In this document: positions 1-64,000 of the stretch, piece after piece
Numbering within the stretch: the first letter of the stretch is position 1
How the letters are laid out: the number at the start of each line of letters is the position of its first letter
Assembly: GCA_039934415.1 (NCBI GenBank)
Contig: JBDTME010000002.1
Location: 92,746-156,745, forward strand
Length of the DNA: 64,000 bases
Reading direction: 5' to 3'
From: Patescibacteria group bacterium
Lineage (GTDB): Bacteria; Patescibacteriota; Microgenomatia; UBA1400; PJMF01
The notes under the pieces: model-generated
The model's input: the letters and a program-made list of their open reading frames with translations, nothing else
The model's database searches: none
Told to the model about the DNA's origin: nothing
Made by a program: the position numbers and the translations under genes

Positions 1-285
1 GCTCAATGATCGCGACGGATGCCGCTAAAAGCGCCAAACCTATCACTGCACCGGTCATTTTTTTGCGAGCACCAGCTATTTTAGCTTCTTCTCCTCCGGC
101 AAGGATCCAATCAACCGCTCCCCAAATTAAGAACAGTAATGTTGCTAAACCACCTACAATAATCAAGGTGCGCCATAGCAACACAATATAGTTAGTGAAA
201 GCTGCGGCTTTATCGGCAGTCCCACCACCATAATTTGGTTGCAAGACTGGGTTACTGATATCTGCAAGTAGGGTTGAAAAAAACA
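1..285 (-). CDS. T4SS pilin-like protein (VirB2/TrbC-type topology); its C-terminus runs off the window edge
   Basis: The minus-strand ATG is at 285. My hand translation of positions 285 down to 1 gives MFFSTLLADISNPVLQ...WGAVDWILAGGEEAKIAGARKKMTGAVIGLALL with no stop. It has the same hydrophobic / GG-acidic-K / hydrophobic architecture as the three paralogs downstream. The plus-strand ORF 6..191 is its antisense shadow. Confidence 0.55.
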
Positions 286-289
286 TATT

Positions 290-676
290 TTATAATTTAC
301 AAGGTGTAGTCGATAAAGGATTTAAGGCGTTAATTGCTGTTCCTGGTGCCAACAGATCGAGTCCAAGTGCTCCTCCGATGACTGCCATGATGCCATAAGA
401 GATGATGACAATAATCAGACCGATCGCTCCGTTGGTCATTTGTTTTTTGGCTGTTTCTACTTTACCTTCATCTCCTCCAGCCAGCGTCCACTGCAGCGCT
501 CCAAATAAAAAGTACAACAAAAAAGCCAAACCTGCTAAGACTGTTAAAAACCCCAATATTAAAGAAATAATGCCTTCTAATGAGTTACACGCTCCGGTGA
601 TTGTGGGATCGAACACGCCAGTACCAGCACCTTGGAACTGACCAATCGAAACGTCTTGTGTTGCAGCAATTAACAT
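290..676 (-). CDS. T4SS pilin-like protein (VirB2/TrbC-type, two hydrophobic helices around an AGGDEGK loop)
   Basis: A 128-aa protein: cleavable-looking N-terminal region, a TM helix, the motif LAGGDEGKVETAKKQMTNG, then a second TM helix. It is one of four tandem paralogs. Confidence 0.55.
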   Translation of the reverse strand: MLIAATQDVSIGQFQGAGTGVFDPTITGACNSLEGIISLILGFLTVLAGLAFLLYFLFGALQWTLAGGDEGKVETAKKQMTNGAIGLIIVIISYGIMAVIGGALGLDLLAPGTAINALNPLSTTPCKL

Positions 677-680
677 AAAT

Positions 681-1055
681 TTATGGGGCGATACCCGTAA
701 TTTTAGGATTCAAAATGAAAGTTGGATCGCCAAAGATAACAAAGCTGGCGACGGCAGTAATCGTAAATGAGCTCACGATAATCACTAATCCAATTAGACT
801 CATGTAAATACTTTGCCAGGCGGTTTCGACAGCTTTCACATCATTCGAAGCAGTGATGTACTTAAAACCAGCCATGATGAGGTTGAAAAGTGACCAAATA
901 CCGGCGATGACAGTAATTAACTTAATGATGTTGGATGCAAAAACGACAATACCGATTTGACCAGCAGCCAGACCTGTTTGATAAGACGCAACACCTGGAG
1001 GAGCTTGAATTGTCCCCCACAGTGAGTCTGCAATTAAGGTACTGAGTAAGAACAT
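681..1055 (-). CDS. T4SS pilin-like protein paralog
   Basis: A 124-aa, two-helix small membrane protein of the same size and topology as its neighbours, arranged in tandem with them. Confidence 0.45.
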   Translation of the reverse strand: MFLLSTLIADSLWGTIQAPPGVASYQTGLAAGQIGIVVFASNIIKLITVIAGIWSLFNLIMAGFKYITASNDVKAVETAWQSIYMSLIGLVIIVSSFTITAVASFVIFGDPTFILNPKITGIAP

Positions 1056-1073
1056 ATGTTTCTTGCGACCAAT

Positions 1074-1394
1074 TTATAAAATCTTCAATCCGGTTAACAA
1101 CTCGACGACTTGAATGATCCAGTACGCACTGAACATCACTACAAACCCAATCAACGCTGATGTAATCTTTTTTTGTCCCTCTTCCACACTCTTTGTTGAT
1201 TCTGAGGAAATTATACTCAATCCACCTGCAATCATCAAGAAAAGAAATATTACCCCTGCTAACAAGAAAATATTAGGCACAATCAGATTAATCAGGGAAC
1301 CCAAATCCTTATACTGTTCACCAACTGACTGAGTGTCGTTGATCTTAATTGCAGTCCCAAGGTCAATAGAGGCTAACAGATTTGACATACTCAC
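1074..1394 (-). CDS. T4SS pilin-like protein paralog
   Basis: A 106-aa protein with IAGGLSIISSESTKSVEEGQKKITSALIGFVVMF between two hydrophobic segments, the same architecture as 290..676. Confidence 0.5.
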   Translation of the reverse strand: MSMSNLLASIDLGTAIKINDTQSVGEQYKDLGSLINLIVPNIFLLAGVIFLFLMIAGGLSIISSESTKSVEEGQKKITSALIGFVVMFSAYWIIQVVELLTGLKIL

Positions 1395-1489
1395 ATTATA
1401 CTACTTTGGACCTCAGGAGGGTAGCAAGGGGCAACCTCTACTCATTTTCAAGTTTAGCCTGGTGCTAGTTCGTCCAAAGATGGGCAAAC

Positions 1490-2083
1490 TTGCTACTTCA
1501 ATCAAAAAGTGTATATAATTCATTCCTCACGATGCAAAATACCGCCTACCAGGAAACTGCGCTCATCATCGACCTTAAACTCGGTTTACCGGAAGCGGTG
1601 GAAATTTGGTATCGCAAGTACACACCAATCATTCAAAAATTTATTAGTTTAAAAATTGATAACAAAAAAGACGTCGAAGAGATTAGTCGGGAAACCTTTT
1701 TAAACAGCTTGCGTGATCTTCCGCTGTTTCAAGGTAAGTCATCACTTAAAACATGGATGTTACGCATTGCCGCTCATGAAGTTGCTGATTACTATCGTCG
1801 CAGATACGCCAAGAAATTTGTTCACTCCATTCCGCTATCCAACTTTCTGTTTCACGAAGATCCCAAAAACATGCATGACACATCTGAGTATGTGGTAGAG
1901 GTACTCAAACGCATGAAGATAGAATACAAACAGCTGATAATCTTAAAATACGTAGAAAATTTATCTGTCAAAGAAATCGCCACTCGTATTCACAAATCAA
2001 TCAAGTCAGTCGAATCTGATTTATTCCGTGCCAGAAAGGAGTTTCGAGTACTGTATCAAACAGTTAGCTCTGAAGTTGTATAA
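1490..2083 (+). CDS. RNA polymerase sigma-70 family factor, ECF-like
   Basis: A 197-aa protein. Region-2-like RIAAHEVADYYRRRY and a C-terminal region-4 helix-turn-helix LSVKEIATRIHKSIKSVESDLFRARKEFR. It is divergent from the pilin array. Confidence 0.7.
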   Translation: MLLQSKSVYNSFLTMQNTAYQETALIIDLKLGLPEAVEIWYRKYTPIIQKFISLKIDNKKDVEEISRETFLNSLRDLPLFQGKSSLKTWMLRIAAHEVADYYRRRYAKKFVHSIPLSNFLFHEDPKNMHDTSEYVVEVLKRMKIEYKQLIILKYVENLSVKEIATRIHKSIKSVESDLFRARKEFRVLYQTVSSEVV

Positions 2084-2092
2084 ACTCACCAT

Positions 2093-2320
2093 ATGATAAA
2101 AAAACCTGCCGAACCATTTTTACATCAACTCCAAACCACCGCCAAACGACAATCCCGTCTCCAAGACACGTCCGTTTTTCCTCCATTTCTCTATCCACTC
2201 ACCTCATTCATCGGCGAAAAACCATGGCAAACGCTGGTACTTTCATCTTTTCTATTCTCTTGGATAGTCTTTCTTTTGTGGTTTGAATTTTTTTTCAACT
2301 TCGTGCACAATATACTCTAG
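2093..2320 (+). CDS. small single-pass membrane protein, candidate anti-sigma factor
   Basis: A 75-aa ORF starting 10 nt after the sigma gene stop. It has a charged N-terminus followed by one strongly hydrophobic helix. The anti-sigma assignment rests on position alone. Confidence 0.3.
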   Translation: MIKKPAEPFLHQLQTTAKRQSRLQDTSVFPPFLYPLTSFIGEKPWQTLVLSSFLFSWIVFLLWFEFFFNFVHNIL

Positions 2321-2400
2321 ACTTTTCACCCAATCAGTAGTAAAAAACGGAAAGCTCAGTCCCCGAGTACTTTAGTAAATAAAAGCGGGACAGTGGTGCT

Positions 2401-2712
2401 ATGCAAAAACGGACATTACTCACATCTACTTTCTATAGCGTGCTCCAAGCCTCCGCCGGCTTACTCATCCATCCTTATCAAACCATGCAACACTTAGTCG
2501 AAGACAAGATCTTCATGTGGCTGACCTTTTTACCCATTCTCTTGGTAACCCTGTTTTTCTTTATCTGGTGGCTCGCCCTCCAATCTTTTTTTGCAACCAT
2601 TCCGTACATCGGAGCGTGGGCATTTACACTCATCTGGGGCGGTAGTTTTTTTGTCTTCTGGCAAGTTTTGTTGTTCTATCTCTTCCTACGATTCCTGATT
2701 ACTCTTAAATAA
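2401..2712 (+). CDS. hypothetical polytopic membrane protein
   Basis: 103 aa with 3 predicted hydrophobic helices. Confidence 0.35.
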   Translation: MQKRTLLTSTFYSVLQASAGLLIHPYQTMQHLVEDKIFMWLTFLPILLVTLFFFIWWLALQSFFATIPYIGAWAFTLIWGGSFFVFWQVLLFYLFLRFLITLK

Positions 2713-2792
2713 GTCTGTTGAATCCAACTAAACCTCTTGTCGACTCAGTCTGGCTCGTCACATCTCGCCAGATCTTCGCTGCCTAAATTGAT

Positions 2793-2827
2793 CGGTTTAA
2801 CAAGTTTACCGATCAATTTATGCATGA
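2793..2827. promoter_or_regulatory. perfect 12-nt inverted repeat AAATTGATCGGT-N11-ACCGATCAATTT, a candidate operator
   Basis: Read directly from the sequence. It lies upstream of the small ORF 2858..3073 and the idi-mvk-mvaD cluster. No T-run follows, so an operator is more likely than a terminator. Confidence 0.4.
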
Positions 2828-2857
2828 TTTCACATCTCTTTTGCGACTATTAGTGCA

Positions 2858-3073
2858 TTGAAAGGCAAAAATATGCAAGTTGCTCGATATTGGAGAATGA
2901 AAGGGAACTTGTATCGCTTAGAGGGCTTCAGAAACTTACAAGATGGTTCAGTCAGTTTGCAACAAAAAAACATTCTGGCTCATGGGAAAGAATCAGAACC
3001 AACGAGTTCAACTGAAAAGACATCAGCCACTAAGCCTGAATCCCAAAAGTTACTACCAATGGAAAAACAATAA
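2858..3073 (+). CDS. hypothetical small protein
   Basis: A 71-aa ORF whose stop overlaps the idi start (ATGA). No recognisable motif. Confidence 0.3.
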   Translation: MKGKNMQVARYWRMKGNLYRLEGFRNLQDGSVSLQQKNILAHGKESEPTSSTEKTSATKPESQKLLPMEKQ

Positions 3074-3711
3074 TGATCAGTCCACACACTATTACTAAAG
3101 ATCCCACTGATCTCGTCACTTTAGTCAATGAAAGAGACGAAGTCATTGGCACCATGGATAAAATCGAAGCTCATAGAGGCGAGGCAAAGTTACACCGTTG
3201 TGTATCGGTCTATTTATTTCAAAAGAATAAAACTGGAGTTGAGTTACTCATCCAGCAAAGAGCTGCAGTCAAAATTGTCGGTGCAAACCAGTGGGCTAAT
3301 ACTATTTGTGGCAATGTTCGCCCTACTGAAGATTATGAACAATGCGCGTACCGACGACTCAGAGAAGAGTTGGGAATTACAAAAGTGGAAATTAAACCCA
3401 TCTACAAATTTGTATATAACCTGCCTTGTAATGAACAATTTAGTGAATGGGAAATGGATCAGGTATTTTTCGGTTGGTATGACGGAGAAGTGATACCCAA
3501 TCCAAACGAAGCACAGGACTTTAGTTGGGTGAAGTGGCAAGAATTGTTAGAAGCAAGCGAAAAAACAAATGCGGATGAACAAAATTTTAAAACCAAGAAA
3601 GTAGAGCTAAAAAATCAAATCAAAACAAAGCATTTCACCCTCACCCCTTGGTTTGTGTGGATGCTAGGAGATAAAAAGCTTATTAATTTATTAAATAAGG
3701 ATATTTATTAA
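3073..3711 (+). CDS. idi: isopentenyl-diphosphate delta-isomerase, type 1 (Nudix fold)
   Basis: Motifs LHRCVSVYLF, LLIQQRAAVK..W.NTICGNVRP and the Nudix box RRLREELGI match IDI-1 signatures. It lies directly upstream of mvk and mvaD. Confidence 0.7.
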   Translation: MISPHTITKDPTDLVTLVNERDEVIGTMDKIEAHRGEAKLHRCVSVYLFQKNKTGVELLIQQRAAVKIVGANQWANTICGNVRPTEDYEQCAYRRLREELGITKVEIKPIYKFVYNLPCNEQFSEWEMDQVFFGWYDGEVIPNPNEAQDFSWVKWQELLEASEKTNADEQNFKTKKVELKNQIKTKHFTLTPWFVWMLGDKKLINLLNKDIY

Positions 3712-3732
3712 CAAATATCTGAAAGGAATGAT

Positions 3733-3960
3733 ATGAGCAACGAGACCACACAAGCAGCGTGGGTATGGATTGAACAACAACCTGACGCTAAAAAAGTTCT
3801 TCACAAATATATTGGAGAAGACACTAGTAAAATTGCTGATCCTGATTTCATAGCAATTGTAAATGAGAGCGGTTTTACAGCAGAAAATCTTTTAAGTGCA
3901 CTTATTCAGAATGATGCTTCAGCAAGTGCTGTGTTTCAATTTTTAATCCCTGACTGTTAA
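3733..3960 (+). CDS. hypothetical small acidic protein
   Basis: A 75-aa ORF with an RBS-like AAAGGAATG context. No recognisable motif. Confidence 0.3.
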   Translation: MSNETTQAAWVWIEQQPDAKKVLHKYIGEDTSKIADPDFIAIVNESGFTAENLLSALIQNDASASAVFQFLIPDC

Positions 3961-4004
3961 AAACAGTCTTAAGCCTGCCCAAATTTCAACTGCTCTGAAT
4001 AAAT

Positions 4005-4976
4005 ATGACACTAATTACTGCTTCTGCACCAGGGAAACTATTATTGTATGGCGACCATGCGGTCGTGTACGGAAAACCGTGCATCGTAACGGCGGTTGAC
4101 CAACGAGTGCACGTCACTGTTAAAAAAAATGGCGTCGATACTTTCCATCTCGATGCACCTGATCTAGGCCTGACAGCATATTCAAAAACAATCAACGATC
4201 TCGGTCAAAAAGAACTCCCGAAATCTGTAGCTTTTATCGAAATTTGTTACAAACGATTTTTGGAAAAATACCCACAACAAGAAGGGATAGTAGTTACGAC
4301 TAAAAGTGACTTTTCTTCTCTGTTTGGTTTTGGCTCGAGCAGTGCCGTCACCGTTGCCTTTGCCAAAGCATTAACAACTTTATATGGGATCACACTGACA
4401 AATAAAGAACTATTTAATCTTTGTTACCAAGCGGTGATCGATGTCCAAGGAGTTGGCTCTGGTTTTGATATCGCTGCGGCAATCTGGGGTGGAACAATCT
4501 ATTACGTCACGCCCGCAAAAGTTGTAAAAGTAGTTTCGTGCCCAGAACTCCCACTAATAGTCGGATATACCGGAGTAAAAGCAGACACCCCCACCTTAAT
4601 TCGGATGGTGGAGTCGCTCAAACAACAAGATTCTTCGAAAATTAAAACGATCTTTAATCATATGTCTAACATTGTTGATGCTGCCTTTCAAACCATTAGT
4701 GAAAGTAATTGGGAAAAAGCTGGAAAACTCATGAATCAGAATCAGCTACTGTTGAGAGAACTTCAAGTAAGTAGCGTAAAATTAGAGTCATTGATTGAAG
4801 CCGCAATTACAGCAGGAGCTTATGGCGCAAAATTGTCAGGTGCCGGTGGAGGAGACTGCATGATTGCTCTTTGCGACAAGAAATATGTAACACCGATAGC
4901 AACTGCAATTGAAAAAGCAGGTGGAAAATATATGGATGTCAACCTCAATGCGCAAGGAGTCAGAATTGAAAAATAA
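4005..4976 (+). CDS. mvk: mevalonate kinase (GHMP kinase family)
   Basis: The N-terminal motif APGKLLLYGDHAVVYGKP is the mevalonate kinase signature. The GHMP ATP-binding loop GFGSSSAV and the C-terminal GAKLSGAGGGDC are present. Confidence 0.8.
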   Translation: MTLITASAPGKLLLYGDHAVVYGKPCIVTAVDQRVHVTVKKNGVDTFHLDAPDLGLTAYSKTINDLGQKELPKSVAFIEICYKRFLEKYPQQEGIVVTTKSDFSSLFGFGSSSAVTVAFAKALTTLYGITLTNKELFNLCYQAVIDVQGVGSGFDIAAAIWGGTIYYVTPAKVVKVVSCPELPLIVGYTGVKADTPTLIRMVESLKQQDSSKIKTIFNHMSNIVDAAFQTISESNWEKAGKLMNQNQLLLRELQVSSVKLESLIEAAITAGAYGAKLSGAGGGDCMIALCDKKYVTPIATAIEKAGGKYMDVNLNAQGVRIEK

Positions 4977-5958
4977 ACTCATCAAAACTACTGCAAAAGC
5001 TTCCTCTGATGTCGCGCTCATCAAATACTGGGGCAAAAAAGATGAAAGCCTGAGACTGCCAGAAAACAGTAGCATCTCTTTGATTTTGGATGGTTTAGAC
5101 ACTGTCACCACAGTTGAGTTTCAAGAAAAACTTACTGAAGATTTGATAACAATTCAAGGAGAGAGTGAAGAAGGTGAGGCATCGCGAGTCAAACAACACT
5201 TGGATCGTATTCGAAAACTAGCTGGCTTGAACATGTACGCAAAAGTAGTTTCAAATAACACCTTTCCAAAAGGAACTGGCTTATCAAGTTCTGGCTCTGG
5301 TTTTGCAGCACTCACGTACTCCGCAACTAAAGCAGCTGGACTTGATTTATCTGAAAAAGAGTTGAGTATTTTATCTCGACAAGGCTCGGGGACAGCATGT
5401 CGATGTGCGTGTGGAGGGATCGTTCAGTGGAAAGATGGTGACACTTCCGAAACTTCTTTTTCAAAAAGTCTGTATCCCTCCGATTACTGGGATATCCGCG
5501 ACGTGATCGCAGTCGTCGACGAAGGAAAGAAAAACACTTCATCAACTCAAGGTCATGCCACAGCCCAAACGAGTGTCTTTTACCAAGCACGCCAAGAAAA
5601 TTTAGATAAAAAAATTGGTGCATTAAAAAATGCTTTGACCAAAAAAGACTTTTCAAAACTGGGTGCCATTGTTGAAGCAGAAGCACTTGAATTTCATTCG
5701 ATTTTATTAACTAGTCATCCTCCTTTAGTTGCCTGGTACCCTGGAACAATTGCTGTGATGTTAGAAGTACAAGCAATGAGAAAAGATGGAATAGAAGCGT
5801 ATTTTACGATCAACACCGGTTTCAACGTTCACATTTTAACGACGCCTGAATTTGAAAAAAAAGTTCAAAAAAGAATTGAGCAGTTGCCGTTAGTGAAAAA
5901 AACCTTGTCCGCAACCATCGGTGAAAAACCCACATTTTCATCAACACACTTATTTTAA
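4936..5958 (+). CDS. mvaD: diphosphomevalonate decarboxylase
   Basis: VALIKYWGKKDE plus GTGLSSSGSGFAALT match the MVD family. The ORF opens at 4909; a start at 4936 or 4948 overlaps the mvk stop by only a few codons. Confidence 0.8.
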   Translation: MSTSMRKESELKNKLIKTTAKASSDVALIKYWGKKDESLRLPENSSISLILDGLDTVTTVEFQEKLTEDLITIQGESEEGEASRVKQHLDRIRKLAGLNMYAKVVSNNTFPKGTGLSSSGSGFAALTYSATKAAGLDLSEKELSILSRQGSGTACRCACGGIVQWKDGDTSETSFSKSLYPSDYWDIRDVIAVVDEGKKNTSSTQGHATAQTSVFYQARQENLDKKIGALKNALTKKDFSKLGAIVEAEALEFHSILLTSHPPLVAWYPGTIAVMLEVQAMRKDGIEAYFTINTGFNVHILTTPEFEKKVQKRIEQLPLVKKTLSATIGEKPTFSSTHLF

Positions 5959-5971
5959 AGAAAGGGCTATT

Positions 5972-6544
5972 ATGGCTGACGTTAAAGAGCAAGAAATTAT
6001 TATTCACATGACACCTACTGGTGAAATGGTTGGCCCTGTTGGGCGTGAGGATGCGCACAATAAAGAAAATCCAATTCCCCACGCAGTGGTTTTCACTTTA
6101 CTTGCGACAAAAAATAAAGTTGATGGTCAACTCGAAAAAGGACTTTTTCAAGTTAGAGGAGAGCAGGTAAAAGCTTATCCTGGGTATTTAACACTGACCG
6201 CAAGTGGTCACATACAATATGAAGAGGGCAAACCAATATCTCAAATTGCTCTAGAGAATGCTTTCAGAGAAACTGCAGAAGAGACTGGTTTAGTTGAAAA
6301 CTTCCCGTTTGAACTCGCAGCCCAAGGATTTTTGGGCATAGAGAAAGATCAACAATACATGTTTATCTTTCTTGCCTATGTTGATGAGTTACCTACGTCT
6401 CTATCTACTCAAGAGGCAGAAGTAAAGAAAATGCTTACACTAAAACTCGGTGAATTGATGGAGTTTATTCAAAATGGGAAAGTGACACCTTTTGCCTTAG
6501 AAGCACTAAGATTAATGGGAATTATTCCTTCAGAAAGTAGTTAA
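5972..6544 (+). CDS. Nudix hydrolase, IDI-like paralog
   Basis: Nudix box ENAFRETAEETGL. The IDI-like segments NPIPHAVVFTLL and PGYLTLTASGH are present. The ORF opens at 5921, but the MADVKEQ start at 5972, with an upstream AAAGGG, avoids overlap with mvaD. Confidence 0.55.
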   Translation: MADVKEQEIIIHMTPTGEMVGPVGREDAHNKENPIPHAVVFTLLATKNKVDGQLEKGLFQVRGEQVKAYPGYLTLTASGHIQYEEGKPISQIALENAFRETAEETGLVENFPFELAAQGFLGIEKDQQYMFIFLAYVDELPTSLSTQEAEVKKMLTLKLGELMEFIQNGKVTPFALEALRLMGIIPSESS

Positions 6545-6558
6545 AGAGCCAAAAACCT

Positions 6559-7257
6559 ATGACCCATACAACTAGCATTCCACAACATATCGCGATTATC
6601 ATGGATGGCAATCGTCGATGGGCAAAGCAGCATAAGTTGCAGGCTCTGCAAGGGCATCAGTACGTCACTGAAAAGGTCATAGAGCCATTGGTTGATGCGT
6701 GCGTGGAGTTTGGCGTTCCATATCTGACTCTGTGGGCGTTTAGCACTGAGAACTGGAAAAGAGATCAATCTGAAGTCGAAGGGTTGATGAAGTTGTTCCG
6801 GAGAGCATTTGCGAAAAGTGTTCAGGATCTGCACAAAAAAGGCGTCCGACTGAACTATATCGGTGATTTAACAAAATTCCCCAAAGATATTCAGGAGAGC
6901 GTAGCAGAGTGGATTGAGATTTCAAAAAACAATACCAAGATCACTGTTACATTTGCACTCAATTATGGTGGGCAAGATGAAATTCTTCGTGCAATCAAAA
7001 AAGCCGCTCAAAATGGAGAAGAGCTGCAAAACATCACTGCCGCAGAATTTTCCCAATATCTCGATACCAACACCATACCTGATCCGGATCTACTCATCCG
7101 CCCGGGTGGAGAACAACGACTTTCGGGGTATCTTCCTTGGCAAAGTGTCTATGCAGAACTCTACTTCACTGACATTCTTATGCCGGATTTTGGTAGAGAA
7201 GAGCTCCATAAAGCAATAGAGGAGTACGGAAATCGATGGAGAAGATTTGGGAAATAA
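6559..7257 (+). CDS. uppS: isoprenyl transferase / undecaprenyl-diphosphate synthase
   Basis: HIAIIMDGNRRWAK and the C-terminal RFG motif are hallmarks of cis-prenyltransferases. Confidence 0.9.
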   Translation: MTHTTSIPQHIAIIMDGNRRWAKQHKLQALQGHQYVTEKVIEPLVDACVEFGVPYLTLWAFSTENWKRDQSEVEGLMKLFRRAFAKSVQDLHKKGVRLNYIGDLTKFPKDIQESVAEWIEISKNNTKITVTFALNYGGQDEILRAIKKAAQNGEELQNITAAEFSQYLDTNTIPDPDLLIRPGGEQRLSGYLPWQSVYAELYFTDILMPDFGREELHKAIEEYGNRWRRFGK

Positions 7258-7492
7258 TAATTAATTTTCTCATTTACAAATTTTCAAAACAGTACAAAAA
7301 AACAAATCGTTTAAAAATTGAGAATCACAAATACGGAAGATCAGTGTCAAAAAGTTATCCACATTCCACTATTATTCCCGCTTCTCACCCGTTTAATTCT
7401 TCATTCAAAACTACACAGTAACCAAACATCAATATTATACAGTTTGATATAGTTCGGGTTTTTTACGACGCTATTTGTGAAAATCGTGAAAA

Positions 7493-7831
7493 CTATTTTG
7501 TTATAGGACTTTGTTTAGCTCTCTTCTCTGCCTCTTCTCGCCTCAGTCTTTTTCTTTCTTCCGAGCGTTCGAGTTTTCCCTGGATTTTACTTAACTGCAT
7601 TGTTACTAAAACTGCTATCACAGTAACAACTGTCGCATAAATGAATAACGACCAGACTCCACTTCCCTGCCCTAAATATGGTTTGATATACACCTCAACC
7701 ACATTTTTAATGAACTCATTCCAGGCCAAAGCTACTACGACACCGAATCCGCCAGTGGATAGCAAAATCATTTGGGAAATAATTGACTTGGGTAAATCGC
7801 TCAATCGTTCTGGTGTTTGTAAATTTGCCAT
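7493..7831 (-). CDS. hypothetical small membrane protein (2 TM, charged C-terminal tail)
   Basis: 112 aa, two hydrophobic helices and a lysine/arginine/glutamate-rich tail. No confident family. Confidence 0.35.
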   Translation of the reverse strand: MANLQTPERLSDLPKSIISQMILLSTGGFGVVVALAWNEFIKNVVEVYIKPYLGQGSGVWSLFIYATVVTVIAVLVTMQLSKIQGKLERSEERKRLRREEAEKRAKQSPITK

Positions 7832-7957
7832 AAACTCCCTTAGAAGTGTGTATTATAGCAAACAAATCACCCCTTTACTTCTCGCCTATCTCAACAGTAT
7901 ACACAAAAAAGGAGAGTCTCACTGAGACTCTCCTTTCACATTTTCAAAATATCAAGC

Positions 7958-8797
7958 TCATTTGGCTAACTTTTCATCAATCTTTGCCTTGAATGCTGCG
8001 ATTGGTTGAGCACCGACCAAAGGATCTTTTTCGACGAAAAAGGTTGGAGTACCACCTGCACCAACTTTGTTTCCAAGTGCGGAATCATTATCGGTAGCTG
8101 TTTTGTACTTTCCTTCTTTGACACAAGCAACTGCTTTGTCTCCATTGAGTCCACCAGCATTGGCTAACTCAGAATACTTCTTGTACAAATCTTCACCAGT
8201 GAGTGAAACCCACATGGCTTGGTTAGTGAAGAGTTGATCGTGCATCTGTAATCCCTTGCCCTGTTCGACAGCACAACGAACGAGTTGAGCTGAAGAATTG
8301 GAGTTCGGGTGAAATGGTAACGGTTGATCCTTCAAGATAATCTTCATTTTGCCAGTTTTAACATAATCCTCAATCAATTGTTTTTGAGTTTGAGTGTAGA
8401 ACTGTTCACAAAATGGACACTGATAATCGGTGAACTCAACCATAGTAACTTTGGCGTTTTTATCACCAATCACGAAAACTGGTTCTTTTTGAATTTCTTT
8501 CCAATCAGCGTCAGAAAGTGGTTGAGCTGCAGCTGGCGCAGCTGCTGGTGCCTGAGCTGCTGGTTGATTTCCAAGACCACCTCCCGCTTTCAGTGTTTGA
8601 TTCTCTTTCCATAAAGATCCAAACACAAAGCCAAAGATGAACAATCCACTACCAACGACTAATAAAAGAAAATTATTATTTACGAATTGCAACATCGAAG
8701 AGAGAGAGTATGAATTCTGACTCATTGATGTCATTACTGCTTTTTGCTTTGGTTCAACTTGAACGCTTGCTTTTTTTGTCGGCATGGGACTCCTCAA
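7958..8797 (-). CDS. DsbA-family thiol:disulfide oxidoreductase, membrane-anchored
   Basis: Thioredoxin-fold active site FTDYQCPFCEQF. An N-terminal TM anchor and an Ala/Pro-rich linker precede it. Confidence 0.75.
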   Translation of the reverse strand: MRSPMPTKKASVQVEPKQKAVMTSMSQNSYSLSSMLQFVNNNFLLLVVGSGLFIFGFVFGSLWKENQTLKAGGGLGNQPAAQAPAAAPAAAQPLSDADWKEIQKEPVFVIGDKNAKVTMVEFTDYQCPFCEQFYTQTQKQLIEDYVKTGKMKIILKDQPLPFHPNSNSSAQLVRCAVEQGKGLQMHDQLFTNQAMWVSLTGEDLYKKYSELANAGGLNGDKAVACVKEGKYKTATDNDSALGNKVGAGGTPTFFVEKDPLVGAQPIAAFKAKIDEKLAK

Positions 8798-8921
8798 ATA
8801 AAAAACTGATATTACTTTTAATCGAATTTACTCTATCAGAAAAAAAGACGACTGGAAAGCAGTAATTCAATGGCTATTTTTCAAATCAAAGAATTTTTAA
8901 ACACGAGTTCACTGCATTTTT

Positions 8922-9926
8922 CTATCGTTGCTCTAACCATCGTTCTGCATCGATTGCGGCTTGGCAACCTTGTGCAGACGCAGTAATCGCTTGCTTATAG
9001 CGTACATCTACAACATCACCTGCAGCAAAAACTCCAGTGACTGAAGTCATAGTTGGAAACTGAATGATTCCCTCATTGAGGGCAGCTTGCGCTAACTCAA
9101 TTCCTTTTTGAGTTAAACTCGTTCTGGTTACAATGTATCCATGATCATCCAGTTCGACATGATTCTGTAAAAATTCTGTCGTTGGTCGATGACCAATTGC
9201 TAAAAACACACCATCTGTTTCAATCATTTTTTCCTGACCATTTTCACTCACTTTTAGACTCGTTACCGCTGGGTCACCGAGTACTTCTTGAGGAATTGTG
9301 TTCCACATCACTTTTACTTTGGGATTATTTAACACACGATCTTGCATGATTTTACTCGCTTTAAATGAATCGCGACGATGAATCACGGTCACAGAACTCG
9401 CAAACTTGGTCAATGCTAGAGTATCCTCCATTGCACTATCACCACCACCAATCACGACAGTTTTTTTATCTTTAAAAAAAGCTGCATCACAAACCGCACA
9501 AGTAGATACGCCACGACCAATCAATCGTTGTTCACCTGGAATTCCCAACATAATCGAATCTGCACCTGTCGCCAAAATAATGCTTTTGGCTTGGTACTCA
9601 ACCTCACCATCTTTTGTTTTGACAAACACCTTCTTGATAACAGGATCTGAAAAATCTACTCGCTGTACATTACGATACTCGACCGTTGCACCAAAGCGCT
9701 CTGCTTGTTTGCGCATCTCGTCCATTAACAGTGGACCATCGATTCCTTTTTCATTTCCAGGCCAGTTCTCAATCACAGTCGTCAGCATTAGTTGACCACC
9801 AGCTTTTTCCCCAGCCAAAATCAACGGCTTCAAGCTCGCGCGGGCCGCATAAATTCCTGCCGTGTACCCGGAAGGACCGGAACCGACGATGATCAGATCG
9901 TGAATAGAAGTGTTATCCATATTCAA
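8922..9926 (-). CDS. trxB: thioredoxin-disulfide reductase
   Basis: FAD motif IIVGSGPSGYTAG, redox-active CAVCD and the NADPH site VIGGGDSAMEDT. Confidence 0.9.
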   Translation of the reverse strand: MNMDNTSIHDLIIVGSGPSGYTAGIYAARASLKPLILAGEKAGGQLMLTTVIENWPGNEKGIDGPLLMDEMRKQAERFGATVEYRNVQRVDFSDPVIKKVFVKTKDGEVEYQAKSIILATGADSIMLGIPGEQRLIGRGVSTCAVCDAAFFKDKKTVVIGGGDSAMEDTLALTKFASSVTVIHRRDSFKASKIMQDRVLNNPKVKVMWNTIPQEVLGDPAVTSLKVSENGQEKMIETDGVFLAIGHRPTTEFLQNHVELDDHGYIVTRTSLTQKGIELAQAALNEGIIQFPTMTSVTGVFAAGDVVDVRYKQAITASAQGCQAAIDAERWLEQR

Positions 9927-9971
9927 GGTTAATTTAATTAATAAAAGTTTTTCGAATCTAGAATGAACTGC

Positions 9972-10307
9972 TTACTTCGCCTGTTCAATCATCTTCTCAT
10001 ATCCTGCTCGTCCAGAAAAGCCAACTTGGCGATCAACTTCTTCTCCACCTTTGAACATGATCACCGTTGGGATGCTCATGACACCAAATTGTTTTGGAGT
10101 ATTCTGATTCTCATCAACGTTCATTTTCACAATGATGACATCTTTTTCAGACTCACTCATTTCATCTAAGATAGGCGCTGCTAATTTGCATGGACCGCAC
10201 CAGTCAGCAAAGAAATCGACCATGACTGGCTTATCAGACTTCAAAACCATTGCGTCAAACTGATCATCGGTAATGTGCGCTGCACCAGTGTGTTGTGTAT
10301 CTGCCAT
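9972..10307 (-). CDS. trxA: thioredoxin
   Basis: The WCGPCK active site in a 111-aa protein. Confidence 0.9.
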   Translation of the reverse strand: MADTQHTGAAHITDDQFDAMVLKSDKPVMVDFFADWCGPCKLAAPILDEMSESEKDVIIVKMNVDENQNTPKQFGVMSIPTVIMFKGGEEVDRQVGFSGRAGYEKMIEQAK

Positions 10308-10330
10308 AAAGCTCCTTTATTAGCTTACTT

Positions 10331-10567
10331 TTAATATTTAAATACTTCTGCTAAGACTGCATCCAAATCCTCGATCCGTCTCTCTTTCGAACATTTAAGC
10401 GCTTCTGTGGTCAAAACTGATCTGGCCACAGACGTTAATGAGTTTCGAGCCGCAATAATTTGGCGAACTATCTCGACACATTCTCGCTGCGACTCATACA
10501 TCTCATAAATGCCATTCACTTGACCGGCAATGCGCTTGAGCTGGGAAAGAGTTTGATCAGATGACAT
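10331..10567 (-). CDS. CsoR/RcnR-family (DUF156) transcriptional repressor, two-Cys variant lacking the metal-ligand His (CstR-like)
   Basis: A 78-aa all-helical protein with the family-typical length and pattern. Cys30 and Cys59 sit at the family ligand positions, but the position four residues before the second Cys is Glu, not His. It is the first gene of the trx gene string. Confidence 0.55.
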   Translation of the reverse strand: MSSDQTLSQLKRIAGQVNGIYEMYESQRECVEIVRQIIAARNSLTSVARSVLTTEALKCSKERRIEDLDAVLAEVFKY

Positions 10568-10576
10568 CCTTTATTT

Positions 10577-10593
10577 ATACCCCCCGGGGGTAT
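10577..10593. promoter_or_regulatory. perfect palindrome ATACCCCCCGGGGGTAT, candidate CsoR-family operator
   Basis: It lies 10 nt upstream of the repressor start codon. CsoR/RcnR operators are G/C tracts flanked by AT-rich inverted repeats. Confidence 0.6.
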
Positions 10594-10630
10594 GAGAGTC
10601 AATGGGTGAAATGCTGACTATAGATTTGCC

Positions 10631-10930
10631 CTACTTCTCCACTACTTTGGCTGCAAACAAGGTATCACCACTAAATTGTCCAGTTATACTGACTTGTTTG
10701 TTCGCGTAAGGAGTTAAATCAATTTTATAACTGTCGAGTTCGGTCTGCTTACCTGTGGAATCAACTAACGAAAATGTGTCACCGGATTGAACGACTTTAC
10801 CACTCAGCGTGGAGTCTCCTTCTCTGGCAGTAGGATTGGCTTGAATAGTATCTGCGTTGGACTTTACTGTTGGTTGGGATTGGCAACCAGCTAATAAAAG
10901 TAGACTGGACAATAGAATAAGATATTTCAT
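10631..10930 (-). CDS. hypothetical lipoprotein
   Basis: Signal peptide with a lipobox LLAGC. 99 aa. Confidence 0.4.
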   Translation of the reverse strand: MKYLILLSSLLLLAGCQSQPTVKSNADTIQANPTAREGDSTLSGKVVQSGDTFSLVDSTGKQTELDSYKIDLTPYANKQVSITGQFSGDTLFAAKVVEK

Positions 10931-11032
10931 AGATCCTTCAGGATTTTTTCAGTTGTAATATGTATAATTTAGAGTATCTGATCACATGTATACTATAATT
11001 AGAATTGATCATCAACTCTAGATGGAGGTTTT

Positions 11033-11602
11033 ATGAAGATAAAAGCATCACTGCTGTCGTTGACGCTGGCAGGCACATTCATTTTGAGTGCCACTCCAGT
11101 ATTTGCCGAAGAGAGTAATACTTTGTTTCTGAGACGCGAAGACAACATGGAGGCTCGTGTCACCAAGCAGGAAGAACGAATTGAAACAATGAAAGCCAAG
11201 GTGACAGAACGGGCTGGTGAACGACAAGAACGCCGTACCGATATGGCTCAGAAACATGCCGGAAATTTAGAGACTCGTTTTAACGAAATGTATAAACGGC
11301 TCAGTACTTTGGCGAGTAAGATTCAAACTCGCATCAATGCTGTCAAAGCTGAAGGAAAAGACACCGCTGCTGCTCAAACCAAGTTAGACGCCGCTAAAGC
11401 ATCACTGGAATCAGCGAAAAGTTTGGGGCAAGAAGCCATCACCGCTTTCAAAGGTATTGATCCAGCTAAATATGATGAGCAACGATCAAAAGCATTGGCA
11501 GCTAAAGATAAAGCAGAACAAGCCAGAAAAGCATTTATGACTGCTCTACAAGATATGAAAGATGCAGTTGCCGCTCTCAAAGCATTGCGACCAACAGAAT
11601 AA
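11033..11602 (+). CDS. hypothetical secreted coiled-coil protein
   Basis: A signal peptide followed by a long alpha-helical KAEK-rich region. The upstream RBS is GGAGG. Confidence 0.4.
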   Translation: MKIKASLLSLTLAGTFILSATPVFAEESNTLFLRREDNMEARVTKQEERIETMKAKVTERAGERQERRTDMAQKHAGNLETRFNEMYKRLSTLASKIQTRINAVKAEGKDTAAAQTKLDAAKASLESAKSLGQEAITAFKGIDPAKYDEQRSKALAAKDKAEQARKAFMTALQDMKDAVAALKALRPTE

Positions 11603-11638
11603 TTACCAATACGTTTTAAAATATAAAAGGATATTGAT

Positions 11639-11908
11639 ATGACCACATCTACAGTCTTGAAAACTCTCGCTATTGTCTCTACCAGCGTTGTAGTGCTGGC
11701 CGGATGCTCGACCCAAACCACCTCTATTCCGTCCATCACACCGGTTCCGGCTGCTGAGAACGATACGAATATGATGGTTGCGCCAAACACAGTAACAGCT
11801 ACACCCGAGGCGGCTCAACCAACACTCTCTAAATCAACAAAAACAGATGACCTCAAAAAAGAGTTGGATGACACTACAGTGAAAGCTGAAGATTTTTCTG
11901 ACTTGTAA
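11639..11908 (+). CDS. hypothetical lipoprotein
   Basis: Signal peptide with a lipobox VLAGC. An 89-aa Thr/Pro-rich protein. Confidence 0.4.
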   Translation: MTTSTVLKTLAIVSTSVVVLAGCSTQTTSIPSITPVPAAENDTNMMVAPNTVTATPEAAQPTLSKSTKTDDLKKELDDTTVKAEDFSDL

Positions 11909-11930
11909 GACGACTTGAGATAACAACAGG

Positions 11931-11962
11931 ACCGGTTTTGAAGTTCAAAGCCGGTTTTTTTT
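11931..11962 (+). terminator. intrinsic terminator: 9-bp stem, 5-nt loop, then TTTTTTTT
   Basis: CCGGTTTTG-AAGTT-CAAAGCCGG followed by T8. It sits between the convergent gene ends at 11908 and 11967. Confidence 0.7.
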
Positions 11963-11966
11963 GAGC

Positions 11967-13889
11967 CTAACTAAATCGAACTGGGATAGATTCAATCGAA
12001 AGTCGTACTTGTCGCCCGAGTTTAAAATAGTGATCAAAAGTCGTTGCATTCTTTAAGAGCAAATGGAAAAAGCGGAACCGCAACGTTTGGAATAAGCCAA
12101 CGTCTTTTCTGAGATATATTTTCTCCTGAGCAATGTGCACTAACCAATGCTCTGGCTTTTCGTCAACATTGATCTTCGAGTGTGCTGCGATACCACTTAA
12201 CACTTCCTCCACATCTGGCTCTTCCATAAATCCAAAACGAACCTGAACGGATGAGATACTCCCTCTTTCGGGGTCTGAATAGAAGTTTATGACTTCGTAA
12301 CGACTATCTTCAGCATATGGGGTCTTCTCGATACTCACATTGAGAAAGAGTAAATGTTTTGGCATCATGCCATATCGCTCCCAAAAAATCTGTTCTAGGA
12401 ACGGCACGTTATCAGTCTTTTTGCTAATTAAAGACGGAGTCATGATCACAATTGAGCGAGGTAAAAACTCTTTCTGTTCTTTTTTGATATTAACTAGTTG
12501 TCGAGTTGTCATAGTATCAATACGACCGTAGGTGCGTGCTACATGCTTTCTTCCCCACTGCCAGGTCTTCATGACAATCAACACTCCAATACCAATCGCT
12601 AAAGGTACGTATCCTCCTTGAAATACTTTCAAAGAATTCGCAATTAAAAAGGTAATATCAACCGCCACTAATGGGATAAAAATTGCATAGGTCAAGCCAG
12701 GACTCCATTTCCACATCCCTTTGGCAATTGAAATCATAGATAAAGTGGTTGCCAACATGACACCTGATACAGCTAATCCATATGCCGCTGCCAAGTTAGT
12801 ACTGCTCTTAAAAGAGATGACCAACAAAATACACCCAATAAATAACAACCAGTTCACTGATGGCATGTAAATCTGACCAGAGTGTTCTTTGTGAGTGTAG
12901 ACCGTTTTCAACAACGGCAGTAATCCAAGTGCAACTGCTTGGGAAGCTAGCGAAAACGCCCCTGTAATCAGCGCTTGAGACGCGATAATGGTTGCCAAAG
13001 TTGCCAACACAATCATCGGAATAAGAAGTGGCTGAGGCACCATGCTATAAAAAACATTTTCAGCTAACACTTCTTTTCCAGAAAGCAGGAATGCGCCTTG
13101 ACCAAAATAATTTAAAATGAGAGCAGGATATGCTAGACCAAACCAGCTCATACGAATTGCTGGGCGACCAAAATGTCCCATATCAGCATACATCGCTTCT
13201 CCACCAGTCACGACCAACATAACAGAGCCAAGCATCAACAAAATGATGTGTAAAGGTGTGTGGGTTAAAAAGTAAACAGCATGAATAGGATTGAGTGCAA
13301 ATAGAATTTGAGGAATCTGAACGATCTGAACAACTCCCAATAACGCAATTGAGACAAACCAGACAGTGATGATTGGCCCAAATAGTTTGCCAATCTTGTC
13401 GGTACCATAACTCTGAATGAAGAAAAGTCCACTCAAAATAACGATCGTGATTGGAACTACAAATTGGGCAAAGGCACTCGTCACAACATTCATACCCTCG
13501 ACAGCAGAAATAACGCTGATTGCTGGTGTAATCACACCATCACCAAAAAGCAGTCCTGCAGCCAAAATTAAAACGCTGCTTAAAATAAGTCTGCCCGCCA
13601 GTTTGTTACGGACTAACAAACTATACAAGGCGAACACTCCCCCTTCCCCATCACTGTCCGCGCGCAATACGAGTACGACATATTTCAATGTCACAATAAC
13701 AGTGAGTGACCAAAAAACTAAACTGATGACACCCAAAACGTTTGCAGGCGAAGTAGCCATCTCACCATGTCCGAAGAAAATTTCTTTGATAGCGTATAAA
13801 GGAGATGTTCCGATGTCACCATAGACTACACCGAGTGCGCCAAATGCGAGAAGTAATTGTTGTTTGGTGGTCAGTTTTTGTGTGTGCAT
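11967..13889 (-). CDS. kup: potassium uptake transporter, Kup/HAK/KT family
   Basis: N-terminal GALGVVYGDIGTSPLY, about 12 TM helices and a cytoplasmic C-terminal domain. 640 aa. Confidence 0.9.
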   Translation of the reverse strand: MHTQKLTTKQQLLLAFGALGVVYGDIGTSPLYAIKEIFFGHGEMATSPANVLGVISLVFWSLTVIVTLKYVVLVLRADSDGEGGVFALYSLLVRNKLAGRLILSSVLILAAGLLFGDGVITPAISVISAVEGMNVVTSAFAQFVVPITIVILSGLFFIQSYGTDKIGKLFGPIITVWFVSIALLGVVQIVQIPQILFALNPIHAVYFLTHTPLHIILLMLGSVMLVVTGGEAMYADMGHFGRPAIRMSWFGLAYPALILNYFGQGAFLLSGKEVLAENVFYSMVPQPLLIPMIVLATLATIIASQALITGAFSLASQAVALGLLPLLKTVYTHKEHSGQIYMPSVNWLLFIGCILLVISFKSSTNLAAAYGLAVSGVMLATTLSMISIAKGMWKWSPGLTYAIFIPLVAVDITFLIANSLKVFQGGYVPLAIGIGVLIVMKTWQWGRKHVARTYGRIDTMTTRQLVNIKKEQKEFLPRSIVIMTPSLISKKTDNVPFLEQIFWERYGMMPKHLLFLNVSIEKTPYAEDSRYEVINFYSDPERGSISSVQVRFGFMEEPDVEEVLSGIAAHSKINVDEKPEHWLVHIAQEKIYLRKDVGLFQTLRFRFFHLLLKNATTFDHYFKLGRQVRLSIESIPVRFS

Positions 13890-14015
13890 AATGAAAAAAG
13901 GGATTATATTCCTGGTAAATGCATCTGTAAATGCTAAAAGCTGTATTGAATTATAGTCTGGCTAACAGCCATAATTGTACCCTGTCGAAAAAGTGTGAAC
14001 AGGTTGAAAATGAAA

Positions 14016-14486
14016 CTAACTCTTCTTGGGGTTATTGAGCAAGGCTGAAGTCGAAACCAGTGGGTTCTGTTCGAGTACTACACTGAGTTTGCCGCCATAT
14101 TTTTCAATGATCTTTTGTTTTGCTTCCTGGTGTGCTGTGTGTGAGGAAATAGCGAGAAAATCTGGGTGTAAGTCGGAAATGAGTTTTTCGTGATCAGCTG
14201 GTTGAGAAAATTGTTCAGGCAAAATGAAAACCGCCTCAGCAATTTTTGTAGCTTCTATCTCTGCCATTCGTCGCTGTTGATCCCAAATCGGCCGGTTTTC
14301 GCCTTTGAGCTGCTTCACCCTCGAGTCAGATTCGATGCCAACGACCAAAATATCACCCAATTCCTTTGCTCGCTGTAAAAAATGAAGATGTTCTTCATGT
14401 AACAAATCGAACACACCCGTCACAAGAACAACGGTCTTTTTCGAACGGTGGGCTTGCAACCAGTGAAGAGTTTCGGCGAAAGTCAT
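14016..14486 (-). CDS. cytidylyltransferase-like nucleotidyltransferase (RfaE domain II / TagD-like)
   Basis: VVLVTGVFDLLHEEHLHFLQRAKELGD matches the (T/H)xGH motif region of the CTP-transferase-like family. 156 aa. Confidence 0.6.
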   Translation of the reverse strand: MTFAETLHWLQAHRSKKTVVLVTGVFDLLHEEHLHFLQRAKELGDILVVGIESDSRVKQLKGENRPIWDQQRRMAEIEATKIAEAVFILPEQFSQPADHEKLISDLHPDFLAISSHTAHQEAKQKIIEKYGGKLSVVLEQNPLVSTSALLNNPKKS

Positions 14487-14559
14487 TAGAAGATTATTCT
14501 AACTGGATTTTGTTGACAGTCCAGCTTGGTTTTTGTACAAAAATAAATTGTTACACATT

Positions 14560-15552
14560 TTATTTTTCCAGTATTTGATGATCAAGAAATTTGCGATTTA
14601 ATTGGCACCCCTCTTCAAATAATTGAACCAAGCCTTCTCTCTCAGTCTTACTCATCCCCAACTCCTCCAACTTTTGTTGCCATTTTTTCAAAATGAGATT
14701 CTTGGTGTCCCGTGGGTGAAAGAAAGCAAAACCACGCCCTACTTTCTCGCGGGAACGTTTAGGTTGCATATACAGCCTTTGCGCGAGATAACTCACCAGT
14801 TCAACAACTACCACCAACAACAGAATAAAACTGCTCAAAATTTTTAAATTTAAAATTTCCCCATTGCCTTTCATTCGTGTCTCATAATCTTTGCTCTTCT
14901 CGGCTTTGACCGGATAATTTATATACTCGTTAACCCACTGGTTAGCACTCAACAACTCGTTTTGTGTACCCAACATCAGTTGCGCTTGTACCACTTCATA
15001 TGCTGTATATACGGACCGGTCTTCCTTCGGGACTTGTAAGTGATTTTGATCCAACCACAAATTAAAACACCATCCCCACTCCCCACTACTCCCATGCAAA
15101 CGATACTTACCGATCAATGATGTCCACAACACAACAACTACTCTGGTCAACCACAGCGTTCCAGGTTTCGTCACAATTAAAAGGTCGATGTCATCAGCGA
15201 GCGAACGAACGTTTTGCATAGCTAATGAACCAGTCACATAGACTGATGAAATGGTAGCGATCTTTTTCAATCTTGAAATGAGGGTGTCGAGTTCTGCTAA
15301 CTTGAAGTTTGAAATATGTTCTCGATCCTGTCTGATTAAAACAACCTGCTCGCGCCCCTTCAGCGTCCAAAATTGTTCTATCTTCGTCATTTGAGGGATT
15401 TGTTTGGCAGTTTGATTAATTTTCTTGAGATTCACTTCAGGGAAAAACCCAATTAACCGTTGATGCAATTCCTGTTCAGTCAATGGGTATTGAAAAACAT
15501 CAGAATAGGCTAATGTTGCCAAAACTAAGGAGGACAATGAAGGCTTTTTCAC
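14560..15552 (-). CDS. hypothetical protein with a Pol-beta-type nucleotidyltransferase fold
   Basis: GS-x9-DxD motif in VTGSLAMQNVRSLADDIDLLIV. A C-terminal TM segment. Confidence 0.4.
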   Translation of the reverse strand: MKKPSLSSLVLATLAYSDVFQYPLTEQELHQRLIGFFPEVNLKKINQTAKQIPQMTKIEQFWTLKGREQVVLIRQDREHISNFKLAELDTLISRLKKIATISSVYVTGSLAMQNVRSLADDIDLLIVTKPGTLWLTRVVVVLWTSLIGKYRLHGSSGEWGWCFNLWLDQNHLQVPKEDRSVYTAYEVVQAQLMLGTQNELLSANQWVNEYINYPVKAEKSKDYETRMKGNGEILNLKILSSFILLLVVVVELVSYLAQRLYMQPKRSREKVGRGFAFFHPRDTKNLILKKWQQKLEELGMSKTEREGLVQLFEEGCQLNRKFLDHQILEK

Positions 15553-15615
15553 TCGAGTATCATAGCATAATCAACTCATTGTGCGTCTAGAAATTTCTTT
15601 GAAGCGAAATTTTTT

Positions 15616-17580
15616 TTAGTTCGCAGCTGGTACTGCTGTAGGAGTAGCCAGCCCATATTGCCCGAGCACTTGATCGGTACCTTGCTTGACTGTCTTGACA
15701 TTTTCAGTGACTGCGCCAGGAGCATTTAATAAGTCTTCATAGTACTTGATTATGCGATCATTAATACCGTTATCATGAGTATATGCGTTCATATACCAAG
15801 CCCGAGCAAAAGGCGCATCCTGCAAGTACGCACCGACATATTGATTCGCTGCAATTTGGTCTGCTAAATCTTGACGTGAATACAACTCCCCAAAGGCTCG
15901 CACGTTCGATGCATCTGAGTAGAGTTTTTTCTCGACTTCAGCAGAACTCAAATACTTTAACAACAACCAAGAACCTTCTTTTTCTTTACTCTGGACACTC
16001 ACACCTTCAGCCCAAAAACTCGCCCAGGTTATTCGAGGCTTGTCAGGCAATTGAGGAACAGGAACAATATCAAACTGCAAGTTAGGATTGGCGGCTTTGA
16101 TCTCGTGTGCTCTCCAAGATGGAGCGATCATCATCGCTACATCGCCTTTTCCAAAAGCTACAGTGGCATTTGGTAAAGTGGCATCCCAAACTGCTAGTTT
16201 TTTAGCGAAGTCCGTATAAAAATTAATGGCTTCTACTGCTTTTGGGCTTGTAGGGTCAGCAGGATCTGCACCATTTTGCAACATTAACAATGCAATGATT
16301 TCAGAAAAATGCTCGACATTGCTCGCAGTCCCCATAGCGACACCACCTCGAGTAATCTTACCTCCGGACTTAATCGTTAAATCAGTGGCAGTTTTTTTCA
16401 TCTCTTCCCAATCTTTCGGTGGGGTTCGATTGGCAATACTAAAAATATCTTTGTTGTAATATAAAGCGAGCCCATCAATCATCAACGGGATACCTACTAT
16501 ATTACCGTTGGATGTAAGTTGTTGAGTTGCGATTGGATAAAATGTTTGCGAATACTCAGTCGGTGTCATAATTTTTTCCGGCAAAGGACTCAACTCGTTT
16601 TTCAACATTGGCACCCAACTGGCATGAAAACGAAACACGTCAGGCCCACTCCCCTTCGCAATTTCTGCTTGTAAGCGCTCTCGATAGTCTTGAAAGGATT
16701 GCTGAACATACTGAACCTGATAACCAGGGTTTTCTTTTTCAAAATCGGCCAGCACTTGCTGAACAACGGTTGTCGGCTCCCACAATCCCCAGTACACAAT
16801 TGTCTTTTTACTCACGGGTGCTTGTGTCGGTGTTAAGTCGCTGGATGAACCTGTTGAATTTCGGCCGAGGAACCAATACGCAGCAAATGCTAGTAAGGCT
16901 ACAACAACGGCTCCAAGTAAAACAAACGGTAAAAATCGCAAGACAGACTTATGTGGCTGAGTCCCGGTCGAACCAGGAGGTGGTGATGAAGGAAGAGTTG
17001 CAGAATTTGGAGTCGTTGAAGAAGCAGGTGATTTTCCAACCATTCCCATTGTTCCAGTTGTTCCTAAAGGTGTTGGTGACTTTGCTGGAAAAGACGTACT
17101 CGGTTTAAAAGTAGGGGCACCAACAGGCGCAGCATTCAGAGGCTTACTCGCGATACTACCACTGGCTATACCACCGGCGATACCTCCAGTTGCAACTGCT
17201 GTCCCTGTAGAAGCAAGTGGGCTTGGTGAGTTAGATGGTGTTGTAGATTTAAAAGGTTGAGCTGAGTTGAATGGAGCTGCACTCGGACGAGGCGCAGGTG
17301 GGATGCCAGTAGATGGTGGGACCGGTCTTACACCTGGCTGAGGAGAAGAACTCAATGTGCTTGGAGCCCAAACTGGTCTGGTACTTGGCGTAGTTGGAGT
17401 AGGTGAAGTTGTCACTTTAAAACCTGTTGAAACTGGTGCGGCACTTGAAGTATTTGATGCTCCAATAGGAGGAGATTGGAATGGTTTTTGAGGAGTCATG
17501 CCGAAACCAGTTTGACCTGGAATTGAGGCAGTAGAAACTGGTTGGGGCAAGGTGTTGTCGGGCATATTTAATCTTAACAC
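15616..17580 (-). CDS. ABC transporter substrate-binding protein (family-1 extracellular solute-binding) with a ~200-aa Pro/Ser/Thr-rich N-terminal region and a TM anchor
   Basis: The mature domain IVYWGLWEPTTVVQQVLADFEKENPGYQVQYVQQSF is typical of sugar/oligosaccharide SBPs. No permease or ATPase genes are adjacent. Confidence 0.65.
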   Translation of the reverse strand: MLRLNMPDNTLPQPVSTASIPGQTGFGMTPQKPFQSPPIGASNTSSAAPVSTGFKVTTSPTPTTPSTRPVWAPSTLSSSPQPGVRPVPPSTGIPPAPRPSAAPFNSAQPFKSTTPSNSPSPLASTGTAVATGGIAGGIASGSIASKPLNAAPVGAPTFKPSTSFPAKSPTPLGTTGTMGMVGKSPASSTTPNSATLPSSPPPGSTGTQPHKSVLRFLPFVLLGAVVVALLAFAAYWFLGRNSTGSSSDLTPTQAPVSKKTIVYWGLWEPTTVVQQVLADFEKENPGYQVQYVQQSFQDYRERLQAEIAKGSGPDVFRFHASWVPMLKNELSPLPEKIMTPTEYSQTFYPIATQQLTSNGNIVGIPLMIDGLALYYNKDIFSIANRTPPKDWEEMKKTATDLTIKSGGKITRGGVAMGTASNVEHFSEIIALLMLQNGADPADPTSPKAVEAINFYTDFAKKLAVWDATLPNATVAFGKGDVAMMIAPSWRAHEIKAANPNLQFDIVPVPQLPDKPRITWASFWAEGVSVQSKEKEGSWLLLKYLSSAEVEKKLYSDASNVRAFGELYSRQDLADQIAANQYVGAYLQDAPFARAWYMNAYTHDNGINDRIIKYYEDLLNAPGAVTENVKTVKQGTDQVLGQYGLATPTAVPAAN

Positions 17581-17618
17581 GCTTTCAACTTTAAGCGTTC
17601 CCCTCTATAATATCACCC

Positions 17619-19385
17619 ATGCAAGTTTTACAGCAAGGGTTGCGTTTACACGGCCATGTCAAAGCGTTCCTTATTGGAGCGAGTCTTGCTGCGATTATTT
17701 TGACCGTAGGCGGCTATTTCATTTTTCAACACCAATTTAAAAATCGGTTTTACGAAGGCATCTTCATTGATAATGTGGACCTTTCCGGTTTGACGTCTGA
17801 TGAAGCACAACAAAAACTGACGGGTACGCCAGAAGTTTTTGCTCAAATGATCACACTCACTTCGAATGATGTTTCAGTTGCTTCATCTGAAGCAACGTTA
17901 GGCTTGCACCGTGAATACAAAACAGCGATAGACCAGGCGATTCAACTTGGTCGCAACGAAGGTTTCATCACTAATACGAGCAAGATCTTCCGCGCATATA
18001 CAAAAGGGAAAGCATTCAATTCTCATCTCGCATTTGATCCCATCAAGGTTCAGGACTTTGTCAAAGAACTCGCAGTAAAAGCAAATCTACTAGGCGAAGA
18101 ACCCAGTGCAACTATAAAGAATGGTCAGATTGAGATCAATATTGGGAAAATGGGCAATGGCATCATGATTGAAGATACGGCTCAAAGCATTTTAAGCGCA
18201 GCCAACTCAGCTACTCGACAATTTACAGCAATGCTGTCTCCAACAGGGACTCAGCTCACTCCCATTCAAGCGGACGAAGCCAAACATCGCGCAGAAAAGT
18301 TCATCGGCAAATCTATAGAAGGAAAAGTTGACGTAATTACAGTGGAGATTTCGGATGCTCAGCTAATTACCAGTTTGAAATTACCTTTGGGCTACAACAA
18401 CGACGAAGTAGAGAAAATTTTAAAAATGTTCACAGACAAAATCGATCGCCCAGCACAAAATGCTAAGTTTTCGTATGATGAACAGACCATGAAAGTCAAA
18501 GAGTTCGAACCAGATCTCGATGGCATTACAATTGACAAACAGCAGACTAAAAATCAAGTTCTAGAAGTACTAAAAAATATTGAACAAGGCATTCCTGACA
18601 AGGTAACAGTCATCGCCATATCAAAAGAAGCTAAAAAGGCTGACATATCGCTCGGATCACTCAACAACTTAGGACTAAAAGAAAGAATTGGTTTTGGGGA
18701 GACCTACTACTATCACTCTATTCCGACTCGCATTCATAATGTATCCCTGGCTGCTAAGATAGTGAACAATACTTTAGTCAAACCTGGTGAAGAGTTTTCA
18801 TTTAATAAAGCACTGGGCGATGTCTCAAAAGCAACTGGCTTCCAACCTGCCTATGTCATTCAGTCAGGACAAACAGTGTTGGGTGATGGTGGTGGGGTGT
18901 GTCAGGTCAGCACCACATTGTTTAGAGCTTTGCTGGATTCTGGTTTGAAAATTACCAAACGCAGAGCTCATAGCTATCGAGTCAGTTACTATGAATTGAA
19001 TAAAGATCCAGGCTTTGATGCCACGGTATACGCAGGTGATGTTGATTTGAGATTCTTGAACGACTCGCCTCAAGCAGTTCTCCTCCACTTCGAAACTTTC
19101 CCGGACAAATTGTACATGGTCGTCACTATTTATGGCACATCGGATGGTAGAACAACAGAAATTTCAGAGTATAAGAAATGGGATGTTCGAGGAGCGCCAC
19201 CTAGCCAGTACATTGATGACCCAACGTTACCTCCGGGGAAACTCGTCCAGATTGACTTTGCAGTGGGAGGAATCAAAGCTTCATTCAAACACACGGTAAA
19301 AGATAAAGATGGCAATGTTACATCAGAAAACACTTACTATTCCAACTATGTTCCTTGGTCAGCAAAGTATCGAAGAGGTGTATAA
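17619..19385 (+). CDS. VanW-family protein (N-terminal TM anchor)
   Basis: The VanW core GDGGGVCQVSTTLFRALLDSGL. Confidence 0.75.
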   Translation: MQVLQQGLRLHGHVKAFLIGASLAAIILTVGGYFIFQHQFKNRFYEGIFIDNVDLSGLTSDEAQQKLTGTPEVFAQMITLTSNDVSVASSEATLGLHREYKTAIDQAIQLGRNEGFITNTSKIFRAYTKGKAFNSHLAFDPIKVQDFVKELAVKANLLGEEPSATIKNGQIEINIGKMGNGIMIEDTAQSILSAANSATRQFTAMLSPTGTQLTPIQADEAKHRAEKFIGKSIEGKVDVITVEISDAQLITSLKLPLGYNNDEVEKILKMFTDKIDRPAQNAKFSYDEQTMKVKEFEPDLDGITIDKQQTKNQVLEVLKNIEQGIPDKVTVIAISKEAKKADISLGSLNNLGLKERIGFGETYYYHSIPTRIHNVSLAAKIVNNTLVKPGEEFSFNKALGDVSKATGFQPAYVIQSGQTVLGDGGGVCQVSTTLFRALLDSGLKITKRRAHSYRVSYYELNKDPGFDATVYAGDVDLRFLNDSPQAVLLHFETFPDKLYMVVTIYGTSDGRTTEISEYKKWDVRGAPPSQYIDDPTLPPGKLVQIDFAVGGIKASFKHTVKDKDGNVTSENTYYSNYVPWSAKYRRGV

Positions 19386-19415
19386 ATTTTAAAACTGGCG
19401 TGGTATAAAAATGCG

Positions 19416-20072
19416 ATGAGCGCACAGACCAACGAAAACCCTCTAATCGTCATAGCTGGCAACATGGCAGTCGGGAAAACGACTTTCGCAGAACTGCTCC
19501 ACACATACTACAATATCCCAATACTTCCAGAAAATTTTAACGATAATCCTTACTTGGAAAAATTTTATGAAGATATGGCTACTTGGGCATATCCTTCTCA
19601 ACTTTTTTTCTTAGAAGAAAGAGCAAAACAAAGCGTTGTCATAAACTCCAGACAGACTCCACTCATTCTTGATCGCTCAGTCTATGAAGATCGCGGAATT
19701 TTTGCAGAAAACCTGTATAGGAAAAATTTCATTTCTCCAGAAGATTTTGGGAAATATGAAAAGCGCTACCAAGAAATAATAACTGCTCTGCCATCTCCCA
19801 GCCTGCTTGTTTTTTTAACAGCTTCAGTGGACACGCTGATGAAGAGAATGGCAAACAGAGGAAGAGATTTTGAACAAAACATCGACAGATCATATTTAGA
19901 AGCGTTGAATACACTCTATAATGAATGGGTTGACTCACTACCTCTGGTACTCCCCAAGTCTAGAATACTAAAAATTGAGACTGATACTTTGAATCTGGTG
20001 AGTAATCACACAGATATTGAAAGCGGCCTGAGACAGATTGAAAAGAACATAAAACTCAATAGATCTACCTAA
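19416..20072 (+). CDS. deoxynucleoside kinase
   Basis: P-loop IVIAGNMAVGKTTFAELL, the LDRS..ED segment and a dNK-like length (218 aa). Confidence 0.75.
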   Translation: MSAQTNENPLIVIAGNMAVGKTTFAELLHTYYNIPILPENFNDNPYLEKFYEDMATWAYPSQLFFLEERAKQSVVINSRQTPLILDRSVYEDRGIFAENLYRKNFISPEDFGKYEKRYQEIITALPSPSLLVFLTASVDTLMKRMANRGRDFEQNIDRSYLEALNTLYNEWVDSLPLVLPKSRILKIETDTLNLVSNHTDIESGLRQIEKNIKLNRST

Positions 20073-20135
20073 ATTCGCGCCATTGGCATTGAATTGCTTT
20101 ATAAGAGAACCATCCTCATCTGGTAAAATACGGAC

Positions 20136-21212
20136 ATGAGTCCCACAAATGATCTTATTTCAATTTTAGCCATCGAATCTTCCTGCGACGAAACCGCGTG
20201 TGCAATTGTACAAAAATCACCAGACACCTCACTGGTAAAAGTCACTTCTTCTATTACAGCTACCAGTTTAGCCAAGCATAAAGCTACTCAAGGGATTGTT
20301 CCTGAGGTGGCAGCTCGAGAACAGCTCAAATATATACTGCCCGTGATTGAAGATGCGATCAAAGAGCACAAAACCCTGAAGCTGGACGCAATTGCAGTGA
20401 CTACTGGTCCAGGACTCGTTGGTTCTCTACTCGTTGGTATTGAAACTGCTCGTGCGCTGGCAGTGGCTTGGCAGTTGCCTGTTATTCCAGTCAATCACGT
20501 TCAAGCTCATCCATATGCCAATTTCGTAAAGCAGCAAGCTGATGAGCAGCAAGAACCAGACTTCCCGATCCTTTCTTGGGTGATCTCGGGAGGACACACA
20601 GATCTGTATCTCATGAACTCTCATCAAGATATTCAGAAACTTGGTAGTACTGTCGATGATGCGGCTGGAGAATGTTTTGACAAATGTGCTCGAGTGTTGG
20701 GGTTTGATTATCCAGGCGGACCATTCATTGAAAAACTGGCACAAGAATGTAATAACGACTTTCTTACGGCCTTTAAAGGAGAGTCTGTTCATCTTCCTCG
20801 GCCACTACTTCATGAAAAAACATTTGACATGTCGTTTTCTGGTTTGAAGACTGCTTTTTTGAGAGCATACACTGAAAAAAATAAAACTGTTGACGCTAAA
20901 GACTTAAAAGTACTACTTGCACATGAACTTCAAGAAGCAATCGGCGACATCATGATTAAGCGGACAGAGCAAGCTTTAAAAGAGTTTCCAACAATTAGAT
21001 CTATTATTGTCTCCGGCGGAGTTGCAGCAAATAAAAGATTGAAGCAGAAACTTGAAGAAAAGCTTTTAAATACAGAAAGTTATCAACACATTTCACTTCA
21101 CTTCCCGCCTCTCAGTTTATGCACAGATAATGCTGTCATGATTGGAGCGTACGCTGCATTTCATTTCGATCAAAAAACGAGTTGGGATAATGTAAGACTA
21201 ATGCTGCGATAG
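20136..21212 (+). CDS. tsaD: tRNA N6-adenosine threonylcarbamoyltransferase
   Basis: ILAIESSCDETACAIV and the GGVAANKRL motifs of the Kae1/TsaD family. Confidence 0.9.
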   Translation: MSPTNDLISILAIESSCDETACAIVQKSPDTSLVKVTSSITATSLAKHKATQGIVPEVAAREQLKYILPVIEDAIKEHKTLKLDAIAVTTGPGLVGSLLVGIETARALAVAWQLPVIPVNHVQAHPYANFVKQQADEQQEPDFPILSWVISGGHTDLYLMNSHQDIQKLGSTVDDAAGECFDKCARVLGFDYPGGPFIEKLAQECNNDFLTAFKGESVHLPRPLLHEKTFDMSFSGLKTAFLRAYTEKNKTVDAKDLKVLLAHELQEAIGDIMIKRTEQALKEFPTIRSIIVSGGVAANKRLKQKLEEKLLNTESYQHISLHFPPLSLCTDNAVMIGAYAAFHFDQKTSWDNVRLMLR

Positions 21213-21225
21213 AACAGACTTGGTC

Positions 21226-21537
21226 TTAATTTTTAGAAAAGTGGCCTTGGGGATTTCTCACTTCCTCTAGAGATTTCACAAGCTGTTGAATGTATGCACG
21301 CTCCTGAGCCTCTCTCGCAGTTACCTGCATAAAGGCTTTACGGGTACACCGAGATAATTTGTGATCTATGGGTTTTTTAATATATGTTTGATTTAAATCC
21401 ATCGCGGCAGACTCAGTTTTTGAGTAAGGAGATACAGGCGAATCAAGATACAACCTTCCATTCGCTACCGATGAGTACAGCTTTGCACCTTCTACAAATG
21501 TTTGTAACAACCTAGAAAATAAGCTTCGTTCTTTCAT
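21226..21537 (-). CDS. hypothetical protein
   Basis: A 103-aa ORF with no motif. Confidence 0.3.
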   Translation of the reverse strand: MKERSLFSRLLQTFVEGAKLYSSVANGRLYLDSPVSPYSKTESAAMDLNQTYIKKPIDHKLSRCTRKAFMQVTAREAQERAYIQQLVKSLEEVRNPQGHFSKN

Positions 21538-21609
21538 AGTCTTCCTTCAATTGCCGATTGTAACACGTCACTAAGGTTCTGCTCGCTTAAGTTAAAAGCT
21601 TTTATTCTG

Positions 21610-21618
21610 TGATATAAT
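21610..21618 (+). promoter_or_regulatory. extended -10 promoter element TGATATAAT
   Basis: TGnTATAAT match. It would initiate a ~450-nt leader upstream of valS. Confidence 0.45.
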
Positions 21619-21624
21619 TTCCTC

Positions 21625-21950
21625 AATAACATGACCGACTAGTCATCGGCAGTCCGTTAAGGACTGATTTGAGAGGAAAACTTTTTAACTGAGCAAAATC
21701 GCAGAGCGTGTTTACAAAAGACACGTGAAAAACAACCCCCTACAGGAGGAAAAAAACTGCGTGAAAATCTATTTTAAATAGAGTTTGATGCTTGGTTCTA
21801 AGTGAGTAGAACTCAACGGGTACGCCCGTTACAGCAGCAACAAAGTCTCGCTTCGGCGAGAGAAGTACGATGGTACCGAGTGCTTAGTTTGTAAACACTC
21901 TCGTATATACTCAGATTATTGAGTGTATAGGAGAGTGTTTTTTTTGACTT
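21625..21950 (+). ncRNA. candidate T-box leader (valine-specific) preceding valS
   Basis: It lies between the promoter and the terminator. A hairpin CCGA-CUAGUCA-UCGG exposes GUC+A (Val codon plus purine). A UUCG-capped hairpin is CUCGCUUCGGCGAG. A degenerate T-box GAUGGUACCGAG (UGGU would pair with ACCA of tRNA-Val) sits about 13 nt before the terminator's 5' arm. Confidence 0.4.
21893..21947 (+). terminator. intrinsic terminator: ~21-bp imperfect stem, GATT loop, then T8
   Basis: AAACACTCTCGTATATACTCA-GATT-TGAGTGTATAGGAGAGTGTTT followed by TTTTTTTT, 125 nt upstream of the valS ATG. Its position suggests an attenuator. Confidence 0.75.
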
Positions 21951-22071
21951 GACTGATACACTTTTCAAATCAGTTAAGTCAGATTGCGAGGTCTGGCGAA
22001 GTGTGAGGAGCCAGACTAAGCAAGATCATAAAAATCAAGTATTTGAGACAATCAAGTATTAAAGGAAAACT

Positions 22072-24369
22072 ATGGAAAAAAACTTTGATCACGCTCAACA
22101 AGAAGCAGCCATGTACGATCTTTGGGAAAAAGCGGAGGCGTTCAATCCAGACAGAATGCAAACAAAAAAGAAGACAGAAAGTGGTCGAGTCAAGTCAAAG
22201 CAGTTTTCAATCATCATGCCACCTCCCAACGCAAATGATCCGTTACACGTGGGTCATGCAATGTTTATCTCAGTAGAAGATATTTTAATTCGTTATCACC
22301 GGATGAAAGGTGACGACACGGTCTGGATTCCAGGCACAGATCATGCCGGCATCGAAACACAGTTCGTATTTGAAAAGAAATTAGCTAAACAAGGCAAAAG
22401 TCGATTTAACTTTGATCGAGATACTTTATACAAAATGATTTGGGACTACGTCCAAGAAAACTCCGGTGTGGCAGTAGATCAAATGAAGAAGTTAGGTGCA
22501 AGTGCAGATTGGTCTCGCTTTAAGTTCACACTCGATCCATCTGTTGTTGATTTCGTCGTGCAAACATTTCAAAAAATGCACGATGACGGACTAGTCTATC
22601 GAGATTTAAAACTGGTTAATTACTGCACTCACTGTGGCACGAGTTACTCTGAATTAGAAGTAAACCACACGGAGCAAACGACAAACCTGTATTACATTAA
22701 ATATCCTATGGCAGACGATCCCAATGAACACATTGTTGTCGCTACCACTCGACCAGAGCCGATTTTCGCAGACCAGTATTTAGCTGTGCATCCAGACGAC
22801 TCTTCAAAACAACATTTAATTGGAAAAAAGGTTTTGAATCCGCTCACAAAACAACCGATGGAGATCATTGCCGATTCGTTTGTGGACCCAGAGTTTGGTA
22901 CGGGAATTGTCAAACTCACACCAGCCCATGACTTCACAGACTTTGAAGTTGCTCAACGACATCATCTGCCTCTTGTACCTGCCATTGGTTTGGATGGGAA
23001 AATCTTGGAAAACGGTGGGGAGTTTGCAGGCTTAAAAGTTGCAGAAGCCAGAAAAAAAGTGGTAGAGGTCTTGGAAAAAGCAAATCTGATCGAGAAAATT
23101 AATTCGCAATATGTAAATCGCATCGGAACCTGTTATCGATGCGGTCGAATCATTGAGATCCTTCCACTCCCTCAATTTTTTATCAAAGTAAAAGATCAAA
23201 AAAACAATTTAACGCAAAAAGTGTTGGATGTTTTAGACAAGCAAGAAACCAAGATTTATGGAGCTGGTCGAGAAAAGATTTTGAGAAACTGGTTAGAAAA
23301 CTTAAAAGATTGGAATATTAGTCGCCAGATTGTGTGGGGCATTCGAATCCCTGTCTGGTATGAGATCACAGGGAACGAAGAGAAAATTTCAGTCACATTT
23401 ATTAACTCAAAAGGTGAGTTTCAAAAAACCGCCACACTACAAAAAAGACTCGATGAAGGCTATTCAATAGATGAAATTAAAAAAGGCTTGCAGCAAGTCT
23501 ACGCTCCTGCTGAGAATCATTTTGTTGTATCTGAAAAAAATCCAGGCGAGACATACCTCCCAGAAACAGATACTTTCGATACTTGGTTTTCTTCTGGTCA
23601 GTGGCCAATAGTGACGTTGAAAACAAACAAAGAAAATGATTTTGATCGTTTCTACCCCACGACAGTCATGGAAACTGCATACGATATTTTACTTTTTTGG
23701 GTAATGCGGATGATGATGATGGGCGTGTACTTGGAAAATAAAACCCCATTTGCACACGTCTATTTGCACGGGCTTGTGCGTGATGAAAAAGGTCAAAAAA
23801 TGAGTAAGAGTAAAGGGAATGTCATAAATCCTTTAGAGTTTGTAAATAAATATGGAGCTGATGCCGTCAGAATGGCTTTGATCATGTCCTCTACTCCAGG
23901 CTCTGATTCAGCGGTTGGTGAAAGTAAGATTCGAGGCATGCGAAATTTTTCAAATAAAATTTGGAATGCGGTGAGATTTATTTTATTAACTCTGGAAGAT
24001 GAATCACAAAATCACTCTGAAAAAAATCTAGACTCGGTTAAAGATCAGGCCTTTGAAAAGAAACTGAACGAGGTTGTTGGACAAGTCACAGATCAACTTG
24101 AAAAACTAAAAGTTGGAATGGCGGCAGAGATAGCCTACAACGAATTCTGGCACTGGTTTTGTGACGAGTGTATTGAAGAGCAAAAAAAAGGAAACCTTTC
24201 ACGCGATGCATTGTTAAAAGGCTTAATCACATTTTTGCGACTTCTCCATCCTTTTGCACCATTCGTAACTGAAACCGTTTGGCAAGAATTGTGGAACAAT
24301 GGTGATGAGCAGCTGAAAAAACAATTAGGAAGTAAGTTGTTGATCGTAGCTGAGTGGCCAACAGAATAA
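22072..24369 (+). CDS. valS: valine--tRNA ligase (short form without a C-terminal coiled coil)
   Basis: Class I HIGH (PLHVGHAM) and KMSKS (KMSKSKGN) motifs. The editing-domain and anticodon-binding regions are present. 765 aa. Confidence 0.85.
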   Translation: MEKNFDHAQQEAAMYDLWEKAEAFNPDRMQTKKKTESGRVKSKQFSIIMPPPNANDPLHVGHAMFISVEDILIRYHRMKGDDTVWIPGTDHAGIETQFVFEKKLAKQGKSRFNFDRDTLYKMIWDYVQENSGVAVDQMKKLGASADWSRFKFTLDPSVVDFVVQTFQKMHDDGLVYRDLKLVNYCTHCGTSYSELEVNHTEQTTNLYYIKYPMADDPNEHIVVATTRPEPIFADQYLAVHPDDSSKQHLIGKKVLNPLTKQPMEIIADSFVDPEFGTGIVKLTPAHDFTDFEVAQRHHLPLVPAIGLDGKILENGGEFAGLKVAEARKKVVEVLEKANLIEKINSQYVNRIGTCYRCGRIIEILPLPQFFIKVKDQKNNLTQKVLDVLDKQETKIYGAGREKILRNWLENLKDWNISRQIVWGIRIPVWYEITGNEEKISVTFINSKGEFQKTATLQKRLDEGYSIDEIKKGLQQVYAPAENHFVVSEKNPGETYLPETDTFDTWFSSGQWPIVTLKTNKENDFDRFYPTTVMETAYDILLFWVMRMMMMGVYLENKTPFAHVYLHGLVRDEKGQKMSKSKGNVINPLEFVNKYGADAVRMALIMSSTPGSDSAVGESKIRGMRNFSNKIWNAVRFILLTLEDESQNHSEKNLDSVKDQAFEKKLNEVVGQVTDQLEKLKVGMAAEIAYNEFWHWFCDECIEEQKKGNLSRDALLKGLITFLRLLHPFAPFVTETVWQELWNNGDEQLKKQLGSKLLIVAEWPTE

Positions 24370-24494
24370 AACAAGGTTTTAAAAATATGTAACATTATGT
24401 GTAACATTTACAAAAAGCGCTAAAACCCTGTGTGACTTGCTCATGTTTCTTTAGCTGATATTTTTCAATATACTTTCTAGTTGATACTCGCTAC

Positions 24495-24950
24495 TTGCTA
24501 TTAACAACTATGGAATCGATTGCATTTTTCTTTTTTACGATCCGACTGTCACTCACGCTGATGAGTGAGTTGATATTTGTGCTTTTGAGACTGTTGATTG
24601 GCACAAAAACGTTTCTGCTTTCCTTTTTCCTATTCTTACTGCTCATAGGTTCTGCTTCAGTGCAAATCGTGTTTAAAACTCCTCCACCACTGCCGCTCAT
24701 CATCACATTGAAAGATCGACAAGCAGCTGAGACTCGCATTTCTTTTTGGGAAAGTTTGGTCACGAGTTCTCCCAATCGTGACTCTTTTTTAAATCTAGAA
24801 AAACTCTATCGATATTTAAATGAAGAAGATCGTGCCAAGTTATTCAGAAAAAGAGCATTTTCACTCGACCCTGCGAATCCAGTATTTCAGAATGACGACT
24901 GGTTATGGCAAGAAGAACTCCCCGCCTCAACATCTGCAATATCTAATTAG
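24495..24950 (+). CDS. hypothetical membrane protein
   Basis: A 151-aa ORF with 2 N-terminal hydrophobic helices. Confidence 0.3.
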   Translation: MLLTTMESIAFFFFTIRLSLTLMSELIFVLLRLLIGTKTFLLSFFLFLLLIGSASVQIVFKTPPPLPLIITLKDRQAAETRISFWESLVTSSPNRDSFLNLEKLYRYLNEEDRAKLFRKRAFSLDPANPVFQNDDWLWQEELPASTSAISN

Positions 24951-25032
24951 TTTTTACAGAAATCTTGAAGTAATACAAAAAGGATCCCTGGTTAGAGGGA
25001 TCCTTAAATCATTTAAGTTGTGATAAAAATCT

Positions 25033-25764
25033 TTACTCTTTGCTGTCTTCTTTCTTTTCATCAGCTTTGGCTTCACCTTCGGCTGGTTTGGCTCCATCAG
25101 CAGGAGCACCTTCACCGTCAGCACCTTCAACACCTTCAGCAGGAGCAGCTTCTACTGGCTCTTCATCCATTTGTTGCAGCTCTTGGACTTGCAGCAAGAT
25201 CTCATCAGGTTCTAACGAAAGGGTCAATTTTGTTGAATCAGCTTTCAATTGTCTGACTGTAAATTCTTGGCCAATCTCTGTAAATTGAGTAAGATCAATC
25301 GTAAATGCTTCTGGGAAATCAGTTGGCAACGCTTCGACTTCAATTTCTTGGAACATTTGGTTAATACTGGCATCAGTAACTGCGAGTTCGCCGGTCAATT
25401 CAACTGGTACTGTTGCTGTAACTTTTTCTTTCAAGTCAACCTGACGGAAAGTGACGTGTAATGGTTTTCGAGACATCACGTCCAAATCAACACTATCAAT
25501 CAAGGTTGGTCTTTTTTCTTTTTCGCCGTCAACTTGAATGTACACGACTGCAGTTTCACCTGCATCAAGATGAATTTTACGAAATTCTTTTGCATCAACC
25601 GTGATCGCAACAGGAACCTTGATCTTGCCAGAAATATTGGCGGGAACTTGGCCTTTGTTTCTCAGCTGTTTGGATTTTTTACCAAAAAGAGTGCGTGGTT
25701 CAGCCTTTAGTTGGTGTTGGGTGTTCGTCATAAAACTCCTTGATTTGTGAGATAAACTTTTCAA
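25033..25764 (-). CDS. rplY: 50S ribosomal protein L25 / general stress protein Ctc form, with an acidic C-terminal extension
   Basis: The L25/Ctc beta-barrel region EPRTLFGKKSKQLRNKGQVPA..VYG and the DE-rich tail. The true start is probably the internal Met (MTNTQHQL) near 25731. Confidence 0.75.
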   Translation of the reverse strand: MKSLSHKSRSFMTNTQHQLKAEPRTLFGKKSKQLRNKGQVPANISGKIKVPVAITVDAKEFRKIHLDAGETAVVYIQVDGEKEKRPTLIDSVDLDVMSRKPLHVTFRQVDLKEKVTATVPVELTGELAVTDASINQMFQEIEVEALPTDFPEAFTIDLTQFTEIGQEFTVRQLKADSTKLTLSLEPDEILLQVQELQQMDEEPVEAAPAEGVEGADGEGAPADGAKPAEGEAKADEKKEDSKE

Positions 25765-25910
25765 TCGAGCAATTAGTTGGTGATAATCTAGCGAGTATTT
25801 GTAGCCAGATTGAAACGAACAAATGCTTCAAAATGAAGTCAAGAACGGCTATTGTACCAAGCAAAACGGGAAATCTCTAGAGGGAGGCTCAAAAATTCGT
25901 CAAAATGGTG

Positions 25911-28900
25911 TCACCGAAACTTCACCCCGGCAAAACTGTGTTCACCTCCCCAGAAGGAAAACTCGATCTTTTCGCCTGAGATTTGCGCATCTGGAGCTAT
26001 GACGATTGGCACATATTGAGGGTCGTAGAACATCGTAATTTTGGTGGGGGTTGCACCAGTGCCTGGTTGTTTTTGATCAAAAAAGGCATAAGACGCTTGT
26101 TTACCAATCGATTCTTCTTGATATTCGAGGACGACCTTGCTAGTAGTTTCTGGCAAAACTTCTATAAAAACTCCCACAACTTGTGAGTTTTTATCTTGAT
26201 ATTGTTTAATCAAGGCTGGTTCAACTGCCACGTTATTGACTGTCACCGTTCGTAACTTGGCGTTGTCGGGCAGGTACCAACGAATGTAGTTTTTATAGAC
26301 ACCACCTGGCCAGCTATTAGAGTTGCTGCTATTTTCGTACGTGATGGTGCGTTGATGGATGATCATATCCGACTTAATTTGGCTACTATGCTCAACTTTT
26401 TTCTTGATGGAGTAGTTTACTTTATTCACCCCCACGTTTGAGTCAACTTGATAGATCCGACTCACTAAACATTGCTCCTGAACGAGTTGTGTTGGGCAAG
26501 GTGGCGTAATCACACTCCCCGTCCACCCTAGAGTTCCAAGCGTCGTTTCCGTAGCCAGATCTTGAAATGAAGCGGTGATTTCAGCCTGTTTCAGTTGATC
26601 AGATAAGACACTCACTAACTGTTTAGTTTGGCTTTCGTCCATCGTTTTAATTTTTTCCAGGGTTGCTTGAAAAATACTGGCAAGAAAATCAGGTTTTTGT
26701 GCGGTTGGTTCTGTGCTGAGCAGACCTGTTTTCGCATAAAAAAACTCGCGTTCTGCGAAGTTTTTCTCGGTAATACTTTCGTTGTCAAAATCCTTCAAAC
26801 TCACGGAGCCTAGTACGCCAATGACTTTAGCCAAGGAGTTTGTGTTGATACCAATTACACCATCGACTGTAGTGCTCGTACCTTTTTCGAGGAAAAATTG
26901 AATTTGTTTGGCAGTAATCTCAAAATTTGGATTCCAGTTTGCATCACGCAGGTGCCACTGCTTCTCACCCAAGTATTGCTGGACTTCTTCAGGAGGCTGA
27001 ATTTCACCGCTTATTGCTGAAGAAACTTCATCAGGTTTCAGTATTTTGACATTACTCACTTTCCCTTCAGTCAGTGTCACTGTTGCTATACTCTGAACAA
27101 AACCGCCTGTTGCTCGCAACTCTTGAGAGTCTTGCAGAACGATTGCAATCGTTTTCGTTCGTTCTTTGTTCAAAATATTCGGAATTACTTCTGTCAATTG
27201 TTGTCCAACCAGAACCTCTCGTCGAATCTCACTAATAGTATCGATAAAGTCTTTCTGTTGATCTGGGGTGAACTGTGTTTGAAAAAAAATACTGGAGCTC
27301 GTGTCTTTTAGCTCACCTTCAAGAAGAGAAAGTTGTTTGTAGACGGTGTCAGTTTGGCCAAGACTTGGAGTCAAAGTCGAGACTGGATCACCGCTCTCTG
27401 CGCCTAATACTTGACGAATTGCGTGCACATGTCGAGTTTGAATTTCATTGAGCGCAATGCTGAGTGTGGAGAGCTTTTTGGCGACGTCGAGCTGGCTGTA
27501 TGAATCTGCAAAAATACTTGTTCCCATCACGCTTGAGTAGAAGGAAAGCTGTTTATCAAGTAAGTTCTGAGAAAAAATTAAATTGGCGGTGGATTTCGAA
27601 TCAACACCACCCCCCTGTTCAAATTCTTGAACCATCTTCATCAGATTTTTTTGTAAAGAAGTGACGGAAAAGAAAAACAACGCAACGAGGAAGATTGCCG
27701 TTCCAAACACGGCACAAAAAAACCAAAAAATGCCCTTTTGGGCGCGATACCACTTCCCTACCCGAGTCTCTTGACCGAATAAAATTTGAATTGGAGTTGT
27801 GGTTCGTTCTTGATGGCGGTCAGCGCGCGTTCTTTGAGGTTTTAGGGTGCCAGAGAAAAGAGTGGCAATTTTTTTCTCAAGTAATCTCTTTTGGTGCTCT
27901 TCATCTTTCTCTAGTTCTTTTATCTTCTCTTGCTCTTGCTGTCGCTCGTGGTGAACTCTGGCTGTGATTTGAGGATTAACCTGAGGTGCAGCAGCTTCTG
28001 CTGCTACAGCAGAGTTGACGTGTCTTTCCAAACTAGTTGAAAATTGTTGCAATATAATTTTGGATCGCCGAATGTCGGGCATCTGTTGCTCTGGAATTAA
28101 AATCGGCCCTCGATTAGGCAAAGTGATAATCGGTGACGCAACGTTGAGTTGGATTGCACTTTCTTGAATACCCAAGGTGTTGACCAAAGCGCTCGGTTCG
28201 GAAACCTGTGGCGTCAAGTGATAATTTGCCATGCTTTTCGGAACTAGTTGAGAAAGCGGCAAAGTATCCAGTACATTTACCCGAGGTGTCTCGGCTCGTT
28301 TTTCAACAATTTTTAGGGGCTTTCGGACATCTTTTTTATTTTTTTCAGTGGGTTCTTTTTCCATTTCTTCATCGTGGTTTGAAGTTGGAGCAGGAGGTGG
28401 AACTGAAACAGGAGCCTGTGTGGTAGTTTTGCTCGCAGAAACTTTCTTCTCATCTAATGGTCGCGCTTTAGGAACATGTGGTCTGGGAATGTCGGTTGAA
28501 CTGTAGTCCTCTACTGTCTTTTCTGGTTGATAGTGAAATTTCGCCTCTACAATCAACTCCGACACCACTTCTTCCAATGTCGCGCTCCCTGGAATTGGAA
28601 AATCTTTGAATCCCCCACTCCATTCTGATTTTAAGTCTGGATGAAGTAACACCTCTTCACCTTTAAACCGGCGTCGGAACTCGCTCTGTATCGTTTTCAT
28701 GATCGTTTTGGTGAGTAATGGTCTCTTACTCACCACTACTCGCCGCTTGCCACCTCTAGGGTCAAAACTCAAACTCACTAGACTCTCTACAACTTCTTTT
28801 TCATTTAAAAAACCAATTTGATCGCTGGTAAAAGGAAACTTACTTTGATGTAAAAAGTGGATTATTTGCTGATAATTCAAACTAAACAACTCATTCGACA

Positions 28901-29327
28901 AAAGATCTTGATAAGTTAAAAGGCTAGTGTAGGGGGAGCGTTGTTCAAAAAAGAGGCTCACATCAATCAAATTCTGCCCAACTTGTTCAAATCTTTTCTC
29001 ACCACGATAAGAAAATGGCTGATGCATGACCACATAACTCAACCCTTTGGTTTCTTGAAAAATCTTCACCATTTTCTTGGCCTGATCTATAGACAAGTGT
29101 TCAACGTCATCAATCCAGAAAACCTTGTACCAAGTAGAGGAGAGGCCAGAATCTAAAAACTGTTCAAGAGAAGCGGAGTCACTGCTTTTTTGCGTCACTT
29201 CTAAACCATGCTGTTGTAGTTGGTCGGCAAATAAATCGGAGAGTACAGGACTTTGTGAAAAAATCAGTACAGTTAAATCTTGTGGTAGTGTTTCGGTGAC
29301 GAACGCACTCATTTGGGCAGCTTTCAA
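25911..29327 (-). CDS. large hypothetical bitopic membrane protein (1,138 aa)
   Basis: An N-terminal ~550-aa cytoplasmic region contains a Pro-rich low-complexity segment and a coiled coil. One TM helix follows (FWFFCAVFGTAIFLVALFFF), then a ~570-aa extracytoplasmic domain. No confident family. Confidence 0.45.
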   Translation of the reverse strand: MKAAQMSAFVTETLPQDLTVLIFSQSPVLSDLFADQLQQHGLEVTQKSSDSASLEQFLDSGLSSTWYKVFWIDDVEHLSIDQAKKMVKIFQETKGLSYVVMHQPFSYRGEKRFEQVGQNLIDVSLFFEQRSPYTSLLTYQDLLSNELFSLNYQQIIHFLHQSKFPFTSDQIGFLNEKEVVESLVSLSFDPRGGKRRVVVSKRPLLTKTIMKTIQSEFRRRFKGEEVLLHPDLKSEWSGGFKDFPIPGSATLEEVVSELIVEAKFHYQPEKTVEDYSSTDIPRPHVPKARPLDEKKVSASKTTTQAPVSVPPPAPTSNHDEEMEKEPTEKNKKDVRKPLKIVEKRAETPRVNVLDTLPLSQLVPKSMANYHLTPQVSEPSALVNTLGIQESAIQLNVASPIITLPNRGPILIPEQQMPDIRRSKIILQQFSTSLERHVNSAVAAEAAAPQVNPQITARVHHERQQEQEKIKELEKDEEHQKRLLEKKIATLFSGTLKPQRTRADRHQERTTTPIQILFGQETRVGKWYRAQKGIFWFFCAVFGTAIFLVALFFFSVTSLQKNLMKMVQEFEQGGGVDSKSTANLIFSQNLLDKQLSFYSSVMGTSIFADSYSQLDVAKKLSTLSIALNEIQTRHVHAIRQVLGAESGDPVSTLTPSLGQTDTVYKQLSLLEGELKDTSSSIFFQTQFTPDQQKDFIDTISEIRREVLVGQQLTEVIPNILNKERTKTIAIVLQDSQELRATGGFVQSIATVTLTEGKVSNVKILKPDEVSSAISGEIQPPEEVQQYLGEKQWHLRDANWNPNFEITAKQIQFFLEKGTSTTVDGVIGINTNSLAKVIGVLGSVSLKDFDNESITEKNFAEREFFYAKTGLLSTEPTAQKPDFLASIFQATLEKIKTMDESQTKQLVSVLSDQLKQAEITASFQDLATETTLGTLGWTGSVITPPCPTQLVQEQCLVSRIYQVDSNVGVNKVNYSIKKKVEHSSQIKSDMIIHQRTITYENSSNSNSWPGGVYKNYIRWYLPDNAKLRTVTVNNVAVEPALIKQYQDKNSQVVGVFIEVLPETTSKVVLEYQEESIGKQASYAFFDQKQPGTGATPTKITMFYDPQYVPIVIAPDAQISGEKIEFSFWGGEHSFAGVKFR

Positions 29328-29495
29328 ATAATCAATACAAACAAAACATCATTTTCAGATGCTTGTTTCATCTTACGGTATGGAATGGGGGAGTGGCAAA
29401 TTTATTAATAAACTGCCCAAATCAAGAAACTTGGTGCTAGCAGATCTGGCGAACCAGATTAAGTCCAACAAGCGGAACGAATAACAGAATCTCTG

Positions 29496-29921
29496 TTAAG
29501 AATTATTGACTGCTTCGTCTAACGACTCGTTGACGAGTTTATCAGCCGCAGCATTTTGAGCACGAGGGATGTAGCGAAATGAGTAAGAACAAGGGAGTGA
29601 TGATAACAGCGTTCTGGCCTTGGCGACTAAAACTTGAAGATGAGGTTCTTTGACTTTCCAGTGTCCTTGAACTTGTTCAACAACTAACTTTGAGTCGAGC
29701 AGAAACTCAATGCTTTCGACTAATTGAGTCTCGCAAAATCGTTGACACCAGCCGATGGAGTAGAGGAGAGCTTCGTACTCAGCAACGTTGTTGGTTTGTT
29801 CCCCCAAGTAGTTGTTGTGTTCATGAATGGTCTTGTGGTCTTGTTGAACGACGACACCAATTGCGGCAGGTCCTGGATTGCCACGCGCTCCGCCATCAGT
29901 AAAAACGGTGAGTTGAGACAT
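29496..29921 (-). CDS. rnhA: ribonuclease HI
   Basis: VFTDGGARGNPGPAAIGVV and the catalytic DEDD arrangement. Confidence 0.85.
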   Translation of the reverse strand: MSQLTVFTDGGARGNPGPAAIGVVVQQDHKTIHEHNNYLGEQTNNVAEYEALLYSIGWCQRFCETQLVESIEFLLDSKLVVEQVQGHWKVKEPHLQVLVAKARTLLSSLPCSYSFRYIPRAQNAAADKLVNESLDEAVNNS

Positions 29922-29926
29922 GTTTT

Positions 29927-30385
29927 TTAGTTTTTCAAACTGATCACTAATCGTCGCTGCAAACCTTCACCTTCTGACTGAGTCACTACTTCAGGGTGAT
30001 CTTTTAACTCAACGTGTACAATCAAGCGTTCGTTTGCAGGCAAGAACGGTAAGTATTGAGGAACATTGCTCTCGATGGCACGCTCCGCAAATCGATGTGC
30101 CATATTCTTCAAAACCTCTTCGCGTTTTTGCTTGTAATCATTGACGTTGACTACGATTCTTTTTTCTTCAGCTTTATCGCGGAAAGAAATATTCATCATG
30201 CGTTGAAGAGCCGCAATGGTTTCTCCGTGATGGCCAATCAGCATGCCACTTTCTTGGTCTGACACTGAAATCTGGACAACCACGTTTTCATCTTCTTCTA
30301 AGACTGCAACCTCAGCTTCAGTGACGCCCATGTGGGCGAGTAGGTCTTGGGTATATGTTGTAATATCTTGCATAAAATCCTTCAA
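29927..30385 (-). CDS. jag: Jag/KhpB-type RNA-binding protein (KH + R3H domains)
   Basis: KH GXXG loop LIGHHGETIAAL. Its position immediately downstream of yidC is conserved. Confidence 0.7.
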   Translation of the reverse strand: MKDFMQDITTYTQDLLAHMGVTEAEVAVLEEDENVVVQISVSDQESGMLIGHHGETIAALQRMMNISFRDKAEEKRIVVNVNDYKQKREEVLKNMAHRFAERAIESNVPQYLPFLPANERLIVHVELKDHPEVVTQSEGEGLQRRLVISLKN

Positions 30386-30397
30386 GTTTTTAATGTG

Positions 30398-31177
30398 TTA
30401 TTTTTTGAATGAATTGACTTTAGAAACAGCGAGCTTCCAATAAGAAACCAAGCCACCGAAACCAGAGATAAAGTACTGTTGTCCTGCACTGAAAGCCGTA
30501 GTGACGACCCAATACAAGGCAAGACCTGATTGGAATCTCCAAGCGATGAAACCCGTCATGATTGGCATCATAAATAACATTTGTTTTTGCATGCCAGCAG
30601 CCATTTCAGCAAAATCTTCTTCTTTTTCATTTGCTTTTTGCACTTCTTTCTTTTTACTGTCATTTGGCACGATGTCGGTGACTTCAGCGCCTGGTGAGAT
30701 CATCAAGGACAAGATGAACTGACTAACACCGGCAAGAATCGGCAAAATGTGTAATGGGTCTGGCTTACTCAAATCAAGCCAAGCAAACATCGGATTAATA
30801 GCGATTCCATTAATTTCGGTTTGACTAATAAATTGATGAAGCACTTGATACAAGACAATGAGTAAGACGATTTGAACTAGATACGGTAAACAGCCTGACA
30901 AAGGATTAATGTTATATTTTTTATACAACTCCATTTGGGCTTGTTGAAATTTAGCTTTGTCTTTACCGTGGAGTTTTTTTAATTTATCGAGTTCAGGTTT
31001 AAGATCTTGGATTTTTTTCTGTGAACGAAGTGACCCAAGAGAAAGCGGCACTAATAAGAAACGAATTAACAGAGTCAGTACGATGATTGCGATACCTAAG
31101 TTACCAGTCAGCTGATACAGCTGTAATAAAATCTGTATAGTGAAGTCTTTGATAGGGTTAAAAATTGTACCGAGCAT
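30398..31177 (-). CDS. yidC: membrane protein insertase YidC/Oxa1 family (short form)
   Basis: A conserved five-helix core with PLSGCLPYLVQ and the C-terminal LALYWVVTTAFSAGQQY. Confidence 0.85.
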   Translation of the reverse strand: MLGTIFNPIKDFTIQILLQLYQLTGNLGIAIIVLTLLIRFLLVPLSLGSLRSQKKIQDLKPELDKLKKLHGKDKAKFQQAQMELYKKYNINPLSGCLPYLVQIVLLIVLYQVLHQFISQTEINGIAINPMFAWLDLSKPDPLHILPILAGVSQFILSLMISPGAEVTDIVPNDSKKKEVQKANEKEEDFAEMAAGMQKQMLFMMPIMTGFIAWRFQSGLALYWVVTTAFSAGQQYFISGFGGLVSYWKLAVSKVNSFKK

Positions 31178-31197
31178 AAAAAGTTTTTTTCTAGTTT

Positions 31198-31446
31198 TTA
31201 AACAGTTTGTTTAGATTTGTCGAAATTGTAACCAGGGCCGACACAACTCACCACTCTTTTTCCTCCTAAAAATAACCCTGAGATTGTACCATGCTTTTGA
31301 ATCTGCTGGATTGTATATTGGCTGCAGGTAGGGGAGTAGCGACACTGGAAGTGAAAACCAAACACACTTTGCAAAACAGCATTAAGTACTGGACTCAATA
31401 TGTTTTGGTAGGCTTTGATCAGCGTAATGGAAAGGCGTTTCATCAT
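31198..31446 (-). CDS. yidD: membrane protein insertion efficiency factor YidD
   Basis: YQNILSP...CRYSPTCSQY..QQIQKHG..G..LGGKRVVSC matches the YidD/haemolytic-domain signature. Confidence 0.85.
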   Translation of the reverse strand: MMKRLSITLIKAYQNILSPVLNAVLQSVFGFHFQCRYSPTCSQYTIQQIQKHGTISGLFLGGKRVVSCVGPGYNFDKSKQTV

Positions 31447-31766
31447 GAGTTGAGCTGTTGAACAGCGGTGTTGACCATTTCGTTTAGTACAGAAAAAGAT
31501 TTTCCCAAACTCGTTTTGAACAGCACTACCACGACTTGTTTGGACTCAAAACCTGCTTGCTGAGCGACGAGGATGGCTCGCATTCGTCTCAGGATTTTGT
31601 GACGTTCGGTTGCCTTTAAACTGACTTTTTTGGGTACCACGACGGCAAACTGAGTCTGCTCTGCAGGGCGATACAATACTTGAAATAAAGGGAAATTCTT
31701 ACGCTTCGCTGTTTTGAAAAAGTCTTTCTCTTGACGTAATTGTAAGCGAATGTGTTTAGGAAACAT
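31443..31766 (-). CDS. rnpA: ribonuclease P protein component
   Basis: A 107-aa basic protein between rpmH and yidD. It carries an FAVVVPKKV-type RNR-like motif region. Confidence 0.8.
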   Translation of the reverse strand: MFPKHIRLQLRQEKDFFKTAKRKNFPLFQVLYRPAEQTQFAVVVPKKVSLKATERHKILRRMRAILVAQQAGFESKQVVVVLFKTSLGKSFSVLNEMVNTAVQQLNS

Positions 31767-31768
31767 TA

Positions 31769-31912
31769 TTAAACCGTTAATTTTTTGCGCCCTTTAGCAC
31801 GTCGTCTCTTGAGTACAGTACGACCATCGTTTGTCATCATGCGTTTCATGAATCCATGAACTCTGACGCGTTTCATTTTTTTTGGCTGCCAAGTGCGTTT
31901 TGTTTTTGCCAT
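31769..31912 (-). CDS. rpmH: 50S ribosomal protein L34
   Basis: My hand translation gives [47 protein letters not shown] (47 aa). It is below the ORF-track size cut-off and sits directly upstream of rnpA. The overlapping ORF 31794..31976 is spurious. Confidence 0.85.
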
Positions 31913-32115
31913 ACACTAACTCCTTAACATTGTAGTCTGAAGGAAGTATTGTACTCGAGATTGTTCTTCCGCACAAGGATTGAGGAAAAACAGGAAGAAT
32001 TCATCATAACCAGGGATAACAACGCTCAAAAAACTTTTTCAGTGCTTCCTTTTGGGGAGGTAATAAAAATGTGGAACAATTTGTGGAACAATTTATTTTA
32101 GGTCAATTCAGCCCA

Positions 32116-33216
32116 TCATGAATTTAACCGAAATGGCATAACGATGTAGAAAAAACCAGGCACTTCAGTGCAACTGAGTTGCGCAGATTTAAGAGGGTCA
32201 TTGCAACGCAGGATGCATTCCTTGCCTGAAATTCTCTGAAGAAAGTCCAGAATATAACGGCCGTTAAATGCGATGGTCATAACTTCTTCAGTGTTTGACT
32301 TCGCCTTTAAGGAACTTTCGTATTCACCGAGTAAAGAAGATTTAGCACTCACTACCACTTGATCAGGTGAGATTTCAATCAAAACGATACTAGAGCCTTC
32401 ATTGCTAAAAATCATAGCCGATTTAACATGATGTTCAAACTCTTGAGCATCGAGTCGGACTTCAGTCGCAAATGATGCTGGGATGATTTTTTGGTAATTG
32501 GGAAATTCACCTTCCAGTGTTCTCAATACGATTTGAGAATTTGGAAGACTGAAAAAGACTTGCTTGGCTCCTTCAGACAAAGACAGTTGCACGCTTTTGA
32601 CAGACTCGCTTTGAATGACTTTAGTAATTTCATCTAAGGCTTTAGCTGGAAACAAGAGTGTCTGAGGTTCGGCAACGTCTAACTCTGCCTGCAAAACAGC
32701 CAACCGATAACCATCTGTAGAAACAACTTTAGCGTTTTTGGCCAACTCAAATAATACTGAGGTTAAAATGGGACGGCTTTCGTCACGACTTGAAGCAAAA
32801 GTAACAAAGTCGACTGTTTGGTTAAAAAATTCGATTGGCAAAGTCATCGCTGTCCCTTCGGTTTGAGGGAATGGCGGAAAGTCTTGAACAGGAAACGTGT
32901 TAATGACCGATTTGATCTGTTTTGTTTTAATCGTCAGTGCTAAATCATTTAAACTCAGTTCCACGCTTCCAGATAAGCTCGAGACAAGTTCGTTTAATAC
33001 TTTGGCTGGAATGACGCAGGCTCCAGGTTCAGTCACAGTTCCTTGAATCTGTTGTCTCATTCCCATCTGCAAATCAGTTGCTGTTAACCAGATATTTTGA
33101 TCGACTGCCTCCAAAAAGAAACAAGAAAGAATAGGAAGTTGAGGCTTCGTAGAAAGAAAACGAGCTGCTTTCTTAACTGCTGAGGAAAGATTAGATTGTA
33201 AGAGTTCTATTTTCAT
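32116..33216 (-). CDS. dnaN: DNA polymerase III beta sliding clamp
   Basis: 366 aa and a three-domain clamp pattern. It sits immediately downstream of dnaA. Confidence 0.85.
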   Translation of the reverse strand: MKIELLQSNLSSAVKKAARFLSTKPQLPILSCFFLEAVDQNIWLTATDLQMGMRQQIQGTVTEPGACVIPAKVLNELVSSLSGSVELSLNDLALTIKTKQIKSVINTFPVQDFPPFPQTEGTAMTLPIEFFNQTVDFVTFASSRDESRPILTSVLFELAKNAKVVSTDGYRLAVLQAELDVAEPQTLLFPAKALDEITKVIQSESVKSVQLSLSEGAKQVFFSLPNSQIVLRTLEGEFPNYQKIIPASFATEVRLDAQEFEHHVKSAMIFSNEGSSIVLIEISPDQVVVSAKSSLLGEYESSLKAKSNTEEVMTIAFNGRYILDFLQRISGKECILRCNDPLKSAQLSCTEVPGFFYIVMPFRLNS

Positions 33217-33239
33217 AATCAGTTTCTTTAGTCATTCCT

Positions 33240-33700
33240 TAAAATACGTGTGTCCACTAGTTGTTTCTAAAAGAGATCTAATTGATTGAGGCAGGAAATG
33301 GGTTTGGTGAAAAATTCAAACGTTCTTTCGTAGTATAGAGAACAATTGCAAATTTACAAAAGTTAATTCATTTCAGCTTAATTTCATTTTCAGTTTCTTC
33401 TCTACCTATATAAATTAATTAGTAGTAGGTCGTAGTAGAGAAGAGGACAAAAAGGATAAGCGGTGAACTATCACCAACAAGTTTGGGTTATGTTCCTGTG
33501 TACAACCGGGGAAAAAGCGGGGACAAATTTATAAACACCAGTGTTGATAAACACGAAACAGTGCACAACCCAAAGTGAACAATCCACATATCCACAACAG
33601 TTTTACAGTTGTAAACAAGGTTTTCTACAGCCTTTTCAACAGAGTTTTCCACAATGTGGAAAAGGGGGTGACGTAAAGTGGTTAAAAAATGACACAGCCG
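33240..33700. other. candidate oriC: an AT-rich unwinding region plus a DnaA-box cluster between dnaA and dnaN
   Basis: The boxes are ATATCCACA (33588..33596), AATCCACAT (33581..33589), a palindromic pair TTTTCCACA-A-TGTGGAAAA (33645..33663) and TTATAAACA (33529..33537). An ~80% AT stretch spans 33241..33440. Confidence 0.65.
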
Positions 33701-33759
33701 CCTTTTTGTGTTGGTGAGGTGAAGTTCTCGTTTTTCAAATAACGTTTTTCTAGTGTGTT

Positions 33760-35364
33760 CTATTCGTATGCTGTTATTTGTTCAGTTGGAACTCCACCCG
33801 AGAGTGATGTTCTGACTGCCTGGACTTGGGTTCGTAATTCTTCATTTGCGGGAAGTGCCTCTTCAATTTTTTTGACTGCGTGCATGACGCTGGTGTGATC
33901 ACGATCTCCGAAGTAACGGCCAATCTCAGCAAATGGTAAATCTAAGTGGTGTTTGATCAGGTACATGGCGATGTGTCGTGCATTGGCGATTGGCTTTGAT
34001 CGTTTTGGCCCTTTGATATCCATGAGTTTGATGTGGTATTGATTGGAAATTGTTTTAATAATTTCAAGTGGTTTGGCGTAGATCTTTTCTTGTTTTTGAT
34101 CAGTGACCTGGTGTTGTCGCAAAATTTCTTGAACGAGATCATGGGTAATTGGTTTGTGGCGCAGGACGTGTTCTGAGTGGAGAGCTTTGACGATGCCTTC
34201 AAGTTTTCGAGTACTGGTGATGGCTGATGCAATGCGCTGAGCGATATCCATGGGAATCGAAAACTGAATTTGTTTGGCTTTGATCAACACAATCGCAATA
34301 CGTAACTCGAAAGACGGTTGTTGAATGTCGATGCTGAGTCCGCCTTCTAATCGTGATTGGATACGATCGTCCAGTGGACTGATTTCGTGTGGAGGCCGAT
34401 CGGAAGTTAGAATAACTTGGCCACGCGATTTCAACACTGAGTTAAAGGTGTGGAAAAACTCTTCTTGCATGGCGCGTTTCCCAGCCATGAACTGAATGTC
34501 ATCAATCAGTAAAATTTGCACCGATCGGTATCGCTGTTTCATCTGGATTGTTTTTTTTGTCTGAATCGCCTCCACAATCTCATTCATAAACTCTTCACCT
34601 GTTCGATAAATCATCGTGAAGTTTTGGTTGTTTTTTAAAATGTTTTGGCCAACGGCCTGCATCAGGTGTGTTTTGCCGACACCCACACCTCCATAGAGAA
34701 AGAGTACGTTATACGCTTTGCCCGGGTTTTGAGAGACTGCAACGGCTGCAGCGTGTGCCATTTCATTGGTGGATGAGACCGCGAACGTATCAAAAGTATA
34801 ATTTTTATTCAAGCCAGCTTGCTGGATTTTATAATCCACCAAATCTTCACCAGCTTGTTGAATACTAGCTTGGGAGAAAAGTGAAGCCACCGTGGGCGAA
34901 GATGGTTCATCAAGCGCTGTCTGATTCTCAGGCACATTGAGTTCTAATGATTGTTGGTCGATAGAAGTGGCTTTGCGCGATTTATGGGGAGTTGTAGGAA
35001 GAGTAAAATCGCCGACCTTGAGCTTGAGTTCAACCGGTTTTTCCACAATGGCACTAATGCAGTCTGTAATCGCAGCCTTGAAGCTTTTTTCAATGATTGA
35101 GATATGAAAAGAAGTAGGGGACTCAATCGTGCAAATCACTTTGTCCTCGACCTCTTGAACATCCGACAAGACATTCGGGAAAATCCAGGTTTTAAATACC
35201 CCTTGGGAAAGGTTGGCAGCAAGTTCTGCACAGACTTTTCCCCATAGCTCTTCAGGTGAGTAGATCATAGATTGAAATAGGTTTTTCTTGAGGAAGCTCT
35301 GATAAAATTGGGGCAGGAGATCGTACTTTTCCACACTATACACTGAGTTTTGCACAATGCGCAA
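33760..35364 (-). CDS. dnaA: chromosomal replication initiator protein DnaA
   Basis: AAA+ Walker A GGVGVGKTHLMQA, Walker B LLIDDIQF and a C-terminal DnaA-box-binding HTH region. Confidence 0.9.
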   Translation of the reverse strand: MRIVQNSVYSVEKYDLLPQFYQSFLKKNLFQSMIYSPEELWGKVCAELAANLSQGVFKTWIFPNVLSDVQEVEDKVICTIESPTSFHISIIEKSFKAAITDCISAIVEKPVELKLKVGDFTLPTTPHKSRKATSIDQQSLELNVPENQTALDEPSSPTVASLFSQASIQQAGEDLVDYKIQQAGLNKNYTFDTFAVSSTNEMAHAAAVAVSQNPGKAYNVLFLYGGVGVGKTHLMQAVGQNILKNNQNFTMIYRTGEEFMNEIVEAIQTKKTIQMKQRYRSVQILLIDDIQFMAGKRAMQEEFFHTFNSVLKSRGQVILTSDRPPHEISPLDDRIQSRLEGGLSIDIQQPSFELRIAIVLIKAKQIQFSIPMDIAQRIASAITSTRKLEGIVKALHSEHVLRHKPITHDLVQEILRQHQVTDQKQEKIYAKPLEIIKTISNQYHIKLMDIKGPKRSKPIANARHIAMYLIKHHLDLPFAEIGRYFGDRDHTSVMHAVKKIEEALPANEELRTQVQAVRTSLSGGVPTEQITAYE

Positions 35365-35424
35365 GCATGGGAATTGGCAGAAAACGAGAGTGTTGCTCCA
35401 AACCCGCGTAAGGTCCTATAGTTG

Positions 35425-35453
35425 TTGACGAAAGGGTGAAAATAGAGTACAAT
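35425..35453 (+). promoter_or_regulatory. near-consensus sigma70 promoter TTGACG-17-TACAAT
   Basis: Read directly. It would transcribe the small ORF 35500..35760, divergent from dnaA. Confidence 0.55.
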
Positions 35454-35499
35454 GTCTACTCGAAAATAAAATTATCAATCCGAATCTTAAAAGGTTAAT

Positions 35500-35760
35500 A
35501 TGCCAAGAAGTAACGAAACAACATATCACAGACCAAGAGTTGAATTGAGTGTTGAAACTCAAAACGAGTTGCTCACTAGATCGATGGCTGCTGTTTTACA
35601 AAATGAAAATATTCAGCCAGGAGTTAGTCTTACTGATCTTTCTACACATGAACAAAATCGTCTAACCTTACTGGCAAATAGACTTTATGTTGAGTTGAGA
35701 CGAGAGTGGATACAAGCACATGTGAGTCAAAAGATAGAAGAGAAGCCTCTAACAGCTTAA
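35500..35760 (+). CDS. hypothetical small protein (86 aa)
   Basis: An ORF downstream of a strong promoter with an AAAAGG RBS-like context. No motif. Confidence 0.35.
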   Translation: MPRSNETTYHRPRVELSVETQNELLTRSMAAVLQNENIQPGVSLTDLSTHEQNRLTLLANRLYVELRREWIQAHVSQKIEEKPLTA

Positions 35761-35791
35761 GCAAAACTTCAGATATTGAAAAAAATAACAA

Positions 35792-37729
35792 CTACCCTTG
35801 TGTCTGTTGTTTTCGATCCGCTAACACTTTTGCTTGGGCGGCTTGTTGGTCGTTCATTTTTTGTTTGGCGAGTAATTCTTCTGGGTTGGTCGTAATCAGT
35901 TGATGTTCAGTGTCTGAAGCAATGACGCGCAGCGCCACGTGATTTTGACCAGCAAAGAAAATTCCTTCTCCCACATCTGAAGCTAAGAGTAGTCGTTGTT
36001 CACCTTCCGAAAGATAGAATGTTTGGGTCAAAATAGGCATCGAGGCACTTGATTGTTTCATCAAGAATTGAATCGAAGAGTTGGTCACGATGGCTTTGCC
36101 GTAATCGTTATTCAAGAAATCCTCTACATCCTGAGTGATTGTGGTAATACCCAAGAAGTATTTTCTGGCGCGTTTGGCGATGGAGTGGAGGAATGAGGCC
36201 GAATCGGCATACTTCATGAAGTACCACGCCTCATCAACAATCAAAATTCTTTTTTTCAGTTTTTTCTTTACACGAGTCCAGATAAAGTCCAAGATCATGA
36301 ACATTGCAATTGGACGCAGTTCTTCGTGTAAATCTTTAACCGAAAAAACCGTAAACGCGTTATGAATATCTAGATTTGATTTTTGGTCAAAAATACCGCG
36401 GAATGAACCTTTAATAAATTTCTCCAGTCGAGCAGATAAATTGAGCGCGTCTTGCGTCTCCATACCAATCAGGGCTTTATACAAGTCTTCCATTAATGGA
36501 GGCTCATTGGCTTGAGTTGCTGGATCTGGAGTAATGCCTTTGGCTTTATATGCTGCTACCAACGCTTGATCAAGAATAGCGTCTTCGGTTGGAGTCATCT
36601 CGCCCATCATCACTCTCAACAATGTGTGCAAAGAAATGATTTTTTGGCCTAGCTCGTTTTCGCCTTCTTCATAAACATTCGATAAATCAAATGGGTTGAT
36701 CTTGGTAGTGGCGCCGAAAGTGAAGTTAATATACTCGCCACCGACTGATTTACACAACTCTTCATACTCATGTTCAGGATCGAGAATCAAAATGTCCGCA
36801 CCAAAAATGAGTTGACGGAGGGCTTCGAGTTTAATTGTATATGATTTTCCAGCACCAGATTTGGCAAAGACGACCATGTTAGCATTTTCCAAACTGAATC
36901 GGTCAAAAATAACCAACGAACCATTATGCTCATTTAGACCATACACAATCCCATTATCTTGAGTCAATTCTGAAGACGTAAATGGAAACGTCGTTGCTAA
37001 AGAAGTCGTGTCCATGTTGCGCGTGATGAGTAACCGATCAACTCCCATTGGGAGTGTTGTTTTGAAACCATCTTCCATTTGTAGAGATGCTTTTTTGGAC
37101 ACAATGAGCAAACTTCCCAGCAATGATTGGAGTTGTTTACTACTACTCTCAAGCTTTTCTTTCGAGGTGTCCATTAACGTACAGTACAGACCAAACTGAT
37201 AGAAACGCTCAGAGCCTTTGGCGAGCTGTTCTTGCAGGGTGCGCGCATCTTCGAGCTTCACTTCCGTATTAATGTTGCTAATTTTCCCCGAACGAATGTC
37301 TGACTGAATTTCCGCTTCCATCTCCGTAATTTTGCGACGAAGATTGTCCAGAATCTTGTCGACCTCTTGGGGAAATATGTACATGCTAATATCGAGACGG
37401 TGCGGAAAATTAATTAACGGTGACAACCAATTTGCCGGGACTGTTCTGGGATACCCGGCGATGAAAAAGGTTCTAGTGTAAGTCGAGTTGATTTTTTGAT
37501 AAGTAAAGTCGACCTCAATTGCTTCTGGGGCGATGATGTCCTGAATGCTCACCAATCCTTGCGCAAACTGTTTCAAGACCTTCTGGTTTTCCAGGTCTTG
37601 TGTTGCTTTCTGTTGCTCTTCTTGAGAAACGGGTTTCTTTTTCAAAAAGGGCAGTGGTAGGTTGATTGAGAATTTGGGCATCACTCGATTAATTATCCAT
37701 GCCTGGTTGTGGCGTACTTGGCATTTCAC
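35792..37729 (-). CDS. type IV secretion system ATPase, VirB4/TrbE/PrgJ family
   Basis: Walker A VVFAKSGAGKSYT, Walker B RILIVDEAWYF and an overall 645-aa VirB4-like domain organisation. Confidence 0.8.
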   Translation of the reverse strand: MKCQVRHNQAWIINRVMPKFSINLPLPFLKKKPVSQEEQQKATQDLENQKVLKQFAQGLVSIQDIIAPEAIEVDFTYQKINSTYTRTFFIAGYPRTVPANWLSPLINFPHRLDISMYIFPQEVDKILDNLRRKITEMEAEIQSDIRSGKISNINTEVKLEDARTLQEQLAKGSERFYQFGLYCTLMDTSKEKLESSSKQLQSLLGSLLIVSKKASLQMEDGFKTTLPMGVDRLLITRNMDTTSLATTFPFTSSELTQDNGIVYGLNEHNGSLVIFDRFSLENANMVVFAKSGAGKSYTIKLEALRQLIFGADILILDPEHEYEELCKSVGGEYINFTFGATTKINPFDLSNVYEEGENELGQKIISLHTLLRVMMGEMTPTEDAILDQALVAAYKAKGITPDPATQANEPPLMEDLYKALIGMETQDALNLSARLEKFIKGSFRGIFDQKSNLDIHNAFTVFSVKDLHEELRPIAMFMILDFIWTRVKKKLKKRILIVDEAWYFMKYADSASFLHSIAKRARKYFLGITTITQDVEDFLNNDYGKAIVTNSSIQFLMKQSSASMPILTQTFYLSEGEQRLLLASDVGEGIFFAGQNHVALRVIASDTEHQLITTNPEELLAKQKMNDQQAAQAKVLADRKQQTQG

Positions 37730-38885
37730 CTACTTTACCTATTGGTGGTGTTCCGGCTTGATTGAGAGTCTGGTCAATGACACTTTGTGGGTCAGGCATC
37801 GTTGACGAATTCACTGCGGACGTCATTGGTGTTTCAGGTGGTGTTGAGACGGTTGGCGACTCGCTTACAGAGCTACCTGGCATCGCGGCTGGCGTAGTCG
37901 CACTTGGAACAGCAGGGACTTCAGGGGTGCTCATGGGAGCAGGTGAAGTAGATGCCATTTGAGGTGGTGTTGCAAAACCAAGATCTGTTTTCGTAAAATC
38001 TGGCATTTCTGGTGTGGTGCTCATGGGCGTTGGAGCAGCTGGAGTCGCTGGCGCAGCCGTGAATGCTGGTGTTTCGGTCATGGTTGGAGTAGGAACGCTA
38101 GGAGCTGGAGCTGGTTGCATCGTTGGATTTGGTTGTGCTGCCGGAGTTGGTTGAAGACTTGTTGGCATGGTTGGGGTGTCAATCATAAAATCTCCTTGGA
38201 TTTTTGCCTGGACGAGAGGCGTAGTATAATTTGCTGTATCCGTTACTTTTTGACCTTCAAACGACTCAGGGTTGTATGAAGAGTATAGCATCTGGATCAG
38301 TTCTTGAGTGGTAAGTTGTCTGGAATACAAACCAATTCTGGCTAGTTGGTCGATAAGGTGATCGCGACGTGGTATCAGATTCGTTTTGGCTTTTTCAATG
38401 ATGTAATTCTTTTCAAAACTCGACAGCGACTTACTTTTGGCACCAGGAATGACACTCTGTGTGGTGAGACCCATCTCAACTGCTGACAGTGGGATGATGA
38501 TGTAAAACTTCTTATCCAGAACGTTTTGATCTTGAACGAGTGACTCCACAAAAGAATGGTACTCTTTTATTTTTTGTCTATAGATTTGGTTTGTCGCCGT
38601 GTCTTCTAAATCTTGAATTTTTTTGAGATAGGCTGTCACGTCTTTTGGTTGAGAACGGATGACGATCTGGATCGGATAACTCAATGAGTTAAGCAAAGCA
38701 GCATAAGCGTAAATCGTCGCGTCTTGTTCACCTTCCGAGAGAAGACCGAAGTTCATCGCAGAGACCGTAATGACGAGTGATGCTGCTCCATCGCCAAGAA
38801 TAATCAGATCATTGGTAATGTCGTACAGATCCAGGAAGAGCTGAGTGGTGGAATTGCTGACGGTATCAGTTTTTTGCTTTGCCAT
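37689..38885 (-). CDS. hypothetical T4SS-associated protein with a Pro/Thr/Ala-rich C-terminal half
   Basis: Its stop overlaps the VirB4 start by 41 nt (translational coupling). The ~240-aa N-terminal globular part is followed by a low-complexity PTPAAQP-type region. Confidence 0.4.
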   Translation of the reverse strand: MAKQKTDTVSNSTTQLFLDLYDITNDLIILGDGAASLVITVSAMNFGLLSEGEQDATIYAYAALLNSLSYPIQIVIRSQPKDVTAYLKKIQDLEDTATNQIYRQKIKEYHSFVESLVQDQNVLDKKFYIIIPLSAVEMGLTTQSVIPGAKSKSLSSFEKNYIIEKAKTNLIPRRDHLIDQLARIGLYSRQLTTQELIQMLYSSYNPESFEGQKVTDTANYTTPLVQAKIQGDFMIDTPTMPTSLQPTPAAQPNPTMQPAPAPSVPTPTMTETPAFTAAPATPAAPTPMSTTPEMPDFTKTDLGFATPPQMASTSPAPMSTPEVPAVPSATTPAAMPGSSVSESPTVSTPPETPMTSAVNSSTMPDPQSVIDQTLNQAGTPPIGKVGEMPSTPQPGMDN

Positions 38886-38922
38886 TGGGGTTTAATCTTT
38901 TAACTTTTAACTTTCAACTTAC

Positions 38923-39990
38923 TTACTCACTTGCTCGTATTTCGATTGGGTCAAGAATAGTGTTATTAAGCTCAAGTTTCTGAGTTGGAAACAGTATACC
39001 TTCTTTCTCTGCTTTCATAAAATACTCACCATTTTTGAGAGGAGTGCTGATGTAAAACTGTCCAATTTTGTTTGTTCTGACTGCGCGAACTGGCATGCCT
39101 TGATCGTCAGCAATTTCAACAATAGCGTTTTCAACGATGTTGCCAACCTGGTCAAACACCATACCGACAACAATGTTGGGTTGTGTTGGTTTCTTGGGAA
39201 AGGGGAGAGTGTCAGATGTTTGAACGTTGAGTGCAGCTGAGTGTTGTGCTGTGGGATCATCAACAACTAGAGAAGCGGCATTAAAAACGTCTACTACTTC
39301 TGAAGTAGTTTCAGGTGCAGGTGCTTCTACCGGAACAGTCACTTCTTCAATACTTGGCGGAAGAGTCTCCGGAATTTGTTCAGCTGTCAATCTTTCGTCT
39401 TCGTAAGGAACATTGGTTTTAAAGAGATTATCAAATTGTTGTAGTGGATGTTGTTGTGCTGTAAGGTCTGGTTTGGTTAGTAGTTCAACGGCATCTACTG
39501 TTTCGACGTGTACAGTGTCGAACAGCGATAGGACCGCACTCATCTGCTGGGCTTCTTGGTATGCCAGTGGATCTAAAGCAGACTCATCTGGAAGAGTGTG
39601 AATATACTCATAAATACGCTGTTGTTTTAAAGGAGATAAATCAAGTTCGTCTTGAAACGTCGTAGTTTCTTTCGTGGTATATGTTAAGTAGTCGGGCAAG
39701 TTACCTGATTTTCTCCAATAAAAGAGTGTTGGTTTATAAATTGCTCGAAATAAAGCGATGAACCATTGGTCGAGTGGACGGCCTTCATAGGGAACGAACG
39801 CGATCATTGCCCCAAGTCCAACGAAAAAAACAATCAGCGGCCACTTGATTACGCTATATAAATTCGTTTGATAAATCACCACTCCTAACAAAATTCCCGC
39901 ACCCAACTCCAAAAACTGCTTGAGCGTCATGTTCCCAATCAGGTGAAATTCGTAGCTAGTGACAGCTTGTGGTATCGGATGATCTTGCAT
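38923..39990 (-). CDS. hypothetical membrane protein: a PrgI/VirB3-like 2-TM N-terminus and a C-terminal carboxypeptidase-regulatory-like beta domain
   Basis: The two N-terminal hydrophobic helices occupy the position and size of VirB3/PrgI upstream of VirB4. The C-terminus carries the motif NKIGQFYISTPLKNGEYFMKAEKEG. Confidence 0.35.
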   Translation of the reverse strand: MQDHPIPQAVTSYEFHLIGNMTLKQFLELGAGILLGVVIYQTNLYSVIKWPLIVFFVGLGAMIAFVPYEGRPLDQWFIALFRAIYKPTLFYWRKSGNLPDYLTYTTKETTTFQDELDLSPLKQQRIYEYIHTLPDESALDPLAYQEAQQMSAVLSLFDTVHVETVDAVELLTKPDLTAQQHPLQQFDNLFKTNVPYEDERLTAEQIPETLPPSIEEVTVPVEAPAPETTSEVVDVFNAASLVVDDPTAQHSAALNVQTSDTLPFPKKPTQPNIVVGMVFDQVGNIVENAIVEIADDQGMPVRAVRTNKIGQFYISTPLKNGEYFMKAEKEGILFPTQKLELNNTILDPIEIRASE

Positions 39991-40078
39991 AAGAGTTGTA
40001 AGTTATAAGAGGTAAGTTGTAAGGAATAAGTTGTAAGAGAGTTATCTTTTCACTTATAACTTTAACTTAACCCTTCCC

Positions 40079-41137
40079 TCATTCTACCTTAACGGCTGGT
40101 GAGATAGCTTCGACGTTAAAGATGCTATTGTTTTTGTCTTTTCCAACGCCGTAAAAATGGATGTATGGCAGAATGTATCCATTCTGTTCGTTTTGTCTGT
40201 ACTCCAAGGTGGCCGAGCTAAACTCAACATTGGAGAGGTTCTCGGCATTTGGTTCAATAGCATCAAAGTTTCCTGCGTGAATATAGGTGATGAGACCGGC
40301 AAGCATCCTATCCTCGACTCCACCAAGCCCCAGAGAGTTTACGATTTGTACTTGTTCAAAACTGCTTGGAACAGGATAAAAGCTGATTTCTAAAATACTT
40401 GCATTTTTGTCAACTCTAATGATCGCTGGAGATTGAACCTTATCACTGGAAATGAATGGAATATTGTCTACTAAAGTGTTGAGTGTAATTTTGTACGCAT
40501 TTGTTGAAGCCTCGTCTTTTGCTGGTTCAGTACTTTCTGGATTTACGCTTTGAGGTTCTGGTTCTGAAAGTGTGTAGTTTTGGAACAACTGGTGTTCGTC
40601 GATAAACGACCGAATTTTTTTTGCTATTTCCTCATGAGTTACGGTTGCCGTTTTGGGTAAAGTATCATCTAAAATGCTGAGCAGAATGTCTTTCTTATAC
40701 GCAATGAGTGTCGCGTTGCCACTCGTTGTCAACTGATATTCTTGGTTGGCATCTTGCCAAGCGTTGCTTGTCCCAGGTACTGGAGTAAGCGGAAGTTGCT
40801 TAGCGAGTTTTTGTATGGTTGTTTCAATTGTTTCTGGTTGCAAGGCTTGATAAACAGCCAGCTTGCTAGGCATGCTCATTGTCAAGTTCTTATCGAAAGT
40901 GATTTGTGCTTTATATGTTTTTTCTGTAGTGACCACGGTTTCCGCTGGAGGAGGTGTTGGTGTCAGTGCCTGCAAAATAGCCGAAATAACAACAGCCAAA
41001 CCCATTATTACAATAAACACTCTCAACCATTTCTTCTGAAATAGTTTTGTGATGAATGATGGAAGTTGCAATCGATTATTTTCCATAATATTCGTCACAT
41101 CTTGGTCCTTCAGGTACTTTGCCAGCAGTGCTGACAC
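40079..41137 (-). CDS. hypothetical membrane-anchored protein (T4SS locus)
   Basis: 352 aa with one N-terminal TM helix. Its start overlaps the end of the preceding gene (41076..41137). Confidence 0.35.
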   Translation of the reverse strand: MSALLAKYLKDQDVTNIMENNRLQLPSFITKLFQKKWLRVFIVIMGLAVVISAILQALTPTPPPAETVVTTEKTYKAQITFDKNLTMSMPSKLAVYQALQPETIETTIQKLAKQLPLTPVPGTSNAWQDANQEYQLTTSGNATLIAYKKDILLSILDDTLPKTATVTHEEIAKKIRSFIDEHQLFQNYTLSEPEPQSVNPESTEPAKDEASTNAYKITLNTLVDNIPFISSDKVQSPAIIRVDKNASILEISFYPVPSSFEQVQIVNSLGLGGVEDRMLAGLITYIHAGNFDAIEPNAENLSNVEFSSATLEYRQNEQNGYILPYIHFYGVGKDKNNSIFNVEAISPAVKVE

Positions 41138-44100
41138 CTAATGTTTGAATTAAGGCATAGTCACTCAAACCTCTAATCTCATAGTGTAAGTGATTTCCAT
41201 CAGATGCTCCACCAGGACCATGCGTACTATCAACATGACCTACTAATTGTCCACCCTCAACCGTTTCGCCCACGTGGACGACGATTCCACCATCAATCTG
41301 ATGGGCGTAATAAGAAAGCCAACCACCGTGATCAATGACTAACAGATTGCCAAACGCATTATTGTCACGTTTAGTGGTGACAACTGTAACAACGCCTGGT
41401 GCAGCGGCGTAGATAGGAGTGTTTAATGGAGCCGCAATGTCGTAGGCGTCAGGACGAACTTTGAATCCGCCACAATGACTCCAACTTGGATGTGTAATAC
41501 ATTGTTGAGTTAAAACTGGGTGACTTATGGGACCAGTACCATATGGAAGTTGAGTCACCCTCCCTTTTACAGGCCAACAAGGAGGAACGGTTGTTGTCGG
41601 ACAATCTCCAAAACAGGTCTGTGCCCGACTGGTACTGCTGTCAGCTTGACCAGCTGCGGTGATGTTTGCCTTAATATCATTTTTGACCAAAGAATCACTA
41701 AAACGAGAGTCTGATGCATCGACGGTGAATTGAAGATGAATCGGCTGATCTGCTGTGAGTGGTTGGCCTGCCAAAGCAGCGAGTTGGTCAGTGAGTTCCT
41801 GAGGGAGAGCTGGCGGATCAATCACGTTCGAATCTTTATCAATTGCACTCATAGTATCTGTGAGTCCCGTAATGACGATCTCTTCCGTTGCCTCAGGTTT
41901 TTTGGAGAGGTCAATTGTGTATGTGATCGGACCTTGCGCATTAGAGTTGCTGGGTTGGGCAGTTTTTTTCAAAGTGATGTATCGCGATTCGTCAGCATCT
42001 AGCGAAAAGTATGGTGCGACTTGAGTGACGCTGGCATCGGGGAGGAAAGCGCTTAGGATCATGGATGTGGTGAAGATGTTTGCGATGACAATAGTTACTA
42101 GTGGGATGCCAACGGCAGCAGCTATAGTAGCCGTAGAGCCTGTGATACCTTGTGCAGTCAGTGTCTGTGCAGCTCCTTCTAAGAAGCCTGTAGTTTGACC
42201 CGCTGCAGTTGAAACTGCCGGTCTGGCAAAGTTGCTTAGTGCAGCTTTAGTACTTGATGGAAGAGCGCTCGCATAACTAGATGTACTTCCGGCATCAGAG
42301 GCGCCTTTCATAAATCCTGCTATGCCGCCCGCGATTGCTCCAACACTTGCCCCGATGGCTGTTCCAACCACTGGAAAAAAAGAGCCAATGATTCCACCGG
42401 CCACGGCACCACCAGCCACACCACCAAGTGTTGTGCCTGCCACACCCTGCACCATGTTTGTGATGATTCCGTAAATGGCTGCACCAGTTCCGGCAGCACC
42501 ACCAACGACAAGCACACCTTTTTTAAGCTGTGATGAGCCAATTTTTGTAGCCGTCCCCTGAAGACTAGCGGCATTGAGATTTCCTATGCCCTTGGCTCTG
42601 CCTAACCAGTCTCTTAAATTACTTAATCCTTGAACATTTCCTACCTGTGGAGCGTTCCAAGATTGATGTGGGACTGCTGTGTCATATAAAGCCTTATTGA
42701 AAGCCGCACGACCTTGATTGTCGAGCTGAGTTTGTCCTGCCGGAAGAAATTGCTGGCGATCAACCCCCAACATATTGCTGTAAAAGACTTGTTCTTGTTC
42801 ATCAAGATTGTTAATTTGTGCCTGTAACTGGTTGAGATACTGATTGCGAACGTAGAGCGCCTCAGCTCTCAGAAATTTTTCTTGTTCTGAAGCTTCTGCT
42901 GGAGTAATTGCCAAATCTCGAGTGAAAAAAGCATGAGCCAGAACTTTATCTGTATTGGCTTTATATTTGGGGGAATACGTTTTGATCAATTCTCGATATT
43001 GCTCCGTGGAAAGAGAGAGGGGTGTTGTCTCTCCGGGCTCAAGGCTATGAGTAAGTAAATTATTTTGGGTGTAGTTTGCCAACGCATGTTTTCGTTGCGC
43101 GACGTACGACTCCATGATCTGTAAAACCTCTTGATTGTTTCTGAGACTAGGATCGAGCTCGTTGAGCATGACCTTAAGATTGTCAGAGAGGAGATGAGGA
43201 CTACCGAGTGATAACGCGTAAGAATCAAGAGTATTGAGAATATTTATTTCAGCGGAGCCATCTTTATTATAAGTTCGTAATAAAGAGACGAGCGCTTCTT
43301 TGGGATTGTCTTTGCTGAAGCGTTGAAACTTGGCAAAGTTTTCGAAGTTGGCTTGAGTTACTGTTTTGCCATTTGTCTGCAATTGTTTGAGATAGACATC
43401 TATTTGTCCGAGCAGTTTTTTGCGTTCATCTGCTCCGAGAGAAAAAATGTTTTCTGGAAAGATCTGACGGAGTTCAAGAGGATCTAAGGCAGAGATTCCA
43501 GTCCCTTTCGTTCTTGGAGCTCGTCTCAAAATTTCATCGCCGAGGTTTTCGATTGACTCTGCAGAAACCATTGCTTCAAAAGTCGCAATTTGCTTGAGTT
43601 GCTTTTTAAACTCTTGTTTGGCGAGTTCTGAGTAATCTTGTGGAGCATCTTCTGAGTCGATTTTTTCTGAAAAGAGTTGGGTGGCATCCTCGGCAGTTTT
43701 AAGTGATCCTTTGAAACTCGTGTCGTTAAAAGCCTTGAGTTCAAACTTCTCTTTTAAAATTTCAGTTTTTAAGAGAAAGTACTCGTTGTTGCATAAGCGC
43801 TTATAAATTTGATCAACGTGTGAAAGCAGTTGTTGTCGGATCGTAATTCTGTCGGTGATTGATAGCCGGCCAGATTCAGCAAGTAGCAATGCGAATTGAG
43901 GGTTTTCTTGAAGATAGAGAGAAATGACTCCTGCAATATCCTCTTGGAGCGAGAATAATTGAAAGTCGAGTTGTCTTTGTTCATCGGCTGGTAGTTTGTT
44001 GTAAAACGTTCGCCAATCAGCGACATCTAGAGCCGAGTTCAACACTTCATTCATCAGGGCGCCAGAGTCTCTCCAACCTTCTTGAGCGGCGATTTTTTGA

Positions 44101-44771
44101 ACTTCAAATGGTGAGGGAGGTGTTTGTTCGTCCGTGCGGGGTACATTCTGAGCGTCATTTTCTGCTGGAGTTTGTTCTGTCTGAGATTTCCTGAAAGCGC
44201 CACCGCCGACATAACTCCCATCGACTTCTTTCTCAGATTTGTCTTTGGTTTTTTCTTCGTTTGCTTGAGCTTCGTCTGGAGCTGCTTCCCCAGATATTTT
44301 TCGTGCGATTAAATCCTCACTGATACTCCTCAATAGTTGGAGAGCGTTGTTTTCTTTGAGCAAGTACCGTCGGACATATTCATCGCGATTGAGTATGTCA
44401 CTTTCTGATTTCTCGTCATTGGGAAGGAAAAACAAGGGCATTTTTTCAAATACTTTTGGATTCTTCCGGTTAACTTCAGTGAAGATGAGATTTAAAAAAT
44501 AGCGAACTTGGTTTTTATCCTCCGCTGCTTCGGATGCAGTAAAGATTGAGTTGAATCGGGTAGGAATAGTTTGGTTGACCTTGCTACTCACTAGTTCATC
44601 TAAAGTGTCGACGATTTCATCTAGAAAATCAGGGAACTCTGGAAGTGCCAGTACTGTTTCTAGGGAGAGCGGGTCGAAATCAACTTTGTGTTTTTCTAGC
44701 TCGTCGATATACGTGGATAGCGCACTAGAATTCAGAAGCGTCGATGGTTGTTCAAATACCGTAGTTGCCAT
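41076..44771 (-). CDS. large T4SS-associated protein with a glycine-zipper TM region and a C-terminal M23 peptidase domain
   Basis: The C-terminal M23 (LytM) motifs are HGGWLSYYAH, H.VGETVEGGQLVGHVDSTHGPGGASDGNHLHYEIR. The central Gly/Ala-rich segment is GVLVVGGAAGTGAAIYGII...GGIAGF. 1,231 aa. Confidence 0.7.
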   Translation of the reverse strand: MATTVFEQPSTLLNSSALSTYIDELEKHKVDFDPLSLETVLALPEFPDFLDEIVDTLDELVSSKVNQTIPTRFNSIFTASEAAEDKNQVRYFLNLIFTEVNRKNPKVFEKMPLFFLPNDEKSESDILNRDEYVRRYLLKENNALQLLRSISEDLIARKISGEAAPDEAQANEEKTKDKSEKEVDGSYVGGGAFRKSQTEQTPAENDAQNVPRTDEQTPPSPFEVQKIAAQEGWRDSGALMNEVLNSALDVADWRTFYNKLPADEQRQLDFQLFSLQEDIAGVISLYLQENPQFALLLAESGRLSITDRITIRQQLLSHVDQIYKRLCNNEYFLLKTEILKEKFELKAFNDTSFKGSLKTAEDATQLFSEKIDSEDAPQDYSELAKQEFKKQLKQIATFEAMVSAESIENLGDEILRRAPRTKGTGISALDPLELRQIFPENIFSLGADERKKLLGQIDVYLKQLQTNGKTVTQANFENFAKFQRFSKDNPKEALVSLLRTYNKDGSAEINILNTLDSYALSLGSPHLLSDNLKVMLNELDPSLRNNQEVLQIMESYVAQRKHALANYTQNNLLTHSLEPGETTPLSLSTEQYRELIKTYSPKYKANTDKVLAHAFFTRDLAITPAEASEQEKFLRAEALYVRNQYLNQLQAQINNLDEQEQVFYSNMLGVDRQQFLPAGQTQLDNQGRAAFNKALYDTAVPHQSWNAPQVGNVQGLSNLRDWLGRAKGIGNLNAASLQGTATKIGSSQLKKGVLVVGGAAGTGAAIYGIITNMVQGVAGTTLGGVAGGAVAGGIIGSFFPVVGTAIGASVGAIAGGIAGFMKGASDAGSTSSYASALPSSTKAALSNFARPAVSTAAGQTTGFLEGAAQTLTAQGITGSTATIAAAVGIPLVTIVIANIFTTSMILSAFLPDASVTQVAPYFSLDADESRYITLKKTAQPSNSNAQGPITYTIDLSKKPEATEEIVITGLTDTMSAIDKDSNVIDPPALPQELTDQLAALAGQPLTADQPIHLQFTVDASDSRFSDSLVKNDIKANITAAGQADSSTSRAQTCFGDCPTTTVPPCWPVKGRVTQLPYGTGPISHPVLTQQCITHPSWSHCGGFKVRPDAYDIAAPLNTPIYAAAPGVVTVVTTKRDNNAFGNLLVIDHGGWLSYYAHQIDGGIVVHVGETVEGGQLVGHVDSTHGPGGASDGNHLHYEIRGLSDYALIQTLGVSTAGKVPEGPRCDEYYGK

Positions 44772-44876
44772 GTAGGGAAATTATACCTTGACAACCAGTG
44801 TGGAGGTAGGGGAGATGACTAGTTAAGTAGAATCATGACTTTCAGATGAATACCACGAGGTTTTTGTGTAAAGAGA

Positions 44877-45134
44877 TTAGTAGACTTCTTCGTGCGTGCC
44901 AATGTCGATGAAGAAGATGACATCCTCTTCTTGTAAAAAAAGAATTCTGACACTCATATTTACGTAGGCTGACACGACTTCAGTGTTTTTTAATTTATGT
45001 AGTTTTAAAGAAGGATGTTTTGGATTGTTCTTTATTAGCTTGATAGTTTTATTTACTCGGTATTCCCAATCTGTGTTCTTCTTAATGAGCTTTTGCAGCT
45101 TCTTGGCAAAAGATGCCGAAAAAATTAAACGCAT
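44877..45134 (-). CDS. type II toxin, RelE/ParE superfamily
   Basis: 85 aa with the basic beta-core pattern. Its start is 3 nt after the stop of the upstream antitoxin. Confidence 0.6.
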   Translation of the reverse strand: MRLIFSASFAKKLQKLIKKNTDWEYRVNKTIKLIKNNPKHPSLKLHKLKNTEVVSAYVNMSVRILFLQEEDVIFFIDIGTHEEVY

Positions 45135-45136
45135 AT

Positions 45137-45400
45137 TTATTTGAGTGAGTCGAAGAATTTATCAACGTCTTCATCTGTTTCCAAAACAGTACTTTTACCT
45201 ATAGCGTAATCCCTTTTGGCTTCTTTGATCAGATCTTCGTAGGGATCTTTTTGAACGAGTCTTCGGAGAGCGTCACGAATAACATCACTAAATGAGCTGT
45301 AAAAACCTAAGTCAACGAGTTCTTCGGCCTGAGCCTTGAGTTGTGCTGGTAGGGAGATGTTGATGGTAGCCATATGCATCATTATACAATAATTATACAA
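45137..45400 (-). CDS. type II antitoxin, ParD/CopG ribbon-helix-helix family
   Basis: ISLPAQLKAQAEELVDLGFYSSFSDVIRDALRRL is RHH-like. The true start is probably the internal Met at 45373. Confidence 0.6.
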   Translation of the reverse strand: MYNYCIMMHMATINISLPAQLKAQAEELVDLGFYSSFSDVIRDALRRLVQKDPYEDLIKEAKRDYAIGKSTVLETDEDVDKFFDSLK

Positions 45401-45414
45401 AAAATCAACAAAAA

Positions 45415-46230
45415 CTATACAATTGCGAATGTCTTGGCTAGTGTTTTGGGGATTTGGTTGGCCAAATCAGTGGAGTTGAAAAAAGGGCCAACTGTTTTAT
45501 AGAGCTCATCACCTGCGTGTTTGTTTACATAGCTGGCAACGACAGCCGCTGCAAATGGATTATCAGTAAATGCATAGAGTCCAGCTACGAGCCCAGCCAA
45601 GACATCACCTGTTCCTCCTTTGGTCATGCCTTCGTTACCACCTTCAACTAGGATTTTTTGTTCAGCATTGAAAACTTCGTCAACTTTTCCTTTTAACAAA
45701 ATAGTGGGATGTTCCGAGAGTTCTGCAAACGGATATCCTTCAGTGTTTTTTCTTCCAACTTTTTCCAGTAGCCAGGCATACTCTTGGTGATGCGGGGTAA
45801 TGATCGTCTTATTTGTAAAGAGTTTTGGATCAATCATCTGTAGCGCACCAGCATCGATGACCCATTTCTCATTCGGATATTTGGAAAGCAAGTGAGTGGT
45901 GATTTTCTCGGTTTCGTCATTACGCACCATCCCTGGTCCGATCAAAACAACATCAGCTTCTTGAATGTAATCTTCAACATTTTCGCGAGGGACGACGATA
46001 CCATTGTGGAAGTGTTCTTTTGATTCTTTGATCAAATCATTGTTCTCAGGCACCGAAGAGTAAAACACCATGTCGACCATGCGTGAGACGACGAGCAAAC
46101 TCCATTGACTGGCGGCATGAAACAATTCGCTGCCACCAATCACCATGACTTTGCCATTCTGACCTTTATGAGAATCCGGACGAGGTAAATTGATTTGTGA
46201 CAAGTAGAGTTGAAGTTCTGATGGAGTCAT
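45415..46230 (-). CDS. nnrD: ADP-dependent NAD(P)H-hydrate dehydratase (YjeF C-terminal domain)
   Basis: GQNGKVMVIGGS, DAGAL and GGTGDVLAG motifs. Confidence 0.8.
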   Translation of the reverse strand: MTPSELQLYLSQINLPRPDSHKGQNGKVMVIGGSELFHAASQWSLLVVSRMVDMVFYSSVPENNDLIKESKEHFHNGIVVPRENVEDYIQEADVVLIGPGMVRNDETEKITTHLLSKYPNEKWVIDAGALQMIDPKLFTNKTIITPHHQEYAWLLEKVGRKNTEGYPFAELSEHPTILLKGKVDEVFNAEQKILVEGGNEGMTKGGTGDVLAGLVAGLYAFTDNPFAAAVVASYVNKHAGDELYKTVGPFFNSTDLANQIPKTLAKTFAIV

Positions 46231-46261
46231 CTGGATTATAGTTCATTATAATTTGTGAAGC

Positions 46262-47365
46262 TTACAGCCTGATTATATCAGCGTTTTTCAGCTCTGGCAT
46301 TTGTAGGACTTCTTCTTCAGCGCTGGTCATAATAGTTTGAGTGGTTTTGGCGAGTTCGAGTACACGCAGACGATTTTCTTTATCGAGTTCTGAAAAAATA
46401 TCATCTAGGAGGAGCAGTGGAGTTTTGCCGAGTGTTTTGCGGATAATTTCAAATGACCCGAGTTTGAGCCAGAGCACGCCCATCCGTTGTTGACCACGGG
46501 AGCCATGCGTGAAGAGCGGTGATCTGACTGAGTGAGAATTTTTAACAATTGAAAATTGTACAATAATGTCGTCTTTATGCGGACCGACCAGTGTGTGACC
46601 GGCTGCGATTTCTTGGTTTGAGTATTGTTCGAGGCGAGCAGGACTCAACAAAGAAAGATCATACTCGATCTGAAATTGGAGTGGGAACTCAATGCCGTTT
46701 AAATGGTCGATGAGTTCGCGTCGCTTATCTTGTAGATACATGCCATGTTTTAACAAGGATAAATTCCAAAAGCTTAGAGTCGTACGCGGTGCCTCGCCTT
46801 CACGAATTTGTTGTAATAATCGATTACGTCTTCGCAAGGTTTGTTCATAAGTAGACAGAGCAGTCAAGTATTGTTGATCAATTTGAGTAAGAACTGTGTC
46901 TAAAAATTCGCGGCGCCGAGACGGGCTACCGGTAATTAACCGAAGATCCTCTGGAATAAATGCGATAGTGGGAACTAAACCCACAATGCCGCGTTTTTGT
47001 TTGCGCACGCCATTGAGGGAAAAGATTTTTTTGGAGACTCGTTTACCAGAAACGAGGCCAGGATTGAGCAACAGTTCAATTTCTAATTGTTCGCTCTCTT
47101 CATTGGCTTGGTGTGTCTTTTCTGTTTGATGATCGTTGAGTAGCGTTTTCATCTTAATCCGGGCCAACTCTTGTTCGACTTCGATAAAATCATCGACAGT
47201 TCCTGACCGAAAGCTTTCGCCTGTAGATAGTAAGTGGATCGCTTCTAGTAAATTGGTTTTGCCGAACGCGTTGGGTGCTACAAACACCGTTAATGGTTTG
47301 GTAAATAAAAACGTTTTGTTTTGATAATTACGAAAGTGCTGAAGAGAGACGCCTGTGAGAAACAT
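46262..47365 (-). CDS. recF: DNA replication and repair protein RecF
   Basis: The N-terminal LQHFRNYQ...FVAPNAFGKTNLLEAI Walker A, the SMC-like signature region and the C-terminal Walker B LLLDDIFSELD. Confidence 0.85.
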   Translation of the reverse strand: MFLTGVSLQHFRNYQNKTFLFTKPLTVFVAPNAFGKTNLLEAIHLLSTGESFRSGTVDDFIEVEQELARIKMKTLLNDHQTEKTHQANEESEQLEIELLLNPGLVSGKRVSKKIFSLNGVRKQKRGIVGLVPTIAFIPEDLRLITGSPSRRREFLDTVLTQIDQQYLTALSTYEQTLRRRNRLLQQIREGEAPRTTLSFWNLSLLKHGMYLQDKRRELIDHLNGIEFPLQFQIEYDLSLLSPARLEQYSNQEIAAGHTLVGPHKDDIIVQFSIVKNSHSVRSPLFTHGSRGQQRMGVLWLKLGSFEIIRKTLGKTPLLLLDDIFSELDKENRLRVLELAKTTQTIMTSAEEEVLQMPELKNADIIRL

Positions 47366-47380
47366 GTCAGGATAATAACA

Positions 47381-49138
47381 TTATTTTCGTTCGATACCGT
47401 AGAGGTTGCTTTTCAAAGAGATGCGACCGGGAGCTCGTAGATTAAAAATTTCTTTAAATTCACTACTACTCATTCGAAGTTCGCCACGATTAGTTTGGAA
47501 CACAACTGAAGATGTCGTGCCAGCAGAGGAGTGTTCCACTTTGACTGAAGAGATGGAACTGTATGCACCACCTTTGCTATCTGCTCTCGACTTCATCTCA
47601 TCAATGCTCCATGAATCGCTTCCCCAACATGGTCCGAGTGGTCCAACTTTATCGGCGTCGCCTCCACCAGCTTTACGGACAACCCAAGCATTTAAGATAT
47701 CTGCCATCTCATTTTCGCGTAACCAAGGTGAATCTTTACCACAAGTATCACCCCCGCGAGTGGTGTACCACGCTTTGTAAAACCAAGGACTACCACCTTT
47801 TTTCTCATATGCTCCATCAGTCCAGTTTGACCAGTCTGAAGTGGAGTCCCAAAGACCAGGAACACTATGGCCAACCGAAGTATATCCAAGCAAATGTCCG
47901 CCAGCCGTACTAGCATACATGGTACTAAATACGTCGCCTGTGGCTTTACTGACGAGCACTTTTCCTTTGGTGGCATTAACTGCATCGTGCCACGCGCCAC
48001 CGGCTTGGAACTTGCTGGATTTATAGACCTGACACGCTTCGGTGACACAAATTGAGCCTTTGAGTGACTGGTTTCCCATGCGCCACCCCAAGTACGAGAG
48101 AGCATAGGTACGAGCGGCGATGGCTTGGGCTTTGAGCGCTTCAGAGTTCCAACTCCCTGGCATTTCTGCGATGCCTTTTAGGTACTGATTTTCAAATGGC
48201 ATAGTGCCGACAGAAGTGGCAACGGTGTCTGGCATCGACACATCTTTTATTTCGACGTCACCGTAATATGCTTTGAGAATTTGTTCGTAACTTTGGCCGG
48301 ACTCGGCTCTTCCTTTGGCTCCGTATTGACTCATACCTTTAAAATGTGGCGCGCCAAAACTAAACACCGCAAACGCAGGTGAAAATCCTGGATTGTAACT
48401 CGGAAGCGATTTTGGATCACCGCCCTCTGGAACCTCTCCGACTGAAGTTGTGGCGGTCCCGGCTTTGCTGGCGATAATTTGTTGCTGTTGTGCTGTTAGA
48501 CTTGCGATTTTGCCAGAAACTTCTGATTGATAGGTTTTGGCTTTAGAAATTTCCACATCAAAAAACTTTTTCTGCTCATTGAGAGTGATCTGGAGGGCGG
48601 CCAGTTTTTTTTGGTCATCCTCGAGTTTCTTTTTGTCGGTTTGTAGGTTGATGATGTCTTGAGCTGTGGATTGAATAATGCTTTTGTCTTGATCTTGAGC
48701 AGAGGCTTTATATGCCAAGTCTCGTGTGATGTTTTGTAAATCACCTTGTGCAAAAAAAATCATAAATGGCGATGGCGATTTACTTCGTTTGTAGCGTTCT
48801 GAGACTCGATAGGAGAAAAGAGCAATTGTGTCGGCGAGGTCATCTTCTCGCTGTGTGATATTGACAGCCAGTTTTCCGGCGTTTTTTTTGGCCGAATCGA
48901 TACCGGATTGGGCGTTTTTGACGCGTTGGGACAGAGAAGTGGCTTGTTGCTCCAAAGGTTTCGTCGCATCCTCAGACTGCTTTTTCATTTTTTCCAACTC
49001 ATTGATCTGATTTTGCAACTCTTCGACTGGGTCGATGGCGCGAGTCGCGGTTGGGAGGAGGGAGCAAGAAGTAAGGAGGATACCAATGACGAGAAGGCGA
49101 AAAAAGTGTGGTGGTCGAAAATGGTTTGAAGTGGGCAT
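47381..49138 (-). CDS. SpoIID/LytB domain protein with an N-terminal signal/TM and a long coiled coil
   Basis: The SpoIID core AQAIAARTYALSYL...CVTEACQVY. The N-terminal ~250 aa is coiled-coil. Confidence 0.7.
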   Translation of the reverse strand: MPTSNHFRPPHFFRLLVIGILLTSCSLLPTATRAIDPVEELQNQINELEKMKKQSEDATKPLEQQATSLSQRVKNAQSGIDSAKKNAGKLAVNITQREDDLADTIALFSYRVSERYKRSKSPSPFMIFFAQGDLQNITRDLAYKASAQDQDKSIIQSTAQDIINLQTDKKKLEDDQKKLAALQITLNEQKKFFDVEISKAKTYQSEVSGKIASLTAQQQQIIASKAGTATTSVGEVPEGGDPKSLPSYNPGFSPAFAVFSFGAPHFKGMSQYGAKGRAESGQSYEQILKAYYGDVEIKDVSMPDTVATSVGTMPFENQYLKGIAEMPGSWNSEALKAQAIAARTYALSYLGWRMGNQSLKGSICVTEACQVYKSSKFQAGGAWHDAVNATKGKVLVSKATGDVFSTMYASTAGGHLLGYTSVGHSVPGLWDSTSDWSNWTDGAYEKKGGSPWFYKAWYTTRGGDTCGKDSPWLRENEMADILNAWVVRKAGGGDADKVGPLGPCWGSDSWSIDEMKSRADSKGGAYSSISSVKVEHSSAGTTSSVVFQTNRGELRMSSSEFKEIFNLRAPGRISLKSNLYGIERK

Positions 49139-49192
49139 GAGTTGACTTGCTTATCTTATCACTTTTGGAGCAAATTTCGCTGAAATAATATG

Positions 49193-49597
49193 TTAGGGTT
49201 GCAGGCGGATGTTTTTATCAATCTTGTCAAAGTCTTTGTCAAAGGAGATAACCTTTGTTGAATGAGTTTTAGCTTTTAGCGCGAGATAACAATCCACAAA
49301 ATCAATGTTTTTGTTTTGAAAAGTATCTAAAGAATTCAAAAGCACACTTTTGTTTACCGTTACAACCTGTTTATTTTGAAAGAAAATGAACAGAAAATGA
49401 ACGGCTTCCTTTTTTGAAATGTTATATTTCCCTCCTGTTGATACAAATAGAAATTCACTGATTACTAAGGGGTCAATAAAAAGAATCTGATTCTGTATCA
49501 AAAGGTTTTCGATTATTTTTTCGGCTTTCTGTGCCTGTACCGGATGATCTCTCAAAAAAAGTCGTAACAGAATATTGGTGTCGACAAGGTATGTCAT
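49193..49597 (-). CDS. vapC: PIN-domain toxin (VapC-like)
   Basis: MTYLVDTNILLR with the conserved acidic residues of the PIN fold. It overlaps the upstream antitoxin by 4 nt. Confidence 0.65.
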   Translation of the reverse strand: MTYLVDTNILLRLFLRDHPVQAQKAEKIIENLLIQNQILFIDPLVISEFLFVSTGGKYNISKKEAVHFLFIFFQNKQVVTVNKSVLLNSLDTFQNKNIDFVDCYLALKAKTHSTKVISFDKDFDKIDKNIRLQP

Positions 49598-50001
49598 GAT
49601 TCTTCAGCGAGTTCTTTCATCAATTGCTCGTCTTTTTGCTGGTAATACTCAGCCATTTCTTTTCTGTACTGTTTTTTTGAAATTGGTTTACCTTCATAGG
49701 TAGCAGCAGCTTCTCTTACTGAAGAAATGAATTCGTGTACAGAAATATATTTGGTCAATTTTTCTTCTGGATCTAAGATTTGGATTTGAAAAGTCTGTCC
49801 AGGGGAAAGATCCAAGGATTTGACCAGCTCTTTAGGGTAGGTCACTTGTCTTTGAGTGGTCATTTTCAATGAGAATGTTTGCATGTCCATTATTTTAACA
49901 TCACCCATTACTCTGTCAATTAGTAATGAGTGTTGTGGCGTTCGAGGAACATCTACGCGCAAACCGCTAGACTGAAGAACGAACTTTCGCTGGTAAACCA
50001 C
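49594..50001 (-). CDS. vapB: VapB-like antitoxin (SpoVT/AbrB-type swapped-hairpin region)
   Basis: QRQVTYPKELVKSLDLSPGQ resembles an AbrB/MazE DNA-binding segment. The true start is probably an internal Met (MDMQTF...). Confidence 0.45.
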   Translation of the reverse strand: MVYQRKFVLQSSGLRVDVPRTPQHSLLIDRVMGDVKIMDMQTFSLKMTTQRQVTYPKELVKSLDLSPGQTFQIQILDPEEKLTKYISVHEFISSVREAAATYEGKPISKKQYRKEMAEYYQQKDEQLMKELAEES

Positions 50002-50166
50002 CCTTTCTGATTGAGTTATAGGTCTTTTTATGGTAAAATGGCGGGGTATTTTTCGATGGGCGAGTCAGGTTTAACTGACGAGCCATAAGAAAAGTACACG
50101 CACTTTAACGAAGTTGCAGGCCTGGCCCGTCATCTCCGGGTATCAGGTCTAGAAAGGGAATTTGAG

Positions 50167-50982
50167 ATGAATAGTTTAATGGAGCGCTTCACGGCGTTCC
50201 AAGACCTCCTCCGTAACTCGGAGGAAGGCCCGTTGAAGCGGGCGCGGGAATGGGGTGCCACCGTACTTTTGGGTGCCTTTATCGTTTTTGGATTGTTGTT
50301 TGCTGAGAGCCAGGCCCTCAGTAGCAATTTTCGGGCCCGGCCCGGCGAGATTGAACTCGCCGTGGTCGTGGCAGTAATCGCCTGCATCTGGTCGCTGCTC
50401 GTGGGAGCCAACTGGAGCGACATGGCTAGTTTAGCCGCCGCCGGTTTAGTGCTTTGGTTTATCGTTCGACTGGCTCTATTTGGGGTGGTCGAGCGGACAG
50501 GTGCGACCAGCGGCGAGGCGACGCTGCTGGTACTGGTTTTGATTGGAGTGGGGATTGCTCTCTGGATGTACAGAGAGCAGTTCACCTCCGCAACCAGCTG
50601 GGTGCGCGAGCAAGTCGGACGTGCCCTGCTGAAAGTCAAAGCGCGCGCTCGTTGGCAAAAAGCCGCAGTTTTGCTGCTCGCGATTTTTGCGGGGGGCATA
50701 TTCTGGGCGGCGACCCAGAGTTGGCTGGCCTTCGGGCCAGTAGTGGTTGTTGTTTTTGTTTGGCTCGCAAGTTGGTGGCTAACGCCGCCGACTCCGGAAG
50801 CCGGAACGCTCCCCCCAGGGACAGGGGAGCATGAAGAAGTAACCGACGAGGTTGTTGACCTCGTTGAAGAAGAAGAAGCGCCGGCGGCCCTGCCGGCAAT
50901 AATTGAACCTATCACCTCACCAGTCGAAGAGGCTTCATCCGACACGGACGAAGACCTTGATGATTGGGTGTTGGGTGTGTAG
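50167..50982 (+). CDS. hypothetical polytopic membrane protein encoded in a GC-rich island
   Basis: 271 aa with ~6 hydrophobic helices and an acidic C-terminal tail. Its GC content is markedly above the flanks. A TTGAGT-17-TGgTAAAAT promoter-like element sits ~125 nt upstream. The antisense ORF 50130..51050 is low-complexity and probably not real. Confidence 0.45.
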   Translation: MNSLMERFTAFQDLLRNSEEGPLKRAREWGATVLLGAFIVFGLLFAESQALSSNFRARPGEIELAVVVAVIACIWSLLVGANWSDMASLAAAGLVLWFIVRLALFGVVERTGATSGEATLLVLVLIGVGIALWMYREQFTSATSWVREQVGRALLKVKARARWQKAAVLLLAIFAGGIFWAATQSWLAFGPVVVVVFVWLASWWLTPPTPEAGTLPPGTGEHEEVTDEVVDLVEEEEAPAALPAIIEPITSPVEEASSDTDEDLDDWVLGV

Positions 50983-51190
50983 TTTGTCCCTCTTCGGTTT
51001 TCGGATCGAAGAGGGATGTTTTTAAAAAAATAAGAATTATTTATTAACAAACCAAAAAAAGTCAGCTTTCTAACGTAACAGTCAGAGAATTAGCGCATTT
51101 ATAGAAATAGAACAAGAACGAAGTAGAGAAAAGCAGTACAGCTTATAACTTTAAAAACACTGAAAATACTCTAGAAATACCAGGCGTAAT

Positions 51191-51988
51191 ATGTTAAAAT
51201 CACGACCTTCTATGAAGAAAATGCTGAAAAGTGTTCTAGCGTTTTTGTTTTTGATTTCATTTTTTGTGCGTTTTTTCTCACCTGTTTCAGCTGAAGTAGT
51301 CGCACCAACGTGTTCGGCTATCTCTGTTCCGATAACTTTAACGGCCTCAGATGCCAATATCAATATTACCTTCAATCCATCACTTGGTTTACAAGATGAC
51401 GGGAGATATCGTTTCAACTACGAAGATGCTTCTGTGGATCATAATGTAACCGAGTACTTCGGTCGAGAAGACGATCGTTCAAATTGGAGTGTAGATTTTT
51501 CCTTTAACACTGTCATTGCCGCACCTCAGACGTTGGCACTACAAAATCTCGATGGACAACAGTTTTGTCTCGTTACTTTTCGATATGACCAAGCATCAAA
51601 CACTGTATTAGTGACCAAACCAGGTCAGGGGCAAACTCCAGAATCATTTAATCTGTGTCAACAAGCTGGTACCAATCACGGAACTTGTGATGCATGTTTA
51701 GCTAATGGCGAAATATGGACGGGTGTAGGATGCATTCCTTTCAAAACTGGCGTTGCAACCGTACGAGCAATTATTGTATTAGGACTCGGGATTACTGGTA
51801 CCGCGGTAGTACTAATGACACTCTATGCCGGGTTTATGTTTAGCACCTCGCAAGGTGATCCTAAACGAGTCGACGAAGCCAAAAGCGCTGTGACCTCAGC
51901 GATCATCGGCGCCTTTTTCATCATTTTCTCCGTCACCATCCTCCAATTCATTGGAGTAAGCATCTTGCACCTGCCAGCTTTCGGGTAA
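51191..51988 (+). CDS. secreted protein with a C-terminal T4SS pilin-like domain (candidate minor pilin/adhesin)
   Basis: A signal peptide, a ~150-aa domain, then GVGCIPFKTGVATVRAIIVLGLGITGTAVVLMTLYAGFMFSTSQGDPKRVDEAKSAVTSAIIGAFFIIF (helix - charged loop - helix), which resembles the small pilins at 290..1394. Confidence 0.5.
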   Translation: MLKSRPSMKKMLKSVLAFLFLISFFVRFFSPVSAEVVAPTCSAISVPITLTASDANINITFNPSLGLQDDGRYRFNYEDASVDHNVTEYFGREDDRSNWSVDFSFNTVIAAPQTLALQNLDGQQFCLVTFRYDQASNTVLVTKPGQGQTPESFNLCQQAGTNHGTCDACLANGEIWTGVGCIPFKTGVATVRAIIVLGLGITGTAVVLMTLYAGFMFSTSQGDPKRVDEAKSAVTSAIIGAFFIIFSVTILQFIGVSILHLPAFG

Positions 51989-52043
51989 ACAGCACCTTAA
52001 CTTGGCCTTCAAATTTTTTTGTTTCCAATGATATGATGAAGAA

Positions 52044-53285
52044 GTGAAAAAAATTCTTCTCACTTTTTTGTTCGCTTTCCTCTTTTTGGCTACAAACGTC
52101 AAAGTAGTTTTTGCAGATAATGACACTTTAGGGGTTTACTGTGATGTTACTGTGAATGGTGTGGCGTTGTCGTCAACTCAAGATTCTGCGCCGACAATCT
52201 ACGCGAGTAGAAAAGATGGAGCAAATTACGTCTACCCTTTTAAAGTGTGTGGAAATTTAGCGCTTTTGAATAATCTTCCTACTGGTGTCAAACCTGTGAT
52301 CGACATGACACCGTATCACTTCGACTTTACTGCTTTTCAACCGTCAGAAAGAATAAACCTGACTCAAGATGGTAGTTGTTTAGTTGGTGAATACTCCAAA
52401 AACCTTGCACCAAATGGGAAGACCGTCGACTCCGTTTATGATGTTGAAGGTGATAATTCTGGGAATACGCCTATTTGTCATCGAGTGTTCGCTAGGCTAG
52501 CACCAAGTGTGTTAGCGGATACCGCTGCTTGGGCGAACGCTAGTACGATGTGCGGGACAATCGGCCTGGACCCTGTTGCACCAATCCACAATGACAACGT
52601 GACTATTGATTTTGTTCTCCCTGAACCATTTTGGACAAATGCGATTAACTCCCCAGAAGGAATCTCATACAGTGGTTTACATTATAAATTGATTCGTTCT
52701 GCTGATGGCGCTGAGCTACAAAATGGAGAAGTTTCTGGCATTATAAATGGAGGACTGGCAGATCCTCATATCTTTGAACATGTTGACCACATGGATGCCG
52801 GTAACTATCGAGTAAAATTCGTCTTAGAAGGGAGTAATGGTAATTTAGATATTTGCGAAAGAAGTTTCGACGTTGGTACTCAGAATGATCCAGGGAAACT
52901 GAATGATAGCGTAGGTTCAGTTGACGAATTTAAGTTGTGTAATCAAGCAGGTCCGCCAGGTTCCGACTCTTACACGGCATGTAACAAATGTTTTTATAAC
53001 AATAGCGGTATTTGGACTGGAGTGGGGTGTATTCCTTATACGAACACTGCCTTGATGGTTAGAGCTCTTATCGTTTTAGGATTGGGCATTGCAGGCACTG
53101 CGGTAGTACTGATGACACTAGCTGGGGCATTTTTGATGTCCACCTCTAGGGGAGAACCTCAAAGAGTTGAAGAAGCGAAGAGTTTGATTACATCTGCCGT
53201 TGCTGGAATATTTTTCATCATTTTTTCTGTAAGTATTTTACAATTTATCGGTGTGAGTATTCTGCATATCCCTGGGTTCGGATAG
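52044..53285 (+). CDS. secreted protein with a C-terminal T4SS pilin-like domain, paralog of 51191..51988 with a larger N-terminal domain
   Basis: The C-terminal ~110 aa is nearly identical in pattern (IWTGVGCIPYTNTALMVRALIVLGLGIAGTAVVLMTL...RVEEAKSLITSAV...). The ~300-aa N-terminal domain is different. Confidence 0.5.
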   Translation: MKKILLTFLFAFLFLATNVKVVFADNDTLGVYCDVTVNGVALSSTQDSAPTIYASRKDGANYVYPFKVCGNLALLNNLPTGVKPVIDMTPYHFDFTAFQPSERINLTQDGSCLVGEYSKNLAPNGKTVDSVYDVEGDNSGNTPICHRVFARLAPSVLADTAAWANASTMCGTIGLDPVAPIHNDNVTIDFVLPEPFWTNAINSPEGISYSGLHYKLIRSADGAELQNGEVSGIINGGLADPHIFEHVDHMDAGNYRVKFVLEGSNGNLDICERSFDVGTQNDPGKLNDSVGSVDEFKLCNQAGPPGSDSYTACNKCFYNNSGIWTGVGCIPYTNTALMVRALIVLGLGIAGTAVVLMTLAGAFLMSTSRGEPQRVEEAKSLITSAVAGIFFIIFSVSILQFIGVSILHIPGFG

Positions 53286-53299
53286 GGTATAATATCTTT

Positions 53300-54136
53300 A
53301 TGATCAAGCTAAAGTTTTTTGTCCTTCTGCTTTTTTTCGTAAGTTTTTTTGTTGTGACCTCTCCAGCTCATGCTCAACAATGTATGACTGATGGTAGTGT
53401 TCCTTGTGCTGCTGGATTTGTTTGTGATTGTACTGGCGAGCCTGGATGTGGCCAAGATGCGACACGTGGTGAGTGTAAGCCAGTGCCGAAACCAAATGGT
53501 TCACTGTGCGGAGCTAATACTGAGTGTACGAGTGGGTATTGTAATATTGTATGTACCGTACCACCTTCATCCCTGCCTAGCTGTATTCCTGGATCAGCTT
53601 TTGACAACAAAATAGACCCTCGGATGAGTAGTTGTTTGGAAGGAACTGTTATTCGCTATCAATGTGGAACAGGCTATCAACTGGACATAAGTACAAAAAT
53701 CTGTAATGCACTCCCGACGACTAACTCACCCGCCCCAGCACCATCGGACAGTACTGTGCCGACTCCTCCAGATTCTTCAAGCGGAATAGCCAACGGGCTT
53801 TTTTTGTTTTTAGTAAATCCCTTAACTGTCACTGGAAATAAGAATCCACTGGCAGGAATCATTCAAGGTTTTACGAATGTCACCCAAACCTTCACCACTC
53901 CGGCTGGTTTTCTCAATGCCTTGATGCCTTTCCTTTTTTCGATTGCTGGCATAATATTGTTCGTGATGATCATTTGGGGTGGTTTTGAGATGATCTATGG
54001 GGCAGCCGATACCAAGGCTCAAGAGGCTGGTAAACAACGTATTACCGCCGCTCTAATCGGCTTTACCCTTCTGTTCATCTCTTACTGGATCGCGCAGATT
54101 TTGCAGGCGATCTTTGGGGTGAATATTTTAGGGTGA
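53300..54136 (+). CDS. Cys-rich secreted protein with a C-terminal T4SS pilin-like domain
   Basis: An N-terminal Cys-rich module (CMTDGSVPCAAGFVCDCTGEPGCGQ...). The C-terminus FLFSIAGIILFVMIIWGGFEMIYGAADTKAQEAGKQRITAALIGFTLLFISYW matches the pilin architecture. Confidence 0.5.
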   Translation: MIKLKFFVLLLFFVSFFVVTSPAHAQQCMTDGSVPCAAGFVCDCTGEPGCGQDATRGECKPVPKPNGSLCGANTECTSGYCNIVCTVPPSSLPSCIPGSAFDNKIDPRMSSCLEGTVIRYQCGTGYQLDISTKICNALPTTNSPAPAPSDSTVPTPPDSSSGIANGLFLFLVNPLTVTGNKNPLAGIIQGFTNVTQTFTTPAGFLNALMPFLFSIAGIILFVMIIWGGFEMIYGAADTKAQEAGKQRITAALIGFTLLFISYWIAQILQAIFGVNILG

Positions 54137-54194
54137 AAAGTGAGAGTGTCTGGAGCCTTCCAGGCTAGATATAGACTTATAGTATTGTCGATAT

Positions 54195-57100
54195 TTGAGA
54201 AATATGGTAAAATCTGGGTCAAATATGAACGAAAGAAGAGTCGAGGTACCAGTCGATCCAGAAAAGCGTTTCGTTAAAGAAACGTTTGGTATGATTTTTG
54301 CTGATCTGCCTATCAAGGCGGATTTTAAACGCAGGATTATCTCAGCTCTGCGTGTACTTGATGAAGCTATTTTGGATGTTAACGGTCAACCTTTAGATCT
54401 TAGTCCCATTAAAATAAAAGTACAAAAAGATAATATTGAACTGTTGTACGTAATGATTTCCTCATTGCGTACCTCTCCCGAACTGTTAGAAAGTCCCGAC
54501 GCCATAGATAGCTTTGAAGATCAATTGAAAGTTGTGGGAGAACAAGTTGGCAGTATCTTGGATACTTACGAGAACATCCTAGCTGATATTGAAAATCCAC
54601 TTCCAGTCGTCGCAGTAGAAACCCCTCCATTGAGTGATAAAGAAGTCGTTGATCAATTTATTGCAAGTGAACCTTCAATCGCTTCGGAGTATCAACAAAT
54701 ACTCAATATCACACCTAATTTCCCAGATTTGACAATTCGAGACAAGTACCCGTTTGCTGGAGATGATGACGAAGGTCGAGACCGAGCAGGCCTAATCATC
54801 CAAGCAGATAAATTGAGGATCACCTTGCTGACTAGAGCTGTCGAAAATGCACTCGAGCGTCGATATGTGGGTAAATCCGAATCAGAAGCCCGAGAAAAAA
54901 TCATTATTCAACAAAAGCTATTACGACCTTTAGATGAGTTGTCAGATAAACTGCAAGGACAAATTTTGAAGGAGTTCTTAGAGTCATATGACAGAGCTGA
55001 ACTAGGGGAATTATTATATGGGGAGGAGGACGGGTTACTTGATGAGCCACCTTTCACCACCTTACTTGCAGATATTGATGAAGTGGGGGATAAGGTATCC
55101 AAGGAACCTGTGGGATATTCTGGATTAACCAGTTTGGGAACATTAAAGCAAAGAATAGAGGCTAATTTTAAGGCAGCAGAAGTCCAGGCACAAGGTCGTT
55201 TACTCGCTTTAATTCCAGGCAAATTTCATGAAGAATTTCAGCGTACCTGGTCAACTCAGTATGCATTGAAGACAGCTCAATCTTTGAGAGCATTAGAGAA
55301 GCTATTTTATACAACTTTCGAAAAAACAGCTAATGATATTGGTCAGGAAGCTGATGGAATAATTCAGAACTATCAATCTTTGGCAACTCCAGATTTGCCT
55401 ACTTTATATACAGAGCAGAAGAAACTTTCCGACAAAAAAACAGAATTAGACAAATTGTTATACGTCAAGTTTTTTAGTGCTACCGAGAACAAAACCACTA
55501 CTGACATCGAAGACAAGGTAAAAGCAAAAATAAGCGAAATAGATAAGATAGAAGAAGAAATAGAGACTAAGCAGCTCGACCTGTGGAAACAAGATGTTTT
55601 ACCAGGTGAAATCCATCTCCTAGAGTTAAATGCCGCTGATACAGACGCAAAAACAGCTCTAGCTGGTACTGATAAGACGGTGATTGCAGCCGCGAAAGAA
55701 AGATTAGAAAAAGCCAGAAAAGAAGCGTTTGCGTTGGTACCAACGAAAGTCCTTGTCGACACGCAGGAAGTTCTTATCAAAGGTGCTTCCCACTACCTGA
55801 ATCAGCTCGTTGCAGCATCAGACCAGACAGTATTGGCTGCTGCTGAGAGATTGTCCACTCTGGACGAGGTTGAGCGTGAGGAAATGAAAACTAGTTTGTC
55901 TGGCCTCATAGAAAAGATCAACAAGCTCGACCTAGAGGATGAAACGCATACACTTGATTCACTGAAAAAAGAATATGCCGATGAGTTTAAAGATCTTGAA
56001 GATCGATTTGATAAAGGCGGCATTCCACCTGCATCAGTAAGTTCCAGATACGCAGAAGCCAAGAAAAAGCTTGGCATCATGGTAGAGTCGGCAACTATTC
56101 GTGGATATCCATTTTCTAAGGTTGTGAGTATTGCGAGCGAGAAAAACTATGACGTGTTTGTTGATACAAAGTCTACTCGAACAATCGCTGATCCTTATGA
56201 AAAGGCAATTGTGAAGAGAGTTCAGGCCTTATACTACACAGAAACTGCAAAGTTTGGAGTAAAGAACGCTGATGGCAGTATTGATGAAAATGATCCAGAA
56301 ACTGAAAAGCTACGAATTGAGCACCGAAGGCAAAAAGTCCGGATGTTTGCGTACCGTTACCGCGATGACAACTATCCTAAGACCGGTGTCCCAGCTGCAA
56401 AGCAGGAGAACTTATATAGCCTTTTTGGTCCTAGAAGACTTTCACGAAAAGACATCTTAGAGGGTGTCACCAATCATGAAATTTATGGTCAGCATACTCA
56501 AGATTTGCTTAGATATGTTATCGATGTCGTCGGGGAAGATATTCCTACAAGATCACCTAAACCAGCTGAAATGAATCCAGACGGAACAGTGAAAGAGAGA
56601 GCAAGGTTTTATACGGCAAGAGAGCTAGAAATTTGCTACGATGATCTTGCAAAAAATCCAGACGGACCTCTGAAGTTAGAGAATCATTTAAAAGAAATTT
56701 TTGTCGCTAGTGGTTTGTTGCCACTAGAACATTTTGAGATTGTCTGGAACCTATATATCACTTTCGATCTGGCTTCTATTTCTTTAGCGAAGCTCCAGAA
56801 AAGAACCAAAACACGAAGCCATAACCCCACTAAGCCTGTGGACACTGAGTACTTGTCCTATCCATTCCATGTCATGAGTCACAAACGAAACAGATATGGT
56901 AATTTGGACTCCGCACATCAGCATTTGTTGGAATTTACAGGTGATTACCCGAATGACGAAGAGAAAGACCAATTTGGTAATTTAGTGTACCGAGATGATA
57001 GCGGAAACGTTGTGCCAGCTGGAACTCGGGATTCTACAACTTATCTGTGGGCTGGAAATCAGAGTAAAAGGCATGGAACACACGTGCGGACGGTGAGAAC

Positions 57101-57941
57101 TACTCAAAGACTTGTCAGATTATGGACTAATGCATATTTTCCGACTAAAGGCATAGAAGGCAGGATTTACACTGATAAAAATCGACAAAAATTAAACCCA
57201 AAAACAGGAAAACAAGAGGATAACGACAATTATGAGGGCAATTGGAACAAGCCGATTTTCCCAGATCATTTCCAGTTTTTAACAGAATCTGAAGACAGAA
57301 TTGGAAATATTGATCTCTACACAACGGCGCAAAAGGGGTGGGATAAAATGCTCAAGATGACTGTTGGCCCGATAAGTGCCGGTCTGAAAATGCACGACAT
57401 CTTTGGAGCTGAGCATGGGTTATACACTGAATTTTTGAATAATGGTATCGGTTTAGCTAAGGTTGTTGCTGGCCCACACCACAACTGGTTTGTGCCAATG
57501 TTGAGATATCTTATTGGAAGAATAGGCGTTGGTTTTTATTCTGAGGCTGTGAACCACCGAGAAGAGTTGCGAAAGGAGTTGGTTGAACAGCTCAAGATTG
57601 GTACTGGAGTGCCTCGTGGTGCAGTCGGATTTGATGAGTTATTGGCCGAGCTAGAGGGGAAAGATGCAACTCAATTTGCGGGAAGTAGATGGAATAAAAT
57701 GCCTGATATCCTTAGACCGTTTGATCAAGGTAGAAGAAGAGATGAGCGCGTGGCTTACATGAGAGCATGGTATAAGGACAAGACTGACAAGGAGCCACCA
57801 TCTTTGTTGCAGCGAGTAAATCCTGGTAAAGATGAGTACATCAAGACCTATTATGATGCAATTGATGAAGTCATACCATTGCCTGTAATTATTGATCGTG
57901 CATCTGCCAGTACAGATACTGCAGAAAAGAAAGCAGCCTAA
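54195..57941 (+). CDS. large hypothetical cytoplasmic protein (1,248 aa) in the T4SS neighbourhood
   Basis: No signal peptide, TM helix or NTP-binding motif. The N-terminal half is acidic coiled coil and the C-terminal half is globular. A TTGTCG-17-TAAAAT promoter-like element lies upstream. Confidence 0.45.
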   Translation: MRNMVKSGSNMNERRVEVPVDPEKRFVKETFGMIFADLPIKADFKRRIISALRVLDEAILDVNGQPLDLSPIKIKVQKDNIELLYVMISSLRTSPELLESPDAIDSFEDQLKVVGEQVGSILDTYENILADIENPLPVVAVETPPLSDKEVVDQFIASEPSIASEYQQILNITPNFPDLTIRDKYPFAGDDDEGRDRAGLIIQADKLRITLLTRAVENALERRYVGKSESEAREKIIIQQKLLRPLDELSDKLQGQILKEFLESYDRAELGELLYGEEDGLLDEPPFTTLLADIDEVGDKVSKEPVGYSGLTSLGTLKQRIEANFKAAEVQAQGRLLALIPGKFHEEFQRTWSTQYALKTAQSLRALEKLFYTTFEKTANDIGQEADGIIQNYQSLATPDLPTLYTEQKKLSDKKTELDKLLYVKFFSATENKTTTDIEDKVKAKISEIDKIEEEIETKQLDLWKQDVLPGEIHLLELNAADTDAKTALAGTDKTVIAAAKERLEKARKEAFALVPTKVLVDTQEVLIKGASHYLNQLVAASDQTVLAAAERLSTLDEVEREEMKTSLSGLIEKINKLDLEDETHTLDSLKKEYADEFKDLEDRFDKGGIPPASVSSRYAEAKKKLGIMVESATIRGYPFSKVVSIASEKNYDVFVDTKSTRTIADPYEKAIVKRVQALYYTETAKFGVKNADGSIDENDPETEKLRIEHRRQKVRMFAYRYRDDNYPKTGVPAAKQENLYSLFGPRRLSRKDILEGVTNHEIYGQHTQDLLRYVIDVVGEDIPTRSPKPAEMNPDGTVKERARFYTARELEICYDDLAKNPDGPLKLENHLKEIFVASGLLPLEHFEIVWNLYITFDLASISLAKLQKRTKTRSHNPTKPVDTEYLSYPFHVMSHKRNRYGNLDSAHQHLLEFTGDYPNDEEKDQFGNLVYRDDSGNVVPAGTRDSTTYLWAGNQSKRHGTHVRTVRTTQRLVRLWTNAYFPTKGIEGRIYTDKNRQKLNPKTGKQEDNDNYEGNWNKPIFPDHFQFLTESEDRIGNIDLYTTAQKGWDKMLKMTVGPISAGLKMHDIFGAEHGLYTEFLNNGIGLAKVVAGPHHNWFVPMLRYLIGRIGVGFYSEAVNHREELRKELVEQLKIGTGVPRGAVGFDELLAELEGKDATQFAGSRWNKMPDILRPFDQGRRRDERVAYMRAWYKDKTDKEPPSLLQRVNPGKDEYIKTYYDAIDEVIPLPVIIDRASASTDTAEKKAA

Positions 57942-58022
57942 GACTGTGCTGTGATTTTCCTTCAGCGATCTTTTTTTCACTAACTTCAATAAATAGAGAG
58001 ACTCGGAAAATTTACGATGTAG

Positions 58023-59741
58023 CTAATTTGCTTGTCCACCAGAAGCACCACCTGTTTTTTCAGGCTTGTCATTTTTAGGTTCAGTAGGTTTATTTTGTCC
58101 TTTTCTAATGTCATCAAGTTGGCGATTAATTGTGTCTGGATCCAGCAACTTACCTTCTCTTGCTCTATCAATAGCACTCGCTGTAGATTGACCAGCTTTA
58201 TATCCAGCTCCACCCCAATTAACGAATCCACCTCTTGTCTTGCCTGCAGCATCCTTGTGACCATACACAACACCCCTAAGAGTTTGAGCAAATGCTTGTG
58301 TCGGATTCTGAGCAGTTCTGTATCCCATGTATCCACCCACAGCAGCTCCAGCAGCACCACCAGCACCAAGTCCGACCAGCGGAGCAGCATACTGATTACC
58401 TTGAAAGACATTACTAACAGCCTTCCCACCAAACTCTTCAAAGATACTGGCTGGCTTGTATTTACTGACGATTGCGACGACTTCTGGTAATAGCATGATA
58501 GCGGCGATGCCGCCAATGAAACCGATTGTGTCACTTTCATTTCTTCCTGGTACAAATGGGGGAATGAAACCGCCACCTTGTAATTGTTGTGGCAGACTAC
58601 CATTTGTTTGAGCGTTTACAGATGGAACGATGGCCGAACTTTGAACCGCGCTACCTCCATTGATCATCATAAAACCAATGATAATGAATACTAACAGTAC
58701 TGGAAACACAGCGAGATTGACGGCTAAAGCTTTGACCCAATTGCCAAAAGCATTGCCGTTAATCGCCCCTAACATCAAGATAACCGGTGCGAAAATAATG
58801 GATAAGATGATCTCAAAATAGACTTTGATCAACGAGAAGAATGTCCGGAACATGGCAAACAAAACCGCAACAAAGATAATTAAAGTAGCGAGAACACTGG
58901 TAATGCCACCAGCAACACTTCCTAATGCATTATTAATACCTTGATCGTTTGAGATGACATTATTGACGAAACTACCAACGGCTTCGCCACTCTTATTTGC
59001 AAATCCGCTTCCAATCACTCCTCCAAATACGTCAAAAATGTTCAAATTTAAGATCTTAAAATTGGCGAGCAAATCACTCTGAATTAATCCTGCCCCTCCA
59101 AACATTGTGATTAAGAAGTACATCATGATCCACATGATGTCGATCATGAGACCAGCGATTGCATAAGAGAAAGAGACCGCTAATAAGGCAATGATAATTC
59201 TAGGCAAGGCTTGTTGGATAGTCACCGCAGTTTGACCGCCCAAATTTTGTCGGAACATGATTCCGAACCCAATTGCTAAGAAAATAAATACAAAGAAAAC
59301 ATAAGAAATGTCGCGGAAAATTTTCCATAGCGCCAAGACTGGTTGCAAAGCGGAAAAACCAATGCCTTGTGCATAGGCGGGTTGTGCTCCCAGATGTCCA
59401 AATAAGTCAGCAAAATATGCTTTTTCTGAAGCAGGTTGGGTATAAGCAAAACCAATCATTTTGCCTACTGCGCCCATTGCTCCAGTGTCAGTTAGCCCTG
59501 TGCCATTACCATTCGGATCACCATTAAATAAATACAGTAGACCGTAGGCATTTTTTTCCAAACTGTAAACTATTGTATGATCCAAGTTGGTTTTATTATC
59601 TCTGGTGTTTTCCATCGTTTGTCTAAAATTGTCATTGACGTTACCACCACTAATTTCCGCAAAGGTTTGAGGGACGAAAAAAGCCGAGGACACGACGGAA
59701 AGAATGAACAAAAAGAAGATAGAATACAGAGCTTTCTTCAT
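58023..59741 (-). CDS. TrbL/VirB6-like polytopic T4SS membrane protein
   Basis: A signal peptide, 6 or more TM helices and a Gly-rich hydrophilic C-terminal tail. 572 aa, the size and topology of the TrbL/VirB6 family. Confidence 0.5.
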   Translation of the reverse strand: MKKALYSIFFLFILSVVSSAFFVPQTFAEISGGNVNDNFRQTMENTRDNKTNLDHTIVYSLEKNAYGLLYLFNGDPNGNGTGLTDTGAMGAVGKMIGFAYTQPASEKAYFADLFGHLGAQPAYAQGIGFSALQPVLALWKIFRDISYVFFVFIFLAIGFGIMFRQNLGGQTAVTIQQALPRIIIALLAVSFSYAIAGLMIDIMWIMMYFLITMFGGAGLIQSDLLANFKILNLNIFDVFGGVIGSGFANKSGEAVGSFVNNVISNDQGINNALGSVAGGITSVLATLIIFVAVLFAMFRTFFSLIKVYFEIILSIIFAPVILMLGAINGNAFGNWVKALAVNLAVFPVLLVFIIIGFMMINGGSAVQSSAIVPSVNAQTNGSLPQQLQGGGFIPPFVPGRNESDTIGFIGGIAAIMLLPEVVAIVSKYKPASIFEEFGGKAVSNVFQGNQYAAPLVGLGAGGAAGAAVGGYMGYRTAQNPTQAFAQTLRGVVYGHKDAAGKTRGGFVNWGGAGYKAGQSTASAIDRAREGKLLDPDTINRQLDDIRKGQNKPTEPKNDKPEKTGGASGGQAN

Positions 59742-59820
59742 GGCCTTATTCTACTCAAATGAAAGCTCAAGTGAAAGAGGGGAAATCTCGTCCAAAAAAA
59801 GAGGTATAATTTGTAGGTAA

Positions 59821-60813
59821 ATGTTATTTATCATTGGTCTTCATACTATGTTTAGAAAATATTGCGCCCTCTTCATTTTTTTATTCTGTTTCCCCCTCTC
59901 TATTAGTATTGGTGTTGCTCACGCCCAAACTGTAACCCCTCTCATTTTCCCAGATACGAGAGCTGCCTCCACCGTTGGTGCTGAAAGCAGTAGTGAAGCG
60001 AATGCAAGTGCTGAAGCAGAAGCGAGTGCCGCTGGCAAGATTCAAGAAAAAATTCAAGAAAAAACCACGACTGACTTGACACAAACGACAGGTTTAGTGA
60101 AGAGCCGGTTGGCTTTGTTATTAGATAGTCATCCGATTGGTCCACTCTCCATTGGGAACTTTATTCAATATCTGATTCGTCAAGCTGTGGACAGTGGAGT
60201 GCCAGCCAACATGTTGGTGCTGATGCTGATGTTCCCAGTAGTAGTATCCTTGATCGCTGTGTCGCGACACGTGATTGGCTTGGAGGGTTTTGGCGTGTAC
60301 GGTCCAGCCGTATTAGCTGTGGCGTTTGTTTCGACTGGGATCGTGACTGGTGTGCTGCTCTTTCTAGTCATCACTGCTGTTGCTTTGGTCGGACGAAGCG
60401 GTTTTCGTCAACTCAAACTCCAGTACCTTCCCAGAACTGCTTTGTTAGTATGGTTTGTTTCATTGATTATCTTTCTGTTGCTCGTTATCTCGCCATTCTT
60501 TAATGGACTCGTCAATCTAGCCGCAGTAGGTATCTTTCCAATCTTGGTGTTGATCTTGTTATCGGAAAACTTTGTGGGTTCTCAAATCTCTGCCAATTTT
60601 GGGCGTTTGGCCCAAGTCACTTTTGAAACTATTCTGCTCTCGGTCTCTACCGCTTGGCTGATGGGACTCACTCAAGTTCAGGATATCGTAATCTTGCATC
60701 CTGAGATGACAATCATTGGTGTTGCTTTGCTCGATATGGCGGTTGGTAAATACACTGGCCTTCGAGTGAGTGAGTTTTTCCGCTTTAAACCAATTATGGA
60801 TCAAGAAGAGTAG
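59821..60813 (+). CDS. polytopic (~6-7 TM) membrane protein with an N-terminal Ala/Ser/Glu-rich region
   Basis: Hydrophobicity pattern. It is the first gene of the co-directional set with the ATP-grasp and QEGLA proteins. Confidence 0.4.
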   Translation: MLFIIGLHTMFRKYCALFIFLFCFPLSISIGVAHAQTVTPLIFPDTRAASTVGAESSSEANASAEAEASAAGKIQEKIQEKTTTDLTQTTGLVKSRLALLLDSHPIGPLSIGNFIQYLIRQAVDSGVPANMLVLMLMFPVVVSLIAVSRHVIGLEGFGVYGPAVLAVAFVSTGIVTGVLLFLVITAVALVGRSGFRQLKLQYLPRTALLVWFVSLIIFLLLVISPFFNGLVNLAAVGIFPILVLILLSENFVGSQISANFGRLAQVTFETILLSVSTAWLMGLTQVQDIVILHPEMTIIGVALLDMAVGKYTGLRVSEFFRFKPIMDQEE

Positions 60814-60856
60814 AGTGCTGTTGTTTTTGAAAAATTAAAAAATTGAGATTGTATCT

Positions 60857-62146
60857 ATGTCTTTCGTCAAACCATCCCAGATTTTGGGTATGAACGCTCG
60901 AGCCCAACTGTACACTTCGCTCAATAGTGCGCATGCGAAGAAATTTGGTTTCTCCAAACTCAAGGCGAAGAACTTTCTTAGGAAGCATGGAATTGGCGTG
61001 CCAGAGTTGTACGCAGTGATTTCAAGTCGTGAAGAATTGAGAAAGTTTGATTGGAAAAAAATCGAAGGAGCGTTTGCGATTAAGCCAATCAATGGCAGCG
61101 CCGGGAAAGGTATTCTGGTAATCAAAGACCGCAACAAACGCAAACGAAAGTGGATTGACATTGAGGGTAATGAGTACTCAGAATCAGATTTAAACTTTCA
61201 TACATCAGATATTTTAGAAGGGCAGTATACGACTTGGGGAAATCAGTACGCAGCATTAATAGAGGAGCGTGTGCCAGTGCATCCTGATTTGGAACCACAC
61301 ATCGAAGTAGGCACGCCGGATGTGCGCATCATTTTGTTTAATAAAATTCCTGTGATGGCGATGATCCGTTTACCAACCAAAGAATCACAAGGCAGAGCGA
61401 ATCTTGATCAAGGTGCGATTGCGATTGGAATCGATTTGGGAACTGGTAAGTCAGTCTATGGAGTATCCGGTAAGAAAGAAATTATCCAAACGATTCCCAA
61501 AAGCGGTCACAGTGTGGCGGGTATTGAAGTCCCATACTGGAAACAGTGTCTCAAAACTGCCGTGAGAGTTGCCAATGCAACTGGCTATGTGTTTATGGGA
61601 GTAGACTTGTTTGTGCATCCAGAAAAAGGGCCAATGGTGGCGGAAGTAAACGGATTTCCTGGTTTATCGATTCAGTTGGCAAATCGAGCGGGTTTGCGCA
61701 GACGACTCCAGCGGATTGAAGGCATGGAGGCCAAGAACGTTAACCAAGCTGTCAAGATCGGACAGTCATTGTTTGCCGAGAATTATCCAGCTCAAGGTGA
61801 TTCTGATCTTGATCTAATCATCCTTGATCCTAAAGAACCGATTATGTTGTTTGGAGATGGAAAGCAAGAAAAACAGGTCACAGCACTCATTAATACTGGT
61901 CGTTACCGCAGTGCAATTAGTGCCGATGTCGCTTCGGAATTAGGCTTAGTTGATCCTGAAGATTTACTCTGGAAACAAGTGCTTGATGACGATGAAAAAG
62001 TACCAGTCGTAGAAGTGAAGTATAAAATTCGCGAACGCACCATTACTACGACGATGGCTGTCTCAAAACGCTTGAGCAGGAAAAGAAACTCTGTCGAAAT
62101 CGGACGCAAAGATTTAACTGGGTTTTTAGTAGCAGGAGAAAGGTAG
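60857..62146 (+). CDS. RimK-like ATP-grasp ligase (alpha-L-glutamate ligase-related family)
   Basis: The N-terminal ILGMNARAQLY and the ATP-grasp core (AIKPINGSAGKGILVI, ..VFMGVDLFV..) match the RimK-related subfamily that is genomically paired with QEGLA proteins. Confidence 0.65.
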   Translation: MSFVKPSQILGMNARAQLYTSLNSAHAKKFGFSKLKAKNFLRKHGIGVPELYAVISSREELRKFDWKKIEGAFAIKPINGSAGKGILVIKDRNKRKRKWIDIEGNEYSESDLNFHTSDILEGQYTTWGNQYAALIEERVPVHPDLEPHIEVGTPDVRIILFNKIPVMAMIRLPTKESQGRANLDQGAIAIGIDLGTGKSVYGVSGKKEIIQTIPKSGHSVAGIEVPYWKQCLKTAVRVANATGYVFMGVDLFVHPEKGPMVAEVNGFPGLSIQLANRAGLRRRLQRIEGMEAKNVNQAVKIGQSLFAENYPAQGDSDLDLIILDPKEPIMLFGDGKQEKQVTALINTGRYRSAISADVASELGLVDPEDLLWKQVLDDDEKVPVVEVKYKIRERTITTTMAVSKRLSRKRNSVEIGRKDLTGFLVAGER

Positions 62147-62147
62147 C

Positions 62148-63131
62148 ATGTCCGCCTCCATCATCACCAAGATCAATCCAGTCAACAAAGAAGAAGAAAA
62201 AAAGAAATTCTTGTTCGATCAACAGTACAATCCTCAGTTCAAGTATGATCACGAATTTACAGTGCAAGAGTATGAGAAATTTGGTCAAATTTCTGATCAA
62301 TATTTGAAGCAGGCGAAATCAATCATCGATTCAGTGATCAAGAAATATGGGTCTGAAAGGAAGTTCCTAGAAGAAGTTGAGGGTCCGATCATTACTCGCG
62401 AGGAAGTGGAGTCCATTCTTCATGAATATATTAAAGAAAACAAGATTGAGCAGCACTTTAAAGTGACTTTTACTCGAAATGTTGTTTCGCGCACTGCCAT
62501 GGACCAAGACGAGATGAAGATTCGCCTCCCAATCGAGTATCGCAAACATGCTTTTCAAGGGATTTTAAACCATGAAATCGGTACGCATTACTTCCGAACG
62601 CTCAATGATCGATTGGCACCTTGGCATGACAAGCGAGGTGAGTTTGGTATGCGACCAAAGACTCAGACAGAGGAAGGACTCGCACTCATTCATCAATTCA
62701 TCAGTGCTGAAGAACCCTACTTATGGATTACAGGATTATATTATTATGGTACATGGTGTGCACATACTATGTCGTTCGCAGAACTGAATAAAGAGCTCAT
62801 GCCATATATAGAAGATCCGGAGCGTCGGTGGAAGTTGTGTTTGAAGATTAAACGTGGCATGAAAGACACATCGTTACCCGGTGGTTTTTCTCGAGAACAA
62901 CGCTATTTAAGCGGAGTATTTGAAGTGCTTCACTATCTTGAAGAACATGAGTATAATCCAGAACAACTCTACGCTGGAAAGATAGCAGTAGCCGATGTTG
63001 ATCGGGCCCGAAAACTCACGCCAGACAGAAAATATTTACTGCCGGAGTTTTTGCAGAAGATGTCACCAGAAGAGTACAAAAAAGGGATTCAACGCATTAA
63101 AAAATTTAACTTCCACGTTCTTCATGAATAG
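62148..63131 (+). CDS. QEGLA-motif protein (DUF1704 family)
   Basis: It contains TQTEEGLALIHQF (an EEGLA variant of the QEGLA motif) and HExxH-like NHEIGTHYF. It starts 1 nt after the ATP-grasp stop. Confidence 0.55.
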   Translation: MSASIITKINPVNKEEEKKKFLFDQQYNPQFKYDHEFTVQEYEKFGQISDQYLKQAKSIIDSVIKKYGSERKFLEEVEGPIITREEVESILHEYIKENKIEQHFKVTFTRNVVSRTAMDQDEMKIRLPIEYRKHAFQGILNHEIGTHYFRTLNDRLAPWHDKRGEFGMRPKTQTEEGLALIHQFISAEEPYLWITGLYYYGTWCAHTMSFAELNKELMPYIEDPERRWKLCLKIKRGMKDTSLPGGFSREQRYLSGVFEVLHYLEEHEYNPEQLYAGKIAVADVDRARKLTPDRKYLLPEFLQKMSPEEYKKGIQRIKKFNFHVLHE

Positions 63132-63227
63132 ACGTATCAGCGAATTAAGCTACTCGTCATCAAAAATGCCTCTTAAAAATCAAGTATGCACTCATAGTTC
63201 ACTATCTGTTATTTGGTATCAAAACTA

Positions 63228-64000
63228 ATGCTTACACAATTTTTTGACTTTCAATTAGCCAGCTATGAATCAGTTGAGAATGTTAATCCTGATGAGATTG
63301 CAAAAGCAGATCTGATAGAAATCCGCGGCTTTGTGCCGGGTGGAATTTATCACTCACAATCCTTGCGGTGGATGGGTGGGGTAACCAATTTCACATCTCC
63401 GAAAGAAATGATCAGGTCCAAAAAAGAACGTAGCGTGCTTGATGAAAATAAGTCTTGGTTTGAAGAACGAGGATACAGTTTTGAAATAGTTCCCATGACG
63501 AAGGTGCTGTTTAATGAATTTTATGAAGTGTATCAAAAGACGACGCTTCAACGCGAACGAGCGTTGACCTTTCCGCTCAAGGAACAAATCCTTGGAAAAG
63601 TTTTGGTAAAAACACCGGTGTTTCTGATCGGAATGTTTAAACGAAAAAAATTGGAATCGGCTTTAGTCTTTTCTGTCACTGAGGACAAACAAGCTGTTGT
63701 CTCGTTTGGCGCAAAGAAAAAATTTGATGAGCGCAGAGGTGGTGTGGGTGGCGTTCTAGAGTTGTTATTGATTGAGTATTGTTTGGCGCATGGCTTGACT
63801 GAGGTTAGTCACGGTAAATCCAGAAATCCGGCAGGAATTACGAGTAAGGCTGGTGTGTTTGAGTTCAAAGCGCGCTACGGATTTAGTGCTTTTCCAGAAG
63901 GATATTGGAAAACAACCTTTATTTTGAATCCCAAGATTGCCCTATCTGATTTAGTGTTCGTCACGGTGTTGAAAAACCAGGTTGGCTATATTGTAGTAAG
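63228..64000 (+). CDS. GNAT-like acyltransferase, C-terminally truncated by the window end
   Basis: My hand translation from the ATG at 63228 is open to the window end (more than 257 aa). It shows a GNAT motif-A-like RRGGVGGVLELLLIEYCLAHGL. It is not in the ORF track because no stop lies within the window. Confidence 0.4.
   Translation, partial: MLTQFFDFQLASYESVENVNPDEIAKADLIEIRGFVPGGIYHSQSLRWMGGVTNFTSPKEMIRSKKERSVLDENKSWFEERGYSFEIVPMTKVLFNEFYEVYQKTTLQRERALTFPLKEQILGKVLVKTPVFLIGMFKRKKLESALVFSVTEDKQAVVSFGAKKKFDERRGGVGGVLELLLIEYCLAHGLTEVSHGKSRNPAGITSKAGVFEFKARYGFSAFPEGYWKTTFILNPKIALSDLVFVTVLKNQVGYIVV

Follow-up and report, generated by a model that had tools for sequence, protein, structure and literature searches.

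A conserved giant protein with a predicted M23 peptidase end at the head of a Microgenomatia T4SS operon, and its co-varying partner gene

Gene order and layout of the giant protein

The window, that is, the whole stretch of 64,000 nt that was analysed, comes from an uncultured ultrasmall Patescibacteria bacterium (contig JBDTME010000002.1, positions 92,746-156,745). It carries on its minus strand a T4SS operon with the order giant, 335-aa partner, PrgI/VirB3, TrsD, VirB4 and dnaA, in which the giant is the first gene and neighbouring genes overlap or abut:

41076..44771 (including the stop codon), minus strand: giant ORF of 1,231 aa (ORF list and translation)
40079..41086, minus strand: partner gene of 335 aa, whose ATG overlaps the giant's stop by 11 nt
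38923..39990, minus strand: PrgI/VirB3-like protein with a C-terminal CarboxypepD_reg-like domain (Pfam PF12666, E=2.4e-7)
37689..38885, minus strand: TrsD-like protein with an N-terminal VirB4-like module (NCBIfam TrsD and the N-terminal part of VirB4_plasma)
35792..37729, minus strand: VirB4 ATPase of the CD1110 family (NCBIfam NF045971, E=1.6e-111; Pfam TraG P-loop), followed by dnaA and dnaN

In Patescibacteria, TrsD is known to be encoded by a gene of its own (PMC12102498), and recF also lies beside the locus, together with dnaA and dnaN. Counted over related genomes with enough sequence, 47 of the 49 related loci encode a giant at the equivalent position, and the order giant-partner-PrgI-TrsD-VirB4 is kept where dnaA lies elsewhere or is inverted (L005, L038, L055, L064 and L066). 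The giant belongs to the conserved components of the Microgenomatia-type T4SS locus. The association with VirB4 raised in the initial annotation is borne out, since the giant heads the VirB4 operon, and so is its statement that the operon holds a single hydrolase, the M23 domain being the only recognisable one from the giant to VirB4. Further out, a SpoIID-domain protein is encoded 2.6 kb upstream of the giant on the same strand, SpoIID being a family that cleaves glycan strands; it was considered as a syntenic partner of the T4SS and rejected, being common to one other locus (L002) only. In other loci soluble proteins of 550-710 aa are encoded directly upstream of the giants, for which the window has no counterpart, only an unrelated VanW protein. 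No RNA family was found in the window with Rfam, and a promoter and terminator scan scored no better than shuffled sequence.

The NCBI protein identical to the giant is named 'MAG: M23 family metallopeptidase [Patescibacteria group bacterium]'. When the full giant or its aa 1-740 were used in word-indexed homology searches, only the self-match came back, and the 126 relatives of the giant, among 1.84 billion representatives, came from an exhaustive HMMER scan. The ORF itself, hydropathy, Pfam and a structural model all agree with the original description of a 1,231-aa protein with a Gly/Ala-rich hydrophobic centre and a C-terminal M23 domain. Ahead of the peptidase, its parts are:

42537..44771, minus strand: N-terminal region, aa 1-745 (composition)
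42033..42518, minus strand: Gly/Ala-rich hydrophobic region, aa 752-913 (hydropathy, conserved Gly columns)
42327-42365, minus strand: zipper G803-x3-G807-x3-G811-x3-G815 (GxxxGxxxGxxxG), with Gly columns nearly invariant in relatives
41610..41987, minus strand: 'Mid' domain, aa 929-1054 (iterated HMM and model)
41571..41615, minus strand: junction, aa 1053-1067 (CFGDCPTTTVPPCWP), from the alignment of M23-type with HExxH-type giants

The N-terminal region is acidic (net charge about -29), rich in Leu, Glu and Gln, and holds one Cys; no signal peptide or TM segment is found in aa 1-745, which are presumed to be cytoplasmic. It evolves fast, is matched by only about 10 relatives and has no Pfam, NCBIfam or PDB match. 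Remote homology of these 745 residues to the N-terminal family of 31 other giants was considered and rejected (hhalign probability 4.7%). Between aa 741 and 965 the composition is 17% Ala and 14% Gly, and the hydrophobic stretches (approximately 752-772, 777-798, 801-822 and 876-913) form three Gly-zipper helices and one 30-aa helix, all weakly hydrophobic (mean KD 1.1-1.35). The match to Gly-zipper_YMGG is weak (E=0.0027, below the Pfam cut-off), and AlphaFold predicts helices in the Gly-rich region at low confidence (pLDDT 30-50). The Mid domain is predicted to be an all-beta stalk, consisting of strands throughout (pLDDT 87-98), that links the last hydrophobic helix to the peptidase; of 53 syntenic giants, 36 contain it according to the iterated HMM, M23-less ones included, and it is present in 57 of 65 long representatives. 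The junction CFGDCPTTTVPPCWP, in which C1065, W1066 and P1067 are invariant, is the counterpart of IG[DNE]Pxx-G-C, a motif of the family behind which the type of the C-terminal domain switches.

The distribution of Cys (six in the C-terminal 180 aa versus one in the first 740, with C1065 and C1225 nearly invariant), alongside a DsbA-like gene within the window, and the charge bias, with K/R ahead of the first helix and D/E past the last, favour an extracytoplasmic C-terminus and hence a predicted N-in/C-out topology. A naive count of four hydrophobic helices would place both termini on the same side, so that N-in/C-out requires that one of the Gly-rich stretches does not span the membrane.

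The M23 domain and its catalytic residues

The C-terminal domain and its proposed catalytic residues map as follows:

41133..41579, minus strand: M23 (LytM) metallopeptidase domain, aa 1065-1213 (Pfam, PDB sequence matches, model with Foldseek)
41475..41477, minus strand: codon of H1099, proposed first Zn ligand, H-x11-D (conservation; codon checked)
41439..41441, minus strand: codon of D1111, Zn ligand, invariant, at profile position 5 of PF01551
41301..41303, minus strand: codon of H1157, catalytic His, invariant
41184..41192, minus strand: H1194-L-H1196, the HxH motif (H1194 invariant, H1196 invariant or at least 90% conserved)

PF01551 (Peptidase_M23) matches aa 1109-1201 with E=7.7e-18 and 64.9 bits (cut-off 28.7), and solved M23 chains match the domain by sequence, Csd1/Csd2 at E=3e-13. 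An AlphaFold model of aa 930-1220 (pLDDT 85-98) matches, at a Foldseek probability of 1.00, the fold of NMB0315, ShyA, Csd3, Csd1/2, LytM and lysostaphin; the LytM domains of DipM and EnvC are also among the fold matches. The canonical HxxxD is missing, the window protein having P1107-DAY-D1111 at this place, and it is absent from every family member. However, H1099 lies 12 residues upstream of D1111, is invariant in alignment A3 and at least 90% conserved in A2, and stands in a context ('SHCGG' or 'THCGG') common to the giant and its closest relative, L001. The spacing, H-x11-D in the window protein, has a family minimum of H-x6-D, and the insertion in the window M23 domain holds a conserved Cys pair (C1091/C1100). 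The residues of H-x(n)-D and HxH that the initial annotation expected as metal ligands are thus present as part of a full catalytic set, with n being 11 and not 3.

Spacing of H(x)nD varies in active M23 enzymes, being x7 in phi29 gp13 and x12 in LasA, and H1157 corresponds to LytM His260 (PMC9662197). As in gp13 and in LasA/beta-lytic protease, the first His of the giant is more than three residues from the Asp, and an HxH and an extra His are present; gp13 is a phage tail enzyme and LasA a secreted bacteriolytic protease, whereas the M23 domain of the giant is fused to a membrane protein and encoded in a T4SS operon. All five catalytic residues (H1099, D1111, H1157, H1194 and H1196) show no or hardly any variation among 20-34 divergent relatives, which makes an active domain probable.

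Alternative ends and the co-varying partner gene

Among 53 giants, 35 end in an M23 domain and 16 in an HExxH zincin-like domain, both joined at the common IGxPxxGC junction and both with the Mid domain. Giants without M23 had been taken to be free of enzymes, an idea which was rejected when their HExxH...E domain, with invariant H, E, H, E and E, was found. This domain is not recognised by Pfam, and a profile search against the PDB gives weak zincin matches (E 0.005-0.06). In some relatives a CHAP (L063) or NAGPA (L006-type) domain follows M23. That M23 is one of two alternative metallopeptidase ends, and that the end co-varies with the next gene, had both escaped the initial annotation.

The end types are scattered over the VirB4 tree of the 53 genomes, with about 12 switches versus 15 expected at random. 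Two loci whose VirB4 proteins are 95% identical (L011 and L026) differ in the end of the giant: their DNA similarity stops at about aa 1130 of the giant and returns exactly at prgI. In another pair (L039 and L041), the N-terminal part is 93% identical, M23 43% and the partner 29%. The giant and the partner are the fastest-evolving genes of the locus, and judging by these sequence comparisons, the end of the giant and the neighbouring partner gene are swapped together as a cassette in relatives. Some features of polymorphic toxins are found here: a conserved trunk and junction, alternative enzymatic ends and a co-varying downstream gene.

The partner has a predicted N-terminal TM helix and an ectodomain for which two methods predict a fold like those of YycH, YycI, YpeB and propeptides (YycH/YycI/PepSY-like), with a model built from a four-sequence alignment; partner-family profiles gave nothing significant against PDB and Pfam. 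YycH and YycI are regulators of WalK, YpeB is the partner of the lytic enzyme SleB, PepSY occurs in metalloprotease propeptides, and folds of the PepSY type, among them propeptides and YpeB, are associated with the inhibition of proteases. Unlike YycH/YycI, the partner comes without a histidine kinase. The likeness derives from the four-sequence model rather than from a Pfam or PDB sequence match. An inhibitory role may be supposed. A long partner occurs in 33 of the 34 M23-type loci and never beside HExxH-type giants, and a short one in 15 of the 18 other (non-M23) loci, the two forms being alike only over their first ~70 aa. Distances of M23 and of the partner ectodomain are correlated (Mantel r=0.73; partial r=0.65 given VirB4), to which linkage alone could contribute.

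A proposed wall-cutting subunit of the secretion system and competing readings

We lean, somewhat beyond an even chance, towards regarding the giant as a membrane-anchored peptidoglycan endopeptidase subunit of a Microgenomatia-type, monoderm-like T4SS, controlled by its partner. The large, fast-evolving N-terminal part would stay in the cytoplasm, the Gly-zipper helix bundle and one further helix would serve as the membrane anchor, and the beta-sandwich stalk and the zinc M23 domain would face the cell wall. Using H1099, D1111 and H1196 to bind zinc and H1157 and H1194 for catalysis, the domain would cut peptide cross-links of peptidoglycan beside the secretion or pilus apparatus, and the translationally coupled, single-pass partner would bind and control the peptidase, either restraining or positioning it. 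The M23 profile and fold matches, the catalytic residues, the operon order, synteny, the Cys and charge patterns, the further hydrolase domains in relatives, the co-varying partner and the precedents of PrgK and of S. epibionticum all speak for this reading.

PrgK (E. faecalis pCF10, 'DELTA' class), together with TraG of pIP501 and CwlT of ICEBs1, represents the closest known systems. PrgK begins with a part that lies in the cytoplasm, carries a TM helix and a LytM domain and has a single-pass protein as its binding partner, and hydrolases of monoderm T4SSs are membrane-anchored and essential (PMC11323569). Like PrgK, the giant is encoded in a VirB4-containing monoderm-type T4SS operon, is predicted to have a cytoplasmic N-terminal part, a membrane anchor and an extracellular M23/LytM fold, and is paired with a single-pass membrane protein, as PrgK is with PrgL; the CHAP domain behind M23 in some relatives recalls the multi-hydrolase build of PrgK. 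Unlike PrgK, it lacks an SLT/muramidase, the only active module of PrgK, and keeps all catalytic residues in its M23 domain, which is degenerate in PrgK. Its anchor is a multi-helix Gly-zipper instead of one TM helix, its N-terminal part measures ~740 aa, its partner is predicted to be YycH/PepSY-like rather than VirB8-like, and its C-terminal domain alternates with an HExxH zincin. With respect to VirB1, TrsG and CD419, neither Pfam nor NCBIfam detects SLT, lysozyme or CHAP in the window giant, which is not a VirB1 homologue but possibly a functional analogue. The contrast with the classical VirB1 transglycosylase drawn in the initial annotation is less new than was implied, as M23/LytM domains are known from monoderm T4SS hydrolases such as PrgK (PMC11323569). 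Its further conclusion, that cross-links rather than glycans are cut to pass the envelope, does not follow, given the SpoIID protein upstream and the CHAP and NAGPA domains in giants of relatives.

Several observations fit the wall-cutting subunit less well. The giant is without the SLT or lysozyme glycosidase which is the active module of characterised T4SS hydrolases, and PrgK, which has the only characterised T4SS LytM domain, shows this domain in a degenerate form without activity. The number of helices is ambiguous, with the model unreliable in that region, and the partner model derives from four sequences. In addition, neither the fastest evolution in the locus nor about 12 alternations with an unrelated HExxH zincin across 53 genomes would be expected for a housekeeping enzyme acting on a constant wall of its own.

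It is the co-variation of the end with the next gene which opened a host-directed reading, one that we hold possible but doubtful. Here the giant would be a polymorphic effector, a trunk with exchangeable metallopeptidase 'warheads' (M23 or HExxH zincin) that breach or remodel the host envelope at the contact between epibiont and host, and the co-varying membrane partner would provide immunity or latency, shielding the producer's own wall or proteins or keeping the warhead latent. Two unrelated metallopeptidase ends behind IGxPxxGC, a downstream gene that switches between long and short form with the end, a number of switches close to the random expectation, the cassette boundaries in L011/L026, the divergent M23 and partner in L039/L041, the rank of giant and partner as the most divergent genes of the locus, and the link of PepSY-type folds with protease inhibition are all in line with it. 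Patescibacteria are, moreover, epibionts, with a T4SS that is essential and comes without conjugation proteins (PMC10633639; PMC12102498). Against this, the giant seems to be anchored in the producer membrane with a stalk of only ~130 aa, so that reaching the host wall would require release; it stands first in the core operon as a fixed gene and not as a variable accessory locus; no orphan cassettes occur in the window; a structural role of the partner is suggested by its conserved first 70 aa; and neighbouring genes may co-vary by linkage alone. The T4SS proteins X-Tfe/X-Tfi of Xanthomonas are bacteria-killing effector-immunity pairs, and with these and with polymorphic toxins the giant shares a conserved trunk, a junction and variable enzymatic ends; as in toxin/immunity systems, the gene downstream changes with the end, both turn over fast compared with the machinery genes and the target, as predicted for the giant, is peptidoglycan or the envelope. 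Unlike these systems, however, it is a fixed core-operon gene with a membrane anchor, without a recognised secretion signal domain such as XVIPCD and without orphan cassettes. A polymorphic, host-facing 'wall-breaching' module in the essential T4SS operon of Microgenomatia epibionts, with a cognate YycH/PepSY-like partner for each warhead, is put forward as a tentative proposal, under which the IGxPxxGC junction might be a release site and cassette turnover would track the cell-wall types of hosts.

Another explanation, which we regard as unlikely, is that the giant is a non-catalytic LytM-type regulator or scaffold comparable to EnvC, NlpD and the LytM domain of PrgK, whose M23 fold binds peptidoglycan or activates or restrains another hydrolase, such as the SpoIID-like enzyme encoded nearby. 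The absence of the canonical HxxxD throughout the family, the degenerate and regulatory LytM domain of PrgK and the fold matches to DipM and EnvC would agree with such a role. Degenerate LytM domains, however, lack the ligand residues, which are (nearly) invariant here, the spacing of H(x)nD is variable in active enzymes, and the proteins that match best in sequence and fold (Csd1, ShyA, NMB0315 and Csd3) are endopeptidases with activity.

The core of VirB6 is polytopic, with five or more TM helices. The initial annotation likened the giant to extended VirB6 proteins, and its hydrophobic centre could in principle be a divergent, VirB6-equivalent part of the translocon to which M23 was added, as no recognisable VirB6 lies between giant and VirB4, the giant is universally present in the operon and VirB6 homologues are reported to be scarce in Microgenomatia (PMC12102498). 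The likeness is not supported: no similarity to VirB6, TrbL or PrgH appears even at E<=1, the 3-4 weakly hydrophobic, Gly-rich helices are unlike a polytopic core, and a separate polytopic protein of 572 aa (58023-59741) adjoins the VirB2-like pilin array of the window, all of which makes this reading quite improbable. Least credible of all is a general endopeptidase of wall growth or division that merely neighbours T4SS genes near the replication origin: housekeeping M23 enzymes such as ShyA, MepM and Csd exist and dnaA, dnaN and recF adjoin the locus, but the gene order is kept in 47 of 49 loci even with dnaA elsewhere or inverted, the genes overlap or abut, and alternation with a non-M23 domain would be intolerable for a dedicated growth enzyme.

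Within Patescibacteria, the locus resembles the T4SS of Saccharimonadia (S. epibionticum ML1) in its MPF-FATA-like VirB4, separate TrsD and PrgI genes, nearby VirB2-like pilin genes and adjoining dnaA, and like it encodes neither a relaxase nor a coupling protein. Strain ML1 cannot do without the peptidase and lysozyme homologues adjacent to its virB4 (PMC12102498), but these genes, for which there is genetics, differ from those of the giant's locus. The 2025 survey of Patescibacteria detected VirB1 solely via TrsG, CD419 or VirB1 profiles, and found its association with VirB4 to be weak outside Paceibacteria (PMC12102498). M23 appears in the survey's text and supplement only as an extra domain of VirB1 homologues, and the supplements hold no M23 or SpoIID entries; the M23/HExxH family at the operon head, with its co-varying partner, is not described there.

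For Microgenomatia, where the published survey recorded almost no VirB1 or VirB6 equivalents, the giant supplies a conserved component of the T4SS operon with a probably active, cross-link-cutting peptidase and a candidate regulator, and in a cultivated Patescibacterium the T4SS is the one machine that epibiotic growth has been shown to require (PMC10633639; PMC12102498). Enzyme end and regulator are exchanged together between close relatives, the peptidase and partner ectodomains form concrete pairs, and the HExxH domain is a new family. If the giant opens only its own wall, it would be an ordinary VirB1 analogue with an unusual architecture. The rapid, linked turnover of end and partner points to the host interface, and if the host-facing reading is true, no earlier effector-immunity-like system would be linked to a T4SS of Patescibacteria, and this one would give direct access to the way in which they open their hosts.

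The giant protein and its operon

The minus-strand reading frame at 41076-44771 is a genuine ORF, and its 1,231-aa product (the giant) is identical to an NCBI entry titled 'MAG: M23 family metallopeptidase [Patescibacteria group bacterium]'.

Parts of the giant
aa 1-745: N-terminal part, acidic and with a single Cys by composition
aa 752-913: Gly/Ala-rich hydrophobic part, three short Gly-zipper helices and one 30-aa helix
aa 929-1054: all-beta 'Mid' domain
aa 1065-1213: M23 domain (Pfam E=7.7e-18)

Neither a signal peptide nor a hydrophobic segment was found in aa 1-745. In the hydrophobic part, the GxxxG series G803/807/811/815 is almost invariant among relatives, and a Gly-zipper_YMGG match is sub-threshold. 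The M23 domain matches PDB sequences down to 3e-13, the Mid/M23 end is predicted at a pLDDT of 85-98, and Foldseek searches with the model returned NMB0315, ShyA, Csd3, Csd1/2, LytM and lysostaphin. The ORF, hydrophobic centre and C-terminal M23 domain seen in the initial annotation were confirmed by translation, hydropathy, Pfam, PDB and fold. All sequence and fold criteria tested place the C-terminal domain in peptidase family M23, with H(x)11D as a non-canonical motif.

The giant gene heads a minus-strand operon and is followed by a partner gene, a PrgI/VirB3-like gene, TrsD, VirB4 (CD1110 family, E=1.6e-111) and then dnaA and dnaN. The partner, a single-pass protein of 335 aa, starts at an ATG that overlaps the giant stop by 11 nt. 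Starting 6 kb off, on the opposite strand, come three VirB2-like pilin genes and a 1,248-aa orphan, with a 572-aa polytopic protein convergent to the latter. The locus is a Patescibacteria T4SS as described in 2023-2025, that is, MPF-FATA-like, adjoining dnaA, with a separate TrsD and pilin arrays, and without a relaxase (PMC12102498, PMC10633639).

Further features of the window around the operon
25911-29327 (-): 1,138-aa DUF4012 protein, one central TM segment, downstream of dnaN, yidC and a KH/R3H gene; same place kept in 46 related loci
37689-38885 (-): TrsD-like protein ending in a Pro/Thr/Ala-rich low-complexity tail of ~160 aa
38923-39990 (-): PrgI/VirB3-like protein with a C-terminal CarboxypepD_reg-like beta-sandwich
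44877-45400 (-): RHH antitoxin and ParE/YafQ-like toxin pair, between nnrD and the giant gene
47381-49138 (-): 585-aa protein with a SpoIID/LytB domain and, at its N-terminus, an anchor or lipoprotein-like signal, same strand as the giant and 2.6 kb upstream
49193-50001 (-): 134-aa PIN-domain protein overlapping a 135-aa ORF without a Pfam match; probably a VapBC-like toxin-antitoxin pair
51191-54136 (+): three tandem pilin genes (265, 413 and 278 aa)
54195-57941 (+): 1,248-aa protein directly after the pilin genes; no TM segment or Pfam match found
58023-59741 (-): 572-aa protein, ~7-8 TM segments, no Pfam match; possible VirB6 analogue
59821-63131 (+): 7TM_transglut membrane protein, sugar-transfer-associated ATP-grasp enzyme and MATCAP-like carboxypeptidase; possibly a peptide-ligation and trimming module

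The products of all three pilin genes begin with a signal-like N-terminus, continue with a variable domain and end in a T4SS_pilin (VirB2-like) module of two helices (PF18895, E 1e-7 to 2e-4), and the set agrees with the VirB2-like pilin arrays known from Patescibacteria. Neither the 1,248-aa nor the 572-aa protein was found among 80 related loci, whose flanks may stop short. The RHH/ParE-YafQ pair is an insertion just upstream of the operon, since nnrD abuts the giant gene in the related locus L002. The SpoIID/LytB-domain gene was rejected as a conserved member of the T4SS synteny because it is common only to L002.

The 80 loci were collected from species-representative genomes with the VirB4 as probe (VirB4 69-92% identical). 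Related records carry the names Microgenomates, Woesebacteria, Pacebacteria or Cerribacteria, which makes Microgenomatia the probable class of the organism. The title 'uncultured Pseudomonadales bacterium', found on dozens of MAG records whose T4SS/dnaA loci are of the Patescibacteria type (L001-L003, L007, L008, L010 and others), is apparently a wrong label carried by the source records. Upstream of prgI, 49 loci extend for 5.5 kb or more; in 47 of these the giant's position is taken by a protein of 1,035-1,681 aa, and in one of the other two the copy is displaced. Co-occurrence with VirB4 is seen at the same operon position in 47/49 loci, and the link to the secretion machine proposed initially is borne out by operon and synteny. 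The layout is common to all giants: an extended N-terminal part free of membrane segments, then a hydrophobic centre rich in Gly and, at the C-terminus, 200-540 residues. Searching 1.84 billion representatives exhaustively with giant aa 1-1095 brought up only 126 relatives, most of which align just to the hydrophobic and Mid regions; the N-terminal 740 aa are detectable in about ten proteins and have no profile similarity to the N-terminal family of 31 other giants. Many related loci encode a soluble 550-710-aa protein directly upstream of the giant, in two families (L005, L009, L031, L040, L048, L049, L053, L062; L011, L032, L043, L051, L067); the window has none. In L013 the giant is apparently split, since the ORF upstream of it corresponds by homology to what is, in other loci, the N-terminal part of the giant.

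The predicted metal site of the M23 domain

Absence of the M23 ligands would have made the domain a degenerate one. The textbook first zinc motif, HxxxD, is indeed missing from the giant, which has P1107 at the His position, and from all members of its family. Every member nevertheless has a His between an invariant CWP motif and the Asp; the shortest form of this motif is SH-x6-D, and other members carry longer insertions. In the window giant and its closest relative, the conserved His lies within 'SHCGG'/'THCGG' (H1099, 12 residues ahead of D1111), in a loop with a conserved pair of Cys at its flanks, and it would take its place at the metal site. The set H1099, D1111, H1157, H1194 and H1196 is thus intact, each residue being invariant or at least 90% conserved in two independent alignments with overall identity of 17-53%. 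The M23 motif has been defined as H(x)nD, with active examples in LasA (x12) and phi29 gp13 (x7) (PMC9662197). Given this variable spacing in active enzymes and a five-residue set conserved at such low identity, the domain is probably catalytically active, unlike the degenerate LytM domains of EnvC and PrgK.

Alternative ends and the partner

Only 35/53 giants carry the M23 end, and a few of them add CHAP (L063) or NAGPA phosphodiester glycosidase (L006-type) after it. In 16 of the 18 others (L002, L004, L007, L011, L015, L030, L032, L038, L043, L051, L054, L055, L056, L061, L064, L066), the end is instead a domain of about 200 aa that contains Cys and in which the motifs HExxH and EAFAE are invariant. 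A candidate new metallopeptidase family, it belongs to no Pfam family and only weakly matches zincin proteases (PDB profiles of M35, Zmp1/PPEP and CapP). The Mid domain is common to both end types, and so is a junction motif, IG[DNE]Pxx-G-C, which directly precedes the variable domain. The partner varies with the end: it measures 315-390 aa in M23-type loci, 33/34 falling in one full-length family, and about 200 aa in HExxH-type loci, sharing only its first ~70 residues with the long form.

End types require 12 changes on the VirB4 tree (53 taxa), against 15.2 expected with shuffled labels. L011 and L026, whose VirB4 proteins are 95% identical, have opposite end types; their DNA similarity stops at giant residue ~1130 and is back exactly at the prgI start. 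Between L039 and L041, the giant N-terminal parts are 93% identical, the M23 domains 43% and the partners 29%. Across sister pairs, giant and partner are the most divergent genes of the locus; from the window to its closest relative, L001, identity is 89% for VirB4 and 79% for DnaA, against 35% for the partner and 31-50% for the giant. The distances among M23 domains follow those among partner ectodomains with r=0.73, and with a partial r of 0.65 once VirB4 is controlled for. Enzyme end and partner thus turn over in linked fashion. With a trunk, a junction, alternative ends and a co-varying neighbour, giant and partner look, on comparative grounds, like a polymorphic toxin system.

The window partner is modelled as an N-terminal TM helix followed by alpha/beta repeats (pLDDT 74, pTM 0.68; four-sequence alignment). 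Foldseek gave YycH as its sole significant match (E=1.4e-6), and searches at the sequence level gave none. The fold class of YycH/YycI, YpeB-SleB and PepSY propeptides is linked to two roles, controlling systems of wall hydrolases and inhibiting or chaperoning metalloproteases.

A possible partner-controlled endopeptidase and its alternatives

The data show which domains the giant has, that its catalytic set is conserved, that it belongs to the operon, and that end and partner turn over in a linked way. From this we infer, with slightly better than even confidence, that the giant may be a membrane-anchored peptidoglycan endopeptidase working at the T4SS, and that the partner would bind and control it. 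The distribution of Cys residues, the almost invariant C1065 and C1225, a DsbA-like gene in the window and charge bias support an extracytoplasmic C-terminus. A naive count gives four hydrophobic helices, at odds with an N-in/C-out topology, in a region where the model is unreliable. A precedent is PrgK, with its N-terminus in the cytoplasm, a TM helix and a LytM domain; it binds a single-pass partner (PMC11323569).

It could also be, with appreciably lower probability, that the giant is a host-directed effector and the partner its immunity or latency protein. Cassette behaviour, rapid divergence and a swap with a protease-like zincin would fit a conflict-facing module better than an enzyme whose substrate is the organism's own constant wall; membrane anchoring, a short stalk and a fixed position in the core operon speak against an effector. 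A non-catalytic LytM regulator is unlikely in view of the conserved ligands. Less probable still is a divergent VirB6: the resemblance suggested in the initial annotation found no support, as there is no profile match and the helices are few and weakly hydrophobic, and the separate 572-aa polytopic candidate exists. An unlinked housekeeping endopeptidase, contradicted by synteny, can hardly be entertained. Support was likewise lacking for the proposal that cross-links rather than glycans are cut: a SpoIID-domain protein is encoded 2.6 kb upstream, though its synteny is confined to the closest relatives.

An M23 domain linked to a T4SS is no novelty as such, since PrgK is known and M23-containing VirB1 homologues were noted in a 2025 survey (PMC12102498). 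The literature searched held no description of the conserved family of giants that opens the Microgenomatia operon, of the two metallopeptidase ends that are interchangeable in it, or of the YycH/PepSY-like partner that co-varies with them. Having no glycosidase domain, the giant is no homologue of VirB1; nor is it one of VirB6. In S. epibionticum, hydrolase homologues adjoining virB4 are essential (PMC12102498). The giant would at most be a functional analogue of the monoderm T4SS hydrolases, which are membrane-anchored and essential (PMC11323569).

Follow-up and report, generated by a model that had tools for sequence, protein, structure and literature searches.

Regions of deviating base composition are routinely taken as horizontally transferred DNA, and when a GC-rich island occurs in an AT-rich genome, it is usually a gene for a structural RNA. 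Stem-loops at the 5' terminus and strong terminators can stabilize mRNAs, the leader of E. coli ompA being an example. In the Borrelia vls system, the G+C content is 49% versus 28.6%, and the conservation of both the high G+C content and the GC skew has been interpreted as selection for gene conversion (PMC11499132). As the G+C excess of vls is conserved across lineages, it was inferred to be under selection (PMC11499132). In Patescibacteria, an origin-proximal T4SS has been described; a T4SS-type secretion locus is thought to be needed for the epibiotic life of CPR bacteria, and Microgenomatia are reported to have few VirB6 homologues, "suggesting extreme sequence divergence" (PMC12102498).

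The locus described here matches this origin-proximal T4SS. It lies in a 64-kb window, by which we mean the whole stretch of DNA that was analyzed, and its surroundings comprise core chromosomal genes (dnaA, dnaN, yidC, recF) and T4SS genes (VirB4-like, PrgI, M23 hydrolase). The initial annotation had pointed to a jump from about 40% to about 60% GC at 50.15–51.0 kb, which was confirmed by sliding-window analysis: this segment has 58% GC in comparison to 42% for the whole window (z = 6.7). In 200-nt windows, the GC fraction rises from 0.43–0.46 (49.9–50.1 kb) to 0.53–0.61 (50.1–51.0 kb) and then drops to 0.30–0.40. An 800-nt window (50170–50969) has a GC fraction of 0.581, and the remainder has a mean of 0.419, a standard deviation of 0.024, and a maximum of 0.509. 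The GC island is the only one of its kind within the 64 kb.

The island is one monocistronic unit, composed of an extended -10 promoter, a leader, a 271-codon open reading frame (ORF), and a strong terminator. A consensus scan placed the sigma-70-type promoter (TTGAGT-17-TG-n-TAAAAT) at 50011–50039 on the plus strand. The promoter-like element and the structured leader of 125 nt that had been proposed for this region are both real, the leader comprising about 121 nt (50046–50166, plus strand) when its start is deduced from the -10 element. The promoter sequence, TTGAaTTATAGG...TGGTAnAAT, is kept at the same position in four sister genomes (L002, L003, L004, and L005), and the leader is conserved in three of them. 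When metagenomes were scanned with the promoter pattern, all 20 matches were unrelated sigma-70 promoters without the leader. The leader opens with a 52-nt hairpin at its presumed 5' end (50046–50097, GTATTTTTC...GAAAAGTAC), carries at its 3' end a Shine-Dalgarno sequence (AAAGGGA, 50153–50159) with correct spacing to the start codon, and folds with a z-score of -4.0 relative to shuffles. The sequence blocks GTAyTwTTC, GAAnAGTACAy, and TTwAC are common to the leaders of the window, L002, L004, and L005 and had no further occurrence in 1.26 Mb of retrieved loci; RNAalifold gave no consensus structure with these four leaders. A sequence scan located the intrinsic terminator on the plus strand at 50985–51023, with a 15-pair stem (50985–51018) followed by TTTTT. 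Strong 3' hairpins are likewise present downstream of the genes in L002, L004, and L005.

Two long antiparallel ORFs span the island, as initially reported. The plus-strand ORF (50167–50982, 271 aa) had been considered a credible polytopic membrane protein with an acidic tail, and this view is borne out by the orthologous loci, as each of the five loci has an uninterrupted sense frame (271–318 codons in the four GC-rich ones). In the protein, an N-terminal helix is followed by about six predicted transmembrane helices, and a Pro-rich linker (TPPTPEAGTLPP) leads to an acidic tail that is disordered. The proteins of the four GC-rich genes share length, topology, and motifs, namely PGE, a conserved Trp and Arg, and FVWLAS..LTPPT. 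An AlphaFold2 model based on a three-sequence alignment was too poor for a fold comparison (pLDDT 50, pTM 0.21). The coding sequence has 58% GC, with values of 0.65, 0.47, and 0.62 at the first, second, and third codon positions, in comparison to a GC3 of 0.35–0.43 elsewhere, and it uses codons that are foreign to the genome (CTG 0.34 versus 0.10, CCG 0.52 versus 0.13, CGG 0.34 versus 0.03). Taken alone, this codon usage resembles that of a gene from an organism with 55–60% GC, as horizontal transfer would predict.

The frequent association of GC-rich islands with structural RNA in AT-rich genomes, the very strong folding z-scores that are described below, and the ease with which a G+T-rich strand gives transmembrane-like translations could suggest that the ORF is fortuitous and that the island encodes a non-coding RNA alone. 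We regard this as hardly credible, as none of 2000 shuffles of the island had an open stretch of at least 271 codons, the order of codon-position GC (GC1 > GC3 > GC2) is coding-like, the Shine-Dalgarno sequence is correctly placed, and a homologous protein of 274 aa (P0122) is 38% identical over 225 aa without a frameshift (E = 1.5e-26). In addition, Rfam 15 gave no match at the gathering threshold for the window and L002–L005 (OLE, GOLLD, ROOL, HEARO, group I and II introns, RNase P, tmRNA, and others). By these sequence comparisons, the plus-strand ORF is a real gene for a polytopic membrane protein and is probably translated. The minus-strand ORF (50130–51050, 306 codons, Ser/Thr/Ala-rich) is an artefact and not a gene. 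It has no Pfam match and is fully open in the window genome only, from which we conclude, in line with the initial annotation, that it is of compositional origin; the antisense strands of the three GC-rich orthologues have no open stretch longer than 148 (L002), 103 (L004), and 165 codons (L005).

An exhaustive phmmer search with the 271-aa protein against 1.84 billion cluster representatives returned only an identical copy and the 38%-identical protein P0122 (JGI 3300078620). Word-indexed protein searches with the single protein or with a five-sequence profile gave only self matches, and tblastn against phages and plasmids gave no match. With five family members, Pfam and NCBIfam yielded only sub-threshold hits (PsbH, DUF4131, OadG), and none of their profile HMMs for VirB6, TrbL, or PrgH matched.

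The coding sequence is placed between a SpoIID/M23/PrgI/VirB4 block and a pilin array. The divergent neighbor, which served as synteny anchor, encodes a SpoIID-domain peptidoglycan hydrolase (47381–49138, minus strand; Pfam SpoIID, E = 2e-18). Directly downstream of the island, three VirB2-like T4SS pilin genes follow on the plus strand (51191–51988, 52044–53285, and 53300–54136; Pfam T4SS_pilin, E = 8e-6, 1.6e-4, and 1.3e-7, respectively). L002, L003, and L005 have this array at the syntenic position, and in L004 the synteny extends over part of it, up to the end of the contig.

Toxin–antitoxin (TA) neighbors had been noticed as well, and both pairs were found. Adjoining the island on the minus strand, a VapC-type PIN-domain toxin gene (49193–49597; Pfam PIN, E = 4.3e-18) is preceded by a small gene for a putative VapB antitoxin (49594–50001) that overlaps it by 4 nt, which gives the VapBC arrangement at 49193–50001 with a weak antitoxin match (MazE/AbrB-type, E = 0.048). 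As there is a promoter-like site at 49919–49892 on the minus strand, the vapB ORF probably starts further downstream than listed. The second pair, annotated as RelE/ParD, lies about 5 kb upstream of the island and consists of a YafQ/RelE-like toxin (44877–45134) and an RHH antitoxin (45137–45400). None of the sister genomes L002–L005 has a TA pair at the slot of the island, and three TA pairs are found at the same spot in L108. Judged from this distribution, vapC is an accessory insertion outside the island that is missing at that position in L002–L005, and the TA pairs are the variable insertions at this locus. The intergenic spot beside the SpoIID gene is thus a landing pad for TA modules.

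For the comparison with relatives, only five related loci were found, all in metagenome assemblies. The SpoIID proteins of the four sister Microgenomatia genomes are 76–83% identical to that of the window. In all four, the slot between SpoIID and the array of VirB2-like pilins is occupied by an equally oriented gene for a protein of 276–318 aa. Three of these genes are GC-rich, with 55% (L002), 52% (L004), and 59% GC (L005) in comparison to 41–44% for their loci, and with a GC3 of 0.69, 0.55, and 0.73 in comparison to medians of 0.33–0.37, so that together with the window there is a GC3 excess in four lineages. The coding sequences cannot be aligned at the DNA level between the sister genomes, whereas the flanks can. 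At the four-fold sites of SpoIID, these genomes are 27–41% identical, and 26–29% is expected at saturation. As neutral sites are thus saturated, the GC excess must have been maintained, and the fact that three of four sister genomes share a GC-rich, hairpin-dense gene makes a maintained transcript property more probable than imported DNA. In 80 GTDB Microgenomatia loci, no GC3-outlier gene was found near SpoIID, which confines the feature to closely related genomes. The gene in L003 has a GC3 of 0.27, a folding z-score of -1.2, and a leader of only 35 nt that lacks the conserved blocks; its homology to the other four genes is not established. In L003, the gene in this slot can do without the GC-rich folded feature.

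These comparisons bear on the idea, put forward in the initial annotation, that the island is horizontally acquired cargo stabilized by TA genes. Four sister genomes have a gene in the syntenic slot and lack a TA pair at that site, and the TA modules are the variable part. No integrase or transposase was found among the window ORFs that were scanned with Pfam, a tRNA/tmRNA scan of the 64 kb gave no hit, and the search for direct repeats at the island edges revealed nothing notable and thus lends no support to acquisition. No homologue was detected in a GC-rich taxon, phage, or plasmid, and the GC excess persists across lineages with saturated neutral sites. Among the hallmarks of genomic islands, we therefore see deviating composition and codon usage, but no patchy presence, mobility hallmarks, or donor homologues. 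The idea of TA-stabilized, horizontally acquired cargo is thus not supported, and the initial interpretation as a whole is supported in part.

A gene from a GC-rich donor could nevertheless have entered, be it by a single event in the clade's ancestor or by repeated allelic (cassette) replacement of the stretch that separates the conserved promoter/leader from the pilin genes, and could have kept its donor-like composition. The foreign codon usage, the sharp GC boundaries, and coding sequences that are unalignable between alignable flanks would fit to this scenario, as would the presence of two different alleles (L005 and L112) together in one sample (SRR29476910). A single ancient transfer should have ameliorated, however, given the saturation of neighboring neutral sites, and cassette replacement would demand four independent events that end exactly at the start codon and the terminator, which is unparsimonious. 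The near-absence of homologues among the 1.84 billion representatives and the length, topology, and motifs that are shared by the four proteins also argue against a horizontal origin, which we consider unlikely.

In the folding analyses, the whole transcript has a z-score of -9.2 relative to dinucleotide shuffles. When the region 50000–51124 is divided into 14 overlapping 150-nt windows, every one of them has a z-score below zero (-0.9 to -7.5), whereas flanking windows scatter around zero. Relative to synonymous-codon shuffles, which keep the protein and the codon usage, the z-scores are -7.8 (window), -4.5 (L002), -3.5 (L004), and -6.0 (L005). Control genes gave +1.0 to -1.5 (eight neighboring or orthologous-locus genes) and +0.5 to -3.3 (nine GC-rich ORFs from unrelated contigs). 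In the four GC-rich genes, the MFE is hence lower than that of synonymous permutations beyond the range of controls, with the restriction that, as the GC-rich controls reach -3.3, L004 is borderline and L002 only modestly outside. Three of the nine GC-rich control genes have a z-score of about -3, which is a point in favor of a horizontal origin, but such an origin leaves the values of -6 to -8 unexplained. The anomaly of this island, which is 16 points above the window in GC and belongs to a resident syntenic gene, was kept while neutral sites fully turned over, which suggests that selection acts directly at the nucleic-acid level.

As another possibility, the functional product could be the nucleic acid, either a dual-function structured RNA with an ORF or a hairpin-rich ssDNA for a conjugation-derived T4SS, with a loosely constrained protein. 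About 65–70% of the nucleotides are predicted to be paired, the MFE amounts to about -0.47 kcal/mol per nt along the unit of about 1 kb, and a conserved leader precedes a protein that has diverged almost completely. Moreover, leader and folded coding sequence occur together in the window, L002, L004, and L005 and are both absent in L003, and the element resides inside a T4SS locus. Folding z-scores of the antisense strand nearly equal those of the sense strand, which is compatible with DNA hairpins; due to this strand symmetry, the z-scores separate neither RNA-level selection from DNA-level inverted repeats nor one strand from the other, and a census of UUCG and GNRA tetraloops for strand assignment gave too few cases. 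On the other hand, Rfam searches of the island at E-values up to 10 produced only noise over the terminator, and the Pfam scans of window ORFs of at least 120 aa revealed no relaxase or oriT-like context. The same scans found no reverse transcriptase domain that would suggest a DGR, the only RT-related match being RVT_3, on an RNase H. Furthermore, the ORF is kept at 270–320 codons in every lineage with an accessible ribosome-binding site, which argues for translation. In terms of accessibility, the ribosome-binding window ranks in the top 10% of the window transcript and in the top 1–10% in all four GC-rich transcripts. We therefore judge a nucleic acid product to be quite improbable. The same doubt applies to the more far-reaching thought that the unit of about 1 kb is an undescribed bifunctional element, in which an rRNA-like folded RNA or hairpin-rich ssDNA would act in the T4SS/pilus of Patescibacteria and would be combined with a loosely constrained membrane protein, perhaps born de novo from the G+T-rich strand. 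If true, this would account jointly for the conserved leader, for the maintained GC content and folding, and for a protein that has diverged nearly completely.

A bias driven by recombination was also considered, be it GC-biased gene conversion at a hotspot or an expression site for antigenic variation of the vls/pilE type. The gene is hyper-divergent and belongs to a surface-apparatus locus, its raised GC is accompanied by a positive skew on the coding strand (+0.1 to +0.2), and Borrelia vls provides a precedent for selected G+C content and skew (PMC11499132). Yet the skew is far below the 0.52 of vls, the island has no G4 motifs, and blastn (word size 7) and tblastn revealed no silent cassettes, partial copies, or paralogues in the 64 kb. 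Contigs with the identical protein are 100% identical in DNA across samples, which speaks against rapid switching. Furthermore, the pilin genes next door evolve equally fast and have an ordinary GC content, and the GC rise follows the coding sequence and not the conserved flanks, where recombination tracts would end. A recombination-driven bias is therefore very unlikely in our view.

The reading that we prefer, and in which we have moderate confidence, is that the island encodes a lineage-specific, fast-diverging membrane protein of the T4SS locus, and that selection favors a GC-rich transcript with much structure. The island is a resident transcription unit of the chromosome of an uncultured Microgenomatia bacterium (CPR/Patescibacteria) that heads the VirB2-like pilin array of an origin-proximal T4SS locus. 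The gene would be vertically inherited in a genus-level clade and diverge very fast, like other envelope components of this T4SS. We infer that its GC-richness is kept by selection for an extensively base-paired transcript and is not a relic of transfer, with selection acting on RNA rather than on DNA. G/C-ending codons would create stable stems, flanked by the 5' hairpin and the 3' terminator, and the ribosome-binding site would be left open. The most likely consequence would be a long-lived mRNA with slow or tight translation of a membrane protein of the secretion or pilus apparatus.

In comparison to known systems, the locus resembles a classical genomic island or TA-stabilized cargo in its atypical composition and codon usage and in the adjacent TA modules, but it differs in being syntenic in sister genomes, in having the TA genes as its variable part, and in lacking integrase, tRNA, direct repeats, and donor homologues. 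With Borrelia vls it has in common that a surface-related variable gene in an AT-rich genome has a G+C content about 15–20 points above background, with an excess that is conserved across lineages. It differs from vls in that there is no cassette array, head-to-head inverted repeat, or paralogue in the 64 kb, the skew is +0.1 to +0.2 instead of about 0.5, short-term variation is absent, and the protein is polytopic and not a lipoprotein. Large structured ncRNAs of bacteria that function together with membrane proteins, such as OLE RNA with OapA, GOLLD, and ROOL, are similar with respect to the size of about 1 kb, a high GC content relative to the genome, dense predicted structure, and a link to a membrane protein, whereas the structured RNA of this locus has no Rfam match and is the coding sequence itself. 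VirB6 and PrgH subunits are likewise multi-pass inner-membrane proteins encoded in T4SS loci beside VirB2-like pilins, and the 271-aa protein is a candidate for the missing VirB6-like polytopic T4SS subunit of Microgenomatia, although it lacks a Pfam or NCBIfam match and a large extracytoplasmic loop. Finally, the inferred hairpin at the 5' end, the open ribosome-binding site, the strong 3' hairpin, and the monocistronic mRNA for an envelope protein are reminiscent of stem-loop-stabilized mRNAs of the ompA type. In the present locus, however, GC enrichment and folding in excess of synonymous shuffles extend over the entire coding body, which to our knowledge is not a described feature of this class. 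If the folding is real, the locus would be a natural example of mRNA structure shaping a bacterial coding sequence over its full length.

The jump in base composition that the initial annotation placed at about 50.15-51.0 kb is real and unique in the window. In 200-nt windows, GC rises from 0.43-0.46 at 49.9-50.1 kb to 0.53-0.61 at 50.1-51.0 kb and falls to 0.30-0.40 beyond 51.0 kb. The 800-nt window spanning the ORF reaches 0.581 (z = 6.7; remaining 64 kb: mean 0.419, sd 0.024), and the highest such value outside the island is 0.509. As annotated, two long antiparallel ORFs cross the island, one of 271 aa on the plus strand (50167-50982) and one of 306 aa on the minus strand (50130-51050), and none of 2000 island shuffles gave open stretches as long as these. 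On the plus strand, the island is bordered 5' by the expected promoter, TTGAGT-17-TG-n-TAAAAT (50011-50039), and 3' by a terminator with a 15-pair stem and a T run (50985-51023). The leader of about 121 nt is structured as proposed (folding z -4.0 versus shuffles).

Sister-genome loci were retrieved with SpoIID as the anchor (76-83% identical), and four of them, L002, L003, L004, and L005, were informative. The plus-strand ORF is a gene. Its positional composition is GC1 > GC3 > GC2, AAAGGGA lies 7 nt 5' of the ATG, and phmmer, run exhaustively against 1.84 billion cluster representatives, identified the 274-aa protein P0122 as a homologue (38% identity over 225 residues, 0 frameshifts, E 1.5e-26). 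As the sense frame is open throughout in all loci, whereas the antisense frame is open over just 148 (L002), 103 (L004), and 165 (L005) codons, and as P0122 is homologous to the plus-strand product, the minus-strand ORF is a by-product of composition, in agreement with the earlier suspicion of an artefact. Conservation of the frame and homology at the protein level exclude a pure ncRNA. Predictions of low confidence suggest about six hydrophobic helices, preceded by an N-terminal helix and followed by a Pro-rich linker and a disordered acidic tail, which is close to the membrane protein initially envisaged.

The window is chromosomal and near the replication origin, as it contains dnaA (33760-35364) and also dnaN, yidC, jag/khpB, and RNase H; this gene set directly adjoins the VirB4-like ATPase gene (29496-37729 in total). 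The cumulative GC-skew minimum lies away from dnaA, near 16-17 kb, where gene orientation flips (15616-17580 minus, 17619-19385 plus). The dnaA region is followed by genes for the VirB4-like T4SS ATPase (35792-37729), TraC-like and PrgI proteins, and a 1231-aa M23 hydrolase, and then by a Carb_kinase-family (NAD(P)H-hydrate dehydratase) gene, recF, and the SpoIID hydrolase gene. On the 3' side of the island are three VirB2-like T4SS pilin genes and a gene for a 1248-aa protein without a Pfam domain match. This T4SS is of the origin-proximal, relaxase-less type described for Patescibacteria; in Microgenomatia, VirB2 arrays have been noted and recognisable VirB6 is scarce (PMC12102498). All SpoIID homologues with a source name come from Microgenomates-group or Patescibacteria-labelled MAGs, and since SpoIID of the best GTDB species representative is just 53% identical, the host is without a close genome representative.

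Several further features of the region were observed. The genes for the 1231-aa protein (41076-44771), which combines a multi-helix membrane region rich in Gly and Ala with an M23 peptidase at its C-terminus, and for the 1248-aa protein (54195-57941; 25-29% identity in sister genomes) lie on either side of the pilin array; GC within the former gene peaks at 0.50 (41.5-42.5 kb), second in the window only to the island. A cluster of three genes beside the T4SS locus (59821-63131) looks like a peptide ligation/modification system; it encodes a 7TM protein of a kind that usually occurs as a fusion with an inactive transglutaminase, an ATP-grasp enzyme associated with sugar transfer, and a MATCAP-like carboxypeptidase. 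Synteny of the 7TM gene extends to L002 and L003. At the window start, two more small T4SS_pilin genes (290-1055, minus strand; 128 and 124 aa) adjoin an ECF-type sigma factor gene (1490-2083), with no GC-rich gene preceding this second array. Mevalonate-pathway genes (GHMP kinase, diphosphomevalonate decarboxylase) and undecaprenyl-diphosphate synthase occupy 4005-7257; in the more distant loci L109 and L110, mevalonate-pathway genes of this type adjoin SpoIID and a single pilin gene, indicating that the locus has been rearranged.

In all four sister loci, a gene of 276-318 aa occupies exactly the same slot, divergent from SpoIID and co-directional with the pilins. The promoter is also kept in all four, and the leader blocks GTAyTwTTC...GAAnAGTACAy...TTwAC are kept in L002, L004, and L005 and have no other occurrence in the 1.26 Mb of DNA fetched. 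The reported toxin-antitoxin (TA) neighbours do exist: a PIN toxin (E 4e-18) with a small overlapping upstream gene that weakly matches MazE/AbrB-type antitoxins forms a VapBC pair at 49193-50001, and 5 kb upstream (44877-45400) a YafQ/RelE-like toxin is paired with an RHH antitoxin, between the M23 and Carb_kinase-family genes. Between SpoIID and the promoter, however, TA content varies from one pair in the window to none in L002-L005 and three in the related locus L108, so that the TA modules are the mobile part. The pairs in L108 (298-2502) are HTH/PIN, PIN, and Phd/PIN_3, and L006 has two small unannotated genes at this site (222-901). This intergenic spot, on the promoter-distal side of SpoIID, serves as a landing site for TA modules. 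At the position of the YafQ/RelE-like pair, L108 carries other small TA-like genes, and in L002 the M23 and Carb_kinase-family genes are directly adjacent. The view of the island as horizontally acquired cargo stabilised by TA genes is not supported, as the slot gene is syntenic without a TA pair, no tRNA or island-edge direct repeats were found in the window, and none of the scanned ORFs encodes an integrase or transposase.

The GC excess is shared by L002, L004, and L005, with slot-gene GC of 55%, 52%, and 59% (41-44% for their loci) and GC3 of 0.69, 0.55, and 0.73 (locus medians 0.33-0.37). L003 is the exception (GC 43%, GC3 0.27; leader of 35 nt without the conserved blocks). Its slot gene (9006-9836, minus strand), which encodes a protein with a His-rich N-terminus like that of P0122 and no significant similarity to the others, may be a decayed orthologue or a replacement. 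Among 80 Microgenomatia loci at greater distance (SpoIID at most 53% identical), none has a comparable GC3 outlier near SpoIID, and the feature is confined to one genus-level clade. Codon use is shifted to G/C-ending codons, mostly G (CTG 0.34 versus 0.10, CCG 0.52 versus 0.13, CGG 0.34 versus 0.03), and the proteins are rich in Trp (3.7-6.8%) and favour Arg over Lys. This codon usage would fit recurrent or ancient transfer from a GC-rich pool, but synteny in the sister genomes does not, and the searches returned no donor homologue. Moreover, identity at SpoIID four-fold degenerate sites is 27-41% among these genomes, near the 26-29% expected at saturation, so the composition left by a single ancestral transfer should have decayed long ago.

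The four GC-rich orthologues are alike in length, topology, and a few motifs (PGE, conserved Trp and Arg, FVWLAS..LTPPT), with merely 20-26% identity to the window protein. Between sister genomes, identity is 70-83% for SpoIID and RecF, about 75% for PrgI, 43-65% for the pilins (71% in one 116-residue stretch of pilin 2), 46-47% for complete M23 genes, and 25-33% for the 352-aa and 1248-aa proteins; the GC-rich-gene protein is the extreme end of this divergence gradient. Pfam, NCBIfam, phage, and plasmid searches returned no relatives of it.

For the transcript (50042-51030), an MFE of -464 kcal/mol is predicted (z -9.2 versus dinucleotide shuffles). All 14 overlapping 150-nt windows starting at 50000-50975 gave negative z-scores (-0.9 to -7.5), compared with values around zero in flanking genes. 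When synonymous codons were permuted within each gene, leaving protein, codon usage, and GC3 unchanged, the native sequence was more stable than all permutations (z -7.8 in the window, -4.5 in L002, -3.5 in L004, and -6.0 in L005). In the same genomes, eight control genes, one of them the normal-GC L003 gene, gave +1.0 to -1.5, and nine GC-rich ORFs of unrelated GC-rich contigs gave +0.5 to -3.3; as the latter reach -3.3, the window and L005 stand out clearly and L002 to a moderate degree, with L004 on the borderline. Import from a GC-rich pool leaves this excess unexplained. Although pairing is predicted for about two thirds of the nucleotides, the RBS window ranks within the top 1-10% of each transcript for accessibility. 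Each transcript ends with a 10-15-pair hairpin. The antisense strand gives similar z-scores, so the calculation cannot separate RNA from DNA, nor sense from antisense; the third-position preference for G over C would suit a U-rich sense RNA, which is only suggestive. A dual-function RNA or single-stranded-DNA element would agree with the linkage of leader and folded body and with the weak protein constraint, but no Rfam family matched.

Based on five metagenomic loci and thermodynamic predictions, the best-supported interpretation is that the gene is resident and translated and encodes a fast-evolving membrane component of the T4SS/pilus locus, its transcript being kept GC-rich and paired by selection. 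The whole transcript, with a presumed 5'-end hairpin, a folded coding body, and the terminator, would be held in this state, and the mRNA is likely to be stable, slowly translated, or both. At the nucleic-acid level, this otherwise uncharacterised membrane gene of the T4SS locus shows an unusual feature that is conserved within the clade.

Two related Microgenomatia in one sample, SRR29476910, represented by L005 and L112, have different alleles of the GC-rich gene (318 and 300 aa), and the 300-aa allele is 100% identical at the DNA level in three samples of one study. For GC enrichment driven by recombination, or a variation site of the vls type, the nearest precedent is Borrelia vls, where the GC excess of a variable gene is interpreted as selected (PMC11499132). 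Such an origin agrees poorly with the identity of sequences across samples and with the ordinary GC of the neighbouring pilin genes. Cassettes, paralogues, and G4 motifs, looked for in the 64 kb, are absent.

Follow-up and report, generated by a model that had tools for sequence, protein, structure and literature searches.

The window analysed here is a 64,000-nt stretch of DNA from a Patescibacteria group bacterium (Microgenomatia; UBA1400; PJMF01; assembly GCA_039934415.1, contig JBDTME010000002.1, positions 92,746-156,745, forward), and all coordinates refer to it. Three adjacent plus-strand open reading frames occupy positions 51191-54136, as a preliminary description had reported from the ORF list: gene A (51191..51988, 265 aa), gene B (52044..53285, 413 aa) and gene C (53300..54136, 278 aa). 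The gaps measure 55 bp between A and B, 14 bp between B and C, and 58 bp between C and the next gene, which encodes a 1248-aa protein without a signal peptide directly 3' of C (54195..57941, plus strand). A terminator-like hairpin (50985..51018, plus strand; 15 pairs and a T-run) closes the gene upstream of A and marks the start of a separate unit with A in first place; no terminator of this kind was detected in the three gaps listed above. Divergent from this operon, a 585-aa SpoIID-domain protein is encoded on the minus strand at 47381..49138 (Pfam SpoIID, 2e-18).

Two other regions of the window were relevant to the three genes. Monoderm-type T4SS genes were identified with Pfam and NCBIfam at 35792..44771 on the minus strand, opposite to A, B and C. 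The cluster encodes a VirB4 ATPase, a TrsD/VirB4-N-like protein, a PrgI/VirB3-like protein, an unknown 352-aa protein and a 1231-aa membrane protein with an M23-peptidase domain. It adjoins dnaA/dnaN, and its end lies 6.4 kb, and VirB4 13.5 kb, upstream of A. VirB5-type and PrgB families were not detected in the window. An array of small pilins is located at 1..1394 on the minus strand. Four had been counted at 290..1394; three are complete (290-676, 681-1055 and 1074-1394, encoding 128, 124 and 106 aa), and the fourth is a partial minus-strand ORF (1-289) cut by the window edge.

All three proteins carry a Sec signal peptide with an AXA-type site (VSA-E in A, VFA-D in B and AHA-Q in C), in agreement with the earlier view that they are secreted. 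In A, the signal peptide (aa 1-34, 51191-51292) is followed by an N-terminal domain (aa 35-150, 51293-51640), a Cys-neck (aa 151-185, 51641-51745) and a transmembrane (TM) hairpin (aa 186-265, 51746-51985). B consists of a signal peptide (aa 1-24, 52044-52115), two predicted Ig/FN3-like sandwiches within aa 25-293 (52116-52922), a Cys-neck (aa 294-334, 52923-53045) and a TM hairpin (aa 335-413, 53046-53282). The two form a “Cys-neck” class of putative modular pilins. C is assigned to a second class and contains an additional inserted domain: its signal peptide (aa 1-25, 53300-53374) precedes a Cys-rich domain (aa 26-137, 53375-53710), a Pro/Ser/Thr linker (aa 138-165, 53711-53794) and the pilin core (aa 166-278, 53795-54133). 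The ectodomains are mutually unrelated and the C-terminal module is homologous, as first proposed, and the N-terminal modules span ~115 aa in A, ~270 aa in B and ~110 aa plus a ~30-aa Pro-rich linker in C, rather than 150-300 aa. One module had been singled out as Cys-rich. This holds for C, whose 14 Cys all fall within residues 28-135; the counts are 10 for B and 6 for A. The N-domains of A and B matched no family in Pfam or NCBIfam.

The AF2 model of B (mean pLDDT 76) has strands at 34-156 and 174-278 and helices at 335-367 and 372-406. When it was compared with the PDB using Foldseek, the matches were tandem Ig/FN3 domains, with RbmA among them, so that the ectodomain of B, for which a beta-sandwich or lectin-like fold had been considered, is predicted to form two beta-sandwiches. 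Its invariant Cys are residues 33, 69, 112, 145, 170, 271, 299, 313, 316 and 329. In the AF2 model of C, the hairpin (201-233/238-272) reached pLDDT >90 and the Cys-rich part was poorly modelled. Foldseek returned nothing from the PDB at E <1 for this model; the match to full-length CHIT1 covered 34 columns (part within CHIT1 unspecified) at E 1.9. Residues ~115-140 of C scored 17.1 bits (E 0.006) against CBM_14 (chitin-binding peritrophin-A), and its homologue P0092 scored 20.3 bits, both under the gathering score of 22.1. This apparent likeness of the Cys-rich module is weak and is taken as a lead only.

All three proteins match PF18895 (T4SS_pilin) over their last ~65 residues, and the three complete small ORFs match it as well. 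Against a gathering score of 26.6 bits, C reaches 32.0, whereas A (26.3 bits, aa 193-254) and B (22.1 bits) both fall just short. Aligned at their C-termini, the six proteins are in register throughout a TM helix, a short charged loop (D/E..AK/GK) and a second TM helix, which bears out the shared module of the preliminary description. Generic TM-helix composition, named there as a possible objection, does not account for the resemblance: profiles of one pilin class scored 26-38 bits against the window proteins of the other class, compared with maxima of at most 15.5 bits for 1000 full shuffles and at most 18.1 bits for 1000 shuffles preserving the TM/loop/TM blocks. BLASTP of C against B also gave E=6e-6 across the hairpin. 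Precomputed PF18895 matches are numerous among close relatives of A and B. In one relative, PF18895 is joined to a curated fn3 domain. B and C are already annotated as “pilin” by NCBI. The PF18895 architecture (signal peptide, two hydrophobic helices, short charged loop, position-by-position alignment) is present in all three proteins, and their lengths of 265, 413 and 278 aa exceed the small single-domain form of about 100-190 aa.

Because the Sec signal peptide is cleavable, the N-terminal domain is translocated outward. TM1 is predicted to run from outside to inside, followed by a ~14-aa charged cytoplasmic loop and by TM2 from inside to outside. Conserved Cys pairs in the N-domains accord with this location, and outside the cell they can form disulfides. 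The N-terminal domain is thus predicted to be outside the cell, held by the C-terminal hairpin, and not in the cytoplasm. The preliminary description advised a check for signal-peptidase cleavage between the two modules; such a site was discarded as topologically implausible: the outside-to-inside course of TM1 leaves its C-terminal end in the cytoplasm, and with the N-domain outside after TM1 has stopped transfer, signal peptidase would lack the substrate geometry at this junction.

Among the sequences recovered, the neck class is never short; all of the >250 relatives have 209-694 aa, and the class is encoded in at least 143 species-level genomes. About half of the C relatives carry N-terminal extensions as well, so pilin-domain fusions, described beforehand as unusual, are the rule in this lineage. 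The neck-plus-hairpin modules could be aligned in all 2775 of 2775 pairs, with a median identity of 52% and invariant Gly/Ser/Phe/Pro positions; in A and B the four-Cys neck reads F.LC.Q..C..C..GIWT.VGCIP, and the conserved C-terminal end is IPGFG. N-domains were alignable in 9% of pairs. As far as the sequences tell, the hairpins are strongly kept across species while the ectodomains turn over. Among the homologues found, those of the B N-domain were restricted to proteins of 400-450 aa. Compared with the syntenic relative L001, identity is 74-87% for flanking housekeeping genes, 72-82% for the C-modules and 29% (A) and 47% (B) for the N-domains; the L001 orthologue of A has 273 aa, with 82% identity in the C-module. 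At 29-47% amino acid identity, synonymous sites between the window and L001 are saturated.

Two routes of diversification can be followed at the locus. A and B were said to have near-identical C-termini; their last 120 aa share 62% identity, and they are clear paralogues. The tandem duplication with diversified N-domains stands, and it is also found in L001. In C, residues 145-278 are 61% identical to an entire 146-aa pilin of L001, its positional counterpart, and at the related locus L004 a different Cys-rich insert occupies the same site. Judging from these alignments, C corresponds to an ordinary short pilin into which a ~120-aa Cys-rich domain and Pro-rich linker have been inserted, a directly visible case of domain accretion.

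Synteny of the locus is conserved in about 80 genomes. A second-class pilin directly follows the neck-class pilin in 67 of 74 loci, and this gene pair is conserved in at least 76 species-level genomes. At 50 of the 53 eligible related loci, a divergent SpoIID gene is found no more than 3 kb upstream of the neck-class gene, and no VirB4 was found within 10 kb of the operon in 80 related loci. The position after the second-class pilin is held in 25 of 28 related loci by a secreted Cys-rich protein of ~950 aa, which belongs to another family than the 1248-aa protein and has no homologue in the window. The 1248-aa protein was ruled out as the conserved operon partner, as most loci hold the different secreted Cys-rich family. 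It matched no Pfam or NCBIfam family, its similarity to its positional counterparts in L001 and L006 was undetectable, and its membership of the pilin system is uncertain.

The VirB2-like arrays of Patescibacteria (PMC10633639, PMC12102498) resemble A, B and C in the C-terminal two-helix module, the Sec signal peptide, the tandem divergent paralogues and the chromosome region with a monoderm-type T4SS near dnaA. Unlike the small pilins of those arrays, A, B and C add ectodomains of 110-270 aa, and A and B further add the four-Cys neck and the IPGFG end. In the supplement to PMC10633639, PF18895 matches residues 38-124 of ~125-aa proteins, and residues 115-180 at most, and neither paper mentions the conserved pilin pair beside SpoIID. 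In Southlakia epibionticum, the sole genetically tractable Patescibacterium, the PF18895 pilins SEML1_0014-0019 are essential for growth on the host, and so is the T4SS (PMC10633639). With VirB5 tip proteins and the PrgB adhesin, A, B and C share only a proposed role, target-cell contact for a T4SS; they have no sequence or fold relation to them, and such families went undetected in Patescibacteria generally, PrgB-like adhesins being found in none of 3,035 surveyed genomes (PMC12102498). Our literature search found no paper on the combination of a pilin hairpin with a variable ectodomain.

To our knowledge, the known VirB2/TraA/TrbC and Ced/Ted pilins have about 60-120 aa after processing and no globular domains. 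A, B and C have no curated-threshold sequence match to these diderm and archaeal pilins (e.g. PDB 8dfu). C scored 16.6 bits (E 0.0096) against TrbC (PF04956), under the curated threshold of 27.9 bits, and 14 of 41 C relatives matched this family at E <0.01 (best E 1.2e-5). A search of all PDB sequences with the hairpin profile gave spurious membrane-protein matches alone, VirB2 and TraA being absent, and the link of PF18895 hairpins to solved VirB2 pilins is weak.

In modular type IV pilins, such as PilB and PilC of Streptococcus sanguinis, a polymerisation module is fused to an adhesive domain and the filament bears binding sites. A, B and C resemble them in this design. However, the signal peptide of type IV pilins is of class III, their hydrophobic helix is N-terminal and their extra module C-terminal, whereas A, B and C have an ordinary Sec signal, the extra domain at the N-terminus and the hydrophobic pilin module at the C-terminus, and the fold and machinery are unrelated. 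The Ig-like folds and the distribution in Microgenomatia brought Pam pili into consideration as the identity of A and B. Like A, B and C, Pam pili and PamR are CPR-specific, Sec-exported, Ig/FnIII-like and Cys-paired (bioRxiv 10.64898/2026.03.03.709456). By the description in that preprint, Pam subunits assemble by donor-strand exchange without a PF18895 hairpin and PamR has a single C-terminal TM helix, whereas A, B and C have a two-TM hairpin and are flanked by pilins, SpoIID and the large protein, with no chaperone-like family. Pam pili were thus ruled out as the identity of A and B by architecture.

We propose a role for A, B and C as modular VirB2-like pilins in the Patescibacteria T4SS-like apparatus, and see the chances of this proposal as evenly balanced. 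The best reading is that they would present variable binding domains either on the T4SS structure or at its base, with incorporation into a pilus being the step that we infer. Counted against the pilin reading are the scores of A and B just under the PF18895 threshold, the hairpin-profile and C-model searches of the PDB that found no conjugative pilin, and the distance of VirB4 in the window and at the related loci.

A less probable but serious possibility is that they are membrane-anchored envelope proteins that never polymerise. The hairpin would then do no more than anchor or dock the Ig-like domains and the Cys-rich domain within the wall zone, where they could work with the SpoIID-type enzyme or at the base of the T4SS channel, or tether another filament, as has been suggested for the RbmA-like PamR. 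The SpoIID neighbour is indeed retained at nearly all eligible loci, with VirB4 not adjacent. The fold matches of B include RbmA, and PamR combines two FnIII domains with a C-terminal membrane anchor (bioRxiv 10.64898/2026.03.03.709456), yet it has one TM helix compared with the two of the PF18895 hairpin, and a PapD-like chaperone family was undetected beside A, B and C. By our own estimate, ectodomains of 110-270 aa are short and may not extend past the wall and S-layer. In the literature found, a PF18895 pilus is treated as a possibility and not as an observation; the CPR filaments solved there are the donor-strand-exchange Pam pili (bioRxiv 10.64898/2026.03.03.709456), and type IV pili in CPR are implicated by genetics and inhibitors. 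The hairpin itself argues for more than anchoring, since its conservation, with every pair alignable, invariant small and aromatic residues and the IPGFG end, is stronger than an anchor needs, and it is homologous to small pilins that have no ectodomain at all.

VirB2, TraA and TrbC have unusually long leaders that are processed. By analogy, the N-terminal domains could be long pro-regions removed during maturation to leave an ordinary small pilin, and the linkers of B (aa 290-296, ahead of the neck) and C (aa 138-165) are predicted by AF2 to be disordered. We regard this as very improbable, as the N-domains appear to be folded and Cys-paired and are kept in >140 species, would be outside once TM1 stops transfer, and in A and B adjoin an invariant neck Cys motif beside TM1. 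A chance resemblance of hydrophobic helices, or ORFs that are not real genes, can be dismissed despite two of three Pfam scores under the gathering threshold, being already refuted by both shuffle controls, the same architecture in hundreds of homologues and the conserved synteny.

If A, B and C are modular pilins, the hairpin would be the assembly module, extracted from the membrane in a VirB2-like manner to pack together with the small pilins. Both termini face outward in conjugative pili (F-pilus and T-pilus structures), and the Ig-like domains of B, the beta-rich domain of A and the Cys-rich, possibly glycan-binding domain of C would accordingly be displayed on the pilus surface or tip. 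A domain of 12-30 kDa on each subunit could hinder helical packing, so A, B and C, if incorporated, would more likely be minor subunits; a role as tip adhesins or minor pilins, as first suggested, may be inferred. The near-universal and apparently translationally coupled pair of neck-class and second-class pilins may represent a specialised adhesive or priming part, substituting for the VirB5 or PrgB adhesins absent from these systems. The adjacent SpoIID-type enzyme may open the cell wall for the structure, and the variable ectodomains may set host or surface specificity. More tentatively, and with the probability rather against it, SpoIID, the two pilins and, in most genomes, the ~950-aa secreted Cys-rich protein might together serve the essential Patescibacteria T4SS pilus as its priming complex or as the tip that recognises the host. 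The receptor-binding domains would in that case be part of the VirB2-like subunits themselves, by direct fusion, and not of a separate VirB5- or PrgB-type adhesin, and their rapid turnover would decide which hosts are open to attachment and feeding by each episymbiont.

A large part of bacterial diversity consists of Patescibacteria, whose cultivated members are host-attached. Pilin modules with fast-evolving Ig-like or Cys-rich ectodomains are concrete candidates for the missing host-recognition function. Possible uses include recombinant ectodomains for binding assays, antigens for localisation and the genes as host-range markers. If they do enter a filament, A, B and C would be, as far as we know, the first VirB2-family pilins with globular domains. 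The design is widespread, we found no prior description of it, and it may decide which host cell is bound.

Three adjacent genes on the + strand encode exported proteins with a shared C-terminal pilin module, as the preliminary description had proposed: gene A (265 aa, 51191-51988), gene B (413 aa, 52044-53285) and gene C (278 aa, 53300-54136). All three ORFs were confirmed and are tightly packed, with gaps of 55 bp (A-B) and 14 bp (B-C), and a strong terminator-like hairpin lies just before them (50985-51018). At NCBI, the exact proteins are named 'pilin' (B and C) and 'hypothetical protein' (A). The Pfam T4SS_pilin family (PF18895) matched the last ~65 residues of each, with bit scores of 32.0 for C, 26.3 for A and 22.1 for B (gathering score 26.6), with the small ORFs at 290-1394 matching as well; a partial ORF (1-289) represents a fourth small pilin. 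The C-termini aligned in register as TM helix, charged loop of ~14 aa and TM helix. A and B are 62% identical across their last 120 residues and unrelated upstream of these, while C has the hairpin alone in common with them (30% identity, E=6e-6). The signal peptides are of the ordinary Sec type with AXA-type sites (VSA|E, VFA|D and AHA|Q for A, B and C), which puts the N-domain and the short C-terminus on the outer side of the membrane and the loop on the inner side.

To try the refuting condition set in the preliminary description (similarity by generic TM-helix composition only), separate profiles were made for the two module classes, the neck class of A and B and the second class of C, and each was scored against the window proteins of the other class. 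The real proteins scored 26-38 bits, and the top scores were 15.5 bits or less for full shuffles (n=1000) and 18.1 bits or less for shuffles keeping the TM/loop/TM blocks (n=1000). Since the real scores exceed all shuffle maxima, the similarity is position-specific and goes beyond generic TM-helix composition. The hairpins are homologous to the small pilins.

Neck-class proteins carry ~35 residues with four invariant Cys ahead of TM1 (F.LC.Q...C..C...GIWT.VGCIP) and end in IPGFG. Every relative recovered was long: B as query gave 90 matches (233-694 aa), A gave 252 (219-442 aa among the 120 listed), and 72 complete genes from species-representative genomes spanned 209-474 aa (median 396). The second class is marked by VNPL, WGGFEM, GKQRITAA and SYWIAQ and includes the small pilin at 1074-1394; its relatives form a continuous length range of 152-479 aa, with 35 of 76 at 200 aa or less and 34 of 76 above 230 aa. 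Among 75 neck-class proteins, all 2775 pairs (100%, median identity 52%) could be aligned over the neck-plus-hairpin module, versus 9% for the N-domains, which fell into 25 BLAST clusters; A was a singleton and B clustered with the L015 protein only.

A syntenic relative in a Logan assembly (L001) has the gene order of the window, from the M23 protein through SpoIID to the 7TM_transglut/ATP-grasp/MATCAP genes, and a pilin array of 273, 148, 410 and 146 aa. The 273-aa and 410-aa proteins are orthologues of A and B, so the A/B duplication had occurred before the two genomes diverged. The part of C from residue 145 to the end matches the whole 146-aa pilin (61% identity), which makes C a short pilin with two acquired segments, a Cys-rich domain and a Pro-rich linker, inserted between signal peptide and pilin core; the L004 locus carries a different Cys-rich insert at the same site. 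Such N-terminal modules were gained repeatedly and independently. Identity between window and L001 was 74-87% for flanking housekeeping proteins, 72-82% for the pilin C-modules of A and B, 47% for the N-domain of B and 29% for that of A. The hairpin is strongly conserved, whereas the ectodomains turn over rapidly.

Structures were predicted for B and C. The AlphaFold2 model of B (mean pLDDT 76, N-domains mostly 80-90) has two predicted beta-sandwiches at about 30-156 and 174-278 with a helix between them, a neck with a helix (308-318) and a hairpin, and long helices at 335-367 and 372-406. Foldseek against PDB returned only tandem Ig/FN3-type proteins (L1CAM FN2-3, KIRs, cytokine receptors, RbmA), and the predicted folds are accordingly Ig/FN3-like. 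The six N-domain and four neck Cys of B are invariant in 14 homologues. An exhaustive HMMER search with its N-domain alone gave 16 cluster representatives, of which about a dozen cover most of the domain in proteins of 400-450 aa; the remainder are weak, short, repeat-like matches in proteins of 543-3698 aa. In one homologous protein, P0089, PF18895 is joined to a curated fn3 domain (E=2.5e-11). The family search with the A N-domain (~115 aa) gave no match. The model of C is confident for the pilin core only (pLDDT >90 at 210-270), and its 14-Cys domain is poorly modelled. The sole family signal for this domain was CBM_14 (chitin-binding peritrophin-A) at 17.1 bits, below the threshold of 22.1, as was the 20.3 bits of the closest homologue, P0092; the Foldseek alignment with full-length chitotriosidase CHIT1 was not significant (E 1.9). 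We regard this resemblance as no more than a lead.

With each GTDB species represented by one genome, a scan confirmed 143 loci with the neck-class motif pair, and informative record titles were Pacebacteria, Woesebacteria, Microgenomates or 'Patescibacteria group'. Dozens of ENA TPA MAG contigs titled 'uncultured Pseudomonadales bacterium', and single records titled 'Methylococcaceae', 'Limisphaerales' and 'TM6', also carry this Patescibacteria-specific operon and look mislabelled or mis-binned. In 80 fetched loci, ORFs were called and searched with the profiles of both module classes and with proteins neighbouring the pilin genes in the window. A divergent SpoIID gene lay within 3 kb upstream of the neck-class pilin in 50 of 53 eligible loci, and a second-class pilin directly followed the neck-class gene in 67 of 74, at a median gap of -1 bp when starts are taken from the longest ORF. 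The pilin pair beside SpoIID is conserved and probably co-translated. The partners measured 104-543 aa (at least 200 aa in 37/67) with, in many cases, repeated 'CCGW' Cys-rich units; many (L006-L080) have 1-5 repeats of C.C...CCGW..G.C, a unit matching no Pfam family, followed by a Pro/Thr linker. The linkage to SpoIID also holds in loci that have other genes on its far side. In the window, the SpoIID-domain protein (47381-49138, - strand) has an N-terminal coiled coil and may have a VirB1-like wall-opening role.

For 28 loci, the first + strand ORF of 300 aa or more after the pilin pair could be identified. In 25 of them it belonged to a single secreted family of 670-1275 aa with 14-30 Cys and no Pfam domain (e.g., L002 11433-14234, L004 11506-14277), a candidate third component and perhaps a tip or adhesin. 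Beyond it, the loci continued with an array of 5-11 small pilins or with a gene homologous to the 572-aa one of the window, and none of the 80 loci had VirB4 within 10 kb. Two neck-class genes, as present in the window and in L001, are unusual. In the window, which lacks the secreted family (~950 aa), as in L001 and L006, it is replaced by a ~1200-aa protein without signal peptide. The window's 1248-aa protein (54195-57941, + strand), directly 3' of C, has a single Cys, lacks TM segments and matched neither Pfam nor NCBIfam; the proteins at this position in L001 (1191 aa) and in L006 (1250 aa) show no detectable resemblance to it, nor to one another, while homologues of it occur on the opposite strand in L050 and L077.

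The window resembles the origin-proximal part of a Patescibacteria (CPR) chromosome. A monoderm-type T4SS cluster on the - strand adjoins dnaA (33760-35364) and dnaN (32116-33216). It comprises a VirB4 ATPase (645 aa, 35792-37729), a TrsD/VirB4-N-like ORF (398 aa, 37689-38885), a PrgI/VirB3-like protein (355 aa, 38923-39990), a 352-aa protein of no assigned identity and a membrane protein of 1231 aa with an M23 peptidase at its end. VirB4 looks split (35792-38885), as the 398-aa ORF has a long Pro/Thr/Ala-rich tail and overlaps the start of the ATPase ORF by 41 bp. The PrgI/VirB3-like protein, with a C-terminal CarboxypepD_reg (Ig-like) domain, is a further T4SS membrane component with an added beta-sandwich. 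Window pilins (290-676, - strand, and others) gave sub-threshold matches (best E=2.5e-6) to NF045849, the 'Mbov_0395 family pilin-like conjugal transfer protein' of Mycoplasma ICEs; VirB2-like proteins may therefore not be foreign to monoderm T4SSs. Elsewhere, a 7TM_transglut, ATPgrasp_ST and MATCAP-like peptidase trio (59821-63131, + strand; 75-87% identity in L001) is probably a peptide-modification system. Two small toxin-antitoxin-like pairs lie on the - strand: a PIN-domain protein with its upstream partner between SpoIID and the pilin operon (49193-50001), and 85/87-aa ORFs after the M23 gene (44877-45400). Long ORFs overlap on opposite strands at 50130-51050 (-) and 50167-50982 (+), in a locally GC-rich stretch (0.48 vs about 0.42). 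On the + strand, the ORF encodes a multi-TM protein whose tail is acidic. Because it ends at the strong terminator and has a weak L001 counterpart, it is probably the real gene of the two; L002 and L004 lack it.

We propose that the hairpin would serve as the assembly module of a VirB2-like structure, on which the ectodomains would be displayed as binding modules. The main alternative is an envelope protein that does not polymerise and works at the base of the channel or together with SpoIID, or else a filament anchor like PamR, the proposed membrane anchor of Pam pili in CPR bacteria. We consider it less likely, as the hairpin is extremely conserved and is homologous to pilins that lack any ectodomain, both of which speak against it. 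The preliminary interpretation is supported in part: the fusions exist and plausibly serve adhesion, but they are common in the lineage and not unusual as then supposed, and they may be incorporated into a pilus. Modular type IV pilins exist in Gram-positive bacteria and offer the closest design analogy, but with unrelated machinery.

VirB2-like pilin arrays are already known in Patescibacteria (PMC7427843, PMC10633639, PMC12102498): a 'Sec-secreted array' in TM7x (PMC7427843), six small, essential pilins in Southlakia epibionticum (PMC10633639), and 441 arrays, each of 2-11 genes and commonest in Microgenomatia and Saccharimonadia (PMC12102498). These studies treat the pilins as small proteins, make no mention of N-terminal domains, a neck class or a SpoIID-linked pair, and report finding no PrgB-like adhesin (PMC7427843, PMC10633639, PMC12102498). 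Our full-text literature search found no paper describing pilin-ectodomain fusions of this kind.
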